The translations under genes were made by a program, and so were the position numbers. This document shows positions 1-64,000 of a DNA stretch of 64,000 bases, one piece after another. Numbering within the stretch: position 1 is the first letter of the stretch; each line of letters opens with the position of its first letter. The stretch comes from an uncultured virus (IMG/VR IMGVR_UViG_3300010153_000001) (Duplodnaviria > Heunggongvirae > Uroviricota > Caudoviricetes), in the IMG/VR virus record IMGVR_UViG_3300010153_000001; one strand, 5' to 3'. The notes under the pieces are model-generated. The model had not been told where the DNA came from. It worked only from the letters and a program-made list of their open reading frames with translations, and did not search any database.

Positions 1-2
1 AC

Positions 3-27
3 AAAAAAAGGGACCGAAGTCCCTTTT
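3..27 (-). terminator. Intrinsic terminator
   Basis: Minus strand AAAAGGGAC-TTCG-GTCCCTTTTTTT: GC stem, UUCG tetraloop and U-tract just after ORF 48..521. Confidence 0.9.
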
Positions 28-47
28 CTTTAAGTTTTTATATATAG

Positions 48-521
48 TTATTTCATAACCTTTAAATTAGCAGCTTCCATAATTGGATCTCCTGCTGGTG
101 CTACTGGAACTTGATTTGGTAATTCCCCCTCAAGATACTCTGTATAATTGTAGCTGTCTGCATTTAAACAGAAACCATTTAAAAATGTTTCTATTTCAGC
201 TTTTTCAGCTATATAATACTCAGCATATGTTTCAATTAACCTTCTTTCTTCTCTGAAATCTTTTCCATTCTCACGTTTGGACATTTTTAATTTCATTGGA
301 TCACCATTATCATCAAGCTTTGGTAGCATATGATATGATTGTTTTGAATGTTTTGAGATCACTGCTAGTATTTTACTACTTGGATCAAAGATTGCTTCCA
401 TATAAGGACAATCTGTATTAATAGGAATTGCCTTAAATGATTTATAAGGTCCCCAATTTGATGTAACTAACATCATGCTTTTTTCTACATTAATGCTTGT
501 AGTTTTTACTTTTTTTGCCAT
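48..521 (-). CDS. Hypothetical protein
   Basis: 157-aa ORF with an upstream promoter box and a downstream terminator. Confidence 0.8.
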   Translation of the reverse strand: MAKKVKTTSINVEKSMMLVTSNWGPYKSFKAIPINTDCPYMEAIFDPSSKILAVISKHSKQSYHMLPKLDDNGDPMKLKMSKRENGKDFREERRLIETYAEYYIAEKAEIETFLNGFCLNADSYNYTEYLEGELPNQVPVAPAGDPIMEAANLKVMK

Positions 522-536
522 ATTAAATTTAATTTG

Positions 537-1187
537 TTAACGCTGCAAAGATATAACATTTTGTTTAAATAACTTCATTTCAGGAGAAATTTTATTAAAA
601 CATTCTTTTTCTAGGTTTGGTTTGTCACATAATTCATGCACATCTTCTATACAATTTAAACTAACATTTAGTATATGTGCATAATCCTCATGCCAATATG
701 TTGGATGTAAATAACTTTCAATATATTCTGCTATTGTTCCTTTTTCACCAAAGAAGTCAAGTATTTTCTCTTTAATTCTTTTTGACATCTTTGAGTATTC
801 TCCATTAATTATTCTTTTAATATCATTTTTATACTTTGAAAAATCAAATACTATTCCTACTGTATTATTTCCTAGATTTACACTATGTCTAAATAATCTA
901 TTAGTTTTTATATATTTTAACTCAAAACTCCTAAATTCATTAGGTTTTTTGGGATCTAATTTATAAATACATATAAATTGATATTCTTTTATATCATAAA
1001 TATCTTTCCAAGACATATAAGTTTCTTCAGGTACAAACTGTACCCCCTTTTTAATATTTAAAAGAGGATACAGAAATACCTTACTCTTCTGAAAATAGTC
1101 TTTATATATATTGTTCAAACTTCTTTTATTATATTGATCACTAAGTTCTTTAAAATCTTCTGGATTGAAAAATACACTAAAATCCAT
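537..1187 (-). CDS. Hypothetical protein
   Basis: 216-aa ORF in the minus-strand operon. Confidence 0.8.
   Translation of the reverse strand: MDFSVFFNPEDFKELSDQYNKRSLNNIYKDYFQKSKVFLYPLLNIKKGVQFVPEETYMSWKDIYDIKEYQFICIYKLDPKKPNEFRSFELKYIKTNRLFRHSVNLGNNTVGIVFDFSKYKNDIKRIINGEYSKMSKRIKEKILDFFGEKGTIAEYIESYLHPTYWHEDYAHILNVSLNCIEDVHELCDKPNLEKECFNKISPEMKLFKQNVISLQR
546..553 (-). promoter_or_regulatory. Bacteroidota sigmaA-type -7 promoter element
   Basis: Minus strand TATCTTTG(CAG) matches TAnnTTTG, about 25 nt upstream of the ATG at 521. Confidence 0.7.
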
Positions 1188-1191
1188 TAAA

Positions 1192-2175
1192 TCAAAGTGT
1201 TACTTTACCATTTAGGAATTCATATGGTAATTCATATTTACATTCCTTATAATGAAAGTTAACAATTTCTAATATCTTGTGCAAATTATTTGTCCATTGA
1301 TTTAATGTGTTACTACTTACGCTAAAAGCATAAGTTTGATCATATTTATCAATGACTACAAACTTAAAAGAAATTTTGTAAGTAGATGCTATTTCTTCAG
1401 GAACATTTTTTCCTACTAGAATAATATAGATTGCTGCTTGTAGCCAATATTTATAAAATTCTACAGTTTCTGGAAAATCTGTTATTGTTTTTCCTGAAGT
1501 TTTTAAATCAATTACACTAATTGTTTTTGACTCATGATCAATTACATACCTATCAACAATACCTTTTAATCCAAATTTATATTTAACAAGATCACAACTT
1601 AATGCTTTCTCATTATATACTTCTAGATTATCCATTTCAAAATCTGTTATTTCATGATTAAATAAAGGCATTATGTCTTTATTATCTTTTAACATTTGAA
1701 CACGGTTTTTACAACGGTCTAATGTGTCTTGATCTATAATGTCTTTATTACTTTCAAGTAGAAACTTAAAATATTCTTTATTCTCATCAGTCATTATTTT
1801 ATCTAACCTTTTTTGGTCATCCTTAAAAGATTGATAAAGATTTTGATTTTCTAAAGCTATTAAAATTTCAGGACCTAAATCTTCAAGATCACCAACAACA
1901 GTTTTTTTAACTTCATTTAAGACACGTCTAACAGCTTCAGACGGTGCTTTACTAGGTAATACTACAAACATACTATTAAACTCTCCTGGTTGAAGAAGAA
2001 GGGTGTGTATAACCCTTCCCTCAACTAGGTGTTTATCCATTTTAATTTCTTTTTCTTTTAAAATGTATTCTTTATAAAAGATTCTAGGTGAAAACAATAG
2101 CCTATTCATTGAAGAATAACTAAAGTTAAATTTAGAATCCATAAATTCTTTTTCTTTTTGTTTATCTATTTTCAT
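1192..2175 (-). CDS. PD-(D/E)XK exonuclease (RecB/Cas4/DUF3799-like)
   Basis: FSYSS N-terminal motif, G..IH, GIVDR...VIDLKT, YWLQAAIY. Confidence 0.8.
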   Translation of the reverse strand: MKIDKQKEKEFMDSKFNFSYSSMNRLLFSPRIFYKEYILKEKEIKMDKHLVEGRVIHTLLLQPGEFNSMFVVLPSKAPSEAVRRVLNEVKKTVVGDLEDLGPEILIALENQNLYQSFKDDQKRLDKIMTDENKEYFKFLLESNKDIIDQDTLDRCKNRVQMLKDNKDIMPLFNHEITDFEMDNLEVYNEKALSCDLVKYKFGLKGIVDRYVIDHESKTISVIDLKTSGKTITDFPETVEFYKYWLQAAIYIILVGKNVPEEIASTYKISFKFVVIDKYDQTYAFSVSSNTLNQWTNNLHKILEIVNFHYKECKYELPYEFLNGKVTL

Positions 2176-2177
2176 AA

Positions 2178-3374
2178 TTAAAATGGTAAATCATCAGTGA
2201 TAGCTGCTTTAATAGTTTCTTCCATTAGTACTTCACCAATGTTTCTATCAATACATTTATCAGCATATTCTTTTTTTAATTTTAAATCAGTTCTTTTAAA
2301 TTCAAATACTGAAGCTGTTTTTATACCAAAAGAATCTCTTATAACTTCATCATATACAGTATCTAATATAGATTCCATTACAAAAGTTGTTAATCCTTTT
2401 TCATCTTTAACCAATTGTGTTATAAATTGATCATAAGGAGAAGTATGATGCCTTGACCATGTTAAACTAAATTTCTCAAATCTTTGTCTTACAGTTTTAA
2501 AATTTACATGATTCCAAGATTTTGCTCTTTTAAATTTGTCTTCACAAAATCTAAAGAACAATAAAGCTATAAACCCTCTTGACTCATCAACATTACAATT
2601 AGCTATCATTTCCATACCTAAAACATGATTTTCAGAATCTTCATTTTTAAACATATTACATAATTGATCAAATACTTCTCTATTAATAATTAATGAATCT
2701 TCAGTTGCCATTGCACTTAATACATTATCCATTACTAATTTATCTTGATTAGTTTTTAAGTAATCCCAATTAACTTTATTGATTTCACTTATATATGTAT
2801 GGTATCCTCTAGATCCTTGTAATTTATCTACATCTTTATCAAACTTTTTTGCTTTAGTCAGTTTTCTATTATGATAATAAATATGAGGTACGTCTAAACT
2901 GTAATATATATTACCATTATAATGATCAAGATTTGATTTTATATCACTTTCTAGTTTTTCATACTCTTCTGAATCAAACGCAGATTTATTCATTTGTATA
3001 ACACTTAATATTTCAGCAGCATTATATAGTTTTTCCCACATGTTTTCAGTTAACATACTTATATACTTTTCACTAATTATTATATGATCTGCTTGTCTTA
3101 TATCTCTAATAACTCTAGTATCATACTTTTCATTAATAACATTCATTTTATCTCTTGGTAATGCTAATTTTGCACATCTATAAAATGTTCTTCCAGTAAT
3201 ATTAGTTAATATATTAGATTTAGCTTTCTCTATTACTTCGTTTTCAGATTGTGCATTTCTTTGATTCCATTGATCAGAACTTCCTAAATAATATCCTGAT
3301 GTACCTAAAGTTATATTACAGAATTTATCTTTCTTTTCATCTAATTTTATTGTTATAAATTTAATTTTATCCAT
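2178..3374 (-). CDS. Hypothetical protein, apparent paralogue of 3367..4449, ending in DDLPF
   Basis: Shares VxxDxxQAD and helical DxENxxL motifs with the neighbouring ORF. Confidence 0.75.
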   Translation of the reverse strand: MDKIKFITIKLDEKKDKFCNITLGTSGYYLGSSDQWNQRNAQSENEVIEKAKSNILTNITGRTFYRCAKLALPRDKMNVINEKYDTRVIRDIRQADHIIISEKYISMLTENMWEKLYNAAEILSVIQMNKSAFDSEEYEKLESDIKSNLDHYNGNIYYSLDVPHIYYHNRKLTKAKKFDKDVDKLQGSRGYHTYISEINKVNWDYLKTNQDKLVMDNVLSAMATEDSLIINREVFDQLCNMFKNEDSENHVLGMEMIANCNVDESRGFIALLFFRFCEDKFKRAKSWNHVNFKTVRQRFEKFSLTWSRHHTSPYDQFITQLVKDEKGLTTFVMESILDTVYDEVIRDSFGIKTASVFEFKRTDLKLKKEYADKCIDRNIGEVLMEETIKAAITDDLPF

Positions 3375-4449
3375 TTGTTTTATTTTTTAAATATTGTTTA
3401 TACTCAGGTTTTAATTCAACTCTAAAAGTATATAAATCTCTATTTTCTATTCTTATTTCTTTTCTAACAATAGATTCTAGATATTTAAATGTTTTAGATT
3501 CAAGGATTTCTTTACCTTCTAAGTAATTTATCATGTCTAAAGCACTTCTATTATAATGATCTTCTATTTGTGATACTCCTATCCAAAATTGAACATCTTT
3601 ATTTCTAGAACTACAACGATATAGACTACCACCTATATCTTGTGCTAATTGCCATAATAAATGATAATTTTCTTTATACTTTATAGTTGGTAATATTGCA
3701 GCAACCATGTTTGTATCTTCATCTGAATAACTCCCTGATAAAGATTTTAAATCTTCTATTAGTTGTTCAGTTATTTCAACTTTAGTTGCGGATTGATTCA
3801 TTACTTTTTCAATAGACCATACTTCAGCTTCACCTTTTTCAACTTTATATGCACAGTTTACTGCCATTCCAGTTAATAACCAAGAATCTGAAGGCATTGA
3901 ATGTGTTTCATAATCATCAGTATAACGATTCACCCAACCATCTATTTTTTCATCTACAATTACTCTTGCCAATTCACCACTTCTCATATTATTAGAATCA
4001 TGTGTATAGTTTGTAATTTCTTCACCACCACCTTCAACAGCATCATAATTCCACAATTTAGGCATCATAGTTCTAGAATTGATTGTCTCACCACTTTCAA
4101 AGTCTCTATCAATATAATCATGAGTTAAATATAAATCAGCTTGTTCATAATCATTTGTTACTGTAACTTTATGTTCCTTGAGTGCAGCTTTAATTCTATC
4201 TTGAGATAAATTTGCATTAGGAAATATAAAAGCTTTTTTTAATTTATCTAAGTCAGGAGCTAATGTGTCATCACTATGATCACTTAGTATCCTTAATATT
4301 TTATTATAAGTATATGTTGATTCATCAGCATATACAGTTACTATATCTCCACTAGTAGCACTGACCATGATCCCATAAGGATCACAGTCAATACCAAAGT
4401 GTTCAATAGCATCTTCAAGATGTGGTTGATTTACTTCTTTTGTTGCCAT
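3367..4449 (-). CDS. Hypothetical protein, apparent paralogue of 2178..3374
   Basis: 360-aa ORF coupled to the AAA gene; VTNDYEQADLYL motif. Confidence 0.75.
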   Translation of the reverse strand: MATKEVNQPHLEDAIEHFGIDCDPYGIMVSATSGDIVTVYADESTYTYNKILRILSDHSDDTLAPDLDKLKKAFIFPNANLSQDRIKAALKEHKVTVTNDYEQADLYLTHDYIDRDFESGETINSRTMMPKLWNYDAVEGGGEEITNYTHDSNNMRSGELARVIVDEKIDGWVNRYTDDYETHSMPSDSWLLTGMAVNCAYKVEKGEAEVWSIEKVMNQSATKVEITEQLIEDLKSLSGSYSDEDTNMVAAILPTIKYKENYHLLWQLAQDIGGSLYRCSSRNKDVQFWIGVSQIEDHYNRSALDMINYLEGKEILESKTFKYLESIVRKEIRIENRDLYTFRVELKPEYKQYLKNKTNG

Positions 4450-5711
4450 TATTTTACAGTCATTTTCATGATGTCTGGATTCATCATGAGTTTATTAAAC
4501 TTTTGCTTATTACCGTTAAAGATTGTTCTAATAACTAAATACTTAAGATCATTAGTAAAATATTTCTTAGTACATAGTGCAATTAATCTATCAGTAATTT
4601 TTTGTGATACAGTTTTTTCTTTTGAATATACCACGGCATAATTAGCTAATCTTGTAGCTAATGTAGAAGCAATGTCTGCTCTATAAGCATCTCCTGTTCC
4701 AACACAACTACCAAGCTCACCTAAAATATATTGTTCATTATCATGAGTCAATAAATCTTTTGGTGTTACAAGTTTATCTAGCTTATTATTAATAAATGTA
4801 GTGAACATAGATGCAAACTCATCTCCTACACTCCCTTCACCAATCATTTGTATATAAGAAAGGTTATCTTCAAAATTATCAAAACTTGATATTGCATTAA
4901 AGAATGTAGTTATAGATCTTGCATTAGTTTCTTGCGTTACTAATTCAGGATGCATTAATAAGAAGTTAATACATCTAGTGTCAATACCTTCTTCTTCAGC
5001 CCACCGTGCCCATACATCTACATCAAACTTTAAGTTAGCTGTAATGTATCTTGTTTTTTGTGCTGAGTCAATAGAATTAACCATATAATCTCCATTATCT
5101 GGATTTGAAGTTAAAATTATATGCCAATCTTGAGGTAAACTCCAAGAAATATATTGCTGACGGTCAACTAATTCCATAACTGCTTGAATAAATCTCATAT
5201 CTGCACGATTCCAGTCATCAAGAAGAAGAATCCCTCCCTCTTTTTTATCTGCAATCCACTCAGGAGCACAATAAGACATTCTGTTTTTACCTGTAACTTT
5301 CCAACCTTGTCTTAAATATTCCTCAACTGCAAGTTCATCAACCCATTGACCAACTTTCTTAGTCATAGTTGCATTACCAACTTGTGCCGCTGCTGCTGCT
5401 TTTTGTGCTGCTGTATAATTAAGATCATCAATTTTTTTAGCTACTTGTTTTTCTTTATACATTTGAAATTGTCTAACAGGAAATCCTACTAGATCACCTA
5501 ACTCTTCAATTTGTGCTAAGTTTAATTTAACAAAATTCAATTTATTCTCTTTAGCTAATTGTACAACAGCTGTAGTTTTACCAATACCTGATTCACCCAC
5601 AATTTCTATTGCAACTGGTTTTTTACCATTCTCTTGTAGAAATCTATTATTTTTGATAATGTGGTTTGTGAAGTTTTTTACTTCATCAATGTTTAAATTT
5701 ACTTGTGCCAT
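4449..5711 (-). CDS. MoxR-like AAA+ ATPase
   Basis: Walker A GESGIGKT, Walker B ILLLDDWNRA, DLVGFP, TSNP sensor; adjacent to a VWA gene. Confidence 0.85.
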   Translation of the reverse strand: MAQVNLNIDEVKNFTNHIIKNNRFLQENGKKPVAIEIVGESGIGKTTAVVQLAKENKLNFVKLNLAQIEELGDLVGFPVRQFQMYKEKQVAKKIDDLNYTAAQKAAAAAQVGNATMTKKVGQWVDELAVEEYLRQGWKVTGKNRMSYCAPEWIADKKEGGILLLDDWNRADMRFIQAVMELVDRQQYISWSLPQDWHIILTSNPDNGDYMVNSIDSAQKTRYITANLKFDVDVWARWAEEEGIDTRCINFLLMHPELVTQETNARSITTFFNAISSFDNFEDNLSYIQMIGEGSVGDEFASMFTTFINNKLDKLVTPKDLLTHDNEQYILGELGSCVGTGDAYRADIASTLATRLANYAVVYSKEKTVSQKITDRLIALCTKKYFTNDLKYLVIRTIFNGNKQKFNKLMMNPDIMKMTVK

Positions 5712-5731
5712 CTTTTTTCTTTTTTTTAATT

Positions 5732-6898
5732 TTAATTTAATTGAATTTTTTGTCCTGGTAAATCCTCATTTATCTGACATTGTGTACTATGCACCCATAA
5801 TGCATTTCTTGGGCAATCTTCTGGTGGATAACATTCACCATCTGTTAAATATATTAAAGCGGTATATTTTCCTACCTCATTATAATGATCTATAACTGGT
5901 TGAAATTCTGTACCACCTCTCCCTTTTATATCCCAATCTTTCTTTGGGTTGAATTCTTCTACTGAATTAATTTGTGTGTCACATTGAACAACTGTAATCT
6001 TGTGCCCAGTCTTATGCATGTGTGTAAGCTCATTCATAAATTCTTTAAGTTCATCATTAGATACAGATCCACTTGTGTCAACACCAACACAGATATGATT
6101 TTTAAACTTAATTTTAAGACCTGGGTTTCCAGCATATCTTTTATTAAATTTACGTCTCAATTTTTTTGTGTAAGAAATAGTAGAATTACCAATAAATCTT
6201 TTTAAATAAGCTTTCCAATTAAATGAGGGTGGTTCAAGATTTGTTAATCTTTCTATTATTCCCGCTAACTCACCTGGTATAGTACCACGTCTTTTTTCAG
6301 TTTGATCTGCAGTTTCTTTTAATTGATGCTCAATTTGTTTTTGAACTAATTTTTTATCTGCTTCAGATAAATCATCAAATTCTTTCCATGTACCATGATC
6401 ATATGGACTATCACCATCCATTATAGATAATACATTATTTAATGCTTCACATGTACCATCTTCACAAGCTTGATGTAATAAATCATAATAAACTTTAGTT
6501 CCAGCTTTCTCAGGAAGTTTTAATTCTTCAAATGTTTCTAAAGTTAAACCTCCATCTGGAAGATATTCTTGATCTATATATTGATTAATCTCTATGTCTG
6601 CAGCTATATTGAATAGTTTAAAATTTTCAAATCTATCTTTCATTACCATATGTCCAAAAGACACATGTAATAATTCATGCTTTAATAACCCAATTTGATG
6701 CTTATCAGGAAGATTCATGAAAAATTCTGGATTAACTGAAAGTTGTACACCTATTCCTTTTGGACTAACACCTGCTGTAGGCACATCCTTTCTAAAGACT
6801 TTATTAAGTCCAATTAAAAAGAGCCCATAAAAGGGCTCAGTTAATATTAATGTTTTACTTGCTCTTGCAAGTTTGTCTTGTACAATTTGATTACTCAT
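5732..6898 (-). CDS. HExxH metallopeptidase-like plus VWA domain protein (DUF2201-like)
   Basis: HELLH, FNIAADIEIN, MIDAS VGVDTSGS, GRGGTEF, YLTDG. Confidence 0.85.
   Translation of the reverse strand: MSNQIVQDKLARASKTLILTEPFYGLFLIGLNKVFRKDVPTAGVSPKGIGVQLSVNPEFFMNLPDKHQIGLLKHELLHVSFGHMVMKDRFENFKLFNIAADIEINQYIDQEYLPDGGLTLETFEELKLPEKAGTKVYYDLLHQACEDGTCEALNNVLSIMDGDSPYDHGTWKEFDDLSEADKKLVQKQIEHQLKETADQTEKRRGTIPGELAGIIERLTNLEPPSFNWKAYLKRFIGNSTISYTKKLRRKFNKRYAGNPGLKIKFKNHICVGVDTSGSVSNDELKEFMNELTHMHKTGHKITVVQCDTQINSVEEFNPKKDWDIKGRGGTEFQPVIDHYNEVGKYTALIYLTDGECYPPEDCPRNALWVHSTQCQINEDLPGQKIQLN
6816..6838 (-). terminator. Possible intragenic terminator/attenuator
   Basis: Minus strand GAGCCC-TTTTAT-GGGCTC-TTTTT about 60 nt inside the VWA gene. 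Confidence 0.4.
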
Positions 6899-7301
6899 AA
6901 TTTAATTCTATTTCTATGTTTTTTACTATGTTATGAAAATTATCATATAATAAATGATCTTTAACTAATTTTATAATTGATTCTTCTAAGAGTCTCTTTT
7001 CAAGTTCTCCTTGACCATACATATCAAGATGTTTTTTAATTAATGGATATAATTCTTCCCATTCCATTTTATTACCATCTGCTAAAAATCTATTTTTAAA
7101 TCTTTTATCATTCATTAATGTATATCTACCATGATGATATAATGATTTTGCTAATAAAGTCATAAGTACATCACTAGTTTTCATATTAGACAATGTTTCT
7201 AAAGCTACTTCTCTATCTTCTTCAGTCTCACTTGATAACATATCTTTTATTCTATGAAATGAATCATAAGTTAATTTTACTGTTTTTCTTTTTTTTGCCA
7301 T
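6891..7301 (-). CDS. Hypothetical protein sharing a helical motif with 2178..3374 and 3367..4449
   Basis: LTYDSFHRIKDMLSSETEEDREVALETLSN. Confidence 0.7.
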   Translation of the reverse strand: MAKKRKTVKLTYDSFHRIKDMLSSETEEDREVALETLSNMKTSDVLMTLLAKSLYHHGRYTLMNDKRFKNRFLADGNKMEWEELYPLIKKHLDMYGQGELEKRLLEESIIKLVKDHLLYDNFHNIVKNIEIELNYE

Positions 7302-7649
7302 CTAATCTTCTATTTTAATTGTTTTTATCATCCACATAGGTGGTTTTTTTGCAGTTATTGCTTGTAACCATTCCTTTGCTGTAGGAATATGATTATTACA
7401 ATCTTCTTTAACATGTTGTTCAGCAACATATCTTGTATATACGGTTTTACCGTCTGAATTTTTAAATGATTTACCAAATTTTGCTTCACATTCAAAAATT
7501 CCTTCACTATGATGTCTCCATAATCTATGAGCAGAATTACCTAACCATGCTTTAGTTTCATCAAACCAAGTATGTATATGAATATAATCTTCAACTTCTC
7601 CTCCCCATTTCCTTACTGAAGATTTACTATGTAATAACGGGTGGGCCAT
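7302..7649 (-). CDS. DUF6915-like His-rich protein
   Basis: MAHPLLHSKSSVRKWGG...IHTWFDETK...HRLWRHHSEGIF...EQHVKED. Confidence 0.7.
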   Translation of the reverse strand: MAHPLLHSKSSVRKWGGEVEDYIHIHTWFDETKAWLGNSAHRLWRHHSEGIFECEAKFGKSFKNSDGKTVYTRYVAEQHVKEDCNNHIPTAKEWLQAITAKKPPMWMIKTIKIED

Positions 7650-7989
7650 CTATTTTATCTTCATAGTTAAAGTTTTCTTGAAAATTTTGATAATGATCTA
7701 CTTCAAATTTTAGATCAGTTAAATGAAATGTTGCTGTACCACTACCTCCTGAATTATTAACCCAATCATATTCTATATTTTCATTTAATAATTCATAAAA
7801 ATAATCATCTAATCCATCTATAGCTTTTTGTATTTGATCTGACTTAATAAAATCATCATTAAAATCCAATGCTTCTATATCATCTATACAACCATCATCA
7901 CCTCCTCCTGAATAACCTATTTGTATCTTGTAAACATTAGAATCTCTAAGAGCTGCTATTAGCATCCTTTCTTTTATTTTTAGACTCAT
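7627..7989 (-). CDS. DUF6878-like acidic protein
   Basis: YSGGGDDGCIDDI...DWVNNSGGSG. Confidence 0.6.
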   Translation of the reverse strand: MSLKIKERMLIAALRDSNVYKIQIGYSGGGDDGCIDDIEALDFNDDFIKSDQIQKAIDGLDDYFYELLNENIEYDWVNNSGGSGTATFHLTDLKFEVDHYQNFQENFNYEDKIDGPPVIT

Positions 7990-8365
7990 AATTTTCTTCT
8001 ATTTTAATTAATACTCCTGGATTTATTTTATCATAATTATAATCTTCTATTACTGGTATAATAAAAGTTGCATTATCATCTTCAATCCATCCATGTTTAA
8101 CCATTTCATCCTGTACAGTTTGTAAAGGATTAACATGATCAAATTTATGACGTGAACCACGTGTAAATTTAAAAGATACATATACTGGTGATTCATATTT
8201 AGCAAATTCTTTTGCAAAAGAAGCTGCATGCTTCTTATAAATACTATCTGTATCTTTTCTATACTTCATAGTAGTTTTACTAGCTATAAAGAATTTACCT
8301 GTCCATCTTCTACTATTTTTTGAACTAGGAACATTTCCTGGAATAAACCATTTCATATTTTCCAT
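7946..8365 (-). CDS. RusA-like Holliday junction resolvase
   Basis: IPGNVPSSKNS...FDHVN...QDEM...GWIEDDN acidic pattern. Confidence 0.6.
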   Translation of the reverse strand: MENMKWFIPGNVPSSKNSRRWTGKFFIASKTTMKYRKDTDSIYKKHAASFAKEFAKYESPVYVSFKFTRGSRHKFDHVNPLQTVQDEMVKHGWIEDDNATFIIPVIEDYNYDKINPGVLIKIEENYESKNKRKDANSSS

Positions 8366-8910
8366 AATTTAATATTACATACTATAGCACTACGATCTTT
8401 ACAATTGTTAAATTCAACCTTATGTCTATCTGTAGATAAAAATATTATACATTCTCCAGCTTTTACATTATAAGTTTTGTCTTTAATTGTAATTGGTGCA
8501 GATCCATTAGGTGTATTTAAGTAATAAGCACAACTTAATGAATATGGAAAGTGATTATGTTCTATAACTCCTTGGTTTTCATTATATATTATTCCCCAAG
8601 ATTCAGCAATTTCAAAAGCAAATTCTTGACCATTAATTATTAATGATTTTTTATTATTGCTTTTTATAGGATCACTTTTAGGATAACAATATTCAACATA
8701 TGCTTTATTAATCACACTATAAATATATTGATTATATTTTTTTATTAAAGGATGATCAATTTTATTAAAATCATATGGAGTCATATAAGCTCCATTATAA
8801 TGTTTTGTTCCTGCAACAGGTTCTGAATATAAATTATTTTTTACTAAATGATGTAAAATAATCATTTCTTTTTCTGTTATAGAATCACATTTATATATTA
8901 AAGGGTTCAT
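8353..8910 (-). CDS. Putative 2OG-Fe(II) oxygenase
   Basis: SWG, HNH, SCAYY, distal HKV, RSAIVCN double-stranded beta-helix pattern. Confidence 0.7.
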   Translation of the reverse strand: MNPLIYKCDSITEKEMIILHHLVKNNLYSEPVAGTKHYNGAYMTPYDFNKIDHPLIKKYNQYIYSVINKAYVEYCYPKSDPIKSNNKKSLIINGQEFAFEIAESWGIIYNENQGVIEHNHFPYSLSCAYYLNTPNGSAPITIKDKTYNVKAGECIIFLSTDRHKVEFNNCKDRSAIVCNIKLWKI

Positions 8911-9887
8911 AGTTTTAATGTTTTAGATAGCAGTGGTGCTAATTCTTTAGTAACTGTTTTTATACCGTGTACTTTTACAGCATCAGATAAATCTTTTTGC
9001 ATTTCTAAATAAGCTCCATGAATATTATAAGTTTCCTTATATTTCTTTATTGCATTGTGTCCCGCGGGATCATTATCAAATAAAGTAATAATTTTTGAGA
9101 ATTTTTCTTTCAAATTATTTATTACATAGGGTTTTATCATTGTATTTTCACTATCTGGTGCTATAACTTCAACATTAAAGTTAAAATACCTTAAACACAT
9201 AGCATCCTTTAAAGATGAACATATAATTAAGTTAGGTTTAGTATAAGTAAGTTGATCTAGACCTTGTGTATATGGTGTAACTTTAATAAACTTATAATTT
9301 TTTTGAGCAGGTTGATATATTTTATATATGTTTCCATATTTATCAAAATAACCATACATCTGTTTGTTTTTAATAGTAAGTTTATCAAATGAGTTTTCTT
9401 CTTCTTTAACCATGGTATAATACTCAATTGCAAATACATTGTATTCTTTAAGTATTGATGCACCAATGTTAAAAGATAACCAGAAATCTACATCTTCTTG
9501 ATACCATCCTCTTTTTTTTACAAAATCTACTTTATATTTTGCTGCAGGAGTACATTCTATTCTATCATGTTCTCCATGTTTAAGGATATAACTATTATAA
9601 TCCTCAATTATACGAAATAAGGCTTGTGAATAATTTAATTTATAAATTTCTTGAACTATATCTATTGCACTACCTTGTGTGCCTGAACTGAAATCTTTAA
9701 ATTTATATTGACCTGAACCTTTATCATAATATATAAACATACTTGGTGTTCTCTCAGAAGGATTAAAGATAGATTTAACTTGTAAATCTTGTCCAAATAA
9801 TCTTTCTGGTAAATCTAAGTAGAACTCAAACACCCAGGCTGTATCAATTTCCTTTTGATTTGATATAAAATTTTTTGTGCTAATCAT
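8907..9887 (-). CDS. dnaG: DnaG-like primase (crAss-type)
   Basis: ERTPSM...FKDF N-terminus, KIYQP, Toprim ICSSLKDAM and LFDND, KDLSD; start placed at ATG 9887 rather than GTG 9920. Confidence 0.75.
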   Translation of the reverse strand: MISTKNFISNQKEIDTAWVFEFYLDLPERLFGQDLQVKSIFNPSERTPSMFIYYDKGSGQYKFKDFSSGTQGSAIDIVQEIYKLNYSQALFRIIEDYNSYILKHGEHDRIECTPAAKYKVDFVKKRGWYQEDVDFWLSFNIGASILKEYNVFAIEYYTMVKEEENSFDKLTIKNKQMYGYFDKYGNIYKIYQPAQKNYKFIKVTPYTQGLDQLTYTKPNLIICSSLKDAMCLRYFNFNVEVIAPDSENTMIKPYVINNLKEKFSKIITLFDNDPAGHNAIKKYKETYNIHGAYLEMQKDLSDAVKVHGIKTVTKELAPLLSKTLKL

Positions 9888-10012
9888 AATTAAAAATAGT
9901 TTAGGGCTGAGAATTGGCACCGCAAGTGGTATTCTTTCTCAATTAAGTTGATATAACCTCGTCAGGTAATTACTTTCACTCTAGAGTAGTACACCCTTGC
10001 TAATCATAATTA
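9878..10012. repeat. 15-bp direct repeat flanking a GC-richer structured spacer
   Basis: TGCTAATCATAATTA at 9878-9892 and 9998-10012. Confidence 0.85.
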
Positions 10013-10041
10013 TTTTATGCCATCCAACACCCTCAACTATT

Positions 10042-10130
10042 AAAATAAAAGAGGACTCAGTGAACTGAGTACATTGTTTCCATGTATTTGTTTCCAGAAC
10101 TGCTTAGATATGAGCCCTCTTTTTATTTTT
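10042..10130 (-). promoter_or_regulatory. Structured terminator/attenuator-like RNA element
   Basis: Minus strand AAAAGAGGGCTCA...TGAGTCCTCTTTT stem with internal hairpins and two TGGAAACA copies. Confidence 0.55.
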
Positions 10131-10132
10131 TA

Positions 10133-10843
10133 TTACAGATTAAAGTCAGATCCTGATGAATTATTCTCTTTAGGTTCAAAAGAATTATTCTCTTGCTTTT
10201 TTGCAACTGGTCTAACGTGAACAGATGTATCAAAACTTAATAATCTAGAATTTTCTAAATCAAAATTTTCAAGACCTACTCCCTCTTTAGAGATTCTTGG
10301 AATATAAAGATCATTATTAACATAACCTTCTTTATTTTCCCATTCTCTAGATGCTAAACAACTATTCATCCATATAGATCCTTTTTCACCATTAGTGAAT
10401 AAAGTATTACATTCATTCATGAAATCTTCAATTGTTTCTGCCTCAATAGAATCTAAATCATCTCTCATATTAAGAACTTCACCAAGAAAAATCATTGATT
10501 TAAGAATTTCTTGATCTTTATTAATTTCTCTACCACTAGGTAATGTAGCATCTTTAAATGGATATGGAGACATTCTCACTCTTCCTACTTGACCTTCATA
10601 TCTTCCTAAAGATTCATTGCTTTGGTCTCTTAAGAAACCTTCAAAATCCCCTCCTTGAGGTCTACCTTCTACATGTAACATGATATTATGTGCATCTTTA
10701 TCATATGGTGTTACATCATAAGTAATTCTATTAATTTTAATCTCATGATTTCCTGGGCCTAGAACTGGTCTTGCTTTGCCAGATCCTGCTTGTAATCCTT
10801 TTGTGTTTAACATAACTTTTGTTTTTAAATTTAATTCACTCAT
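10133..10843 (-). CDS. Putative ssDNA-binding/recombination protein
   Basis: Follows a Sak4-like ATPase; beta-rich; flexible tail ending SGSDFNL. Confidence 0.5.
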   Translation of the reverse strand: MSELNLKTKVMLNTKGLQAGSGKARPVLGPGNHEIKINRITYDVTPYDKDAHNIMLHVEGRPQGGDFEGFLRDQSNESLGRYEGQVGRVRMSPYPFKDATLPSGREINKDQEILKSMIFLGEVLNMRDDLDSIEAETIEDFMNECNTLFTNGEKGSIWMNSCLASREWENKEGYVNNDLYIPRISKEGVGLENFDLENSRLLSFDTSVHVRPVAKKQENNSFEPKENNSSGSDFNL

Positions 10844-10855
10844 TTTATTTCTTTA

Positions 10856-11536
10856 TTAAGATTCATAATTTGTTATACAGTCCTTAACTAACTGTAGATC
10901 ATTTTCTATAAAGGATTCTTCAAACATTCCCATTGGTGATTTACAAGTGTTCTCACCATTGTTCTGAGTATCAAATCCATATTCAAGACCATCTTCAGTC
11001 TTACGTACTTTTCCAAATAATACAATTGAAAATAGACCTTCTAAAGTTAATGCATTATCTATCATTTTACCAACAGTTTTTGCTTTAACTCTTCTATGTC
11101 CATTTACATCTGTGCTTTCTTCAGAATGTGTCAAAAAGAATATTGTTAAATCTTCTCTCATATCTTTAGGCATCTTAGCAACTTGCGCTAAGTTAGCTGC
11201 TATGGAAGTAAATTTATCATAACCTTTTTCATTTGCTCTATCAAAATATTCAAAAGAGCTCATATATTGCCAATCATCAACAACTAATGTTTTGATATGT
11301 GGCATTTTATCATTAACATGTTGTAATGCTTTAAGTATACCAGGAGCAGATGAAGCTGAAGTCATATTCCCTTTAGGATTATCCTTTGAAATATTACTAT
11401 AGTTTTTCTTCCAACCTTTAAATGGTAATGGTTTATTTGCAATGTTAATTATAAATGTTTCTTTAGGATCTAATTTCCTAATTGATGTAGACTTTCCAGT
11501 CCCTGAGTCAGCTATGACTAATACGCTTTGTGCCAT
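10856..11536 (-). CDS. AAA_24/Sak4-like ATPase
   Basis: ADSGTGKSTS Walker A, LVVDD Walker B, KTVGKMID, TCKSPMGMF. Confidence 0.8.
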   Translation of the reverse strand: MAQSVLVIADSGTGKSTSIRKLDPKETFIINIANKPLPFKGWKKNYSNISKDNPKGNMTSASSAPGILKALQHVNDKMPHIKTLVVDDWQYMSSFEYFDRANEKGYDKFTSIAANLAQVAKMPKDMREDLTIFFLTHSEESTDVNGHRRVKAKTVGKMIDNALTLEGLFSIVLFGKVRKTEDGLEYGFDTQNNGENTCKSPMGMFEESFIENDLQLVKDCITNYES

Positions 11537-11537
11537 T

Positions 11538-12041
11538 CTATTTCAATTTTTGATTAATACTTAATAATGCTTTTTCTATTCCTTTGAGCACATCAACTAT
11601 ATCCCTTTCAGTTTCAGGATTTGGTAATGCATCAAACTTTCCTGATGCTACAGCTAAGTCTTCCTTTTCTATTTTATTTTGACCTCTGTCAGTAACATCA
11701 TTTATTACTTTTAATTCTGATACAGGAACTATGTGTCTTTGAAATCCTGAGTTACTTGTAATTAATTCATATTCTTCTTTCCAATGAGGATTATGTTTTA
11801 ATAAATACAAAGTTCTTTTAGGATCTTCAGAGTTATATTCTATACTAACAAATTCAGTATAAATGTCATTTTTTTTCTCGAATTCACTAGGAAAGAATGA
11901 TATATGTAAATCATCTTTACCTGTTGGCCTATATGCCATCTTTGGTATATATAATGCATTGCTATTATTGGTTTGATTAAACCAAGGTTGATGCTCTTTT
12001 TTTAATTCTAAAACTTTTGCTTTACGTTCTTCTGGTGTCAT
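11538..12041 (-). CDS. Hypothetical protein
   Basis: 167-aa ORF in the replication operon. Confidence 0.8.
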   Translation of the reverse strand: MTPEERKAKVLELKKEHQPWFNQTNNSNALYIPKMAYRPTGKDDLHISFFPSEFEKKNDIYTEFVSIEYNSEDPKRTLYLLKHNPHWKEEYELITSNSGFQRHIVPVSELKVINDVTDRGQNKIEKEDLAVASGKFDALPNPETERDIVDVLKGIEKALLSINQKLK

Positions 12042-12044
12042 ATA

Positions 12045-12992
12045 TTATCTTCTTTGTTGTTGAGGTGGTGTGTCCATTTCTTCAATCTCCATTCTTTCAA
12101 ATGCTGCTCTAAAGAAACTCATACGAGCATCTCCATTTCTAGCTTTAAGGAAATGCATTACCAATGTTTTATCATCTTCTATTATAAATCTATCAGGACC
12201 ATAATTTCTAATCTTTTGTTTAGCTGGCCTATTTAAACCTATTAAAGTATCAGCATGTTGTAACATTGCATCTGAACCAAATATATCTGATTCTAATACA
12301 TAATTACCATACTTACCATCTACAGCTCTATCAGGATTATCTATATTTCTATTTAACTGTGATAATGTTATAAACATTACAGGATACTCACGCTTAACTT
12401 GCGTAAAGAATTCCCCTAGTTCAAATAACATATCCAACCTATTGTTTTGATATGGTGCTCTCTTTACTAGAAGAGTATGGTCCAAAGTTATAATAGTTTT
12501 TTTACCTTTATGTTCATCCATATACATATCAACTTGTTCACGCATTTGATTAACAGTCATAGGTGTAGATATAATATCCACGGGATTTTTAAGTCTTTCT
12601 TTAGCATATTCATGGCATTTATTAAATGTGTCTGTTTCTAAAACACTTCCTGCACTACATAATTGTTTATATGTTTTACCAGTAATAGAACTAAATTCTC
12701 TTATTGCTGAGGTTCTACCTACCATTTCAAATTGAAACTCAAGAACTCTAAAATCTTCTGCAGGATTTAAAATAAATGATTCTCTTATTATTTGATCTTT
12801 AATTAATGTTTTACCTGATCCAGGTCTTCCACCAATTACTGTAAGAGTATTCCATTCTAATCCATCTGTTACAGCATCATTAAATTTATGCCAAGGAGTC
12901 TGTATAGATTTCTCTTTACCACTCTGCCTATCAAGCATATATTTAAGTGCTTCATTAAATGCAGTATATTGTCCATTCCATGCTTTACTCAT
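12045..12992 (-). CDS. dnaB: DnaB-like replicative helicase (C-terminal domain only)
   Basis: GGRPGSGKT, FEM, LDH, LSQLNR, SD..GS, KARNG. Confidence 0.9.
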   Translation of the reverse strand: MSKAWNGQYTAFNEALKYMLDRQSGKEKSIQTPWHKFNDAVTDGLEWNTLTVIGGRPGSGKTLIKDQIIRESFILNPAEDFRVLEFQFEMVGRTSAIREFSSITGKTYKQLCSAGSVLETDTFNKCHEYAKERLKNPVDIISTPMTVNQMREQVDMYMDEHKGKKTIITLDHTLLVKRAPYQNNRLDMLFELGEFFTQVKREYPVMFITLSQLNRNIDNPDRAVDGKYGNYVLESDIFGSDAMLQHADTLIGLNRPAKQKIRNYGPDRFIIEDDKTLVMHFLKARNGDARMSFFRAAFERMEIEEMDTPPQQQRR

Positions 12993-13594
12993 ACTACTTT
13001 ATCTTTAAAATGACTTGGTCTGTCTATTACTCCATCTTTTATCATATCACAATAATCAGCTAGTTCTGAATGCTTTACTTTATTATTGTCTTGTTTTGAT
13101 ATATAATATTGACTATTTTTCATATATAAATATTCTTTGTCTCTAAATTCATTAACATACATTCTTGTTGCTTTAATAACTTCATCCCAAGTAAAATCAT
13201 ATGTCTCAAAGAACCATCTAAATGCTGTCTCAAGACTTTTAATATTCTGTCTTGCTGGTTTATTACTAGGTAATTTACCTGCAGGAAATATTTCTCTATA
13301 TTCATTTAATTTATCAAGAAAATCTTTACCCATTAATTGAATGTTAGTTTTCTTTTTTGCTTTAATAAAATAGTTATCATATTTTCTAATTATTGATTTA
13401 CCATCTCTAGTTATAGTATAACTTGTTTTATTTTGTTTTTTGTGTTGGACCACATATCCTACCTTAACTAAATAACCTACTTCTGATAGAGGTTTTATTT
13501 GAGGTACAGATATACGTTCATGTATAGAATACAGTAATAATAACTGATTTGGTGTTATATTGTCTTTAAGGATTTTTTGTAATAATTCCCACAT
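12989..13594 (-). CDS. Putative replication initiator/helicase loader
   Basis: wHTH-like N-terminus; coupled to the helicase gene. Confidence 0.45.
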   Translation of the reverse strand: MWELLQKILKDNITPNQLLLLYSIHERISVPQIKPLSEVGYLVKVGYVVQHKKQNKTSYTITRDGKSIIRKYDNYFIKAKKKTNIQLMGKDFLDKLNEYREIFPAGKLPSNKPARQNIKSLETAFRWFFETYDFTWDEVIKATRMYVNEFRDKEYLYMKNSQYYISKQDNNKVKHSELADYCDMIKDGVIDRPSHFKDKVV

Positions 13595-13619
13595 ATATTG
13601 ATTTAAATAATTTGTTTTG

Positions 13620-13656
13620 CAAATATACTAATTTTTAATTTTTTTACCTATCTTTG
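13620..13656. promoter_or_regulatory. Back-to-back TAnnTTTG promoters
   Basis: Minus TATATTTG at 13627-13620; plus TATCTTTG at 13649-13656. Confidence 0.7.
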
Positions 13657-13760
13657 TACTATGAATTTAACATTAAATCACATAAAATATTTGGAAAATT
13701 CCAATCATAGTAAAATGCTCAGAACTATACCAGATCATGCATTAAATAAAATATTAAAAG

Positions 13761-14327
13761 ATGAAAGATAAAGAATCAAAGTCAGAATTCTCAAAAGATT
13801 ATAAACATACTTTACTTACTAAAGAGTTAAATGAAGCATCTCAGATGCTACAAAAACAATTACCTAAAGATACATTTTATACATTACCTGATAATAGAAT
13901 TGTTACTATTCCTATTTCAGGAGTATTTAAAAGTGAATTGTCTATGTTGCAAGAATATTTAATGGAACTTATGTTTGATAATCCTGATGATTTAATTAAA
14001 ACAATGGCTTTAATTAATTCTGATCCTGCTGAACTAGATGAAGCAATTAAAGAAGGTAAACTAGAACCCCGTGATAATAAATTTTTTGCTCTTAGAACCA
14101 TTATAGTATTAAATCAAGAAATTCAATATCAAGCTATCACTCAAGGTGCTGCTTTAGTTTATGATAAAAAAGAACTTTATGATGAAATAAGTGGTCAATT
14201 GAAAGATGAAATTAGTTTAAATGACAATCACTTATCAAAAGAAGAACTTGAAAAGAGAATAAAAGAAGAAAAAGATGAAGAATCTAACTCATCAGGTCCT
14301 ATTATAATAGAACCTAACGTAGATTAG
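13761..14327 (+). CDS. Hypothetical acidic protein, counter-oriented
   Basis: 188-aa plus-strand ORF filling the gap between minus-strand genes. Confidence 0.75.
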   Translation: MKDKESKSEFSKDYKHTLLTKELNEASQMLQKQLPKDTFYTLPDNRIVTIPISGVFKSELSMLQEYLMELMFDNPDDLIKTMALINSDPAELDEAIKEGKLEPRDNKFFALRTIIVLNQEIQYQAITQGAALVYDKKELYDEISGQLKDEISLNDNHLSKEELEKRIKEEKDEESNSSGPIIIEPNVD

Positions 14328-14700
14328 ATCCAACATCATCTCCTATCTCAATAATGTTCTGAATTACTGCATTAAGTTCACTTTTATCACAATCTCCAAA
14401 TGATTTACAGTATTCTTGTCCATCTCTGTTAAAACATAATCCTGTCTTTCTTTTTATTATAAGTTTGATTTCTTCAAGACTATAACCTAACTCATTTGCT
14501 AACTCTCTTAGCATTACATAAATCTTTGCTATTTGTGCATTAGAACCTTTAGGGCCTATTACACTAACAAAGATTTCTACTTTACTGCCTTCTGGTAAAC
14601 CTTCTACAAATTTATTGTAGATGGTTTCCCTGGCTTTAATGGTATGTTCTAATTTACCATCTTTTTTAATAAGATTAGAAAAAAAGTTTTGCTTACTCAT
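14314..14700 (-). CDS. NinB/Orf-like protein (tentative)
   Basis: SNAQ..KIY..LRELANELGY..EEIK...KSF..C.K.EL pattern. Confidence 0.45.
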   Translation of the reverse strand: MSKQNFFSNLIKKDGKLEHTIKARETIYNKFVEGLPEGSKVEIFVSVIGPKGSNAQIAKIYVMLRELANELGYSLEEIKLIIKRKTGLCFNRDGQEYCKSFGDCDKSELNAVIQNIIEIGDDVGSNLR

Positions 14701-14810
14701 TTTTTTGTTCTTTTATCTATATCTTTCTCTATCTGAGATGCAGCATATACTCCTGTTATTATCCCAAGAAAGTATATTACTATTCCAAATATTATATAAA
14801 GTGCTTCCAT
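14697..14810 (-). CDS. Small membrane protein, 37 aa (not in ORF track)
   Basis: MEALYIIFGIVIYFLGIITGVYAASQIEKDIDKRTKK; stop overlaps the next ATG. Confidence 0.65.
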   Translation of the reverse strand: MEALYIIFGIVIYFLGIITGVYAASQIEKDIDKRTKK

Positions 14811-14811
14811 A

Positions 14812-15078
14812 TTAATAATCTTTTTTTAATGATTCTAAAATTTGTTCACACATCCAATCATAATCTAATTCTACATCTATAAATGATGATATATCTACTT
14901 CTATCATATTTCCATTTTTATCTGGAGCATATATCATAACCTTGTCTATAGTTACATAAGGATCACATCCAGGATCTATTCTAGTTTCTCTTTCTCCTGG
15001 TTCATATGTATAATGTATAGTAAATTCTGATCCAGAAAATTCTATTTCAAATGTATCTTTAAAACCTATTGTTCTCAT
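14812..15078 (-). CDS. Hypothetical protein
   Basis: 88-aa acidic ORF. Confidence 0.75.
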   Translation of the reverse strand: MRTIGFKDTFEIEFSGSEFTIHYTYEPGERETRIDPGCDPYVTIDKVMIYAPDKNGNMIEVDISSFIDVELDYDWMCEQILESLKKDY

Positions 15079-15145
15079 AATCTTTTATTATTTGACGTTG
15101 TCTTAATATTATAAATACTAAAACTATTATTATTGGTATTCCCAT
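15059..15145 (-). CDS. Small hydrophobic peptide, 28 aa (not in ORF track)
   Basis: MGIPIIIVLVFIILRQRQIIKDYENNRF fills the gap after the helicase. Confidence 0.45.
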   Translation of the reverse strand: MGIPIIIVLVFIILRQRQIIKDYENNRF

Positions 15146-15146
15146 A

Positions 15147-16253
15147 CTATTTATCTATTAATGGATTATATCTACTTATTTTTGTTGAGTCAAACCCACT
15201 TAATGCAGAATCTACCCATTTCTCATCTACAGTATTTTGATAACAAAGTATATGACAGATAGCAGTCTCTGTTGGATTTAATCTTAATAATCTACCAATT
15301 CTTTGAGATGTTTTTCTTTCATTACCATAAGCATGCATAATTATACCTTGTTTAAGTCCAGGTATACTAACACCTTCACTTAATTGTAATACACATGATA
15401 ACTTGTCAATTCTACCATCACGAAATAATTCTAAATTATCTTCTGAGTCAGTATTTTTTGAATGATAACTATGTTTACACATTCTATCTGCTTGTTTTTG
15501 TGTATTAGCAAATACAATACATTTTTCAGATATATTCCTTAATAATCCTAATGCATAAGATTCTTTAGTATTATAATCCATCATAGCTTTCATTCTCATT
15601 ATAGCTGTAAATTGTTTCTGTTTTTGAGTTTGTGCTTCTACTAATCTCTGACTATAATACTCATAATCTTTCTTTTCAGATGTATACCATTCACCACCTG
15701 TAGTTTTATTAACTTTACCAAGTGTAGGTAAACCACTAAGATTTAATTTATGAACAACAATTTTATAATCATTTAATATATTACTATCAGCTGCTTCATC
15801 AACAGTAAAATTATATACTATTGGGCAATACTTTTGTACCATTCTAAACTTTTCTGTACCACGTCTTTTAGGAGGTGTACCAGTTAGTCCTAATATTCTC
15901 CCCGTGTAATTACTTAAAAAATTTTCATGGTTATCCAATAAACTATGACATTCATCAAGATATACTACATCATAATCATTTGGATTTTGTTTGTTAATAG
16001 ATAAATATGTACTAAATGTTATATGATCAGATAATTTATCTGTTAAATCCATTTTGTTTAACTCATCTTTCCAAGCATCTGTAACAGATAACTTAGGAAC
16101 AACAACCAATGCTTTTATAAAAGGATTATAATTAGCCAACAGGTGTTGGATACCAATTCTGGTCTTTCCAACACCCATGCTAATACCTAATCCACATCTT
16201 TTGTTCTTTACAGCTAGATCTAATGCTTTTTCTTGAACATCATCTCTACTCAT
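15147..16253 (-). CDS. Superfamily 2 helicase
   Basis: MGVGKT, LDECH, LTGTP, SEGVSIP, QRIGRLLR. Confidence 0.9.
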   Translation of the reverse strand: MSRDDVQEKALDLAVKNKRCGLGISMGVGKTRIGIQHLLANYNPFIKALVVVPKLSVTDAWKDELNKMDLTDKLSDHITFSTYLSINKQNPNDYDVVYLDECHSLLDNHENFLSNYTGRILGLTGTPPKRRGTEKFRMVQKYCPIVYNFTVDEAADSNILNDYKIVVHKLNLSGLPTLGKVNKTTGGEWYTSEKKDYEYYSQRLVEAQTQKQKQFTAIMRMKAMMDYNTKESYALGLLRNISEKCIVFANTQKQADRMCKHSYHSKNTDSEDNLELFRDGRIDKLSCVLQLSEGVSIPGLKQGIIMHAYGNERKTSQRIGRLLRLNPTETAICHILCYQNTVDEKWVDSALSGFDSTKISRYNPLIDK

Positions 16254-16602
16254 TTACACATCTTTTTAAAGATTTTAACTCTCTACTTAAATGATCAGCT
16301 GTACCATATGCATGTGTAAGTAACTGTAGTAACTGTTGTTTATTACATTTCAATATATCTAAAGGAAATGGCATATATGTACTAGCATCACTACAATATG
16401 GTGCCCACTCTCTCATTTCTCCTATCTCTTTACCAACTTTATCTATAACTTCCATAGATTCTTTAAATCTCTTGGTATTTTCTATAGCTCTAGCTTCTTC
16501 TACTTCAGCAGCTACTTTCTTAGACTCTTCTACAGATTGTAACTTAAGTTTATTCAATATTTTTTTAGGTATATATATCATAATTCTTTTATTATTTGCC
16601 AA
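16246..16602 (-). CDS. Hypothetical protein
   Basis: 118-aa ORF in an overlapping chain. Confidence 0.7.
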   Translation of the reverse strand: MANNKRIMIYIPKKILNKLKLQSVEESKKVAAEVEEARAIENTKRFKESMEVIDKVGKEIGEMREWAPYCSDASTYMPFPLDILKCNKQQLLQLLTHAYGTADHLSRELKSLKRCVNE

Positions 16603-16769
16603 AAACCTACAGTAACTTTAATAAGGTCTTCTCTATTCATTTTACTTAATTCATGATTCAATTCTGCAACATTGTACTCATCTAAACTTTTAAATCCTCT
16701 TAATTTTAAATGTGGATTTGTTAATTTATGACGCACTTCTTTGCTAATAATATTTTCTTCTATACTCAT
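16578..16769 (-). CDS. Hypothetical protein
   Basis: 63-aa ORF in an overlapping chain. Confidence 0.6.
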   Translation of the reverse strand: MSIEENIISKEVRHKLTNPHLKLRGFKSLDEYNVAELNHELSKMNREDLIKVTVGFWQIIKEL

Positions 16770-16972
16770 AATTGTTTTTTTTTAATTTTATATTCTTTCA
16801 TTAAATAAGTTAATTTTCTTTCTAACATGCTTTTTGAAGCTTTTGTTGATGACCATATAGAATTATCTCTTAGTAAGTTATTACTTGATCCTGAAGACAT
16901 TGCTGTATGTGTATATTTGTTTATAGTTTTATTTAGATTTTTACAAATCTCTAATGCTTTTGCTATTGCCAT
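16766..16972 (-). CDS. Hypothetical protein
   Basis: 68-aa basic ORF. Confidence 0.65.
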   Translation of the reverse strand: MAIAKALEICKNLNKTINKYTHTAMSSGSSNNLLRDNSIWSSTKASKSMLERKLTYLMKEYKIKKKQL

Positions 16973-16982
16973 AATTGTTTTT

Positions 16983-17246
16983 TTAAGTTCTTTTGATTGA
17001 GAACCCTAATTCTATTGATTCAGGTTCATTTAATTCTATCCAAGTGTGACATGATCTACATACTGATAACCAAGTGGTTACATCATTATGATATTTACCA
17101 CGTCCTTTTTTGTGGTGTACTTCAGATGACCTTAATGTACAACCAGGTAAACTGGCCATACAATTAGGTTTATCTGTAAGGAATTGTATTCTAAGTTTAG
17201 AATATTCCCTATTAATTTTTGCCATCTTTTTAGATTGACTATTCAT
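16983..17246 (-). CDS. HNH endonuclease-like protein
   Basis: C...C...EVHH...WLSVCRSCH zinc/HNH pattern. Confidence 0.7.
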   Translation of the reverse strand: MNSQSKKMAKINREYSKLRIQFLTDKPNCMASLPGCTLRSSEVHHKKGRGKYHNDVTTWLSVCRSCHTWIELNEPESIELGFSIKRT

Positions 17247-17743
17247 GCAATATTTCTTAGTTTTAAGAAGTTTTTAGGTAGTAAACCTTCTGCAATGAAT
17301 TTTACAATGACATCTTCATAAGTTATTTTGAGATCTTTGAGTGACATTTTATTTGTATATGTTGGATCAGTATCTTTAGGATCCATTGCTGCTAATTTCA
17401 TTGCATCTTTACTGTTTACAAAGATAGCAAAAATTTTATTAGCTTCTCTATTACATATTTCTTGTTTCCAACAATTTAGAATTGATTGTGCACGTTTCCA
17501 GACTTTAGATATTCTTTTCTTTTTGTCTCTATGCATTGCATTCAGTTCTTCTTTCTTATACATATTAAATCCATGTAATACTCTTTTAAATAAAAAGTGT
17601 TGTTGTTGGTTTAATCTTGAATAATCCAGTGGTTGTACTAAATCTTTAGTAATTGTTTGATATTCAGATAACATACCTAAGTACATATATCTTTCTTCTC
17701 TTAGTCTGAGTTTTATTTTTTTTAATTGTTCTTCATTAAGCAT
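17243..17743 (-). CDS. Hypothetical protein
   Basis: 166-aa basic ORF. Confidence 0.8.
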   Translation of the reverse strand: MLNEEQLKKIKLRLREERYMYLGMLSEYQTITKDLVQPLDYSRLNQQQHFLFKRVLHGFNMYKKEELNAMHRDKKKRISKVWKRAQSILNCWKQEICNREANKIFAIFVNSKDAMKLAAMDPKDTDPTYTNKMSLKDLKITYEDVIVKFIAEGLLPKNFLKLRNIA

Positions 17744-17790
17744 TTTTATTAAGTGTATTTGAGTGAGGTTATTAATTAAGTGTGAGATAT

Positions 17791-17828
17791 AAAAAAGAGA
17801 GGTCTGTATTATGAGAGACCTCTCTTTT
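17791..17828 (-). terminator. Intrinsic terminator
   Basis: 13-bp inverted repeat AAAAGAGAGGTCT/AGACCTCTCTTTT after ORF 17846..18496. Confidence 0.8.
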
Positions 17829-17845
17829 CATTGAGAAAACAAGTA

Positions 17846-18496
17846 TTATAGATTGAAGCCTGTTTCTTCTTCAACAACTTCAACTTCTTCAGTTTCAGGT
17901 TCTTCTACAATTTCTTCTGCAGTATCTACTTCATCAGTAACCTCATCCTCAGTAACTTCTTGAATTGCATCTTCAAGATCTATTTGATTTGGGTCTACTT
18001 CTTCAGTATTTTCTACATTTTTTTCTAATATAGCCATATTTCCAGAAGCATTAGCATCTCTGATTTCTTGACTATTTGTATGAGGAACTAAAGTATCTAC
18101 CATAGTACCTGTTGGATCATAATATGATTTTCTATATATAGGCATGTTCATTTCTCCTGTTTCAGTATCAGTACCTTTACAGATAACATTTGTAGTACCT
18201 GCCATTTTTAGATCATAATCTGGGTTATTTTCTGAAAATGGTTTAAATTGCTCTACAATATATATAGATCCTTGCAATGTTTTATTCTTTAATTGCTTTT
18301 CATCTTTTAAATCCTCTACAGTACCGTGTAATAATGTACTTTTAGTTACTTTTTTTATCCATCCTGTTTGTGTAAACATAGTATCTTCTTGTGATAGTAC
18401 TACATGTCCATACTCTGGATTATTCTTTGAAATTCTGATTGCATTTCCCATTTCATCTGGGACAATACATACTTTACCCTGTTTTGCCATAAGCAT
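17846..18496 (-). CDS. Hypothetical protein with long acidic tail (SSB-like architecture)
   Basis: Beta-rich N-domain; Glu/Asp-rich C-terminus ending GFNL. Confidence 0.6.
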   Translation of the reverse strand: MLMAKQGKVCIVPDEMGNAIRISKNNPEYGHVVLSQEDTMFTQTGWIKKVTKSTLLHGTVEDLKDEKQLKNKTLQGSIYIVEQFKPFSENNPDYDLKMAGTTNVICKGTDTETGEMNMPIYRKSYYDPTGTMVDTLVPHTNSQEIRDANASGNMAILEKNVENTEEVDPNQIDLEDAIQEVTEDEVTDEVDTAEEIVEEPETEEVEVVEEETGFNL

Positions 18497-18533
18497 TAAT
18501 TAAAATTAGTTAATAAAATTGTTTGATTAATTT

Positions 18534-18794
18534 CTAGATGTCATCTCTATGGAAATACTCATCATTGAGTTTTTCCTTGTTAGATGCGTTATCAACTCCA
18601 TGTTTTTCATCTGCACTTTGAGGTTTTTTCTTTGGAGCTTTACCCTTTGAATAAGGTTTATAAAATGGATCATTCATTTCCATAGTGTAAGAATCACTGA
18701 GACAGTCTAATTCTGATAACTCATCATCAGTCATGTCTAGATATGTATCTATTGGTATCTCTATTGTTCTTCCGCTTGGTAATTGATATAACAT
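18534..18794 (-). CDS. Hypothetical protein
   Basis: 86-aa ORF starting MLYQLPSGRTIEI. Confidence 0.75.
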   Translation of the reverse strand: MLYQLPSGRTIEIPIDTYLDMTDDELSELDCLSDSYTMEMNDPFYKPYSKGKAPKKKPQSADEKHGVDNASNKEKLNDEYFHRDDI

Positions 18795-18816
18795 TTTATT
18801 ATATAGATTAATTGTA

Positions 18817-18892
18817 CAAATCTACATAATTAAACCATGTAATATACATAAAAAGCTTGAACCATGTAAACTTTTCAGGAGTTATATAGCTA
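18817..18892 (-). promoter_or_regulatory. Promoter region with shared operator-like motif
   Basis: Minus strand TAGCTATATAACTCCTGAAAA (18892-18872), GTATATTA, TAGATTTG (18824-18817), two TTACATGGTT copies. Confidence 0.65.
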
Positions 18893-18897
18893 TCTAA

Positions 18898-19143
18898 CTA
18901 TAAAATAATTAGAAATCTTCCTGATCTTCTTACATAATTCTTACTTTTTAACTCTTTTATCTTTCTGTCTACAGTTCTTTGGCTAACATTTGCTGTGTCA
19001 GCTATAGTAGCTATAGAAGGAAAACATTTTCTATTTTTATTTGCATATGTACATAATATGCTATAGATACCTTTGGCTTGTATGCTAAGTTCAGGATCAC
19101 CTATAACTTTATCATTAACAATACCAAATTTATCTATATTCAT
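18898..19143 (-). CDS. Helix-turn-helix DNA-binding protein (HTH_36-like)
   Basis: LSIQAKGIYSIL...CFPSIATIA...VSQRTVDRKIKEL. Confidence 0.8.
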   Translation of the reverse strand: MNIDKFGIVNDKVIGDPELSIQAKGIYSILCTYANKNRKCFPSIATIADTANVSQRTVDRKIKELKSKNYVRRSGRFLIIL

Positions 19144-19208
19144 CCTAATATAAGATTTATTAGTAATGTTAGGATCATTCCAACTACTCCTACACTAAAT
19201 CCTAACAT
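19140..19208 (-). CDS. Small hydrophobic peptide, 22 aa (not in ORF track)
   Basis: MLGFSVGVVGMILTLLINLILG; ATGA overlap with the HTH gene. Confidence 0.45.
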   Translation of the reverse strand: MLGFSVGVVGMILTLLINLILG

Positions 19209-19209
19209 A

Positions 19210-19770
19210 CTAGAACGGTAACTCTGGTCTTCCCTCTTTGATTGCTTCATATACTTTTTTTATTTGATCACGCATTACTGTCTCTGAACTTACAATATCT
19301 AAATCTTCCCATTTAACATCTTTCTTTATTAAGATTAGATTTCCTTTGTCATCATTAGTAATAACTGATACATTAAATTTATAACACCAAGGATTAAAGT
19401 CATCTCTATAAGATGAGTCACCAGTTATAATTGCATAAAATAATTTCTTACCATGAATATCATTGTCACAGTATACATTATGATCTTTCAATACATCTTT
19501 ATCATAATCAATTGTCTCATATCTATCAGATATATAACGAATAACATCTCCTATTTTAGGTAATTGAGGTTTATCCTCATCTGTCATTATCTGTAAGAAA
19601 GTAGCAATAGCATGTTCATCTAATGATTTAAATAATAAATCAATTATATATTTTCTATTAGGTGTGTCCTTTTTTAATGCACTTAACATTATGTGTGCAC
19701 CTACGTCCTCTGGTATATTAATAGTTTTACTCATTTTTTGATATTTTTTAATGTTTCTTTTGTAATCCAT
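19210..19770 (-). CDS. Hypothetical protein ending in ELPF
   Basis: 186-aa ORF; alternative start at 19734. Confidence 0.75.
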   Translation of the reverse strand: MDYKRNIKKYQKMSKTINIPEDVGAHIMLSALKKDTPNRKYIIDLLFKSLDEHAIATFLQIMTDEDKPQLPKIGDVIRYISDRYETIDYDKDVLKDHNVYCDNDIHGKKLFYAIITGDSSYRDDFNPWCYKFNVSVITNDDKGNLILIKKDVKWEDLDIVSSETVMRDQIKKVYEAIKEGRPELPF

Positions 19771-19896
19771 ATTGTTGGTTTTGGATATACTTTTATTCTC
19801 CAGTCAGATTTAGCTTTCCCTACTGTCTCTAACTTCTTTTCTTTATACTTGTCTTTTAAGTTCTGCATGTCGTAATACTTGTTTTAGTTTAGAAGT

Positions 19897-19928
19897 AAAA
19901 AGAGGAGACTATTACATCTCCCCTTTTT
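19897..19928 (-). terminator. Possible intrinsic terminator
   Basis: AAAAAG.GGAGA/TCTCC.CTTTTT inverted repeat. Confidence 0.5.
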
Positions 19929-20015
19929 CCCACTCAAATGTAGTTCTGTGGTATTTCCACCTAACTACTCTCACTTAACTCTTATGTATATAATAGTAAT
20001 ATAATACTGGTACTG

Positions 20016-20585
20016 TTAGTACGTCATGTCTGGCGTATTTGGCCACAGTGTATATACATTTTTATCATCAACAGAAGATGATTTTCTCATATCTTCTATT
20101 GACATATGTTTAATTAAGTTCCTTGTTTTAGCTAGTTGATGCTTATAATCTTTAAGATTATTAAGATGATCATAACTATCTAATACATTTATTTCATCAA
20201 ACCTTTTAATGATTCTAAAAGAATACTGATATTCATTGAAGTTCATTTCTCCATCTTTTAACTTTACTACTATAAGTCCTGGAACAGAGTTGTTATCAGT
20301 TAAATCAAATAATTTCTTTCTTAACCATTTAGGTCCTTGATAAAATCCACTATAATCAGTTTCTAAAGTACCATTCTTAAAGTTAATAGTATCTTGTACA
20401 CCTAAGTTATAGAAGTTCTTATAGATTCTTATACTTTGTTTATCCGATTGAATATTTAAACCTACTTTAACACGACTATTTTGATGGATCTTTGCTATTG
20501 TAGTAGGTCTAAGAAGTGGATTTACCTCTGCTCCAAAGTATTTTTCTTCTTCCGTAAGTTCTAATTTTGTCTTTCTAGTCTTCAT
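20016..20585 (-). CDS. Hypothetical protein
   Basis: 189-aa ORF. Confidence 0.75.
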   Translation of the reverse strand: MKTRKTKLELTEEEKYFGAEVNPLLRPTTIAKIHQNSRVKVGLNIQSDKQSIRIYKNFYNLGVQDTINFKNGTLETDYSGFYQGPKWLRKKLFDLTDNNSVPGLIVVKLKDGEMNFNEYQYSFRIIKRFDEINVLDSYDHLNNLKDYKHQLAKTRNLIKHMSIEDMRKSSSVDDKNVYTLWPNTPDMTY

Positions 20586-20922
20586 AGTCTATATCTTCAT
20601 GGTGTTTGTGAAATGGTGAATTAAATGGATCTATCCATCCAAATGCAAATACACAAAATGGTAATATTATTCCTATTGATCCTTTTTCTATTCCAATACC
20701 TATACAAAATAATGGTACATATTCAAAGTTAACTGAAAATATATAATCTTTATGTTGATTAAAGATAAACATACATACCATTAGTAATGATAGATCTACT
20801 ACTACGGTTGATATGATTATCCATAAACTCATGTCTACATTAGTACATAGTATAAAGTTTGAATAGATTACTGCTGCTGGTATCACGATAAGTGATAACA
20901 GTTTTTTGATAGTGACTTTCAT
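20575..20922 (-). CDS. Hypothetical membrane protein
   Basis: Several hydrophobic segments. Confidence 0.7.
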   Translation of the reverse strand: MKVTIKKLLSLIVIPAAVIYSNFILCTNVDMSLWIIISTVVVDLSLLMVCMFIFNQHKDYIFSVNFEYVPLFCIGIGIEKGSIGIILPFCVFAFGWIDPFNSPFHKHHEDIDYED

Positions 20923-20956
20923 AATTTAATTTTTAAGTGATTATTAATTGAGTTTG

Positions 20957-21208
20957 TTATTTTATTCCGTATCCACATTTTCTATGAGGTCTATAGAATG
21001 TATCTAATGTATACCATCTGATACCATCCTCTTGAATAACCTCAACAGTATCTATTACATACTGAGTTGAATCATTTGAACCATTATATCTATCTTCATT
21101 ATCTGGATATTCTGGTACTATTGTTGCATAGTATCCTAAGATTACTATGGCTATAGATAGTATAAGCATTGAACCTATACCTATAGACTTTGCTATTGTC
21201 TTTCTCAT
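20957..21208 (-). CDS. Hypothetical membrane-anchored protein
   Basis: N-terminal transmembrane/signal segment. Confidence 0.7.
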   Translation of the reverse strand: MRKTIAKSIGIGSMLILSIAIVILGYYATIVPEYPDNEDRYNGSNDSTQYVIDTVEVIQEDGIRWYTLDTFYRPHRKCGYGIK

Positions 21209-21429
21209 CTCTTAAGTCCTTTGATTAACTTAACGACCTTAATTAGATCATCCATCATAACATCAAGACCTTTTGTTTCTACATCACCACTTCTGATTTT
21301 GATTATCTTCTTAGCATTAATGTAATCAAGAGCTCTTTTTATACTATGCAAGTGATAGTCCATGTTTATGTTATATTTCTCTTTATCTTCAATATTTAAC
21401 TGATTTAAAATTCTTTTATCTATATTCAT
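21205..21429 (-). CDS. Hypothetical protein
   Basis: 74-aa ORF. Confidence 0.65.
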   Translation of the reverse strand: MNIDKRILNQLNIEDKEKYNINMDYHLHSIKRALDYINAKKIIKIRSGDVETKGLDVMMDDLIKVVKLIKGLKR

Positions 21430-22090
21430 TTGATAGTACCTGTATTATCAGGATTTTATTAAGAGTATACAAAGACCAAGTGAGTGATCAAACCCACTTG
21501 TCTGAATGAGATTACGTTTCTATTCAGTTAACTTTGTTATGTTATTATATCCATTGCACCAATCAGGTGACTAACTAATATTTTCAATGTTGCGGTAACT
21601 AATACTCTTATCCTATAGAGAGAGAGTATAAGAATAACTATACATGAGACACAACTAGTGTGCTTCACTCACCATGCTTCATCACCACCCATAGTGTAGG
21701 GTATAGATGTGCTCATGATAGCTATATTATATATAATGTACCAAATGACTGATACAATGTGGTAAAAGGTGGTAATATGTGGTAAATAGACTACACATTC
21801 ACAACTTAACACACATAATTAATTAATTTAATGTGAATTAAATAGATTAACTTGATTTCTTCCTGTTCTTTCTGGGAAAGGACAAGGTTATGGTAACATA
21901 GTGGACAAGTAACCACAATTCTTATTAAATTGCGTTACAATGTCCATTATATACTCACTGTGAGAATAGTATGACCTTTAATACTTATCAGGTAGAAGGT
22001 GATTGACTACAGTTGAGTGAGATAAATTGCGTATGTTACTGAGAAAGTTTATGGAGTGTATATCATTTCAACTCCATATGTCAAACTATA
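21430..22090. other. Long hairpin-rich non-coding region (origin or ncRNA candidate)
   Basis: No ORF in track; at least five inverted repeats; GTGGTAA x3. Confidence 0.5.
21759..21785. repeat. Three GTGGTAA repeats with 10-bp period
   Basis: Copies start at 21759, 21769 and 21779. Confidence 0.85.
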
Positions 22091-22399
22091 CTACTCTGGT
22101 GTTACCCATTGTAGTGTAGTATCTTTGAAAGAACCATCTTCATTCTTTTCATTTCTGTCTTTGACAAAGATACCAGACATTTTAAACCCTTTTAATTCCT
22201 GATTAGGTTTAAGTTTGAGGGACCTTGGGTCAATATCCACAAGACACAACAACCCGAATTGTAGGTTTTGTTGGTCTCTGGCTTTGACCTGTTTAGGACC
22301 GTCTGGTGTTTCTACTGTGACAGTTGTAGTTGACTGAACATCTGATTTACAAACGATAGTGTTTGACCCTTCAGGGATTTTGTGAAAGAATACTGACAT
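22091..22399 (-). CDS. Hypothetical protein, first gene of the leftward arm
   Basis: 102-aa ORF bracketed by hairpins. Confidence 0.75.
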   Translation of the reverse strand: MSVFFHKIPEGSNTIVCKSDVQSTTTVTVETPDGPKQVKARDQQNLQFGLLCLVDIDPRSLKLKPNQELKGFKMSGIFVKDRNEKNEDGSFKDTTLQWVTPE

Positions 22400-22538
22400 G
22401 ATATATGTTTTATTGACTGTGAACCCATTGGGGGTACACTCCTGTCATTTTTAAGCTGGGGAGCAGAACAGTAGGACCTAACGTACATGCCATATACACA
22501 AATTTTTGATTTACCTATTTTTATATGTGGGGGGATTT

Positions 22539-22548
22539 TTGTATATTA
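22539..22548 (+). promoter_or_regulatory. Putative phage-specific promoter (TTGTATATTA class)
   Basis: Motif recurs upstream of plus-strand operons. Confidence 0.55.
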
Positions 22549-22681
22549 GGTATGTAGGGGGGAACGTTAAATACAACCCCATCCTTTAAAAGAAGGTTTT
22601 ACTAACACAAAAAAAATAATGGAACTTTCCTCAATATTTAGATTTTTTTTTATTAATTTTGACACCAAAAAAATAGAACAT

Positions 22682-22981
22682 ATGTCCGTAAATGACCCAC
22701 TAGAGAATTATGATAAATTAGATGAATCCCAACAATGGGAGGCAGAACAGATGATAATGGATAAAGCGTTTAGAAATTCTTTTCTGATCGTTACTAAAAA
22801 GAAAACCTTTGATCAAGTAATGCAATCAAAGAATGGTGCTTTATTAGCACATGATCCTTCATCAGGTATTACTGATTATGAACTAGAAAATATGATGCAA
22901 CATTTTATTGATGAGGAAGAATATGAGAAATGTGCATCCATTAGGGATCTAAATCCTAAATTATTTAAAACAAAAAAGTAA
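22682..22981 (+). CDS. UVR-motif protein
   Basis: C-terminal EEYEKCASIRDL; start likely 22682 (track gives 22619). Confidence 0.6.
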   Translation: MSVNDPLENYDKLDESQQWEAEQMIMDKAFRNSFLIVTKKKTFDQVMQSKNGALLAHDPSSGITDYELENMMQHFIDEEEYEKCASIRDLNPKLFKTKK

Positions 22982-23343
22982 TGTATACATATAGAGCAAA
23001 ATTAGATAGAGTAGTAGACGGGGATACCCTGGATGCAAATATAGACCTAGGTTTTGACGTCACTGTTCGTAAAAGAATAAGACTGGCAGGAATCAATACT
23101 CCAGAGTCTAGAACTAGAGATCTTGAAGAAAAGAAACGTGGCCTAGCTGCTAAAGAAGCGTTATTAACAATGTTAACAGAGACAAACCAAAATGATTATT
23201 TTGTTTTGGAGAGTAACAAGGTTGGTAAGTTTGGTAGAGTATTAGGGACACTCCATATAGAGGTTGATGAAGGGGGGTGTTGTATCAATGAGCAGTTGAT
23301 TAAAGATGGTCATGCTGTAGAATACCACGGAGGTAAAAGATAA
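22981..23343 (+). CDS. Thermonuclease (SNase-like)
   Basis: RVVDGDT, IRLAGINTPE, GKFGRVLG. Confidence 0.9.
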   Translation: MYTYRAKLDRVVDGDTLDANIDLGFDVTVRKRIRLAGINTPESRTRDLEEKKRGLAAKEALLTMLTETNQNDYFVLESNKVGKFGRVLGTLHIEVDEGGCCINEQLIKDGHAVEYHGGKR

Positions 23344-23348
23344 TCTGA

Positions 23349-24008
23349 ATGGCAAATAAAGAAAAGACTCCTCCCAAAGGAGCAATAAGATTCTCTTTGA
23401 GCTTATCTGAGGAACAGAAGAAAGCTAAGACAGAGATTTTAAAACATCCCTTTAACTTTCTAGTGGGTAAGGCGGGATCAGGTAAGACGTTATTAGCTGT
23501 ACAGATAGCGTTAGATCAATTTTTTAAACGTCAATTCAATAAGATAATAATTACAAGACCTACTATATCAACAGAAGATAATGGGTTCTTACCAGGATCT
23601 GAGCGTGAGAAAATGGAACCGTGGCTTGTTCCTATCCGTTCTAATATGCGTAAGATCTATAATAAACCATCTATACTAGAAAAGATGGAGAAGGATGAGA
23701 AGATAGAATTAGTATCCTTAGCACACTTTAGAGGACGTACGTTTGATAATGCAGTAGTCATTGTAGATGAGTTCCAGAATCTTAGTAGATCACAACTAGC
23801 AATGTGTATTGGTAGATTAGGTAAAGATTCAAAGATGATATTCTGTGGAGACTCATATCAAATAGATCTAAAAGATAAGAACTGGTCAGCATACCATGAT
23901 ATGGCTAAACTAACTAATTCAAAGTTTGTATATAAAACAGTATTAGAAGATTCACATAGACATGATGCTATAGATAATCTTCTAGAATTACTAAATGGGT
24001 ATCACTAA
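23349..24008 (+). CDS. phoH: PhoH-like ATPase
   Basis: GKAGSGKT, ITRP, GFLPG, FRGRTF, VDEFQN, GRLG, GDSYQID. Confidence 0.95.
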   Translation: MANKEKTPPKGAIRFSLSLSEEQKKAKTEILKHPFNFLVGKAGSGKTLLAVQIALDQFFKRQFNKIIITRPTISTEDNGFLPGSEREKMEPWLVPIRSNMRKIYNKPSILEKMEKDEKIELVSLAHFRGRTFDNAVVIVDEFQNLSRSQLAMCIGRLGKDSKMIFCGDSYQIDLKDKNWSAYHDMAKLTNSKFVYKTVLEDSHRHDAIDNLLELLNGYH

Positions 24009-24018
24009 AACAAAACCA

Positions 24019-24231
24019 ATGGCAAAATATGAATGTAAAAAATGTAATGAATCATTAGAAATCTATAAGAGAAGTCTAGTAATTAAAGATGGTAAGTTAG
24101 TATGTAAGGAAGCAAAATGTAAATGCGGTACTTATATGGACCAGGTAATTACTGAAGAGTATGAAGGGTTGCCTGATATACAAAGAAATGAAGGAGGAGA
24201 CTCTGCATTTAAATCAAATCTATCTAATTAA
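24019..24231 (+). CDS. Small zinc-ribbon protein
   Basis: YECKKC...CKCG; start likely 24019. Confidence 0.6.
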   Translation: MAKYECKKCNESLEIYKRSLVIKDGKLVCKEAKCKCGTYMDQVITEEYEGLPDIQRNEGGDSAFKSNLSN

Positions 24232-24303
24232 TATATAAAACGTCATCCATGACGTATTTAATAAAAAAAGTAATTTAAACCTTTTTTATTTAAACTTTTT
24301 TTG

Positions 24304-24311
24304 TATCTTTG
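24304..24311 (+). promoter_or_regulatory. Bacteroidota -7 promoter element
   Basis: TATCTTTG 40 nt upstream of ATG 24351, preceded by two TTTAAAC copies. Confidence 0.7.
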
Positions 24312-24350
24312 TCATATAAATCAATTTAATAATCATTTAAAACCAAAATT

Positions 24351-24704
24351 ATGGCAAATGAAAATGTTAATCCTACAGAGAATTTTTCTGATGAGGATGT
24401 TCAACTATCAAAAGAAGAGTTGAAAAAAAGAAGAGCTGAAGTAACAGCTTATTACAAAGATCATATTAAAGATCTTAAAGTTCAAAAGGAATATGAAGAA
24501 CTTTTAAGAGACATTGAGAAAACACGTGCTGAAAGAGTTCAAGCACAGATGTTTCTTGCCCAAGCAATGGCTGGACCTCAAGAAGGTACACCAGATGAGA
24601 TCAATCAAGAAAGAGCAGCAGCAGTTCAACAAGCAGCAGCAGATTGGAATGCAGATCAGAATGGTGCTCCCCCAAAGAGAACTTTAAAACGTACGGAATC
24701 ATGA
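24351..24704 (+). CDS. Hypothetical coiled-coil protein
   Basis: 117-aa ORF. Confidence 0.8.
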   Translation: MANENVNPTENFSDEDVQLSKEELKKRRAEVTAYYKDHIKDLKVQKEYEELLRDIEKTRAERVQAQMFLAQAMAGPQEGTPDEINQERAAAVQQAAADWNADQNGAPPKRTLKRTES

Positions 24705-25327
24705 AATATGGAAGAGAGGTAATTAAGAGAGCAATGGATTCCAAAGGATATAAGTACTTTGAGAATGGTGATTATAATTTAAATATTATAGGAATTAGAA
24801 ATTCTGCTACTGCTAATATGGTAACCAATAAGTTTGATGATACTATTACAGTATCATACAAGATAGATGGTGAATGGCAGTATCATGAGTTTGATTGTAC
24901 TACAGATCCAGGAACTCATTATATGGATAGTCCAATATTAAAGAATACAGGGTGTGCAATTTTAAAACCTGGACAATATCCAAAGTCACATAAGATTAGA
25001 AAACATCAAGGTAGATATGAGGCATTAGGTCAACAGAATGATGTAACAGTATATAGAGATAATAATAGAGATGATATTTATAATCTAAATCAAGAAAATA
25101 CTGATACAGGATTATTTGGTATTAATATACATAGAGCTACTAAATATGCTGGAAAAAAATCTTCACAAGTAGACAAGTGGTCAGCAGGTTGTCAAGTAAT
25201 TGCAGCTAATGATGATTGGACTAAATTTATGAAGATATGTAGAAAGGCAAGAGATAAATGGAGTAATAATTTTACATATACCCTACTAGAAAGTAATGAT
25301 ACTGATAGAACTAAAACATGGATTTAA
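24701..25327 (+). CDS. Putative endolysin, L,D-transpeptidase-like fold
   Basis: NIIGIR, FDD, TTDPG, GINIHRA...WSAGCQV (His...SxGC); start at ATG 24701. Confidence 0.6.
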   Translation: MKYGREVIKRAMDSKGYKYFENGDYNLNIIGIRNSATANMVTNKFDDTITVSYKIDGEWQYHEFDCTTDPGTHYMDSPILKNTGCAILKPGQYPKSHKIRKHQGRYEALGQQNDVTVYRDNNRDDIYNLNQENTDTGLFGINIHRATKYAGKKSSQVDKWSAGCQVIAANDDWTKFMKICRKARDKWSNNFTYTLLESNDTDRTKTWI

Positions 25328-25686
25328 TGAAAGTTAAAAAAGTAGAAAAAAAAGTAAAGACAAGTAAGGATGAGGTTATCAAATACCAAATCCTTACTTA
25401 TTGCTTTCTTAATGAGATACAAATAAGTCTATCAGATCTATTATGTTTAACTGAATTAGCTAAATTAGAAGTATCTGAACTTACAAAGTTTTGTTCTTTC
25501 ATATCAGATAAAGGAATATTTAAGAGTCCTCAATCTTGTAGGAATGCAATAACAAAAGCAAGTAAGAAAGATCTAATTGTTAAGACAGGTGTAAATAAGA
25601 AAAGTATTCAACTTAATCCTAATATAGAAATACAAACAGAAGGTACTATACTATTAGATTATAAATTACTAGGAGTTGAATCCTAA
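25318..25686 (+). CDS. Hypothetical protein (possible winged helix)
   Basis: 122-aa ORF. Confidence 0.7.
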   Translation: MDLMKVKKVEKKVKTSKDEVIKYQILTYCFLNEIQISLSDLLCLTELAKLEVSELTKFCSFISDKGIFKSPQSCRNAITKASKKDLIVKTGVNKKSIQLNPNIEIQTEGTILLDYKLLGVES

Positions 25687-26035
25687 AAATTATAAAGATT
25701 TTTATCCTGAGATTGCAGAGGAATGCAATGCTCATGTAGATTTAGTTGGAGATTTGGTATCCTTTTATTATGGTAGAGTTAGAAAAGCTTTATCTGATTT
25801 AGAAGGAAGTAAAGTGTACTTACCAAACTTAGGAACTTTCTCATTAAGGAGAAGAAGACTTGAAAAGAGTATTAAGAGAAATAAGGATATTCTTGGAAAT
25901 ATTCAAAAGAATACTTATAAAGGTTATGGTAAATATATACCCATAAAAGAAAAAATAGACATATTAGAAAATGCGCTATCTGTAATGAAAAAAGAACAAG
26001 AAACCAAAAAAAAGTTTAAAGATGAAAATAGTTAA
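25676..26035 (+). CDS. HU/IHF-like DNA-binding protein
   Basis: Helical N-terminus then KVYLPNLGTFSLR. Confidence 0.55.
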   Translation: MNPKNYKDFYPEIAEECNAHVDLVGDLVSFYYGRVRKALSDLEGSKVYLPNLGTFSLRRRRLEKSIKRNKDILGNIQKNTYKGYGKYIPIKEKIDILENALSVMKKEQETKKKFKDENS

Positions 26036-26342
26036 GTTATTGAAAGCTATTAAAAATGTTGACCAAATATTAGAAGGTGTTAAAAATAAGATATTTAAGT
26101 CTGATGATGTTGAAGCTGTTGCTGATGAAAGATGGTTACACTGTAAAGAATGTGAAGTATTAGATATGAGTGGTTTAAATTGTGCAGCACCTGGGACACA
26201 ACCTTGTTGTGCAGATTGTGGATGCTCATTAGGTATTAAACTTAGAGCACTATCAGCATCTTGCCCTAAAGGTAAATGGGATGCTGTACTATCTGGTGAA
26301 CTTGAACAAAAATTTAAGAATGAAACAGGATATAAAGAATAA
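26022..26342 (+). CDS. Cys-rich hypothetical protein
   Basis: CKEC...CCADCGC...CPKGKW. Confidence 0.75.
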   Translation: MKIVKLLKAIKNVDQILEGVKNKIFKSDDVEAVADERWLHCKECEVLDMSGLNCAAPGTQPCCADCGCSLGIKLRALSASCPKGKWDAVLSGELEQKFKNETGYKE

Positions 26343-26345
26343 ATT

Positions 26346-27179
26346 ATGGCAGTAATATTTAAAGAAGAGGGTCATATCTATGAGAGTTTAGATGATAACC
26401 TTGAGAAAGATAAAATAAACTGGACTAGTGTTACAAGTTTTGTAGGAAAATTTAAACCTAAATTTAATGCAAAAGCTCAAGCAAAAAAGTCTGGTAAGAA
26501 TAAGAGATCTAAATGGTATGGTATGAAACAACAAGAAATATTAGATGCATGGAATTCTGAAACTGAAAGAGCTATTACATTAGGTAATTGGTATCATAAT
26601 CAAAGAGAAGAAAATATTTGTGAATTTAATACTATTGAAAGAGATGGAGTTAATTTACCTATCATTAGACCTATTATAGATCAAGCTGGTATAAAAATTG
26701 CACCAGAACAAAAACTTAATGATGGTGTATATCCTGAACATTTTGTATATTTGAAGTCATTAGGTTTATGTGGACAAGCTGATTTAGTTAGTATTGCTAA
26801 CGGAAAGATAAATATACTTGATTATAAAACTAACAAGGAGATAAAAGAAAAAGGATTTACAAATTGGGAAGGTATAACATCCAAGATGTATAATCCAGTT
26901 AGTAATCTTGATGATTGTAATTTGAAACATTATAACCTACAATTAAGTTTATATGTTTATATAATAAAGAAACATAATCCTAAACTTAAGATAGGTAAGT
27001 TACAAATTCAACATGTATCTTTTGAAAAGGAAGGTGAAAATAAATTTGGTTATCCTATAACTAAGTATAATGATCAAGATGAACCTATAATAAAAGAAAT
27101 AAAGATGTATGAATTACCATATCTAAAAGATGAAGTTAATAGCTTAGTAATGTGGTTAAAAGATAATATGAAATGTTAG
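26346..27179 (+). CDS. PD-(D/E)XK exonuclease
   Basis: H.Y, SVT, GNWYH, GQADL...ILDYKTN, YNLQLSLY. Confidence 0.8.
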   Translation: MAVIFKEEGHIYESLDDNLEKDKINWTSVTSFVGKFKPKFNAKAQAKKSGKNKRSKWYGMKQQEILDAWNSETERAITLGNWYHNQREENICEFNTIERDGVNLPIIRPIIDQAGIKIAPEQKLNDGVYPEHFVYLKSLGLCGQADLVSIANGKINILDYKTNKEIKEKGFTNWEGITSKMYNPVSNLDDCNLKHYNLQLSLYVYIIKKHNPKLKIGKLQIQHVSFEKEGENKFGYPITKYNDQDEPIIKEIKMYELPYLKDEVNSLVMWLKDNMKC

Positions 27180-27691
27180 TAAAATTATTTGATGTACAAA
27201 ATGGAAAGGTTATACCTTCAGAACATTGTTACTCTATAAAGAGTTTAAAAAATATTATGGATAAATATCCAGATACATATATGCAAATATATCTATTTGT
27301 ATTTTATATGACTTGTCCAGATCCAGATATGAATCCTTTTTTCAATATGACAGAGCATGAAAAAGAAGAACTTATCATAGATGAGATAGGATTAGAAGAA
27401 TCTCCAGAAGATGAATCTATAAGAAATGCTATAAGACTTTGTGAAGAATTATATCATACACCAACATTTAGAGCATATAAAGGAATTAAGACAATGCTAG
27501 ATAGATTGGCAAGATATATGGAGAAAACTCAAATAGAACATGGTAGAGATGGTAATCTTACTGCTTTAGTAAATACAGCTGCCAAGTTTGATAGTATAAG
27601 ACAATCCTTCAAAGGAGCATATAATGATATGAAGGATGAACAAAAAAGTCAAGTCCGTGGTGGACAAGGACTTGCATATGATCAGATGTAA
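27173..27691 (+). CDS. Hypothetical protein (terminase small subunit candidate by position)
   Basis: 172-aa helical ORF upstream of terL. Confidence 0.5.
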   Translation: MLVKLFDVQNGKVIPSEHCYSIKSLKNIMDKYPDTYMQIYLFVFYMTCPDPDMNPFFNMTEHEKEELIIDEIGLEESPEDESIRNAIRLCEELYHTPTFRAYKGIKTMLDRLARYMEKTQIEHGRDGNLTALVNTAAKFDSIRQSFKGAYNDMKDEQKSQVRGGQGLAYDQM

Positions 27692-27777
27692 TGTTATTAA
27701 ATTATATAGTATGTATATTACTTATAGGAACGCTTATATGGGCAGTTCTTACTGATCATACAGATAATTATTATTAA
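27691..27777 (+). CDS. Small membrane peptide, 28 aa (not in ORF track)
   Basis: MLLNYIVCILLIGTLIWAVLTDHTDNYY; TAATG coupling. Confidence 0.45.
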   Translation: MLLNYIVCILLIGTLIWAVLTDHTDNYY

Positions 27778-27794
27778 TTTTTAAAACCAACAAA

Positions 27795-28070
27795 ATGAAG
27801 AAAGTAATTCCAATGGGTAATAGAGTTTTAATTAAACAGGACCCAAAAATTGAAACAGTACAAAATGGTTTAATCTATTTACCAGAAACAGAACAACATC
27901 AACCACCTTTAGGTATTGTAATTTCTGCAGGACCTAAATGTGAACAAGTAAAAGAAGGTGATTATGTACAATGGCCAATGGAGGTTAATGCTACTGCTTT
28001 TATGCATGATGATGAAGAGCATATAGTACTAGCTGAAGGTGCTATTATTGCAATACTAGTAGATGTATAA
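27795..28070 (+). CDS. groES: Co-chaperonin GroES
   Basis: PMGNRVLIK, GLIYLP, GIVISAGP, VKEGDYV, IIAIL. Confidence 0.9.
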   Translation: MKKVIPMGNRVLIKQDPKIETVQNGLIYLPETEQHQPPLGIVISAGPKCEQVKEGDYVQWPMEVNATAFMHDDEEHIVLAEGAIIAILVDV

Positions 28071-30252
28071 AAAAATTCCAAAATATCAAGATGGTGAATG
28101 GGGATATAAAGAGTTTGAAACAAAAGAAGATTTTAATACTTATCTTTTAAATATCTTTAAAGAACCTGGTCAATATAATTTTGATGAGACTGCTCTATTA
28201 TTTAATGAACAAGCAGTCTTATTTAATTCACAAGGATTTTATTGTGATAAACCATTTAGATCTAAAGATTATATTAAATACTGGAATGATGAAAAGGAAA
28301 AATGTAGAGAAGGAGTTCTATTTATAGGAAAGAAAAACACATGGTATCTCACAAGAGATTATTATATGTGGTTAAACTTTCTTCCTATTTTTGATAAAGA
28401 AGAAAAGAAGTATGGTTTTGCTAAAGTCAGAGATGCTCAATATCATATGGCACTTTATGAAATATTAGCAGAACTACAACATAAACATGCAGCTATATTA
28501 AAGAAAAGACAAATTGCTTCTTCTTACTTTCATATGGGTAAGATTATAAATCAATTTTGGTTTGAAGAAGGATCAATATGTAAAATAGGTGCATCACTTA
28601 AAGATTATATTAATGATAAAGGATCCTGGAAGTTCCTAGATGAATATAAGACGTTTCTCAATGAGCATACTGCATGGTATAGACCTTGTACTCCAGAGAA
28701 AGTTTTATTATGGGAACAAAAGATTGAAGTTAGAATAAATAATAGAAAAACTAATAAAGGTCTTATGTCAAAAATACAGGGTGCATCATTTGAGAAAAAT
28801 GCAACAACAGGTGTTGGTGGACCATGTACTTATTTCTTTCATGAGGAGGCTGGTATTGCTCCAAAGATGGATCAGACATATGAATATATTAGACCTGCAA
28901 TGACATCAGGTATGATGACTACAGGTATGTTTATTGCAGCAGGATCTGTGGGTGATCTTGCCCAATGTAACCCATTAAAAGAATTTATACTTAACCCACA
29001 AGCAAATGATATATATGCTATAGAAACAGATCTAATGGATGATAAGGGTAAGATTGGTGTTGCTGGTTTATTTATACCAGAGCAATGGTCAATGCCTCCA
29101 TTCATTGATAAATATGGAAATTCACAAATTAAAGAAGCATTGAAAGCTGTATATGAAGAAAGAGCACAATGGCAGAAAGATCTAGCACCTGAACAATATC
29201 AATTACGTATATCTCAGAAACCTGTTAATATTGCAGAAGCATTTGCGTATAGACAAGCTGCAATATTTCCACAAGGAGTAATATCTAAACAATTAAAAAG
29301 GATTGATGATAAAGAATATGGTTATGAGCATATAGAATTAGAAAGAACAGAAGAAGGTATAGAAGCTAAAAGAAGTAGGAAATTACCTATAATGGAATTT
29401 CCAGTAAAGAAAAAGCAGGAAGATAAAACAGGAGTATTAGTTGTATGGGAAAGACCTATAGATGATCCTACATTTGGAACATATTATGCATCTATTGACC
29501 CTGTTTCAGAAGGAAAGACAACTACATCAGATTCATTGTGTAGTATTTTTGTATATAAAAATGCATGTGAAGTTACAAGAACAAATGAGAAAGGTGAGAC
29601 AGAAACATTTATTGAAAGAGAAAAAGTTGTTGCATCATGGTGTGGAAGATATGATGATATAAATAAAACACATGAACAATTAGAATTAATTATAGAATGG
29701 TATAAAGCATGGACATTGGTTGAAAATAATATATCATTATTTATACAACATATGATTGCTAAACGTAAGCAGAAATATTTAGTTCCAAAACAACAGATTT
29801 TATTTCTTAAAGATTTAGGTTCTAACAATAATGTATTTCAAGAATATGGATGGAAGAATACTGGAACGCTATTTAAAAGTCATTTAATTTCTTATGCTAT
29901 TGAATACATTAGAGAAGCAATAGATGAAGAGTTAGATGATAACGGAGAAGTAATATCACAAACATTTGGAGTACAAAGAATACCAGATAAAATGTTACTA
30001 ACAGAGATGATGCAATATTATCCTGGATTAAACGTGGATAGATTAGTTGCATTTTCAGCTTTAGTTGCTTTTGTTAGAATTCAACAATCAAACAGAGGAT
30101 ATACTAAAAGAAGAGAGAATCAAGACTCAAATAACTTGGATAAGTCACAAAATTTGTATAAATTAAATATGAGACCTTTTAGAAACATAGGAGGTAAAAG
30201 ATCAACAAAAGGAAGTAGAATAAAGAAATCACCATATAAAAACTTTAAATAA
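28063..30252 (+). CDS. terL: Terminase large subunit
   Basis: LKKRQIASSY Walker A-like, FFHEEAG Walker B, ASIDP nuclease motif, LVENN, NVDR; directly upstream of portal. Confidence 0.9.
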   Translation: MYKKIPKYQDGEWGYKEFETKEDFNTYLLNIFKEPGQYNFDETALLFNEQAVLFNSQGFYCDKPFRSKDYIKYWNDEKEKCREGVLFIGKKNTWYLTRDYYMWLNFLPIFDKEEKKYGFAKVRDAQYHMALYEILAELQHKHAAILKKRQIASSYFHMGKIINQFWFEEGSICKIGASLKDYINDKGSWKFLDEYKTFLNEHTAWYRPCTPEKVLLWEQKIEVRINNRKTNKGLMSKIQGASFEKNATTGVGGPCTYFFHEEAGIAPKMDQTYEYIRPAMTSGMMTTGMFIAAGSVGDLAQCNPLKEFILNPQANDIYAIETDLMDDKGKIGVAGLFIPEQWSMPPFIDKYGNSQIKEALKAVYEERAQWQKDLAPEQYQLRISQKPVNIAEAFAYRQAAIFPQGVISKQLKRIDDKEYGYEHIELERTEEGIEAKRSRKLPIMEFPVKKKQEDKTGVLVVWERPIDDPTFGTYYASIDPVSEGKTTTSDSLCSIFVYKNACEVTRTNEKGETETFIEREKVVASWCGRYDDINKTHEQLELIIEWYKAWTLVENNISLFIQHMIAKRKQKYLVPKQQILFLKDLGSNNNVFQEYGWKNTGTLFKSHLISYAIEYIREAIDEELDDNGEVISQTFGVQRIPDKMLLTEMMQYYPGLNVDRLVAFSALVAFVRIQQSNRGYTKRRENQDSNNLDKSQNLYKLNMRPFRNIGGKRSTKGSRIKKSPYKNFK

Positions 30253-30347
30253 TGGATAACTATTGGACAACAGACACAACATTTGACTCACAATACTTTA
30301 CATATATATATGTTGAATTAGATAACATTATTAAAATTAAACACTAA
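30252..30347 (+). CDS. Small hypothetical protein, 31 aa (not in ORF track)
   Basis: MDNYWTTDTTFDSQYFTYIYVELDNIIKIKH between terL and portal. Confidence 0.4.
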   Translation: MDNYWTTDTTFDSQYFTYIYVELDNIIKIKH

Positions 30348-30352
30348 ATAAC

Positions 30353-33133
30353 ATGCAATTATATAATGCTCTTCAGTTAAAAAACGGTGCCAAGGTTAAA
30401 GGTGAAGGTTTAACCAATAGTAGTCTTACTCAACCTCTTCAATTTATCAAAGCTAAAGATAAAGATGAAGAATGGGCAGCATGGAATTTAGATTGGATAG
30501 AAATGAGAGGTATGGAATACCTAAGAAAAAATGCAAGGAAATTATTAAAAAATTATAAACTTGCTAAAGGTATTATTGATAAGAAAGATTACATTGTTGA
30601 AGAAGACAATGAGTATAAAGAAATAATGGATGTTTTAACTGAAGAAGATAATTCTGCATTAGAACTTAAATTCTATCCTATAATCCCAAATGTTATAAAT
30701 GTATTAACTGGAGAATTCACAAAGAGATTTCATAAAGTACAATTTAGGGCAGTAGATGATCTATCCTATAATGAAATGCTTGAAGCAAAAAGATTACAAA
30801 TAGAAGAAAATCTATTAGCTGATGCTGAGTCTAAAATTTTAATGAAGATGTTAGATGCTGGTTTAGATCCTAACTCAGAAGAAGCACAAGAAAAACTTTC
30901 ACCAGAAAATTTAAAATCATTACCTGAAATAGAAGATTTCTTTTCCAAAGATTATAGAAGTCTAGTTGAAGAATGGGCAACACACCAATTGGCTGTTGAT
31001 GAAGAAAGATTTAAAATGAATGAACTAGAAGAAAGAGGATTTAGAGATATGCTTATTTCAGATAGAGAATTCTGGCACTTTAAAATGAATGAGGATGATT
31101 ATGATGTTGAACTCTGGAATCCTGTATTAACATTCTACCATAAATCTCCTGACTCAAGATACATATCTGATTCTAATTTTGTAGGTAAATCTGATATGAT
31201 GTCACCAGCAGATGTTATTGATAAGTATGGTTATTTAATGACAGATGAACAATTATTATCTTTACAAAATATTTATCCTGCTATTTCTGCAAGATATATG
31301 CAAACTGGAGTACAGAATGATGGATCTTATTATGATGCTAGTAAATCACATAAATGGAATGTAGGAGCCCCTTCATTACAATATAGACAATATATGAGCC
31401 ATTGGGATTCTGATCCATCAACAGGAGGTGATATTGTTAATTGGATACTTAGAGAAGGTGATGATATATATAATTGGGGTGATGGGGATATGATGAGGGT
31501 TACTACAACATATTGGAAAACTCAAAGGAAAGTAGGACATCTCACAAGACTTACAGAAGAAGGTGATGTAATGCAAGATATAATTGATGAAACATATAAA
31601 GTTACTGAAAAACCTATTTACAATACAAATTTATTTAGAGAAAAAACAAAAGATAATCTAGTACAAGGAGAACATATAGATTGGATATGGATTAATGAAG
31701 TTTGGGGTGGTATTAAGATTGGTCCAAATTTACCTAGTTATTGGAAGCAAAATAATGATGGAGGTTTTAATCCTATTTATTTAGGTATTAATAGAAGTAA
31801 GCCAGGAAGAATACCTTTCCAGTTTAAAGGAGATACTAGTTTATATGGATGTAAACTTCCTGTTGAGGGAAGAGTATTTTCTGATAGAAATACAAGATCA
31901 ACTTCATTAGTTGATTTAATGAAACCTTATCAAGTAGGATATAATATGGTTAATAATCAAATAGCAGATATACTAGTAGATGAACTAGGTACTGTTATTA
32001 TGTTTGATCAAAATGCTTTACCACGTCATTCAATGGGTGAAGATTGGGGTAAGAATAATCTTGCTAAAGCATATGTAGCAATGAAGGATTTTGGTATGAT
32101 GCCTTTAGATACATCTATTACTAATACAGAAAATGCTACAAACTTTAATCATTATCAGACACTAAATCTTGAACAATCAGGAAGACTAATGTCTAGAATT
32201 CAATTAGCTAATCATTTTAAACAACAAGCTTTTGATGCTATTGGTGTAAATCCACAGAGATTAGGAAGTCCAATTGGACAAGAAACAGCAACAGGAGTGA
32301 TTAATGCAATGAACCAGTCATATGCACAAACTGAGATTTATTTTGTAAATCATTCAGATCAACTTATGCCACGTGTTCATCAAATGAGAACAGATCTTGC
32401 ACAATACTATAATAGTACAAACCCAAGTGTAAGGCTTACATATATTAATTCTGAAGCAGAAAAAGTTAACTTTGTTATTAATGGAACTGAATTATTAATG
32501 AGAGACTTTAATATTTTCTGTACAACTAAAACAAATCATAGAGCTACTCTTGATCAATTAAAACAATTAGCTCTTCAAAATAATACTTCAGGAGCATCTA
32601 TATATGATCTTGGAAGTATTGTTAAAGCAGATTCAATTGCTGAAGTTACAGATATTCTTAAAGATGCTGAGACTAAACAAGAACAAATGCAAATGCAACA
32701 ACAACAATCTCAACAGCAAATGCAAGAACAACAACTTCAAGCTGCAGCTGCAGAAAAACAAGCTGAACGTGATTTCAAAGTGCAAGAGGGTGAAGCTGAA
32801 AGAAGAAAAGATCTTATGGTTGCTGAAATTAGAGCTGCTGGTTATGGTGCACAAACTGATATTGATCAAAATCAGGTAAGTGATTTTCGTGATGCAATGA
32901 ATGATATGCAGAAGAGAGATCAATATAGAGAGCAAATGGATTTCAAAAGAGAAGAGTCTATAAATAAAAATGCACAGAACCGTGATAAGTTAGCAGTAGA
33001 AAGAGAAAAAATAGCTGCAACACGTGATGTAGCTAATACAAATCTTGAAATTGCACGTGAAAATAAGAATCAATATGATGTAAAATCAGTTGATAAAGAA
33101 AAGAAAAAGAATAAGAAGAGTAAAGAAAAATAA
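30353..33133 (+). CDS. Portal protein (crAss-like)
   Basis: 926 aa after terL; FYPIIPNVINVLTGE, SLVDLMKPYQ, IGVNPQRLG, Gln-rich coiled-coil C-terminus. Confidence 0.85.
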   Translation: MQLYNALQLKNGAKVKGEGLTNSSLTQPLQFIKAKDKDEEWAAWNLDWIEMRGMEYLRKNARKLLKNYKLAKGIIDKKDYIVEEDNEYKEIMDVLTEEDNSALELKFYPIIPNVINVLTGEFTKRFHKVQFRAVDDLSYNEMLEAKRLQIEENLLADAESKILMKMLDAGLDPNSEEAQEKLSPENLKSLPEIEDFFSKDYRSLVEEWATHQLAVDEERFKMNELEERGFRDMLISDREFWHFKMNEDDYDVELWNPVLTFYHKSPDSRYISDSNFVGKSDMMSPADVIDKYGYLMTDEQLLSLQNIYPAISARYMQTGVQNDGSYYDASKSHKWNVGAPSLQYRQYMSHWDSDPSTGGDIVNWILREGDDIYNWGDGDMMRVTTTYWKTQRKVGHLTRLTEEGDVMQDIIDETYKVTEKPIYNTNLFREKTKDNLVQGEHIDWIWINEVWGGIKIGPNLPSYWKQNNDGGFNPIYLGINRSKPGRIPFQFKGDTSLYGCKLPVEGRVFSDRNTRSTSLVDLMKPYQVGYNMVNNQIADILVDELGTVIMFDQNALPRHSMGEDWGKNNLAKAYVAMKDFGMMPLDTSITNTENATNFNHYQTLNLEQSGRLMSRIQLANHFKQQAFDAIGVNPQRLGSPIGQETATGVINAMNQSYAQTEIYFVNHSDQLMPRVHQMRTDLAQYYNSTNPSVRLTYINSEAEKVNFVINGTELLMRDFNIFCTTKTNHRATLDQLKQLALQNNTSGASIYDLGSIVKADSIAEVTDILKDAETKQEQMQMQQQQSQQQMQEQQLQAAAAEKQAERDFKVQEGEAERRKDLMVAEIRAAGYGAQTDIDQNQVSDFRDAMNDMQKRDQYREQMDFKREESINKNAQNRDKLAVEREKIAATRDVANTNLEIARENKNQYDVKSVDKEKKKNKKSKEK

Positions 33134-33137
33134 GACT

Positions 33138-33216
33138 TAGCTATATACTCCTGAAAAAAATATTTTTATACAAAATGTTTAAGGTTTATACTTTAAAATG
33201 TTGTATATTATTAGTG
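33138..33216 (+). promoter_or_regulatory. Capsid operon promoter with shared operator-like motif
   Basis: TAGCTATATACTCCTGAAAA at 33138-33157 and TTGTATATTATTAGTG at 33201-33216. Confidence 0.65.
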
Positions 33217-33245
33217 TAATAATTAAAAACCAACAATTAGAAATT

Positions 33246-34565
33246 ATGGCAGAAATAGAAAAAACTGTAGAAACCAATGTCCAAGAAGTAGACATTAACC
33301 TGGATGAGATCTTTAGTGGAGCTCCAGGTGCAGGTAGTGTAACATTACCTGAAGAAACAAAAGAAGAAACAAAACCTAATGTATTTTCAAGAGCAGGAAA
33401 AGTAGATATGTCTTTTCTTAATGATGATGATTTAGGAGAAAAAGAAGAAGCAACTATTACAGAACCAACTGATGATTCTACTGATCTTAATAAGAAAGAA
33501 GAAGAAGTTGAAGCAAAAGAAGGTGAAGAAGTAAAAGAACAACCAACACCTGTAGCAAAAGAAGAACTTGATGAATTATTAGCACCTGAAACTGATGAGA
33601 CTCCTGAAGAACCATCTAAAAAGAGAGGAAGAAAACCTATAGCAGGAATGGCTGATATGATTAATAAGTTAATTGCTGATGATAAATTAGTAGGTTTTGA
33701 TGATGAAAAACCATTAGAAGAATATAGTGCAAAAGATTTTGAAGAATTAATTCAAGCAAATCTAGATGAAAAAGCAAATGCAGTAAGAAGAGAAACTCCT
33801 GCACAATTCTTTAATAGTTTACCACAAGAATTACAGATAGCAGCTAAGTATGTTGCTGATGGTGGTCAAGACATGAAAGGCTTATTTAAAGCTTTATCAC
33901 ATGTTGAAGAATCATATCAACGTGATATTAAGAATGAAGGTGATCAAGTACATATTATTAGAGAATATCTAGGAGCAACAGGATATGGAACAGATTCAGA
34001 AATTGATGAAGAGATAGAAATCTGGAAAGATCTTGGTAAACTTGAACAACAAGCAGGTAAGTTTAAACCAAAGTTAGATAAGATGCAGGAAAAAGTTGTA
34101 GCTGCAAAACTTCAAGAACAAGAAATGAAGAAGAAGCAACAAGAGCAAGCATCTCAAAACTATATGGCAAACGTATATAATACATTAAAGGATGGTAGAG
34201 TAGGTGATCTTAAAGTAGATAAGAAGATTCAGTCTCTTATTTATAATGGTCTTGTTAATCCAGCATATCCATCAATTAGTGGTGAAAACACAAATCTATT
34301 AGGTCACTTATTAGAGAAGTATCAATTTGTAGAACCTAATTATAATTTAGTATCTGAAGCATTATGGTTATTAGCTGATCCTAATGGTTATAAATCACAG
34401 ATAATGAAGAAAGGAGAAACTAAAGCTGTGGAAAAAACTGTTAGAAAACTTAAGACATCACAGTCTGATAAAAGTGCATCTTCAACTCCAACTAGCAGAA
34501 GTACATCAAAACCAACCAAAAGAAAAATTCAACGAGGTGGTGGAAATATATTTAAAAGATTTTAA
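33246..34565 (+). CDS. Putative scaffolding protein
   Basis: Very acidic N-half with coiled coils, between portal and MCP; start likely 33246. Confidence 0.6.
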   Translation: MAEIEKTVETNVQEVDINLDEIFSGAPGAGSVTLPEETKEETKPNVFSRAGKVDMSFLNDDDLGEKEEATITEPTDDSTDLNKKEEEVEAKEGEEVKEQPTPVAKEELDELLAPETDETPEEPSKKRGRKPIAGMADMINKLIADDKLVGFDDEKPLEEYSAKDFEELIQANLDEKANAVRRETPAQFFNSLPQELQIAAKYVADGGQDMKGLFKALSHVEESYQRDIKNEGDQVHIIREYLGATGYGTDSEIDEEIEIWKDLGKLEQQAGKFKPKLDKMQEKVVAAKLQEQEMKKKQQEQASQNYMANVYNTLKDGRVGDLKVDKKIQSLIYNGLVNPAYPSISGENTNLLGHLLEKYQFVEPNYNLVSEALWLLADPNGYKSQIMKKGETKAVEKTVRKLKTSQSDKSASSTPTSRSTSKPTKRKIQRGGGNIFKRF

Positions 34566-34589
34566 TAACATTTATAAAAAAATAAAAAA

Positions 34590-35276
34590 ATGAGTGCAAA
34601 TGCAAATGTAGGAAATACAAATCTGAATAATTCAGAAAAATGGTTAGCTTTTGATGTTAACGATGGAAGGTCAAATGGGGGAATGGTGTACGTATCAGCA
34701 ACTGATATAACAATGGTACATCAGGATGCTGCGTTAAATACAGCAACATATATATTCTATAAATCTGGAATAGGTACAAGCACAATAAAACTTGTACATC
34801 CAGCTGATGCTAATAAATTATTAGTTGATGATATTTATAAAGCAATATTTAAACTTAATTCACTTGAGAAACAAGTTACTACTGAAGTAAATAGTACTAT
34901 TGTACCTACTGGAATTGAGACAGGATGTAGTATTTGTCCAGCAAGTCCAATAAAACAATCAGTTGCTTCAGGTGCTCTTGATCCTAGAATTGCTATAGCA
35001 GAATTATCTATAAGTGGTACTCAAGCTTACACATTAGCAGATGGAGAAGAAAATGGTCAGAAAATGAGTATTATGGTTACAGGAGCTCAGAGTACTCCTG
35101 ATGGAACACTTACACCTGTAACAACATCTGGTGCTTATGCAAAAATAGAACTTGATACAATAGGTCAAAGTATAGATTTACAATGGGGTACTAAAGGTTG
35201 GGCAGTAATGGCAAGAAGTTCAGGAGCTGTAGCTGCAGCAGGTGTTGTAGCAGGTTTACCTGTATTAGCATCATAA
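34590..35276 (+). CDS. Putative head fibre/decoration protein
   Basis: C-terminal YTLADG..GQKM...TLTP...GQSIDLQW...GW fibre-type beta domain; just upstream of MCP. Confidence 0.5.
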   Translation: MSANANVGNTNLNNSEKWLAFDVNDGRSNGGMVYVSATDITMVHQDAALNTATYIFYKSGIGTSTIKLVHPADANKLLVDDIYKAIFKLNSLEKQVTTEVNSTIVPTGIETGCSICPASPIKQSVASGALDPRIAIAELSISGTQAYTLADGEENGQKMSIMVTGAQSTPDGTLTPVTTSGAYAKIELDTIGQSIDLQWGTKGWAVMARSSGAVAAAGVVAGLPVLAS

Positions 35277-35335
35277 AAATATAAAACAAAAAAACAACAA
35301 CAACAATAATTATTAATTAAAAAAAGAGTGAAATT

Positions 35336-36976
35336 ATGGCAACTCCAGTATTAAACAACGGCTTGTTCTTAAGAGATACAAGCTACAAAGCGAGTTCACA
35401 CATAGATTCATATCACTTAGCAAGTATGCTTGGTAATGCAGAACCAATGGACATGGGTCCAGTTGATCTGTGGGCAATGACGCAAAAGGTAGAAATGCCT
35501 TTATACCAAATGGCATCTTTCGGTGGTAAGAATACTATCATGGTGGACAATGCAAGAGGTGAATACAAATGGCAAACACCTATTGCAATTGACCTTCCTT
35601 TCATTACAGATGACATTACGGCATCTGATACTGTAGGAAAAGATGGTCAAAAGTTTAGAATTAAACTTTCTAAACGTACATTTGGGCACGGGGACATTAT
35701 TACTTATGATAAGTATAATGGACTTGAGCTTTACATTACAGCTGATGATATTCTACCAGCAGGTAATGGATTTATCTATACTTGTCAACTTGTAAACAAT
35801 GCAAGTAATACAGGTTTAGATACAACTAAATATCTTGTAGCAGGAACTAAATTCTTTAGAAAAGGTTCTGCAAGAGGTGAGTATGGAGAAAGATTCTCTG
35901 ATATTGAAACAAGTGCAGGTTTCCGTGAATTCTACAACTTTGTAGGAGGAGCAGAAGCACACGTACATTATTCAATTTCTTCTAGAGCAGATTTAATGAT
36001 GAAGGGAGGAATGAATGCTGACGGTACTGTACCTGTAACTGAGATATGGAGAAACTTTGATAAAAACATTGATCCATCTATTTCTACATTAGAAGGTATG
36101 GTTACAGCAATGGGTAAAGATTATATTAAGAGAGCGTTTGATAATGGATCTCTTTCTAGAACATTCTTAACTTCTATGGAAGCTGCACACCTTACTAAAG
36201 TAGCAAATGACATTGAGACTTACTTAATGTGGGGTCATGGTGGTAGAGTTAGACAAGACGGTCCAGATGATATTAGATTATCAGTTGGTCTTTGGAAGCA
36301 GTTAGACAACTCATTCAAAAGAGTATATAACAAAGCTTCATTTGATCTTGACATGTTCAAGAATGAACTTTACAACTTCTACCAAGGAAAAGTTGAATTA
36401 GAAGGACCAGATCCAGGACGTACTTTAGTAGTACAAACAGGAATTGGTGGTATGAAACTTATCAATGAAGCTATTAGAGCTGAAGCAGCTGGTTTAACTG
36501 GTGGTGGTGCTCTAGGTACTGGTGCAGTTATAAATGCTGATAACTTAGGAATTGTTAAAGGTAATCCAATGGACTTAGGTTTTGGATATGCATTTACTTC
36601 TTATGTGATTCCGTTCTTAGCTAATGTACAGTTTGTATTAAACCCAGCGTTTGACAACTTACATACTAATGACATTGAGAATCCATTAGTAGATGGAAGA
36701 CCTTTATCTTCTTACAGCTTTATCATCTTTGATGTAACTGATAATGTTCAAGATAATATCTTCTTATTGAAATTATCTTGGGATAATCAATTGAAATGGT
36801 TCTACCAAAATGGTACTATGGACTATATGGGACGTAGTCAAGGATTTGCTTCATCAGGTAACTTTAATGGATACCGTGTAATGATGACACAGACCATGCC
36901 AGCTATTTGGGTAAAAGATCCAACTAAAGTTCTTAAGATTGTTATGAAGAATCCTGTAACAGGAGGCTCATTCTAG
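35336..36976 (+). CDS. Major capsid protein (crAss-like HK97 fold)
   Basis: 546 aa; position, strong codon bias, downstream terminator; YLMWG, GLWKQL, QTGIGG, WVKDPTK. Confidence 0.85.
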   Translation: MATPVLNNGLFLRDTSYKASSHIDSYHLASMLGNAEPMDMGPVDLWAMTQKVEMPLYQMASFGGKNTIMVDNARGEYKWQTPIAIDLPFITDDITASDTVGKDGQKFRIKLSKRTFGHGDIITYDKYNGLELYITADDILPAGNGFIYTCQLVNNASNTGLDTTKYLVAGTKFFRKGSARGEYGERFSDIETSAGFREFYNFVGGAEAHVHYSISSRADLMMKGGMNADGTVPVTEIWRNFDKNIDPSISTLEGMVTAMGKDYIKRAFDNGSLSRTFLTSMEAAHLTKVANDIETYLMWGHGGRVRQDGPDDIRLSVGLWKQLDNSFKRVYNKASFDLDMFKNELYNFYQGKVELEGPDPGRTLVVQTGIGGMKLINEAIRAEAAGLTGGGALGTGAVINADNLGIVKGNPMDLGFGYAFTSYVIPFLANVQFVLNPAFDNLHTNDIENPLVDGRPLSSYSFIIFDVTDNVQDNIFLLKLSWDNQLKWFYQNGTMDYMGRSQGFASSGNFNGYRVMMTQTMPAIWVKDPTKVLKIVMKNPVTGGSF

Positions 36977-36996
36977 TCTTATTATAATATGAAAGA

Positions 36997-37027
36997 AGGG
37001 GGAGCCTAGTGCTCCTCCCTATTTCTT
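36997..37027 (+). terminator. Intrinsic terminator after MCP
   Basis: AGGGGGAGC-CTAGT-GCTCCTCCCT-ATTTCTT. Confidence 0.75.
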
Positions 37028-37065
37028 CTAAACCAATAATTATTAATAAACCAAAAAAATTAGTT

Positions 37066-38088
37066 ATGAGCACAATGACAAAAGACTTTACAATTAACGA
37101 GAAGTATCAAACAGGCAAAGAAAAAACAATTGCCATCCGTCCTTTTTTTGATAATCAAAAAGAAAATATGGGATTGGAAAAATATGGTATGACCTTACAT
37201 GAAGGTGTATATCACATGGAAGACTTAGCTTGTCTTGAGTTAAATGGTATAAAAAGATATGAAACAGGATTAAATGAATTTGCTCCTGCCGTAAAACTTC
37301 TACCTGATGCTGAAAGAAAAGCAAAGATTAAAGAAATTAGAAAGGTTGTAATACAACTTGAAAAAGAATTAGCAGCAAATGTTCTTAAAGAAGATGATCC
37401 AGAGTTCTGGAATAAAGTACAAGTATTAAGACCAGATAATCATATATTCTGGAGTAAGATACACCTTAAAGTAGGAAATGATCCATACTTTTTAGATCCT
37501 AAAAAAGATCCATATGATCTTATAAAACTTTATGCAATTAAAGCAGGAGGTTTTTCTATTGTAGCAAAAGATTATGAAACTGCACAATCAACTCCAAATT
37601 GTAGATTTTATTTAGATCAGGTGAGAAAAACTATTAATACAAAAACTAAATCTTCTAAATTGAAAAATAAAGCATTATCAATGCTTCAGAAATTATATGA
37701 TGAAGACCAAGATAAATTATTTTATGTAACAAAAATGATTGATCCTAATAGTTATCAATATATTAAGAGCACTCCTATTGATGTATTATATGAAAATATG
37801 GATGCTTATATAAATGGTGAAGGTAATGATAAAGCTACTGTTGCTGCATCAACATTTTCATCTGTAGCAAATGATACAATGGAAAACTTAACTCTTAGAA
37901 CGTTAATGAAAGATGCATCATATTATCAATTTATTACAAATGATAATAAAGGATGGATTATAGAATCTGAAACTAAAGTTAAGTTAGGTAAAAATAATGA
38001 AGAAGTTTTAGAGTATTTTAAGAATCCTTTAAATGAGGAAATTTTAGATAGACTTTTAACACAAGTTAAGAATTACTGGGAATCATAA
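37066..38088 (+). CDS. Capsid-module protein downstream of MCP
   Basis: About 340 aa; conserved position in the crAss-like block; start likely 37066. Confidence 0.65.
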   Translation: MSTMTKDFTINEKYQTGKEKTIAIRPFFDNQKENMGLEKYGMTLHEGVYHMEDLACLELNGIKRYETGLNEFAPAVKLLPDAERKAKIKEIRKVVIQLEKELAANVLKEDDPEFWNKVQVLRPDNHIFWSKIHLKVGNDPYFLDPKKDPYDLIKLYAIKAGGFSIVAKDYETAQSTPNCRFYLDQVRKTINTKTKSSKLKNKALSMLQKLYDEDQDKLFYVTKMIDPNSYQYIKSTPIDVLYENMDAYINGEGNDKATVAASTFSSVANDTMENLTLRTLMKDASYYQFITNDNKGWIIESETKVKLGKNNEEVLEYFKNPLNEEILDRLLTQVKNYWES

Positions 38089-38090
38089 TC

Positions 38091-38798
38091 ATGTTAAATC
38101 AAACTATTCAAATAAAATTTAGACAAAGGCTTAATAAAATAGCTAGTGATGACTATGATAATATAGAATGCTGGCAGATTGTTGAGGCTTTTAATAAAGC
38201 ACAAGTTGAATGGTGTAGAAGAAATTTACATGGTAATAATATGTTTCAAGAAGGTGATGAACAATCTAAAAGGCGTATAGATGATTTACAATTACTTTTA
38301 ACTGATCTACCTCTAAATATAGCAGATATGGGTAATCATGTGGCAACAACAAATTTTCCAGATAACCAAACATTTTTGGAATTTAAAAGGGTCAGTGTAG
38401 ATGCTACATCTGAATGTTGTCCAGAACCAAGATCTATGACTTGTTATTTAACAGAGGAAGCTAACATTGATATGATACTTAGAGATGAGTTAAAGAAACC
38501 TGATTTTGATTGGGGTGAAACTGTATGTACAATTGCAAACAATGTAATTAAGATCTATAAAGATGATTTTAATATTGTTAATCCAACTCTTACATATTAT
38601 AGACAACCAACATTAATTGAGATTCAAGGATGTGTAGATCCATATACAGGTAATACATCTGCAGCAGATATTGAATGTGAATTTAAAGATGATCTAATAG
38701 AAATATTTATTGATGAGGCTGTTGCAATTATTGCAGGAGATATTGCTGATGTAAATAATTATAGTAGAGAAATGCAATCTGCAGAAAGAAATAATTAA
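38091..38798 (+). CDS. Putative ring/adaptor (tail tubular-like) protein
   Basis: FNKAQ...RRIDDL...LTYYRQP...EIFIDEAV adaptor pattern. Confidence 0.6.
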   Translation: MLNQTIQIKFRQRLNKIASDDYDNIECWQIVEAFNKAQVEWCRRNLHGNNMFQEGDEQSKRRIDDLQLLLTDLPLNIADMGNHVATTNFPDNQTFLEFKRVSVDATSECCPEPRSMTCYLTEEANIDMILRDELKKPDFDWGETVCTIANNVIKIYKDDFNIVNPTLTYYRQPTLIEIQGCVDPYTGNTSAADIECEFKDDLIEIFIDEAVAIIAGDIADVNNYSREMQSAERNN

Positions 38799-38837
38799 AA
38801 AAATTGTAATATAACATATAAAAGTGTTATATTATAT

Positions 38838-38887
38838 ATGTACTATCATTAAATACCAAGTCCAGATAGTACATTAAAAAAATGGAC
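38838..38887 (+). promoter_or_regulatory. Predicted H-type pseudoknot in 5' leader
   Basis: 10-bp stem ATGTACTATC/GATAGTACAT; loop GTCCA pairs with TGGAC after an A-rich linker. Confidence 0.5.
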
Positions 38888-38941
38888 ATTATTATTAATT
38901 AAAAAAAAGACCTCTGAATACATAAGGAGGCATTAGAAAAA

Positions 38942-40240
38942 ATGGCTTATTTTAATCACGCGTTTCAACAAACGTTTGCTCCTACAGCTTTTGCAGCTGA
39001 AAACAGTGGGGAAGATTCTTCTGTTTTAATCCAATTAGAAGGTGCATTTATACAAGCAGATACGTATAATGTTGCCACTAATGCAGTTTTAGCTGCTGGT
39101 AAAACCCCTGTAATGTTTGCAATGGGTTCTCCTCTAGGAAGTGCTACTGGTGTTGCTGGTGCTGCAGATGACATCTTAGGTGGAAATAGATTCCACGGTG
39201 GATATGCAGAATCATGGAAATCAAAAGTAATTAACCCAAGATATGTTAGATTTATTGGTAAACAACCTGTTGTTGGTGCTGCTACTGGAAAAGTAACATT
39301 AGTAGCAGATGGAGAATGTTTTCCATGTGCAGGAGATCCAAGCATTAGACTTGATTTTAAAGGTGCTCCAATTCTTAGAGCATTAAACAGAAATGGTTAC
39401 AAAATTTTAGGTGGTCAAGGATACTGTTGTCCTACTGGACAAACTCATAAAGATCCAGCTAAAGTATTTGCTGAGATGGGTGCTCAATTACTTAAAGATC
39501 CTATTCTTAGTCAATTAGTTGATGTTGCACTTAGAAAAGATGTTGGTGCAGGATGGGTTGCAGTTACTGATTCAACAACTGCTGCAGGTAACACTAGATG
39601 GGAAAAACAACAAGCTGCTATTGCAATACTTGATGCTTTTACTGCTGATACAACTGTTGTTGCTGGTAATAAAGGTGAATTAGTTATTACTGATACTAGC
39701 TCAGAGACTGTATTTGGTGACTGTTCATTTGATACTAGAGATTATTATCAAACTGAACCACTTCAAATATATGCATCAGAAATGGATGAAGATGGTGATC
39801 CTTGTACTAATGGTTGTATTACAATTACTAGAGTAAAAGGTAAATCTTCTGAAACTAAAGGTGAATTGATTCTTAGAGATACTATGATGTATCAAAGATA
39901 TATGCAGCATCCTACTAATCAAGGAAACTTAGATTCAGCTAGAATGAGAGAAGTAGAAAAAGTTGGTCCTGCTGATGGTGGTTTAGGTATCACACGTACA
40001 GCTGATTATACTTGTTACTATATCTTACATACTGTACCACGTTTTAACAATCCAAGTGGAACTTTTGATAATGATCAATATCTAATCAAAATTGCTACTA
40101 ATGGTGTTGTTGCTGCTTGGGAAACTACATTAAATAAACTTGCTGTAGGTTGCTTTGGTGTTGGTTCAACTATGACAGATATGTCTGCTAACTTCTTACC
40201 TACTGAAGGATTCCCAGTTGGAAATTCTCAAGGAGTGTAA
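38942..40240 (+). CDS. Abundant virion structural protein (auxiliary capsid candidate)
   Basis: 432 aa, Ala/Gly-rich, own promoter motif and terminator. Confidence 0.6.
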   Translation: MAYFNHAFQQTFAPTAFAAENSGEDSSVLIQLEGAFIQADTYNVATNAVLAAGKTPVMFAMGSPLGSATGVAGAADDILGGNRFHGGYAESWKSKVINPRYVRFIGKQPVVGAATGKVTLVADGECFPCAGDPSIRLDFKGAPILRALNRNGYKILGGQGYCCPTGQTHKDPAKVFAEMGAQLLKDPILSQLVDVALRKDVGAGWVAVTDSTTAAGNTRWEKQQAAIAILDAFTADTTVVAGNKGELVITDTSSETVFGDCSFDTRDYYQTEPLQIYASEMDEDGDPCTNGCITITRVKGKSSETKGELILRDTMMYQRYMQHPTNQGNLDSARMREVEKVGPADGGLGITRTADYTCYYILHTVPRFNNPSGTFDNDQYLIKIATNGVVAAWETTLNKLAVGCFGVGSTMTDMSANFLPTEGFPVGNSQGV

Positions 40241-40274
40241 GTATTAGTCTAGTAGAATTACTATTATATTTAAG

Positions 40275-40309
40275 AAGAGTGAGATTTAAACGTCTCACTC
40301 TTTTTTTTT
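40275..40309 (+). terminator. Intrinsic terminator
   Basis: AAGAGTGAGAT-TTAAAC-GTCTCACTC followed by T9. Confidence 0.9.
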
Positions 40310-40321
40310 ATTATATATTTT

Positions 40322-40337
40322 TTGTATATTATTAGTG
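40322..40337 (+). promoter_or_regulatory. Putative phage late promoter
   Basis: TTGTATATTATTAGTG, identical 16-mer to 33201-33216. Confidence 0.65.
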
Positions 40338-40369
40338 AAGAGTAGTCCTATTTTAAATAAATAAATGAT

Positions 40370-41011
40370 ATGGCAAATAAACATATACTTAGCCTTGAGG
40401 TCCCTACAGTAGCAAACTGTGAGATTTTTAGGGTTAAAGACACAAGTCAATACACAGATAGTTTATATGTAGATTGTGGAGAATTACTTATAACTCCACC
40501 AGGTTTTAACCAAGGAAATCTAATAAAAGTTCAACCAGGTTTTGATCTAGCAATAAACTCATGTTCACTAGGAATTCAAACAGCAGGTTGTACAGGGACA
40601 TCACAATCAGGCCAATTAACTTCAACTGTAGATGCATGTGGTAATACAGTAACTACTGTTGCAGCAAACGCATTAACTGGATCAAGTAGTAGAGCTGCTA
40701 TTCCAGATGGAATATATGTAATAAGATATAGTGTAGCTCCTAATGATAGAACTTATGTTGAATATAATCACTTAAGAATTACAGGGATTATGAAATCATA
40801 CTATAAGAAACTTTGTGATATGGATATAACACCATGTGAACCAAAGAGTAAACAAAAAGATTTATATAGAGAATTAAATTTCATTAGATTGATGATTGAT
40901 GCAGCAAAAGCAAAAGTTGAATATTGCCAGAGTCCAAATGAAGGAATGCAACTCTATGATTATGCAAAGAAAAAATTAGAAAAAATCACTTGTAGTAACG
41001 AGTGTTGTTAA
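40370..41011 (+). CDS. Putative tail hub/fibre-attachment protein
   Basis: DTSQY...IPDGIYVIRYSV beta domain plus helical Cys-rich C-terminus. Confidence 0.5.
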   Translation: MANKHILSLEVPTVANCEIFRVKDTSQYTDSLYVDCGELLITPPGFNQGNLIKVQPGFDLAINSCSLGIQTAGCTGTSQSGQLTSTVDACGNTVTTVAANALTGSSSRAAIPDGIYVIRYSVAPNDRTYVEYNHLRITGIMKSYYKKLCDMDITPCEPKSKQKDLYRELNFIRLMIDAAKAKVEYCQSPNEGMQLYDYAKKKLEKITCSNECC

Positions 41012-41029
41012 ATATAAAACCAAGAGAAT

Positions 41030-41215
41030 ATGAAATGCACACATTGTGATAAAACAATAGGATGTGGATGTAACAAAGCAGTTGCTGGTGATGGATCTAC
41101 AGTATGTAAAGGATGTTTAAATGTATATAATCAGACATTAACTTCAACTACTACTACTACTACCACACCATTTAATCCAGGAGTAGTTGTTATTCCTCCT
41201 ACAACAGCAAGATAA
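41030..41215 (+). CDS. Small Cys-rich protein
   Basis: CTHC...GCGC...CKGC. Confidence 0.65.
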   Translation: MKCTHCDKTIGCGCNKAVAGDGSTVCKGCLNVYNQTLTSTTTTTTTPFNPGVVVIPPTTAR

Positions 41216-41220
41216 AAAAT

Positions 41221-44200
41221 ATGGCAACTTCACCTACATTATGTTTAAGTGGTACTAGCGTTGGAAAATGTAATATACAACATTCATATAGTTGCGGACC
41301 TCTAGCAGGAGGTGGTTATGGTGTGAGTGTAAATTTAGTATTTGATCAGAATGTACATCATGTTTCAATTAATAACAATGGTGTTATAGATAACAGTCAA
41401 TATGTTAATCATTCTAGTATGAATGCTAATTATGTTGTTCAAGCAACACAAACTGGTTCTAATCCTACAACATGGGGAACAGTAGCTTGGCAATGGATAT
41501 GTGATCCTTTTACTCAAGTATCAGTATTTAGTGGTTATGGTGATCCAATGCCATGGCATCAAGATTGCCATAGTACTGTAACTACATTACCTTATGATAA
41601 TATATATATTTATTATAAAGGAGGAAGAGAGTATTATAAAACTGATATTCAAACCCAATATTGGGGGATAATGGCATGGTTACAAAATCAAGGTTGGGTT
41701 GACGCTACTACAGGACTATATACTTCACAAGCAGGAAATGTATATCATACTATGATTGGAGGTGGGGGAGAACGTTGGTTAGACTGGGCTACCTCAGCAT
41801 ATACAGGTCTGTTAAATAATGCTGGAACAAATATAAATTGGCCTGGTGCTCCAAGTAATCATCCAAATGGAGATTGTGATACAACTGGATGGGATGAATA
41901 TGGTACTAGTTTTGCTGCAGGTGCAGTAGGTGATGTAATTGATTGGTCACATAATACTAGTGGAGTTTATGACTTTTATTCTAGTACTAATGCAGGTTTA
42001 ACAACATCTGCAACATCAACTGGTAATACAATTACTTCTTTAGGATTACCTCCTGCAGCAGGAGCATCTGATAGAGTTTTAATTGTAGTTTTAAATGATG
42101 ATTCTGACTGTGCTTATCATGGTGCAAAGTCAGTAGCTAGTGCAACTATTAATGGTGTTACTTATCAAGGTTGTATTGATTTTAATGGAAATTGTGGAAC
42201 TGGTGGTGATATAGTTAATGATGGTTATCAAGGAGCATGGAAAGCAGATCATGTTTCTCACTTGGCTGCATTAACTACTCATATAGGTGGAGGTGGAACT
42301 CATAATGGAGTAAATTGGCCAACAATGCCAATGGGTGATATGTCACAACCTAAAGATCACAGTTATATATTACATGTTGCAGCATCTATTACTAGTGGTA
42401 ATAAAACTGTACCAGATGGTACATTTACAGCAGGTTGTCCAAAATATCATCCAACTATATCAAATGGTATGTGGGATCCTACAGGACTTCCAACATTTAA
42501 TATGCCTCCTGGTGCAACAGCTAATGGTCATCCTTGTATAAGAGTGTTAGAAAATAGTAATCCTTATGTAGCTGCTGGTGCAGGTATGTTAGATCAAAAT
42601 GGTTGGACTTTCCCTAAATTATTTGGAGGTAGTGAATTTAGTCTTTATTCATCTCCAGGTACTATAACTCAACCAGGTTTACCTGGAGGAACTTATGTCA
42701 TTCCTGCATTTGAAGTACAAATTCAAGAAACATTAGTAAATGATTTTGGTATAGGTGGTGGAAGTAGTGTTTCTTGTACCCCTCCATCAGATTGTATAAC
42801 TGTACAAGCAGTAGATATAGTAACAGGTGCACTTCTACCAAATATTGATATTGAATTTGGTGCATTAGGTACACAAACAACAAACGCAGCAGGTTATGCA
42901 TTTTTTAATAATGTATTACCAGGAACACATTATTTATTTGGAGATCCTTTTGTAACTACTGGTCAATGTTTTGAATGGTTATTACAAGTAAAAGTTGGAA
43001 CATGTCAAGTAACACCAGATATAGACTGTGAGTGTGGATGTGATGACCCAAGTGCTACTAATTATAATCCTAGTGCAAATTATTATGATCCTAATGAATG
43101 TCCTTGTGTATATGATGTATATGGTTGTACAGACCCAACAGCATGTAATTACAACTCACTAGCTACTATTGATGATGGTACATGTTGTTACCCTGGTTGT
43201 ATGGACCCTACTGCCCCTAATTATAATGCAACTGCATGTTGTGATGATGGAAGCTGTGAAGAGTCAGTACCTCCTTGTGATATAGCTTATGGACAAAATG
43301 ATCCAGCAGAACATTTAACAGATGTAGATATTAAAAGAATTGAAACAGAAGCTTTATTTGCAAATGATATATATAAACATTTTCAAGCAATGAGGTTTGG
43401 TATGACTAGCCCGTGTATAAATACTATAGATAGAAGAACAGCAGAGAAATACTTATGTTATTGGGAAGATAAAAAAGAAAAAGAATATACAGGTTTAGCA
43501 TTTGAAAGAGAAGTGTTTAAACCAGAAGAACCTGGAACAGTGCCAGATTCAGGAACATATCCATCTTGGGTAGATCCTTTATGTGGACTTACTGAAAAAG
43601 GTAAATTAACAGTTTATTTCTTTTATGATGGTACTTCATTAGGTCAAGCACAGGTTAAAGCTATTCATGCAACAACAGAGTTGTGGATACAAACATTAGT
43701 GGGTCAAGGTTTTACAGGTGATCATTATCATACTATTGTACATGGAGAAAGATGGATAGATTGGGCTACTTGTGCAATCACAGGTGAATTTAATAATGCA
43801 GGAAAAAATTGTACACCTGCAGGTACACAATCATTAAACCCACCATGTACAGGAACTAGTGAAGCAGCATGTAGAGGTGGTTGTTATGCAATGTCAGAAT
43901 TTGCTACAGGAGAATGTGGATGTCATCAGAATGGTTCTTTTAATACTAATCCAACTGTTATTATTCAAGATTGGGCACAAAATGGTGATTGTCAAACTGT
44001 ATGGCATGATGCAGCAGTAGCAGGAACAACATGTGATTTATTTACAGCTCCAAATTACACACCTATAGGAACATCAGTAACATGGGGTGGTCCTCCTCCT
44101 GCTTGTTCTACAGAACAAGTATTAGTAGTATGTTTTGCAGATGAAACAGAAACAAATTATAATAAGGTTGCTAATGATATTGATGCTATGTGTTATCATC

Positions 44201-45621
44201 AAGGTGGTTCATTAGGTGGTGGTATTGGAGATTGGAATATTGCTACAGTTAGTGGAAGTCCTTCTCCAGCATATAAAGCAGATTATGATAAGTATTTAGA
44301 AACTTACAGTAATTTTACATCAAGATCTTGTAATCATGAAATGAGTTGTTTCTTATATCCATCATATCCTAATCAGGTTTGGAGTCCACATAAACCATTT
44401 CCATTACATGCTTTAGGAGCTATATCTAGTGGTAATAAAGCTACACCTGATGGAACATGGAATACAGGAACAGCTCCAACTAATGCAATAAGTCCAATGA
44501 CTGCTGCTGAACTTAGTAATCCATATTGGACAGAACCTAATCCAAATAATTTAGTTTCTGGTTATGGTGGTCTTGATGGTTTTGGATGGGGTGTTAATGT
44601 AGCACAAGTAGCTTTTACAGATAGTATATTTACAAATGATTTAAATGCATTTTTTAACTTAAATCTTTATCAATGTGATGATAATGAATGTTTAGTGTTT
44701 GATGTTGTAAATCAAGATGGTAATCCAGTAGAAGATTATCAAATATATTTAGATGGTAAAGATGTTGGTAAAACAAATGAGATTGGAAGATATACTCATA
44801 TAATACCTAAAGCATCAGTTAATACTGATCATACGGCACAATTATGTGAATGTTTCAAAACATCAGGAGAGTGTGCACAACAAAGAATAAAAATAACAGC
44901 AACAGAATTATGTCCTGATATAACTTGTACTACGCCTGATCCACAATGTACATGTAATGCACCAGGTAATTTACAAGTTACAAGTCTTACTGATAACTCA
45001 GTTACATTAGTTTGGTCAGCAACAACTACAACAGAAACTTCAGTAACATATGATGTAAGATATAGAGCTGTAAATATTACTACTCCTAATACATGGACAG
45101 AAGTTAATGGTATAACTAATAAATATTATGCATTAACAGGGTTAACTGCAGAAACTAAATATGAATTCCAAGTAAGAGGTGAATGTCTTGATGCAGATGG
45201 AATTGTTAAGAAAACTTCAGAATGGAACGCATTACAACAATTTACAACTAATGGCATATGTCCTCAGATTGAAGGTTTATTAGCAATATGTGATACTGCA
45301 ACTAAATTTAAACTTGGATGGCAACTTACTGCTATAAATACTTTAAGCCCAACATCTTCAAATGGTACATGGGGTATTATATGGGGTACTGATGCAAATA
45401 TAACATATACTGGTGGAACTCCAACAGGTGGTGGTATGACTACTACTACCATGGTTCCAGGTAATGCAGCCACATATCCAGCAGCTGGAGTAGTAGATAC
45501 AATAATAACTGAAAATGCAACACCATTAGCAGCAGCAACAACTTATTATTGGAGAGCATATATTAACATGACTGGATGTGGTGTGATACAGTCAGAAATA
45601 AAATCATTTAGCACTGCTTAA
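41221..45621 (+). CDS. Large Cys-rich fibre/adhesin-like virion protein with internal duplication, GCxDP repeats and FN3
   Basis: 1466 aa; two copies of an ERWxDWAT...SGNK..PDGT domain; FN3 APGNLQV...LVW...LTGLTAETKYEFQVR. Confidence 0.75.
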   Translation: MATSPTLCLSGTSVGKCNIQHSYSCGPLAGGGYGVSVNLVFDQNVHHVSINNNGVIDNSQYVNHSSMNANYVVQATQTGSNPTTWGTVAWQWICDPFTQVSVFSGYGDPMPWHQDCHSTVTTLPYDNIYIYYKGGREYYKTDIQTQYWGIMAWLQNQGWVDATTGLYTSQAGNVYHTMIGGGGERWLDWATSAYTGLLNNAGTNINWPGAPSNHPNGDCDTTGWDEYGTSFAAGAVGDVIDWSHNTSGVYDFYSSTNAGLTTSATSTGNTITSLGLPPAAGASDRVLIVVLNDDSDCAYHGAKSVASATINGVTYQGCIDFNGNCGTGGDIVNDGYQGAWKADHVSHLAALTTHIGGGGTHNGVNWPTMPMGDMSQPKDHSYILHVAASITSGNKTVPDGTFTAGCPKYHPTISNGMWDPTGLPTFNMPPGATANGHPCIRVLENSNPYVAAGAGMLDQNGWTFPKLFGGSEFSLYSSPGTITQPGLPGGTYVIPAFEVQIQETLVNDFGIGGGSSVSCTPPSDCITVQAVDIVTGALLPNIDIEFGALGTQTTNAAGYAFFNNVLPGTHYLFGDPFVTTGQCFEWLLQVKVGTCQVTPDIDCECGCDDPSATNYNPSANYYDPNECPCVYDVYGCTDPTACNYNSLATIDDGTCCYPGCMDPTAPNYNATACCDDGSCEESVPPCDIAYGQNDPAEHLTDVDIKRIETEALFANDIYKHFQAMRFGMTSPCINTIDRRTAEKYLCYWEDKKEKEYTGLAFEREVFKPEEPGTVPDSGTYPSWVDPLCGLTEKGKLTVYFFYDGTSLGQAQVKAIHATTELWIQTLVGQGFTGDHYHTIVHGERWIDWATCAITGEFNNAGKNCTPAGTQSLNPPCTGTSEAACRGGCYAMSEFATGECGCHQNGSFNTNPTVIIQDWAQNGDCQTVWHDAAVAGTTCDLFTAPNYTPIGTSVTWGGPPPACSTEQVLVVCFADETETNYNKVANDIDAMCYHQGGSLGGGIGDWNIATVSGSPSPAYKADYDKYLETYSNFTSRSCNHEMSCFLYPSYPNQVWSPHKPFPLHALGAISSGNKATPDGTWNTGTAPTNAISPMTAAELSNPYWTEPNPNNLVSGYGGLDGFGWGVNVAQVAFTDSIFTNDLNAFFNLNLYQCDDNECLVFDVVNQDGNPVEDYQIYLDGKDVGKTNEIGRYTHIIPKASVNTDHTAQLCECFKTSGECAQQRIKITATELCPDITCTTPDPQCTCNAPGNLQVTSLTDNSVTLVWSATTTTETSVTYDVRYRAVNITTPNTWTEVNGITNKYYALTGLTAETKYEFQVRGECLDADGIVKKTSEWNALQQFTTNGICPQIEGLLAICDTATKFKLGWQLTAINTLSPTSSNGTWGIIWGTDANITYTGGTPTGGGMTTTTMVPGNAATYPAAGVVDTIITENATPLAAATTYYWRAYINMTGCGVIQSEIKSFSTA
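43036..43260 (+). repeat. Three GCxDPxAxNY protein repeats
   Basis: GCDDPSATNYN, GCTDPTACNYN, GCMDPTAPNYN. Confidence 0.9.
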
Positions 45622-45642
45622 CTTGGTTAATAAATAAAACTT

Positions 45643-45652
45643 TTGTATATTA
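45643..45652 (+). promoter_or_regulatory. Putative phage late promoter
   Basis: TTGTATATTA about 33 nt upstream of ATG 45685. Confidence 0.6.
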
Positions 45653-45684
45653 TAATGTATAGTGGTAAAAACAAATATTAAATT

Positions 45685-48600
45685 ATGATCCCTTATAACT
45701 CTAATAAATCTGGAGGATGTAACAATGTTTCATCCAATTGTGTAGTTTGGCAAGGCCCAGACTTACCATGTATTGATCTATGTCACGGTGACACAATTAG
45801 TGATGTAATAGCAAAATTATGTGAAGAACTAGTAGAATTATCTAAACTTCCAGGAGGAAGTGGATCAGGTGGTCATACTATGCAAATGTCTAGAATAAAT
45901 CAGACTGGTTTAGAAAATCAATCTGGTCAAGCAGCTCAACCAGCAACAAATGAAACAGAACTTACTAATTTAATTATTGCAAATGTTGTTCAAGCACGTC
46001 AAGCAAATCAATCTGAATTTGGTTCAGGAGATGTTTTAACAACTCCTATTACTTTACCAACATCAATGCAGTATACAGATCCTAATACATCTTCAATTGT
46101 AAGAGCATTACCATTACAACAATATGCAGAATTAGTAGGAACAAGAATTACAAACACGGTAGCTGAAGTTACAACGTTACAAGGACAAGTAGGAAGTCAT
46201 GAAGGAAGAATTGTTCAATTAGAAAATTCAGATAGAAAAAGAAAAACAAATCCTACAGAGAAACAAATAATAACAACATGTGTTGGAGATAAAGGAAGAT
46301 TAACAAATGTAAGTACAGCATTATCACAAGTTGAAAAAGCATTTTGTGGATTACAAACAGGAACAGGAGCACAAGCTGATCTAGCATCATCTATAGGTTA
46401 TCAGGGAGCATCTATGGCTAGTGCTAAAAGATTAAATGGAGCAGGAGATTTAGGAACATATGTTGGTTTTGTAACTAGTCCTCAAAATTTAGCACAATCA
46501 TTTACAAATGCATGGATAGTACTTAATGATGTAAGAGCAGCTGTTGAGTCATTAATTGATGATGTAGTTCCAACTGCATGTGCAGATATTGTTTATGGAT
46601 TCTTTGGTAATGTAGTTGGTACTCCAGGTGCAGCAACTGGTATTAATATGAATTTTACAGAATCTTCTATTCCATCAACTTTTTATGATTGTGATAGATC
46701 TCAAGGTTCTAAGATTACTGTAACAGATGATGCAGGAAGTACACAAACATTTCATAAACAAATACATCAATTACAGACTACTCAAAATGGTACAACATTA
46801 ACTTTATCATCATTAGATGCAGCAAGTACAAATTATACAGTTACAACTGCTTTCTGCTTTACAAATGGTGTAGGTACAGAATGTGCTAATACTATAACTA
46901 AAACATTAACCGCTACAAATATATGCCCAACATTGACACTAGGAACTCCAGGATTAACATCCATATCATGGACAGTAGATGCAGGTTATTTACCAAATAA
47001 TTATACTGCAGCTATTGTATTAACTAATTCACAAGGTTCAACAATTGCAAGTCAAATGGGAAATCCTCCAATTGGAAGTGGTTGGACAGGATCCTTTACA
47101 GGATTAACAGAAGGACAACAATATCAACTTCAAATATACTATGGTCCATGGAATCCAGCTGCAATGAGTCTACAAGGAATGACTCCATGCCCAGCTCATA
47201 CATTTACTACACAAGGAACAACTTGTGCAGATAATAAAATATTAGCAGCAGCATTTAAATCAACTCCAGCTGATCTACAATATTCAACTGCAGGATCATT
47301 TGTAGCTATGGCTTGTGATGATGTAAGAAATCCAGGTGCATCTATGGGAGATATTTATATAGCTGGATTTACAACTGCAGATGGGGAAGTTGCAGGTGTC
47401 TTAAAGAATAATACAATATGGGCAGAAACTTTAACTCCATGTGCTTCATCTAAGATTAATTCAATAGGAGTATCAATTGATTATAATAATCCAGTTAAGT
47501 CACTTGTTACAAATGGTGTAACTACTGCAAGAACAGATGCAACAACTAACACATTAGGAGATGGATGGAGATATATGGATGGTATAACATCAACAAATGG
47601 TAAAAATTATTTTGTATATAGTGAAGTAAATACAGATGCATCTGCAGCTCCAATTATACCACAAACATATTTCTCATGTGTTGGAGATGAAATTAATATA
47701 AGTCAAGCTGCATGGACAACATGGGTTCCACGTTCAGATGCACAATATGCATTTGCTGCAAATTATAATTATCATATTGCTCATGGAAGTTCAGCTTCTA
47801 GTTCATCTTATAGTTATTCTGTAGGAGCAGGATCATTTGGTACAAATAGTTTTGTTCCAAATGTAGTACCTTCTGAAACACAACAGTTTACATATGCACC
47901 TTTAACAACTGGATCATTTCATAATACAGATTCTAATACAACAAATTTAACTATAGGTTCTAAAAGTAGTGGTGATTATATGTCTTCTTTTTCAAGAGGA
48001 TTTTGGTTACAAGATTTAACTACAGATATTGTTGTATTTATTGATACAGATCAATATACAACTGCAGAAGGAGCAGCTATTAAAACAGCTATGACTGCAG
48101 TACATACAGAAATAACAACTAGATATGCTGGATATACAGGTAATTTATATATTCTTCCTTTAAAATCTGATGGTGGTTTTGATGGAACAAAACAAAAAGC
48201 AGGATCTAATGCTGCATATTTATCACATCATAAAATTATAGCATTAAGAGGAGATGGTGTAACATTAAATACTACAGGAGATTGGGGTACTATAAAACAA
48301 ACATATGAATCTGGTACTTCACCAGTTGGATGGTGGGGTAATGATGCAGCTTCACTTTCAACAAATATGATGTTATTCTCTTTTATACATCAATCTGATA
48401 AGTCTCAAGTAGGAGATACTGTTACAGATTTATACACTACAACTACTGCAGGAGCGGCACCAGGTGCTCCAACTACAAGATTTAAAGATGATTATGATGA
48501 TGTAATGAATATTCTTGTAGATAATAACAGAAATACTACAGGAGATGCAGGAACATTTAAGGGGCCATCTACATGGGCAGCTTTAGGAACTGTAACTCTT

Positions 48601-49383
48601 AATACAGCATATTCTACACTTGATAATGCAATATATAGATGTGATGGTCATTATGTAATACCTAAACAAACTGGATTACATGCAGGTACAGATGGAGATG
48701 ATAAAGCATTAATAAGACAAATGATATTAGCATGTAATGCAACTGCTAATGGAACAACAGCAGCACTTACTGCAAATCAATATAACGCTTATAGATTTGG
48801 ATCAGATTATTTAAATGTTGAAGCTATTGCCAATTGGAAAACTAATTTAATTACAACTGCTAATCCTTATAATGCTACGGTTACTACAACAAATAGTAAT
48901 GCATTAGCTCCATTATTAAATCTTAATATAACTGTTGTTCCTTATATGGATGGATATTTTGAAATACCAATTACAGGTGCTAATTTAAATGAACCATTTA
49001 AGAATGAATTAATTAAATTAACTTGTTTAGACTCTGTAGTAAATGCATCTGCATCACCTACAGCTGGAACAGCATCACAAATGGGAGGAGCTGGTGTTCA
49101 GTATGGAGAATCTCCAATTGCAGGAAGTAATACTTCTGGTGGAGCATGTAATGAAGTAGCAAAAGGAGGAGCTGCTCTCCAAACATTGTTTAACTCTACA
49201 GGAGTTCAATTTGATGGAACAGTTAGATGTTATAAAACTTCTGCTGGTGCAATAGCACGTGATTTTAAAACTGAATTGATACATGATAGATGGTACGCTT
49301 TAGAGGATGGTTCAGCAGGTAAAGCTGTATCTCAGTACTCTAGAACATATCCACATTGGAAGAATCAAACTGTATGTTCATAA
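45685..49383 (+). CDS. Large fibre-like virion protein
   Basis: 1232 aa; Cys-rich N-module, coiled coil, FN3-like FTGLTEGQQYQL, Thr/Gly/Ala-rich. Confidence 0.7.
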   Translation: MIPYNSNKSGGCNNVSSNCVVWQGPDLPCIDLCHGDTISDVIAKLCEELVELSKLPGGSGSGGHTMQMSRINQTGLENQSGQAAQPATNETELTNLIIANVVQARQANQSEFGSGDVLTTPITLPTSMQYTDPNTSSIVRALPLQQYAELVGTRITNTVAEVTTLQGQVGSHEGRIVQLENSDRKRKTNPTEKQIITTCVGDKGRLTNVSTALSQVEKAFCGLQTGTGAQADLASSIGYQGASMASAKRLNGAGDLGTYVGFVTSPQNLAQSFTNAWIVLNDVRAAVESLIDDVVPTACADIVYGFFGNVVGTPGAATGINMNFTESSIPSTFYDCDRSQGSKITVTDDAGSTQTFHKQIHQLQTTQNGTTLTLSSLDAASTNYTVTTAFCFTNGVGTECANTITKTLTATNICPTLTLGTPGLTSISWTVDAGYLPNNYTAAIVLTNSQGSTIASQMGNPPIGSGWTGSFTGLTEGQQYQLQIYYGPWNPAAMSLQGMTPCPAHTFTTQGTTCADNKILAAAFKSTPADLQYSTAGSFVAMACDDVRNPGASMGDIYIAGFTTADGEVAGVLKNNTIWAETLTPCASSKINSIGVSIDYNNPVKSLVTNGVTTARTDATTNTLGDGWRYMDGITSTNGKNYFVYSEVNTDASAAPIIPQTYFSCVGDEINISQAAWTTWVPRSDAQYAFAANYNYHIAHGSSASSSSYSYSVGAGSFGTNSFVPNVVPSETQQFTYAPLTTGSFHNTDSNTTNLTIGSKSSGDYMSSFSRGFWLQDLTTDIVVFIDTDQYTTAEGAAIKTAMTAVHTEITTRYAGYTGNLYILPLKSDGGFDGTKQKAGSNAAYLSHHKIIALRGDGVTLNTTGDWGTIKQTYESGTSPVGWWGNDAASLSTNMMLFSFIHQSDKSQVGDTVTDLYTTTTAGAAPGAPTTRFKDDYDDVMNILVDNNRNTTGDAGTFKGPSTWAALGTVTLNTAYSTLDNAIYRCDGHYVIPKQTGLHAGTDGDDKALIRQMILACNATANGTTAALTANQYNAYRFGSDYLNVEAIANWKTNLITTANPYNATVTTTNSNALAPLLNLNITVVPYMDGYFEIPITGANLNEPFKNELIKLTCLDSVVNASASPTAGTASQMGGAGVQYGESPIAGSNTSGGACNEVAKGGAALQTLFNSTGVQFDGTVRCYKTSAGAIARDFKTELIHDRWYALEDGSAGKAVSQYSRTYPHWKNQTVCS

Positions 49384-49400
49384 TATAAAAAATAAATAAA

Positions 49401-49955
49401 ATGGGATGTAATTGTAACTCTAGTAATTGTAAATCAACACCTTGTGCATGTAAAGACACAGGATTAACAACACCTTGTGCATATTCAGAATGTACAGGAG
49501 TTAATGTTGAGGTATGTGCAGAATGTTTATGCATGGAATGTATAACTTGGTGTCAAGATACAATTGAAGCAAAAGACTCTTCTAATAATATATTTACTAT
49601 TGCAAAAGGAGAAAGACTATCAGCAATAATGCAAAGAGTAGCATTATTCCTAAAAGATCCAAATACTGCAACTAAATCAGTACAGTATTTATATATAATT
49701 AATAAAACATCAACAACAGTAACATTAGGATGGGCAGGTGTACCTACATCAGCAGCATCATTAAATGTAAAATATAAAGTATCAACAGCGGGTGCTTATT
49801 CTGCAGCACCAAGTGGAACAGGAGTTGCAACATCAGCAGCATCATTTACTGTAACAGGATTATCTCCTAATACAGTATATAAATTCCAAGTTGATGCAGT
49901 TGTAGGTGGAACGCCATATGGTTCTGTAGAAACATATTGCACAACAACAATATAG
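49401..49955 (+). CDS. Cys-rich FN3-domain protein
   Basis: TVTLGW...VKYK...VTGLSPNTVYKFQV. Confidence 0.8.
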   Translation: MGCNCNSSNCKSTPCACKDTGLTTPCAYSECTGVNVEVCAECLCMECITWCQDTIEAKDSSNNIFTIAKGERLSAIMQRVALFLKDPNTATKSVQYLYIINKTSTTVTLGWAGVPTSAASLNVKYKVSTAGAYSAAPSGTGVATSAASFTVTGLSPNTVYKFQVDAVVGGTPYGSVETYCTTTI

Positions 49956-50028
49956 CAAGAGAGTAGTGTTTTGTTGGTTTTCATTGCTTGTTTGCAGAGA
50001 AGGTCCTATGAAAGTAGGGCCTTTTCTC
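49955..50028 (+). ncRNA. Candidate 3'UTR small RNA (seed-loop hairpin plus terminator)
   Basis: 13 of 14 stem positions pair (4 G-U) around loop TTTTGTTGGTTTT, followed by a GAAA-capped terminator. Confidence 0.55.
49997..50028 (+). terminator. Intrinsic terminator
   Basis: AGGTCCTAT-GAAA-GTAGGGCCT-TTTCTC. Confidence 0.8.
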
Positions 50029-50047
50029 GTATTATCAAACTTTTTTA

Positions 50048-50055
50048 TATCTTTG
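50048..50055 (+). promoter_or_regulatory. Bacteroidota -7 promoter element
   Basis: TATCTTTG about 28 nt upstream of ATG 50084. Confidence 0.7.
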
Positions 50056-50083
50056 TAGCATATTAACTTAAAAAAAATTATAA

Positions 50084-51265
50084 ATGGATTCATTATTTGA
50101 AAAAATTAAAGCATCATTTAAATGGAAAAAAACATCTGATTATTGTGCAGAAAAACTAGATATGACAGTAGAGGATTATGACAAACTAAAAGACTATGTT
50201 AAGTCACAAGAATTGTTAGAAAACTCTGCAACATCATATGAATACAATTTAGAGAAAGGTGAAGCAAAAATGGAAACAATAAGTTCTTCTGAACCAAAAT
50301 CTCCTGAAGAAATAATTGATGTATTAAACATTGACACTACACAATGGAAACTGTCAAGCTATTGGAATAAACAAATGGGTGATCATTGGAGAGTATCTGC
50401 AATGGTTACAAGACTAAAAGATAATGAAGTAGATAATGTTGCTGAATTATTAAAAGGATTCAAACCAAAAAAACATAAATTAGTTAAAAGGATTAAAACT
50501 CCAGGTAAAATAAAAACGGCTGGAGTTTTATCATTACAGGATATACATTTTGGAAAAGAAGGTAATGAAACTATAGATAAAGATTTTGAAGAAACAATTA
50601 TAGATCTTGCTGATAGAGCAACTAGTTCACATCATCTTGAAAAATTATACTATGTAGTAGGGGGTGATTTAATTAACATGGATACATGGAATGGATCTAC
50701 AACTAGTGGTACTCCATTAGATAATTGTTCTACTGCTACAGAAGCTTATATGCAAGCATTTGATGCATTACAATGGAGTATAAATTATCTTAAACAATTT
50801 TGTGATGAATTACAAATAGTTTATATACCAGGTAATCATGATAGATTATCATCATTTCATTTAGCACATGCTCTCTCAAAATGTTTTAATGATTCTAATA
50901 TAATATGGGATGTAGTTTATCTTGAGAGAAAAGTATTCACATATGGAGATAATTTCTTTGCTTTTGAACATGGTGATGTTAATACTAAGAATTCATTATT
51001 AGTATACTCTATGGAATATCCAAGAGAATGGGGTAAGACATTGTATAGAACATTATATACAGGACATTATCATCATAAGAAAAAAATAGAATACATAACT
51101 GAACATGAAAAGACTGGTTTCATGTTAAAGATTTTACCAAGTTTATCACGTACAGATTATTACCATTATCATAATAAATTCATAGGATCAAGAAGATCTG
51201 GTGTGTTATCTTTACATACACCTAATAAAGGAGAAATATGTGAATTAACTTATTCTCCAGAATAA
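50084..51265 (+). CDS. Calcineurin-like metallophosphoesterase
   Basis: DIHFG, GGD..N.D, PGNHD, EHGD, GHYHH motifs. Confidence 0.85.
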   Translation: MDSLFEKIKASFKWKKTSDYCAEKLDMTVEDYDKLKDYVKSQELLENSATSYEYNLEKGEAKMETISSSEPKSPEEIIDVLNIDTTQWKLSSYWNKQMGDHWRVSAMVTRLKDNEVDNVAELLKGFKPKKHKLVKRIKTPGKIKTAGVLSLQDIHFGKEGNETIDKDFEETIIDLADRATSSHHLEKLYYVVGGDLINMDTWNGSTTSGTPLDNCSTATEAYMQAFDALQWSINYLKQFCDELQIVYIPGNHDRLSSFHLAHALSKCFNDSNIIWDVVYLERKVFTYGDNFFAFEHGDVNTKNSLLVYSMEYPREWGKTLYRTLYTGHYHHKKKIEYITEHEKTGFMLKILPSLSRTDYYHYHNKFIGSRRSGVLSLHTPNKGEICELTYSPE

Positions 51266-51322
51266 TCTAGTTTTAAACTTTTATAACTGACTTATTTTTT
51301 GTAAATTATAACTGTATAATGT

Positions 51323-51841
51323 ATGTTAAACAACTTTAAAAAACCTAATTTAAAAAAACCTAGGTATAGAGAAAAAGTATATGGACTATTAAACTTAAAA
51401 ACTTTAGCAGATTTTAAAGAGAAATTTCCAATATACGCAAATATAGATGATAGTAAACTTAAAAAAATAATAAAATCTTTTAATGGTAAAATATGGAGTA
51501 ATGTAATAGATAATAGAAACGGTGTTAAACTACCTGATAGCCTAGGGTACTTATTTATAGGAACCTGTCCTCCACCTAAGAGTGTGAATACAGATTATTC
51601 AGTTTCCAAGAAGTATGGAAAAGTAATACAAAATAAGAACTGGGAAACAGATGGTAATATAGGTAAAATCTTTTACACAAATTATTCAACTAAGTACCGT
51701 TTTAGAAATAGAGAACTCTGGCAATTTACTGCCATTAGACAATTTAAGAGAGCTGTTGCAAAGATGTATCCTAAACAATGGAAAAAATATATTGTGATGG
51801 GTAATAAAAAAAGAGTTGCAGATATGTATAAAAAAGAATAG
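51323..51841 (+). CDS. IHF/HU-like basic protein
   Basis: GVKLPDSLGYLFI and WQFTAIRQFKRAVAK; crAss-like position before tail genes. Confidence 0.55.
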   Translation: MLNNFKKPNLKKPRYREKVYGLLNLKTLADFKEKFPIYANIDDSKLKKIIKSFNGKIWSNVIDNRNGVKLPDSLGYLFIGTCPPPKSVNTDYSVSKKYGKVIQNKNWETDGNIGKIFYTNYSTKYRFRNRELWQFTAIRQFKRAVAKMYPKQWKKYIVMGNKKRVADMYKKE

Positions 51842-51843
51842 AA

Positions 51844-52518
51844 ATGACAACTATAGGAGAAATTATATCAAGAGTAAGGAATCAAATAAAAGGAGAAATT
51901 CAGGATGCTTTTTTAACTGACAGATTTCTCTACAGTATGATAATAAAGTTTGCGCAAACATTAATGAGAAGACAAGACCACGTCAATAAACTCATGAAAT
52001 TTAATAGTGTTTGGCAAACTTTACCTTTTTTAGAATTAATAGATGTAGATAAAGTTGAAGCAGATTGTTGTGGTGTAGTAAGTGGAGTGACTATTAAAAG
52101 AACTAAAGATAAACTTCCAACATTCTTTGAAGGATATTGGGGACCTTTAATTAGAACAATATCATCTATAGATGGATCAATAGAATGTCAACCAACACAA
52201 CCTGGTACATTTACATCTATGAGTAAGACAACTTCTTTTAGATATAATAAATCAAAGTATTTCTGGTTTCTAAATGATTATATATACTTACCAAATGTTG
52301 ATTGGGATGCAATAAAATTAGAAGGTGTATTTGAAAAAGACATATCAAGTATAACATGTGATGGAGCTGATGATTGTATTCCAAGATATAAACAACAAAT
52401 TAACATTCCTGAATTTCTTTATTCTGAAATAGAAGCTCAAATAATACAGACATTAGCTACTAGAATGCAAATACCTCAAGAAGATGCAAGTAATAATAAA
52501 AATGTAAATAGATATTAA
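51844..52518 (+). CDS. Putative ring/tail adaptor protein
   Basis: MTTIGEIISRVR..., KYFWFLNDYIYLPN; position. Confidence 0.55.
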   Translation: MTTIGEIISRVRNQIKGEIQDAFLTDRFLYSMIIKFAQTLMRRQDHVNKLMKFNSVWQTLPFLELIDVDKVEADCCGVVSGVTIKRTKDKLPTFFEGYWGPLIRTISSIDGSIECQPTQPGTFTSMSKTTSFRYNKSKYFWFLNDYIYLPNVDWDAIKLEGVFEKDISSITCDGADDCIPRYKQQINIPEFLYSEIEAQIIQTLATRMQIPQEDASNNKNVNRY

Positions 52519-52520
52519 AA

Positions 52521-53435
52521 ATGGGTTTATCACATAAATATAGAACGTTTGATCAATTACTAGAAGATGTAAAAGTAGATTTCTCTACATATGATCTAGA
52601 AGGTATGATTGAACCTCAACAATTAATTAAAGTTGCTACTAAAGTAAATTATGATCTAGGTTTAAGAATTCATCAGAGTAAAGAATCTATTATTGATGTT
52701 GAACATAATAAAGCTCAACTCCCTTCAGACTTTAAAACACTTAATTATGCTTTTGTATGTAGTAATTATCAAGTAGTAAATACAGCTCCATCAGGTACAC
52801 ATACAGATACTACACAACCAAAGTGGACACCAGATCCAAGTCAACCACATGTGTGTACAACGCCTGAAGATTGTGAAAATGTATGTGTTGTTAAAACATG
52901 CCCAACAGATATAGGTAAAGGTGTTACTACATATAGTGGAGAATATATTGTAATACAAAGAATGAATGCATCAACATATAGAGAATATACAAGTTTCTTT
53001 CCTTTACGTATAACAAATACAGCTCATGTTAGTTGTGAATGTCCAAATTTAAATACACAGTCTCATAATCTTGCTGAAATACAAGATGATTATTTACTCA
53101 CAACATTTACTACAGGTAAAGTATATTTAAGTTATCAAGGTATATTAGAAAATAATGATGGAGAATTATTAGTTCTTGATCATCCCTATTGTAATGAGTA
53201 TTATGAGTATGCCCTTAAAGAAAGAATCTTAGAAAATATGATATTTGGTGGAGAACAAGTAGCACAACAATTAGGTTTAATTCAAGCTAAGTTAAGAGCT
53301 GCAAGAAATAACGCACTTAGTTTTGTTAACACTCCTGATTTTGAAGAAATGAGAAAGCTATGGGAAGTTAATAGAAGAGCTCAATATCATAATTATTATG
53401 ATATGTTTAGAAGTGAAGCTCCTAATAGGAGATAA
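52521..53435 (+). CDS. Putative tail tubular/ring protein
   Basis: AQLPSDF, GKVYLSYQG...DGELLV.D; directly upstream of the muzzle gene. Confidence 0.6.
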   Translation: MGLSHKYRTFDQLLEDVKVDFSTYDLEGMIEPQQLIKVATKVNYDLGLRIHQSKESIIDVEHNKAQLPSDFKTLNYAFVCSNYQVVNTAPSGTHTDTTQPKWTPDPSQPHVCTTPEDCENVCVVKTCPTDIGKGVTTYSGEYIVIQRMNASTYREYTSFFPLRITNTAHVSCECPNLNTQSHNLAEIQDDYLLTTFTTGKVYLSYQGILENNDGELLVLDHPYCNEYYEYALKERILENMIFGGEQVAQQLGLIQAKLRAARNNALSFVNTPDFEEMRKLWEVNRRAQYHNYYDMFRSEAPNRR

Positions 53436-53446
53436 TTAAGTAAGAA

Positions 53447-56400
53447 ATGGCAAAAAAACAAAAGAAGCAGCAAGCAGCTAATAATAGCTTACCGCAGAAT
53501 ACTTCATCAACAGAGTCTAACTTGTTCATGAAAGGTATGATTAAAGATACCTTTAGTTCAATATCATCAAAGGAAGTATGGGAGCATGCTGTTAATGCCA
53601 TTAATAATTCCATTGATGGAGATACAGGAGTCATAGGAAATGAACCTGCAAATTTTGAATGTGCAGAGATACCATATACAATAATAGGTTCAATACATAT
53701 ATATGGAGATCATTGGGCTATATTCTCTACAGATAATTTCTCTTCTGAAATAGGAACTTTTGATGATAGTAAATGTGAATACATAAGATTAGTAAATGAT
53801 CCTTGTTTAAATTTTAATAAGGAACATTTAATTATAGGAGCATCTAAAGAAAATTTTGAATGTAAATACCAATTATATTGGGATGATGGTATAAATCCTT
53901 CTAGAACAATAATATTAGAAGATCCTCCATATTTACAAGTAGAGACATCTGGGCCAACTATAGATGGTACTGCTTGTTCAATATATGTAAATGCAGAACC
54001 ATTAACATTAGATTGTGAAAGAATTAGACTAGCCCCATTAGTTGATACACCATGTCTTGATCTACAAAAAGCTCCAGAAGGAGGTCAACTTAGAAATGGT
54101 ATGTATCAAGCATTTATAGCTTATACAATAAATGATCAGGTGTATGGAGATTATATTGGTATATCTAATCAACAATCTTTATTTGAACATGAAGATAATG
54201 CAGGTTCATTAATATTAAGACTATCTAATTTAGATAAAGAATTTGATCAATTCCAACTTGTAATACTTAGTAACAATCAAGAAGAAGTAGCTGCAAAAGT
54301 ATTAGGTGAATATTATACAGAACAAACAGTAATCAAAATAGATTATATTGATCAGAAGTTAAAATCACTTCCTCTTGATTATCTTCCTTTACGAAGAAGT
54401 GCATATGAAAGATCTAAAGGTATGTTTGTTGTTAATGATTATTTAGTTAGAACACAACCAACAAATCAATTTGATTTTAACTATCAACCTTTTGCAAATC
54501 AAATACAAGCAAATTGGGCATCAATAGAATATCCTGCTGACTACTATTATAACGGAGGAAATAAACCTACATTTTTGAGAGATGAGGTTTACTCATTCTT
54601 TATAAGATTTATATATAATACAGGAGAACGTTCATCTTCATATCATATACCAGGAAGAATGCCACAGTTCTTTAATGCAGGTGGTGTAATGATAATGGAA
54701 AATAATGTAATACCTGGAGATCCTAATGCATTAGATCCTACTGATCCTATATTTAAAGTATACAATACAGCTTGGGTATCATCACCAGCTATTAATACAA
54801 CACAACCTGATGGTGGTATTTTAAGAAGTAGAGGTGCATTAGCCTATTGGGAATCTACAGAACTTTATCCACAGGATGTAACTAGATATGGTGCTAATTG
54901 TGGTATGCCAATTAGACATCATAAAATGCCTGATGAAAATACAGCTAACAATGGAACAACAGATAGAGCAACAGCAGCAGGGGATGGTATACATAATATT
55001 GCAATAGAGTTTACAAATATAGCGTGGCCTAGAGATAATGATAATAATCTTATAACTAATATAGTTGGTTATGAATTTTTAGTAGGATCACGGGAAGGAC
55101 ATAAATCAATCCTAGGAAAAGGTATCTTAAAGAATATGATGCAATATCAACCTACTACTCCAGGAGGAGCAGATGGTTCTTCACAATTTTTTATTCCAAA
55201 TTATCCATATAATGATACAACACCTGATCCATATATAAAAGGACCTGGTGGAGGTGGAGGTGGAGCTGGAGGTTATAATAACTGGTCTGGTTCTGGATAT
55301 ACTGATTGGCTTTCTGGTTGTCCAGATGCAACTACAGGTATGTATAATATTTATTCAAATACTACATGTACATTTCATTCTCCAGATTTAATGTTTAATA
55401 GACCTTATTTAAATGCATGGGAATTAAAATCATACGGTGTTTTGACAGGAACACAGACAGGTAGTTTTAAACCTTCTGAAAGACATCCAGGTGAAAAGTT
55501 GTTACGTAACTCTACAGCCGTTCTAGCAGCCTTTGTAGGTATAGGGTATGCTATATATCAAATGCGTGGTAAAACAAACACACAGATGACTACAGGACGT
55601 GTATTAGATATGGGTTATAGAGAACAAGGTTCTATTACTGCACATGGTGGAAATAGTGGTACTTTTGCTGGAGGTGGTGCAGGAGCTTGGTCACCTGTTG
55701 CTGGTGCATCATCAAATTATAATACTGGAACTTGGACACCAAGAAGTGGGGGTGATGGTACATTTGATGCCTCAGCACCTAATCAAAATAGATGGCAATA
55801 TGGTAATAGTATGGGTACTCCAACTGTGCCTATGTTTGGTGGTGGTACTGGTACTGGTGCACCTGGTACAGGAACTTATGATAATACCTCTAATACCATG
55901 TTTCTTGGTTTTGGTGGTACTGCTGGTGGTAATCTTTCAAATAAAATGGGTTCTGATACATGGATAAATGCCCAGATCGGTCAATGGAATAATTCACCTG
56001 GATCAATAGGACCTGGTGTTACCCAAGTTCAAGAAGGATCAAGATTTAGTAATAAACCTTTTTGGATGGGTCTACTTAGTGGTGCTCAAGAATTTATGAG
56101 TTTTATAGCTGAAGGTGGTCAAGAGATAATTGATTTAATTTATAATCTTACAAGTTGGAAACAATATGTATATAAATATAATAGTCATGGTTGGTATAGA
56201 ATTACAAATCAATTACCACCAGGTACAGTATTTAGACATCAAGTAAATACAGCAAGATATTTAAATGGAGCTATATCACAACTTACTCCTAATATTAGAA
56301 TTAATAACTTAAATAGACCTACAACAGTAGCTGTAAATCTTAATGGTGCAGGATTACAAAATCCTTTTATGTTAGGGTTTGCTAATGATCAATCAAAGTT

Positions 56401-59400
56401 TACAATTGGAGGTGCACCAGGAACAGTAGATTGGTATAATCCAGGAGGAGCAGCTACTACAGGAATTGCAGCACATTACTGTGCATTAAAATTTAATATA
56501 GATAATCAATACGGGCAATTAGAAGATATAAAACAAATACCTATTAGAGGATGTATTGAACTTTTTGAAGATCAATTAGTTTTAGATGGAGCAGGTGATC
56601 CTATTATAAATGAATTAATAAGGTTTAATTCTCAAATACTATTTGGAGGTGATTGCTTTATTAATAGATATACAGAAAAAGCTATTATGCCTTTCTTCTG
56701 GGACTATCTACATAAAAGAGAAAGAGATGGATTTGTTTGGGATTATAGATTATATCCTAATGTACCATATCCAAGATATTGGATGAATACAGAAAAATAT
56801 AGACTTGATGAATTAACTAGAAATTTAGGAGGTGTTGCGTTTATTGCAGCTGTTGCTGGTGGTTTTAATGGTGCTTTCCCTAATGATTATTATCATATGG
56901 ATAGAGATCCAGCTTCTTGTGGAGGAGGGTTATGGAATGCAATAGCTGGTCTAGGTACACCAGGTTCATTATTTACTATACATGATGCATACATGTATTT
57001 ACATTGTAATGGTGTTAATGATTTCTTTGTTGAATCTGAATTAAATTTAGCTCAGAGAGATCATGGAGATGACATGGAAAAAAGACATTATGATAGATTA
57101 ACATTTACAGCAACAAATGATTTATTTGATGTAGATATTTTAAAAGCAGGTAACTATTATAAGTATGATAAATCATTAAGTATAGATCAAAACTTATTCC
57201 AAACAGTAGGTTGGGGTGCTATACAAGATAGAACTTATGATCCATTAGTAGCAGAAACATGTTATACAACATGGCATAAAAGACTTATATATTCATTACA
57301 AGCTAAGAAAGAAGCTAAGAAAGATTTTTGGAGAGTATTCCTTCCACTTAATTATAAAGAATTTAAAGATGCTGTAAACACTGTTAAACCAATTAATAAA
57401 ACTGGTGCTTTAGTATTATTCCCTAAACTATCACCACAAATATTCACAGGTAATGATGTACTTACAACTGATGCAGGAACTAAGGTTACAGTTGGTGATG
57501 GAGGTTTATTTGTAGATAGAAACTGGAAAGAATTAGTGAACTCTGATGTATCTCATGAATATGGATCATCTGAAAGTTCAAGAGGTGTATTAAATACACC
57601 AATGGGATTATTTTATATATCTCAAGAACAAGGAAAAATATTTCAGACACAAGGAAGTCAATTAATTAATATTACTAATACAGGAATGAAGTGGTGGTTT
57701 AATAAATATTTACCATCTCAACTATTAGCAAATTTTCCTGAAATAGAACCTTGTCCATCAATGATAGATAATCCTGTAATATCTGCAGGATGTCAAACAG
57801 TATATGATACTAATAATGATATAGTATATTTTTCAAAAAGAGATTGGTCTATGACAGATCAATACTCAAATAGTGAATGTATAGAGTATATTCCATGTGA
57901 AGGATTTTATGTGAATGAAACATTATGTAGTAGTGTAGCTCAGAATATAACATGTCCTGACGGATATAATTATAATGCAGTTACACAGATGTGTGAAAAG
58001 ATTTGGACTGATGTTCCGTTTGGACCTCCCCCTCCAGCATGTGAACTTGATATTATGCTTGCTATAGATTGTTCAGGATCTGTTCCACAAAATACTAATG
58101 TTACAGCAATGCGAAATCTTGTACAAGGTATAATTAATGTATTCTCACCTAGTATGGCATTAGGTAATACACAAATTGGTATTATGGGATGGGGTACTAG
58201 AGCTTTTGCAAGAGGTGAGTATAGTGCAGCAGCAATTGCCACTAATCCTTTATTAGGTCCTGTAGGATTAACTTATAATCCAGGATTATTAGATACTACA
58301 ACAGGATGGATGAATGCATATACATGTGCTGTATATCCTACTACTTGTAATGTTACTTCAGGTACTGGATATGGAGATGCAATTTGGTCAGGTACAAATG
58401 AATTATTTAATCCTACTCCAGATACAGGAGGTGTAGGTACTAGAAATGGTGTACCTAAAAAGTTAGTAATATTAAATGATGGATGGGATGCTACTACTAC
58501 TGGTACAGGTAATGTAGGATCTACTAATCCAACTGGTACTGATAGATCTGTTACACGTCCTATTTACACTAATACAGGTCAAACAGCTTCATTTGTTGCA
58601 ATCCCTACAACACCACCTATGATACCAACAGCACCTGATACTGGAGTTGTAGGTAGAATAAGTAATCCACAACCTGATAATTTAATTCAATGGATACAAA
58701 CTTTTGTACATGCAAATCCACAATATCAAGATCCTATTGATCCAAATTTTATAGGACAATTTGAGATAATTCCAGGATGGTTAAAAAATAATAATACACC
58801 AACAACAGCAGAATTAAATTATGCACAGTCTGTTGCAGGAAATGATTATATTACAGGAGATCCAAATCCATTTATGGCTGGTGATTTTCAAGCTGCTAAT
58901 ATACCAGGAATTATAAATGATCTTGTAGAAAAGATATGTCCTGGTGTTTTACCAAACTGTGGACCTAATTGTACATATAATGCTGTAACAGAAGAATGTG
59001 ACTGCATAGAAGAAGTAGATCCTATATTAGAAGATGTATTAACTTATATACCATTCCAATTAGAAAATCCAACATATTTCCAAGATGTTTCTTGGACAGT
59101 TAGTTATGATCCAAAAGCAAAAGCTTGGATTTCATTTCATGATTGGCATCCTGAATTAACATTCAATAGTATCAATCATTTCATGACTTCTAAGACAACT
59201 ACTACTGAGACACCACAATGTCCTCCAGGATACTCATTTGTTAACGGAGAGTGTTGTCTTACAGTATCAGGTTCAGATCCTGCTAATGTATTTGTTGATT
59301 ATCAACCTTCAAATGTTACTCTAGTAGATGCTAATAGAACTGCATTTAGTCAACCTTTAGATATTGTATTTTCTATTGATTATTCAGGAAGTACAGCTGG

Positions 59401-60997
59401 AGGAAGTTTATATCAAACTCAAGGACAATTTGTTGAGAGAATGATAGAATTATTATCACCAGGTATGCTTAATGATGTTTCTACTGCTCCTTGTCCATTA
59501 GGAGGTCAACCTGCAGGTACAGGAGTAATTAATGTAGGTGTTAATGTATGGAGTTCTAATGGTATGACAAATTTAAATTCAGGTGCATTAACAGGTAATC
59601 CTTGTACTGCTATAAATTGGACAAATACTAATATGACTAGTGCTGCAGCTCCAAATCCAGCAAATTTAACAACATATGGTATTGCAGTTAATCAAAGTAT
59701 AGCACAATTAGCTACTGGTTCTGCTGCTAGACAAATGGTAATATTTATTACTGATAGTGGGTGCAATAGTTGTACTACGGCTTGTCCAGGAGGTGCATTA
59801 AATACATTTAACGGTGGTCAATGGAGTCCTGCAAATATGACTGCTAATTTCTGGGGAGCTGGTATTGAATCAAAATCTGTATTCTCAAGTACGGGAGCAC
59901 CTCCAGCAGGATGGCAAGTTAATTCTGCATGTTTAGTAAATGATCCTAATGAACAATATGCTGTAACACCAGCTACTTTTGGTAATGTTGCTGTAACCAT
60001 AATAGATTCATTAATAGGTTGTGATTGTGATGGTCTTGGTGTACCAGACATTCCATTAAATTGGGCTCCTCTTGTACCATGTAGTCCAGTTGATAGTGAT
60101 CCAATACCACAATGTGCATCATGTGAATGTCCTGATGGTTATACAGAAGTACCTGCAGCGCAACCATGTAATTCAATGACTCCACCAACATGTAAAAGAG
60201 TATGGTGTGAATGTCCTCCTATACCTGTAGTAGATCCAACTCAAGCGTTAACATGGTTAACAGGAAATTGTGATGATCTTATCTTATATGATACTCCTGG
60301 TTATATAAATACTGACCCTCAAATTTGTCATTGGGAATATGAACAATGCGTACCTGCAAATTATGATGTAGGTGGTATATGGAAACATAATGTTAGAAAT
60401 GACTTATTTACAAATTATTATGGTCAAGATTATCCTTGGGAAATTTCACTAATAGAAAATTCAGGACAAGTAGTTAATACTTTAAGAAGTATAGAATATC
60501 AAATGGAGTCTTATGTATATAAGAACTTTAATTTACCACGTCCACAACAACTTATAGGTACAGATAGATGGCATGATTTAGATTGGAATTTTGATGAAGC
60601 AGTAATATATAATTCAGAACAAGTATCAGGATTACTTACACTTGATCTTACTCCTAAAAATAATATTGTATTATTGAACCAGTATCCTATAATCAATGCT
60701 ACGGATATACAGATACTGTACTCTAAGGAAGAACAAAAATATAGATTCAATCAATTCTGGGATGTAACAGATGATAGAGGAGAATTTACAGGTATAGAAA
60801 GACCAATATGGGTAACATCATTAAATGGATATATTAAACAATTGAATGCTGCTAATCTTAATTATGCAAAAGCTGCAATGCAACACAAGAAGTTTAGACA
60901 CTATTATAATGTAGTAGTGTTAAGAAAGAATGTATCAGGTGATAGAAAGATGTTATTAAAATTAAATAATAGTAAAATGAATGTATCTTTTAGATAA
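53447..60997 (+). CDS. Muzzle/tail stabilisation protein with two inserted VWA domains
   Basis: 2516 aa; RDEVYSFFIRF...SSSYHIPGR, WTVSYDP...WISFHDW, FNQFWD; MIDAS motifs IDCSGS and IDYSGS. Confidence 0.75.
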   Translation: MAKKQKKQQAANNSLPQNTSSTESNLFMKGMIKDTFSSISSKEVWEHAVNAINNSIDGDTGVIGNEPANFECAEIPYTIIGSIHIYGDHWAIFSTDNFSSEIGTFDDSKCEYIRLVNDPCLNFNKEHLIIGASKENFECKYQLYWDDGINPSRTIILEDPPYLQVETSGPTIDGTACSIYVNAEPLTLDCERIRLAPLVDTPCLDLQKAPEGGQLRNGMYQAFIAYTINDQVYGDYIGISNQQSLFEHEDNAGSLILRLSNLDKEFDQFQLVILSNNQEEVAAKVLGEYYTEQTVIKIDYIDQKLKSLPLDYLPLRRSAYERSKGMFVVNDYLVRTQPTNQFDFNYQPFANQIQANWASIEYPADYYYNGGNKPTFLRDEVYSFFIRFIYNTGERSSSYHIPGRMPQFFNAGGVMIMENNVIPGDPNALDPTDPIFKVYNTAWVSSPAINTTQPDGGILRSRGALAYWESTELYPQDVTRYGANCGMPIRHHKMPDENTANNGTTDRATAAGDGIHNIAIEFTNIAWPRDNDNNLITNIVGYEFLVGSREGHKSILGKGILKNMMQYQPTTPGGADGSSQFFIPNYPYNDTTPDPYIKGPGGGGGGAGGYNNWSGSGYTDWLSGCPDATTGMYNIYSNTTCTFHSPDLMFNRPYLNAWELKSYGVLTGTQTGSFKPSERHPGEKLLRNSTAVLAAFVGIGYAIYQMRGKTNTQMTTGRVLDMGYREQGSITAHGGNSGTFAGGGAGAWSPVAGASSNYNTGTWTPRSGGDGTFDASAPNQNRWQYGNSMGTPTVPMFGGGTGTGAPGTGTYDNTSNTMFLGFGGTAGGNLSNKMGSDTWINAQIGQWNNSPGSIGPGVTQVQEGSRFSNKPFWMGLLSGAQEFMSFIAEGGQEIIDLIYNLTSWKQYVYKYNSHGWYRITNQLPPGTVFRHQVNTARYLNGAISQLTPNIRINNLNRPTTVAVNLNGAGLQNPFMLGFANDQSKFTIGGAPGTVDWYNPGGAATTGIAAHYCALKFNIDNQYGQLEDIKQIPIRGCIELFEDQLVLDGAGDPIINELIRFNSQILFGGDCFINRYTEKAIMPFFWDYLHKRERDGFVWDYRLYPNVPYPRYWMNTEKYRLDELTRNLGGVAFIAAVAGGFNGAFPNDYYHMDRDPASCGGGLWNAIAGLGTPGSLFTIHDAYMYLHCNGVNDFFVESELNLAQRDHGDDMEKRHYDRLTFTATNDLFDVDILKAGNYYKYDKSLSIDQNLFQTVGWGAIQDRTYDPLVAETCYTTWHKRLIYSLQAKKEAKKDFWRVFLPLNYKEFKDAVNTVKPINKTGALVLFPKLSPQIFTGNDVLTTDAGTKVTVGDGGLFVDRNWKELVNSDVSHEYGSSESSRGVLNTPMGLFYISQEQGKIFQTQGSQLINITNTGMKWWFNKYLPSQLLANFPEIEPCPSMIDNPVISAGCQTVYDTNNDIVYFSKRDWSMTDQYSNSECIEYIPCEGFYVNETLCSSVAQNITCPDGYNYNAVTQMCEKIWTDVPFGPPPPACELDIMLAIDCSGSVPQNTNVTAMRNLVQGIINVFSPSMALGNTQIGIMGWGTRAFARGEYSAAAIATNPLLGPVGLTYNPGLLDTTTGWMNAYTCAVYPTTCNVTSGTGYGDAIWSGTNELFNPTPDTGGVGTRNGVPKKLVILNDGWDATTTGTGNVGSTNPTGTDRSVTRPIYTNTGQTASFVAIPTTPPMIPTAPDTGVVGRISNPQPDNLIQWIQTFVHANPQYQDPIDPNFIGQFEIIPGWLKNNNTPTTAELNYAQSVAGNDYITGDPNPFMAGDFQAANIPGIINDLVEKICPGVLPNCGPNCTYNAVTEECDCIEEVDPILEDVLTYIPFQLENPTYFQDVSWTVSYDPKAKAWISFHDWHPELTFNSINHFMTSKTTTTETPQCPPGYSFVNGECCLTVSGSDPANVFVDYQPSNVTLVDANRTAFSQPLDIVFSIDYSGSTAGGSLYQTQGQFVERMIELLSPGMLNDVSTAPCPLGGQPAGTGVINVGVNVWSSNGMTNLNSGALTGNPCTAINWTNTNMTSAAAPNPANLTTYGIAVNQSIAQLATGSAARQMVIFITDSGCNSCTTACPGGALNTFNGGQWSPANMTANFWGAGIESKSVFSSTGAPPAGWQVNSACLVNDPNEQYAVTPATFGNVAVTIIDSLIGCDCDGLGVPDIPLNWAPLVPCSPVDSDPIPQCASCECPDGYTEVPAAQPCNSMTPPTCKRVWCECPPIPVVDPTQALTWLTGNCDDLILYDTPGYINTDPQICHWEYEQCVPANYDVGGIWKHNVRNDLFTNYYGQDYPWEISLIENSGQVVNTLRSIEYQMESYVYKNFNLPRPQQLIGTDRWHDLDWNFDEAVIYNSEQVSGLLTLDLTPKNNIVLLNQYPIINATDIQILYSKEEQKYRFNQFWDVTDDRGEFTGIERPIWVTSLNGYIKQLNAANLNYAKAAMQHKKFRHYYNVVVLRKNVSGDRKMLLKLNNSKMNVSFR

Positions 60998-63900
60998 TGA
61001 AATTAAGTAGAGACGGATATAAGAGAAATAGTAAGGATGTAAACAATCCTTACAATGTAATACCATCAGGTGATATAACTATGAAAGGTGTTGATTTTCC
61101 TGTAATGGGAACAGATAATCTTGGTAATCAACAAGTTATGCAACCTGGTTTTGATTATAAATTTCCTGGTAATATGGTATTTGAACAACCTGTTCAAGAT
61201 AAACCAAAGAATCAAGTAAAGCAAAGAAGAGTAGATAGAGATAATAAATTAATGCCAAACTGGACAAAAGAAATGGGGGATGTATCATCACACCTTATGA
61301 CTACTATGCAATTTACAGATGATGATGGAAGTCCTATATATATTGCTATACCAACTTTATTTCCTACAACTGAAGGGCAAGAAACACCTGATCCAGCATC
61401 ATGGACTCAGTTTGCAAAAGGAGATGAGATGAGTGCTTTTGAGATGGCTATGGAAAGAGGTGAAGTATATTATTTTAGTTCTGCAGAAGAAGCCAATGCA
61501 TTTGCTAAAGGAGGTTATAAAACTCCAAACTTAAAAAAGAGAGATGGTGGATCATTACCAAAGGCTCAATTGCAACTTATTGATGATGCATACCAATGGG
61601 GAAAGAGTTTATTTTCTAAACCAACAATTGGTTTACAATATCCAACAGGAGGGTTAACTCATAAGTTTACAAATGCTCCAAAATTCCCTATAGAAGGACG
61701 AGCTTCAGATCATTTTGGATTGTTAAAGAATTTTGATTATACTTCTTTTCCAGATTGGCAGAGATATATAGCTGCATCTCAACCTCTTAGTTCAAGTTAT
61801 CAATTTCCAACACTTGTTAATGATGCTGCTTTTAATAATCTGGTTAATAACAAAAATTTAATTAATGTTAATTTATTAAGCCAATATCTAGATAAAACTA
61901 AAGGTTTAAATTCAACGCAGTTATATGATAGACAAAGAATAAAAAGTGCATTTAATGATTTAAATTTACAACAAAAATATGTAGATAAAGATTTATTTCT
62001 TGAAGAAGTTAATAAAACATTAAATCCACAATTAACGATTCCAAGTCTTACATCATTACCAATGAAAACTGGTACAGACTATGCAGACTATTGGATGGGT
62101 AAAGGTAATCCACATAAAACTTTTTCATTCATGGCTAACAGGGAGGAGTTTACTCCAACTAATTGGGATAACATGAGTGCAGAATCTCAAAAAAAATGGA
62201 TAGAAGAGAATTATCCTGATTTATCATCTACTATAGTTAAGCCTAATACAGATCCTCATGTTTTACAAACATTTATACCTAATAGTCCAGGAGTACCAAT
62301 GTGGGATAGGAGTGTAGGTTCTTCTCATTTTAACCCAATGGTAAATGATTCCTATGAAGGTGGTTTAACATTAGGTCATAATAGAATATCATTTGATCCT
62401 GCGTTTCCTAAGACAACAGTATCCTTGGAGAGACAGTCAGATTATGCCCAAAGATATAATGTAAAAAGTAGAAGTGGTAGTGGACTAGGAGCTTTTGATG
62501 AATATATGAATACATTAAAAGATACAAAACCTCTCCAAACAGAGCTAGCCATAGAAAGGTCAAAAACTAATTTGGATAATACTACAAAATTTATTGAAGA
62601 AATAGATAAAGGTGATGATGCTATTAGAAAATTATTACACTCAGAAGCTCAAGTAGAACATTGGACAGGTAGAACTTTTCATGAAGCAGTCAAAAACTTT
62701 TATAATGGTAGGGATTTTAGACCTAGATTTACAGCAAGAGGTCCAGATATGCAAAGTATTGATATGAATAAAAGTAATAATTATAAAATTAATAATAACG
62801 ATGTATCTTTTGATGCAACATATTTAAATTTTAATGATCTCACACATGATCAAATAATAGAGATAGTTAATTTACCTCAATTTAGAAATTACATAAAAGA
62901 AAATAAGAAATATTTTAAATCAGAATATGATGAAAATATTATTAAACATAAAGAGCAAGTTGCAAAAAATGAAAAAGAAATATATGATATTGAAAATTGG
63001 AGCCCACTTAAAACAAATTTAGAGAGATATAAAAAAAATGCTCCTACAATATTATTAAATGAGTTAATAGACTATAGTACAAAAATAGGTAATACACACG
63101 TACACCTCCCATTATCATCAACAGTTGCAAAAACTCAAGGGTATGATGCAAATAAATGGGGAGCACCTAATCCTTTATTTCATCAGTTTAAATGGACAGG
63201 TCATGATTGGAATAGTTTTAATAATGATATTAATGACCTAAGAAAAATAATGAAGTTAGATTTAACTGAAGGTAATACTAAATCTATAGGACCTTTTAGT
63301 TTTAAAGTAATAAAGGGTGAACCATTATTGTCAACTCCATCCCAAAATCATCCTAATGAGATAATTACTATTTATAAAAATCCTGAGACTGGTGAAGTAA
63401 CTGAATTTCTTGGAACGGCTCAAGAACAAATGAAACAAATGGAAACTATTAGAAATGAGTTCTTAACATCTAAAGGGTATAATCCAGAAGTAGATTATAA
63501 AAATGTAGAAGGAGCATATAAACCAGAACATCAAACTATATTAAATAAATCTTCTGAAACACAACTTAAAAAAGATATTGAACAAATTTTTGGAAAGGGT
63601 TATCCATATGAAATTATTACAGATGGCCGTGGTAATCAATATATTAGATTAGATCATACGGGTACCAGGCTTCCAATTAAGAATATTCATGAATATAAAA
63701 GTGGTGGGGAATCTCTACCTAAAGCACAATGGTGGAATCCTAAAAATGCTTATAATGCATTTAAAACTATGAAGAATTCTTTCTCTCCAGGAATTAAACC
63801 TATGAATGTTAGAAAAGTTGGAGATTTTGGAAAACCACGTTCACAATATATTTTCCAAGCTCCACATGGAGATCGTGTACAATCATTGAAGAATTATTAT

Positions 63901-64000
63901 AATCCAGATTTTACAAAGTTTTCTGAACTTAGAACACATCCAAATGTAGGAGATTATACGTATGACAAAATGATTGATGAATTTACTTGGCTTAATGATG
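60997..64000 (+). CDS. Large cargo/ejection-type protein, truncated by window end (not in ORF track)
   Basis: ATG overlaps the muzzle stop (TAATG); manually translated, open for 1001 codons: MKLSRDGYKRNSKDVNNPYNVIPSGDITMKGVDFPVMGTDNLG... Confidence 0.8.
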   Translation, partial: MKLSRDGYKRNSKDVNNPYNVIPSGDITMKGVDFPVMGTDNLGNQQVMQPGFDYKFPGNMVFEQPVQDKPKNQVKQRRVDRDNKLMPNWTKEMGDVSSHLMTTMQFTDDDGSPIYIAIPTLFPTTEGQETPDPASWTQFAKGDEMSAFEMAMERGEVYYFSSAEEANAFAKGGYKTPNLKKRDGGSLPKAQLQLIDDAYQWGKSLFSKPTIGLQYPTGGLTHKFTNAPKFPIEGRASDHFGLLKNFDYTSFPDWQRYIAASQPLSSSYQFPTLVNDAAFNNLVNNKNLINVNLLSQYLDKTKGLNSTQLYDRQRIKSAFNDLNLQQKYVDKDLFLEEVNKTLNPQLTIPSLTSLPMKTGTDYADYWMGKGNPHKTFSFMANREEFTPTNWDNMSAESQKKWIEENYPDLSSTIVKPNTDPHVLQTFIPNSPGVPMWDRSVGSSHFNPMVNDSYEGGLTLGHNRISFDPAFPKTTVSLERQSDYAQRYNVKSRSGSGLGAFDEYMNTLKDTKPLQTELAIERSKTNLDNTTKFIEEIDKGDDAIRKLLHSEAQVEHWTGRTFHEAVKNFYNGRDFRPRFTARGPDMQSIDMNKSNNYKINNNDVSFDATYLNFNDLTHDQIIEIVNLPQFRNYIKENKKYFKSEYDENIIKHKEQVAKNEKEIYDIENWSPLKTNLERYKKNAPTILLNELIDYSTKIGNTHVHLPLSSTVAKTQGYDANKWGAPNPLFHQFKWTGHDWNSFNNDINDLRKIMKLDLTEGNTKSIGPFSFKVIKGEPLLSTPSQNHPNEIITIYKNPETGEVTEFLGTAQEQMKQMETIRNEFLTSKGYNPEVDYKNVEGAYKPEHQTILNKSSETQLKKDIEQIFGKGYPYEIITDGRGNQYIRLDHTGTRLPIKNIHEYKSGGESLPKAQWWNPKNAYNAFKTMKNSFSPGIKPMNVRKVGDFGKPRSQYIFQAPHGDRVQSLKNYYNPDFTKFSELRTHPNVGDYTYDKMIDEFTWLND

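What the first reader, a model, noticed from the sequence alone, without database searches (positions are those of the whole stretch)
49955..50028. Candidate phage sRNA whose loop is antisense to the start regions of many phage genes
Seen: directly after the last fibre gene, 49955-49968 pairs with 49982-49995 at 13 of 14 positions including four G-U pairs (so it folds on the plus-strand RNA), exposing exactly UUUUGUUGGUUUU as the loop; a terminator follows. The loop is the perfect 13-nt reverse complement of AAAACCAACAAAA(TG) at the groES start (27783-27795), matches 11 nt at the scaffold leader (33226-33236) and the minus-strand 19770 leader, and 7-8 nt at 24012, 24339, 37030/37048 and 41016. 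Inference: a trans-acting RNA regulon in which late tail transcription feeds back on translation of packaging, head and other genes, by repression or by guiding initiation in a host that lacks SD pairing. I know of no description of this, but could not search.
Basis: partly seen in the sequence, partly recalled or inferred. Interest (0 to 1): 0.9.

Follow-up and report, generated by a model that had tools for sequence, protein, structure and literature searches.

The report
Conserved phage anti-leader RNA hairpin
An uncultured crAss-like phage and its many relatives keep one small RNA hairpin next to a terminator whose unchanging loop is the mirror image of a short signal that sits just before the start of some phage genes, so it is a strong but untested candidate for an RNA that controls how those genes are translated.

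Summary
The hairpin 49955-49995 has a 13-nt loop, UUUUGUUGGUUUU. A strong terminator hairpin follows at 49996-50027. The exact 13-nt complement lies at the Cpn10/GroES start (27783-27795).

The element is real. 79 of 80 related viral contigs carry it at the same place. TTGGTTT is invariant, the stems covary, and there are many G-U pairs that fit only the plus strand. It occurs once per genome. Rfam has no match.

The complement AAACCAA is a genuine leader motif specific to the sense strand. It occurs in 50 of 965 leaders in nine genomes, where 5.4 are expected, and in 89 of 777 leaders around the terminase gene. It usually sits 11-13 nt before ATG. It is kept in 40 of 43 orthologous leaders of the gene after the portal gene.

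The perfect GroES site itself is not conserved. Only the 7-8 nt core is universal. Loop/target co-variation is suggestive, not proven. No RNA data exist and the host is inferred.

Best reading (about 0.55): an RNA embedded in or derived from a 3' UTR pairs through UUGGUUUU with A-rich, ribosome-binding-position leader elements. It most likely masks them and lowers translation. This is a new RNA family of a known kind, and it needs experiments.

The parts
49955..49995 (+). Two-tier RNA hairpin. The outer stem is 49955-49959/49991-49995 and the inner stem is 49961-49968/49982-49989.
   Evidence: Sequence. MFE fold. CM R1 gives its single significant hit in the window here (24.0 bits). Covariation is seen in relatives.
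49969..49981 (+). 13-nt loop UUUUGUUGGUUUU. The invariant core UUGGUUU (49974-49980) is the proposed seed.
   Evidence: TT..TTGGTTT are the only invariant columns in 63 distinct sequences. The core is unpaired in the MFE of 60 of 63.
49996..50032 (+). Intrinsic-terminator-like 14-bp GC-rich hairpin (49996-50027) with a U-rich tail.
   Evidence: Fold. By a rough criterion of my own, 59 of 63 distinct relatives have a GC hairpin plus a U run at this place. The simple scan did not list it.
27783..27795 (+). Perfect 13-nt complement of the loop, abutting the ATG of the Cpn10/GroES-like gene 27795-28070.
   Evidence: Duplex energy is -13.9 kcal/mol, the best of 66 TIRs. The site is not conserved beyond the nearest relative.
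33226..33236 (+). 11-nt complement in the leader of the 439-aa gene after the portal gene (likely start 33246).
   Evidence: Orthologous upstream regions keep AAACCAA in 40 of 43 distinct cases.
19772..19782 (-). 11-nt complement in the leader of the minus-strand gene 19210-19770.
   Evidence: Duplex energy is -12.4 kcal/mol.
24013..24019 (+). AAACCAA core overlapping an in-frame ATG at 24019 of ORF 23995-24231.
24339..24346 (+). AAAACCAA core 11 nt before the ATG of gene 24351-24704.
26001..26007 (+). AAACCAA core 21 nt before the ATG of gene 26022-26342. It lies within the coding end of ORF 25676-26035.
37030..37054 (+). Two AAACCAA cores (37030, 37048) before the ATG at 37066 of the 340-aa gene after the major head protein gene.
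   Evidence: Orthologues carry one or two copies.
41016..41023 (+). AAAACCAA core 13 nt before the ATG of the 61-aa gene 41030-41215.
   Evidence: Duplex energy is -10.4 kcal/mol.

Best explanation
The hairpin plus terminator forms the 3' end of the late structural transcript(s) that end after the Fn3-domain gene 49401-49955. It works as RNA, either still attached to the mRNA or cut out as a species of about 75-80 nt.

Its exposed, invariant loop core UUGGUUU(U), with clade-specific extensions of 3-5 nt, base-pairs in trans with (A)AAACCAA elements. These elements lie about 14 to 7 nt before the start codon of some 5-10% of the phage's genes. They include the 439-aa gene after the portal gene, the 340-aa gene after the major head protein gene, the GroES-like gene and several small genes.

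The target elements are open and A-rich, and they sit where Bacteroidota ribosomes use upstream adenines. Pairing therefore most likely masks the ribosome-binding region and lowers or times translation, as an 'anti-enhancer'.

Shown: the structure, its conservation, the strand, the single copy, and the enrichment and placement of the complement.
Inferred: that the two pair in vivo, that the effect is repression, that the RNA accumulates late, and that the host is a Bacteroidota.
For: **The RNA is real and conserved.**
- 79 of 80 loci have TTGGTTT within 260 nt upstream of the exonuclease gene. The one exception holds only 63 nt of upstream sequence.
- It is also present in a relative binned in a Lake Mendota MAG, apparently freshwater (25.3 bits), and in a MAG-binned relative (27.2 bits).
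- The invariant columns are TT..TTGGTTT.
- The inner helix is 98.6% paired, with double-sided changes in 5 of 7 pairs, across 21 sequences.
- In 42 distinct sequences it is 94.6% paired, with double-sided changes in 6 of 6 pairs. 0 of 500 shuffles reach the observed covariation, and the slid controls pair at 31-48%.
- The plus strand folds more stably than its reverse complement in 56 of 63 cases, and G-U pairs are frequent.
- There is one copy per genome.

**The complement is a real leader motif.**
- AAACCAA occurs in 89 of 777 distinct leaders around the terminase gene. It ranks 11th of all 7-mers and first among all A5C2 permutations.
- In nine genomes it occurs in 50 of 965 leaders against 5.4 expected, while TTGGTTT occurs in 1 of 965.
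- 51 of 89 sites lie 11-13 nt before ATG.
- 40 of 43 distinct upstream regions of the post-portal gene carry it.
- It is not enriched in a 3.7-Mb Bacteroidota MAG (13 matches against 8 for the reversed control).

**Own loops match own leaders beyond the core.**
- Class F: UUUGUUGGUUUU with AAAACCAACAAA, 10-12 nt.
- Class C: UUUUAUAUUGGUUUU with AAAACCAAUAUAA, 13 nt in G014.
- Mean own-loop match is 7.81 against 7.07 for other-class loops. Random dealing of loops reaches this in 122 of 5000 trials.

**Targets are open.** TIRs bearing the motif have a mean MFE of -3.0 against -4.4 kcal/mol (p = 0.002), and the motif is unpaired with probability 0.83.

**Context from the literature.** Adenines at -14 to -11 promote initiation in Flavobacterium johnsoniae and may bind bS1 (PMC6847099, passages read).
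Against: - No RNA evidence of any kind is available.
- The 13-nt GroES site is not conserved. Relatives at 87-89% terminase identity have AAAACTAAACTAAAATG or AAAATTAATAAAAATG there.
- The universal complementarity is only 7-8 nt of A/C-poor sequence.
- Enrichment against shuffled loops, genome by genome, is modest. At -10 kcal/mol the window gives 3 against 0.65, reached by 3 of 100 shuffles. G004 is reached by 4 of 100, G008 by 2, G011 by 5, G009 by 9 and G002 by 18. G005 shows none.
- G005 has 0 of 91 leaders with the exact core within 30 nt of ATG.
- The generic co-variation test failed. The base after AACCAA in A-loop against G-loop genomes gives Fisher p = 0.22, and the commonest base there is A, which pairs with neither loop type.
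- The own-against-other test ignores relatedness. Four class-C genomes lack a contiguous match because of a 1-nt deletion.
- Repressing abundant head genes at the time they are needed is not an obvious benefit.
- No conserved promoter for a separate small transcript is visible.
Confidence: 0.55

Rival explanations
1. The hairpin is a cis-acting 3'-end element whose conserved loop is a protein-binding site. The protein could be a phage or host RNA-binding protein that sets termination efficiency, read-through into the exonuclease/ring/cargo genes, 3'-end processing or mRNA stability. On this view the complementarity to the leaders is secondary or coincidental.
For: The hairpin always abuts a terminator at the border between two gene modules, and it starts on the stop codon of the upstream ORF. 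Loop sequence is conserved while the stem covaries, which is also the signature of protein-recognised hairpins. Per-genome target enrichment is weak in some genomes and absent in G005.
Against: It leaves unexplained why the loop is the exact complement of the most enriched non-trivial leader word of the same phages, on the sense strand only, at a fixed distance from ATG. It also leaves the clade-specific extended matches unexplained. No RNA-binding domain was recognised in the window's proteins, though most of them have no family at all.
Confidence: 0.2
2. The loop acts in trans mainly on host RNAs (host mRNA leaders or another host RNA), for example for host shut-off. The phage's own AAACCAA leaders are then bystanders, or are tuned to escape or share that control.
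For: The seed is short and invariant over deep divergence (terminase about 62% identical), as expected if it is anchored by a conserved host sequence. Phage sRNAs that act on host targets are known (recalled; see also the listing of PMC13502914).
Against: The host is unknown, so this is untested. In the one Bacteroidota MAG at hand the leader pattern is not enriched (13 against 8). The 16S rRNA of the other MAG holds no TTGGTT. That test bears on the rRNA-mimic idea and not on the loop's complement, and its bin is doubtful. The phage's own leaders show strong, position-specific enrichment.
Confidence: 0.12
3. The element works as DNA: a single-strand hairpin or a double-strand protein site for replication, packaging or a transcription factor that also binds near the gene starts.
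For: The same 7-13 bp word occurs in both orientations in the genome. In double-stranded DNA that would be the same site.
Against: G-U pairs make the stem strand-specific, and the minus strand folds poorly. Leader sites are orientation-specific (50 against 1). They are fixed relative to ATG, not to the promoter-like boxes, with spacings of 4 to 28 nt. Divergent transcription places a likelier origin near 22.5 kb.
Confidence: 0.04
4. The loop/leader match is chance in an A/T-rich genome, and the hairpin is just an extra terminator-proximal stem.
For: The genome has 31% G+C and its leaders are A-rich, so any U-rich loop finds partners. Shuffled loops give 3.7 TIR hits at -8 kcal/mol against 4 observed in the window.
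Against: The loop is invariant across 63 distinct sequences with covarying stems. AAACCAA is first of 21 equal-composition words in leaders. It is kept in 40 of 43 orthologous leaders.
Confidence: 0.03

Closest known systems
GcvB sRNA of enterobacteria (recalled, not read here)
   Same: A G/U-rich single-stranded seed pairs with C/A-rich, translation-enhancing elements just upstream of many start codons and represses them. It has a multi-target regulon and ends in an intrinsic terminator.
   Different: GcvB is a chromosomal gene with its own promoter. It depends on Hfq and its seed is a linear region, not a hairpin loop. There is no sequence or Rfam relationship here. This element is phage-borne, lies at an mRNA 3' end, and is in a lineage whose likely hosts lack Hfq (recalled).
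c4 antisense RNA of phages P1/P7 and CI RNA of P4 (recalled)
   Same: These are phage-encoded small RNAs whose exposed loops pair with short complementary words repeated in the phage's own transcripts, blocking a ribosome-binding site or causing termination.
   Different: They are immunity devices of temperate elements. They are processed from the 5' part of the very operon they control and have two or three targets. Here there is a lytic-type crAss-like genome, a 3'-terminal position, and some 5-10 dispersed targets. Rfam gives no match.
3'-UTR-borne regulators: the icaR 3'UTR/5'UTR pairing in Staphylococcus aureus, and the 3'UTR-derived sRNAs CpxQ, SroC and DapZ (recalled)
   Same: The regulator sits between a stop codon and the mRNA's own terminator and carries an anti-RBS word.
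   Different: icaR acts on its own mRNA. Here the adjacent genes lack the target word. Processing is not shown here.
Bacteroides thetaiotaomicron sRNAs such as GibS and MasB (PMC7366714 and PMC10994844; search listing and abstracts only)
   Same: These are base-pairing sRNAs in a phylum without Hfq or ProQ, with intrinsic terminators. Seeds lying in loops that target start regions is recalled, not read.
   Different: They are host-encoded and of unrelated sequence, and they were not compared in detail here.
SviR of the PLE satellite of vibriophage ICP1 (Dunham et al. 2023; seen only in the reference list of PMC10884466)
   Same: A small RNA of a mobile viral element that regulates viral genes by pairing.
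   Different: It comes from a different host phylum and is satellite-encoded. Its details were not read.

Membership tests
Trans-acting base-pairing sRNA (3'-UTR type) | Stable structure ending in an intrinsic terminator on the transcribed strand | tested here: met
   Plus-strand MFE is -32.6 kcal/mol (z = -6.55), with a 14-bp GC hairpin and a U-rich tail. The minus strand gives -13.8. By a rough criterion of my own, 59 of 63 relatives have a terminator hairpin plus a U run.
Trans-acting base-pairing sRNA (3'-UTR type) | Conserved, single-stranded seed | tested here: met
   TTGGTTT is invariant in 63 distinct sequences. It is unpaired in 60 of 63 MFE folds. The flanking helix covaries.
Trans-acting base-pairing sRNA (3'-UTR type) | Complementary sites at the translation-initiation regions of several mRNAs, more than chance | tested here: met
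   50 of 965 leaders against 5.4 expected, with the opposite orientation in 1. 51 of 89 sites are 11-13 nt before ATG. Per-genome tests against shuffled loops are only modest.
Trans-acting base-pairing sRNA (3'-UTR type) | Co-variation of seed and target | tested here: inconclusive
   Clade-specific extended matches occur, up to 13 nt in G014. The own-against-other test is reached in 122 of 5000 trials, without phylogenetic correction. The generic test gives p = 0.22.
Trans-acting base-pairing sRNA (3'-UTR type) | A discrete transcript, and a regulatory effect abolished and restored by compensatory mutations | not testable with these tools
   No RNA run was listed. No cultured close relative exists: the best portal identity is 33%.
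Any curated RNA family (Rfam 15, including GcvB and C4) | Score at or above the family's gathering threshold | tested here: not met
   There were 0 matches at gathering thresholds in the whole window. The best permissive hit on the region is SraG at 17.8 bits against a threshold of 50, E = 1.5.
Lambda-type nut/boxB antitermination hairpin | Short hairpin downstream of a promoter, with a boxA-like partner and an N-like protein | tested here: not met
   It lies at the 3' end of a long operon, directly before its terminator, and the promoter-like box comes after it. The loop is 12-19 nt. No N-like protein was sought specifically.
crAss-like phages (context of the element) | Hallmark structural genes | tested here: met
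   Pfam CrAss_Ring_2 and CrAss_Ring_1 match at 51844-53435. The terminase, portal and major head protein PHROGs are those of crAss-like phages, and the giant 2516-aa virion protein also matches virion-protein PHROGs. Terminase and portal are only 21-33% identical to cultured or named phages.

The most novel reading that the evidence does not exclude
The hairpin and the AAAACCAA leaders form a private, phage-specified substitute for Shine-Dalgarno pairing in a host whose ribosomes ignore SD sequences. The phage RNA would not simply block its targets. It would act as a trans 'anti-leader' adaptor that marks or delivers a chosen set of phage mRNAs to the ribosome. It could do so alone or with a phage or ribosomal protein, or by protecting their 5' ends. 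That would give the phage its own translational address code that switches on with late transcription.
Probability: 0.07. Interest if true: 0.95.

Novelty: new variant of a known kind. Interest (0 to 1): 0.78.

Why it matters
Regulatory RNAs of lytic phages are barely known. I found none described for crAss-like phages or for phages of marine Bacteroidota: nothing in Rfam and nothing in four full-text searches.

Here a whole uncultured clade keeps both partners of a putative RNA-RNA circuit. At least 237 viral contigs encode the neighbouring gene. 79 of the 80 examined hold the hairpin, and a relative binned in a lake MAG does as well.

The target word sits exactly where Bacteroidota mRNAs use upstream adenines instead of a Shine-Dalgarno sequence. 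The circuit therefore offers a direct, mutable handle on two open questions: how translation start sites are chosen and regulated in SD-blind bacteria, and how crAss-like phages time gene expression after transcription.

The test is simple. It needs two short RNAs, compensatory point mutations and a Flavobacterium reporter.

Tried and rejected
- **Rfam.** No family matched.
- **Nucleotide search of the phage collection with 48-52 kb.** No match.
- **RNAalifold on the plain MAFFT alignment.** It found only the terminator, because the stems were misaligned. I replaced it with a covariance-model alignment.
- **Public RNA runs.** No RNA holder was listed.
- **The 1466-aa protein as an anchor to get loop and leaders in one locus.** Only 2 loci came back.
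- **GroES leader conservation.** The perfect site is lost in near relatives. I dropped it as the flagship target.
- **Generic loop/target co-variation.** Not significant.
- **A minus-strand ORF or leader reading of the loop.** The ATG at 49984 is not conserved in relatives, by inspection and my own reading.
- **rRNA-mimic idea.** The only 16S rRNA I could fetch (G013) has no TTGGTT. No 16S was found in G012, and the control genomes give no loci. The idea stays essentially untested.
- **Host assignment.** Relatives are binned once with a 'Rickettsiales' MAG and once with a Chitinophagaceae MAG, which is contradictory and weak. TAnnTTTG is not enriched upstream of starts by raw count (0.95 against 0.82 per kb).
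- **Exonuclease gene in the Lake Mendota relative.** Not found with this query, although the hairpin is there.
- **Leptolyngbya phage Lbo-JY46 as a cultured model.** It has a TTTGTTGGTTG word before a terminator in the matching intergenic region. However, the MFE does not form the hairpin, R1 gives no hit at E of 1 or below, and 1 of 142 leaders carries the motif.
- **My first own-against-other script.** It used wrong leader windows. Its numbers are discarded and one search replaces it.
- **The strict stacked-pair count (36 of 63).** It was an artefact of cutting into the terminator arm and of demanding 5 uninterrupted pairs. One search replaces it.
Full report
**What is in the window.** The window has 30.9% G+C.

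- Genes 1-22.4 kb run on the minus strand and encode replication functions: primase-like, DnaB-like helicase, nucleases.
- From 22.6 kb the genes run on the plus strand. They include PhoH, a lysin-like protein, a Cpn10/GroES-like protein (27795-28070), large terminase (28063-30252), portal (30353-33133) and major head protein (35336-36976).
- Two giant proteins of 1466 and 1232 aa follow, then a 184-aa Fn3-domain protein (49401-49955).
- Next come an Mre11/SbcD-like exonuclease (50084-51265), crAss tail ring proteins 2 and 1 (51844-53435) and a 2516-aa virion protein.
- Terminase and portal are only 21-33% identical to named phages. The best portal match is Leptolyngbya phage Lbo-JY46 at 33%. 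crAss-like phages of Bacteroides and phages of Cellulophaga are nearer 21-25%.

This is a deep, uncultured crAss-like lineage.

- 49955-49968 pairs with 49982-49995 at 13 of 14 positions, four of them G-U. The loop 49969-49981 is TTTTGTTGGTTTT, and the stem starts on the G of the stop codon TAG.
- As plus-strand RNA, 49950-50032 folds at -32.6 kcal/mol (z = -6.55). The fold gives this hairpin and a 14-bp GC-rich hairpin at 49996-50027 with a U-rich tail. The minus strand reaches -13.8 kcal/mol.
- The simple terminator scan did not list the second hairpin. I call it a terminator from the fold and from the relatives, whose T runs are longer.
- The exact 13-nt complement lies at 27783-27795, on the ATG of the Cpn10 gene.
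- 11-nt matches lie at 33226-33236 and at 19772-19782 on the minus strand.
- AAACCAA cores lie at 24013, 24340, 26001, 37030, 37048 and 41017, each within 21 nt of a start codon.

**Is the hairpin a real element?** Yes.

- The exonuclease gene found 237 related stretches in viral contigs, and the best 80 were kept.
- 79 of those 80 have TTGGTTT within 260 nt upstream of the gene. The one exception holds only 63 nt of upstream sequence.
- The 63 distinct sequences, window included, share only TT..TTGGTTT as invariant columns.
- In 60 of 63, the MFE of hairpin plus terminator leaves UUGGU unpaired inside a hairpin of at least 7 pairs.
- The stems differ between clades (GUGAUGG/CUAUCAC, GCAAUAA/UUAUUGC, GUGGAG/CUCUGC, GUUACGG/CUGUAAC and others) but stay paired.
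- In 21 sequences the inner helix is 98.6% paired, with double-sided changes in 5 of 7 pairs.
- In a covariance-model alignment of 42 distinct sequences it is 94.6% paired, with double-sided changes in 6 of 6 pairs. 0 of 500 shuffles reach the observed covariation, and slid controls pair at 31-48%. That alignment is fitted to the model, so it leans towards the structure.
- The outer helix scores only 57-62%, because its position shifts between clades and the alignment does not follow it.
- G-U pairs are frequent, and the plus strand folds better than its reverse complement in 56 of 63 cases. The element is therefore an RNA of the plus strand.
- It is single-copy. There is one significant hit in the window (24.0 bits, the next 17.3). 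There is one hit per locus in 55 of 81 sources at E of 0.1 or below; the model was built from one clade and is weaker on the others. The complete genomes G008 and G011 have one hit each. G009 has one strong hit and one weak hit that lies antisense to a leader.
- A relative binned in a Lake Mendota MAG, apparently freshwater, with a terminase only 62% identical, also has it. Its stem differs again and its loop is UUUGUUGGUUU.
- Rfam has nothing.

**Is the complement a real feature of leaders?** Yes, and this is what lifts the finding above a coincidence.

- In 80 loci around the terminase gene, AAACCAA occurs in 89 of 777 distinct 30-nt leaders. It ranks 11th of all 7-mers and is far ahead of every other word of the same composition.
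- It occurs in 6 of 65 leaders in the window, but in only 2 of 374 leaders in the tail/exonuclease loci.
- In nine genomes (the window plus eight complete relatives) it occurs in 50 of 965 leaders against 5.4 expected. The loop-sense word TTGGTTT occurs in 1. The motif therefore belongs to the mRNA strand and is not a duplex DNA site.
- 51 of 89 sites start 11-13 nt before ATG.
- The distance to promoter-like boxes varies from 4 to 28 nt.
No family was found for it, and its start in the window is probably 33246. It keeps AAACCAA in 40 of 43 distinct upstream regions. The other 3 read AAAACCAUAUAAUU.
- The rows of alignment A4 were chosen for having the motif, so its conservation there is by construction.
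- TIRs bearing the motif are less structured than the others (-3.0 against -4.4 kcal/mol, p = 0.002), and the motif is unpaired with probability 0.83.
- In a 3.7-Mb Chitinophagaceae MAG the pattern AAAACCAAC-N2-6-ATG occurs 13 times, against 8 for the reversed control. The motif therefore looks phage-specific. That is one genome, of uncertain relevance.

- The perfect GroES site is kept only in the identical contig. A 12 of 13 version survives in the next relative. At 87-89% terminase identity the leader reads AAAACTAAACTAAAATG or AAAATTAATAAAAATG.
- Only the 7-8 nt core is universal. The commonest base after AACCAA is A, which pairs with neither loop type.
- Energy tests against 100 shuffled loops are modest. 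The window has 3 TIRs at -10 kcal/mol or below against 0.65 expected, a count reached by 3 of 100 shuffles. G004 is reached by 4 of 100, G008 by 2, G011 by 5, G009 by 9 and G002 by 18. G005 shows none.
- G005 has 0 of 91 leaders with the exact core.

**Do loop and target change together?** The evidence is suggestive only. Loops fall into clade-specific classes, and the post-portal leader follows them.

- UUUGUUGGUUUU goes with AAAACCAACAAA, matching over 10-12 nt in G007-G011.
- The window's loop matches its leader over 11 nt.
- UUUAUUGGUUUU goes with AAACCAAUA or AACCAAUAA, matching over 9 nt.
- UUUUAUAUUGGUUUU goes with AAAACCAAUAUAA, a perfect 13 nt in G014.

Relative to the first class, the last one changes C:G to U:A and A:U to U:A. 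However, four other genomes of that class have a 1-nt deletion that breaks the run. Dealing loops at random to 21 genomes reaches the observed mean match in 122 of 5000 trials. That test ignores relatedness, and UAUA is a common pre-ATG context. The generic test is not significant (p = 0.22).

**How it most likely works.** The RNA has no conserved promoter of its own. It begins on the stop codon of an upstream ORF, and in the upstream sequences only the C-terminal residues of that ORF look alike between clades (my reading by eye, not aligned). It is therefore the 3' UTR of the late structural transcript(s), possibly processed.

Its loop can pair with an open word at about -14 to -7. In Flavobacterium johnsoniae, adenines at -14 to -11 and at -12/-13 promote initiation and may be read by bS1 (PMC6847099, passages). 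Pairing there should hide the ribosome-binding region. I therefore favour repression or dosing of a small set of phage genes as late transcripts accumulate, much as GcvB silences C/A-rich enhancers (recalled).

This step is inference. So are the timing, and a Bacteroidota host that does not use SD pairing. The host inference rests on SD-like cores in only 5 of 66 leaders, on TAnnTTTG-type boxes before some genes and on crAss-like gene content. Binning of relatives with a 'Rickettsiales' MAG and a Chitinophagaceae MAG is contradictory.

**Rivals.**

- A protein-binding or termination-control hairpin explains the position and the conserved loop, but not the complementarity.
- A host-directed seed cannot be tested without a host.
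- A DNA site is contradicted by the strand specificity on both sides.
- Chance is contradicted by conservation.

**Known or new.** I found no description. Rfam gave nothing. Four full-text searches gave nothing: phage S21 and late genes, the motif word, crAss-like with small RNA, and phage-encoded sRNA with seed. The S21 paper holds no motif statement (passages). Subscription-only literature and supplements were not searched.

It is an AI note and not independent evidence, and I re-derived its main claims here.

The kind of thing (a base-pairing regulatory RNA, phage-encoded, at a 3' UTR) is known. The family, the phage lineage and a regulon defined by a phage-specific word at the ribosome-binding position are new.

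Noticed in passing
window 27765-27782, 33214-33225, 35303-35316, 37037-37047: A word like (A)TAATTATTAAT recurs just upstream of several late-gene leaders, next to or between AAACCAA cores. It could be part of a late promoter or another shared leader element.
   Followed up: no
window 33198/33246 and 23995/24019: Likely mis-set starts if the first ATG is taken. The post-portal gene probably starts at 33246 (MAE..., as in relatives). ORF 23995-24231 may start at the in-frame ATG at 24019, which is directly preceded by AAAACCA.
   Followed up: partly
L249 (PP438436.1, Leptolyngbya phage Lbo-JY46), locus about 16290-16330, minus strand: This is the nearest named phage (portal 33% identical). It has TTTGTTGGTTG flanked by an A/U-only inverted repeat directly before a terminator, in the intergenic region after its tail genes. 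The fold does not favour a hairpin and its leaders lack the motif. Its genes are preceded by TAnnTTTG-like boxes, which is unexpected for a phage reported on a cyanobacterium.
   Followed up: partly
L216 (G013:C2) and L218 (G012:C153): Complete-length relatives (120 and 118 kb) are deposited inside MAGs labelled Rickettsiales and Chitinophagaceae. They are probably phage contigs binned by composition or coverage, so they should not be read as host evidence without more support.
   Followed up: partly
G009 and G011 (loci L204-L215), several minus-strand genes: In these relatives the motif often abuts the start codon directly (AAAACCAATG). This is a second preferred register besides the 11-13 nt spacing.
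   Followed up: no
L030 and L039 (same contig, 245,646 bp): One viral contig of twice the usual length holds two copies of the exonuclease locus, with different hairpin stems and different upstream genes. It may be a chimeric assembly or a co-assembly of two relatives.
   Followed up: no
window 50040-50083 and homologous places in L001-L080: After the terminator, a T-rich run and a TATCTTTG/TATATTTG/TATCTTGC box precede the exonuclease gene in nearly all relatives. This suggests a separate transcription unit for the exonuclease, ring and cargo genes.
   Followed up: no
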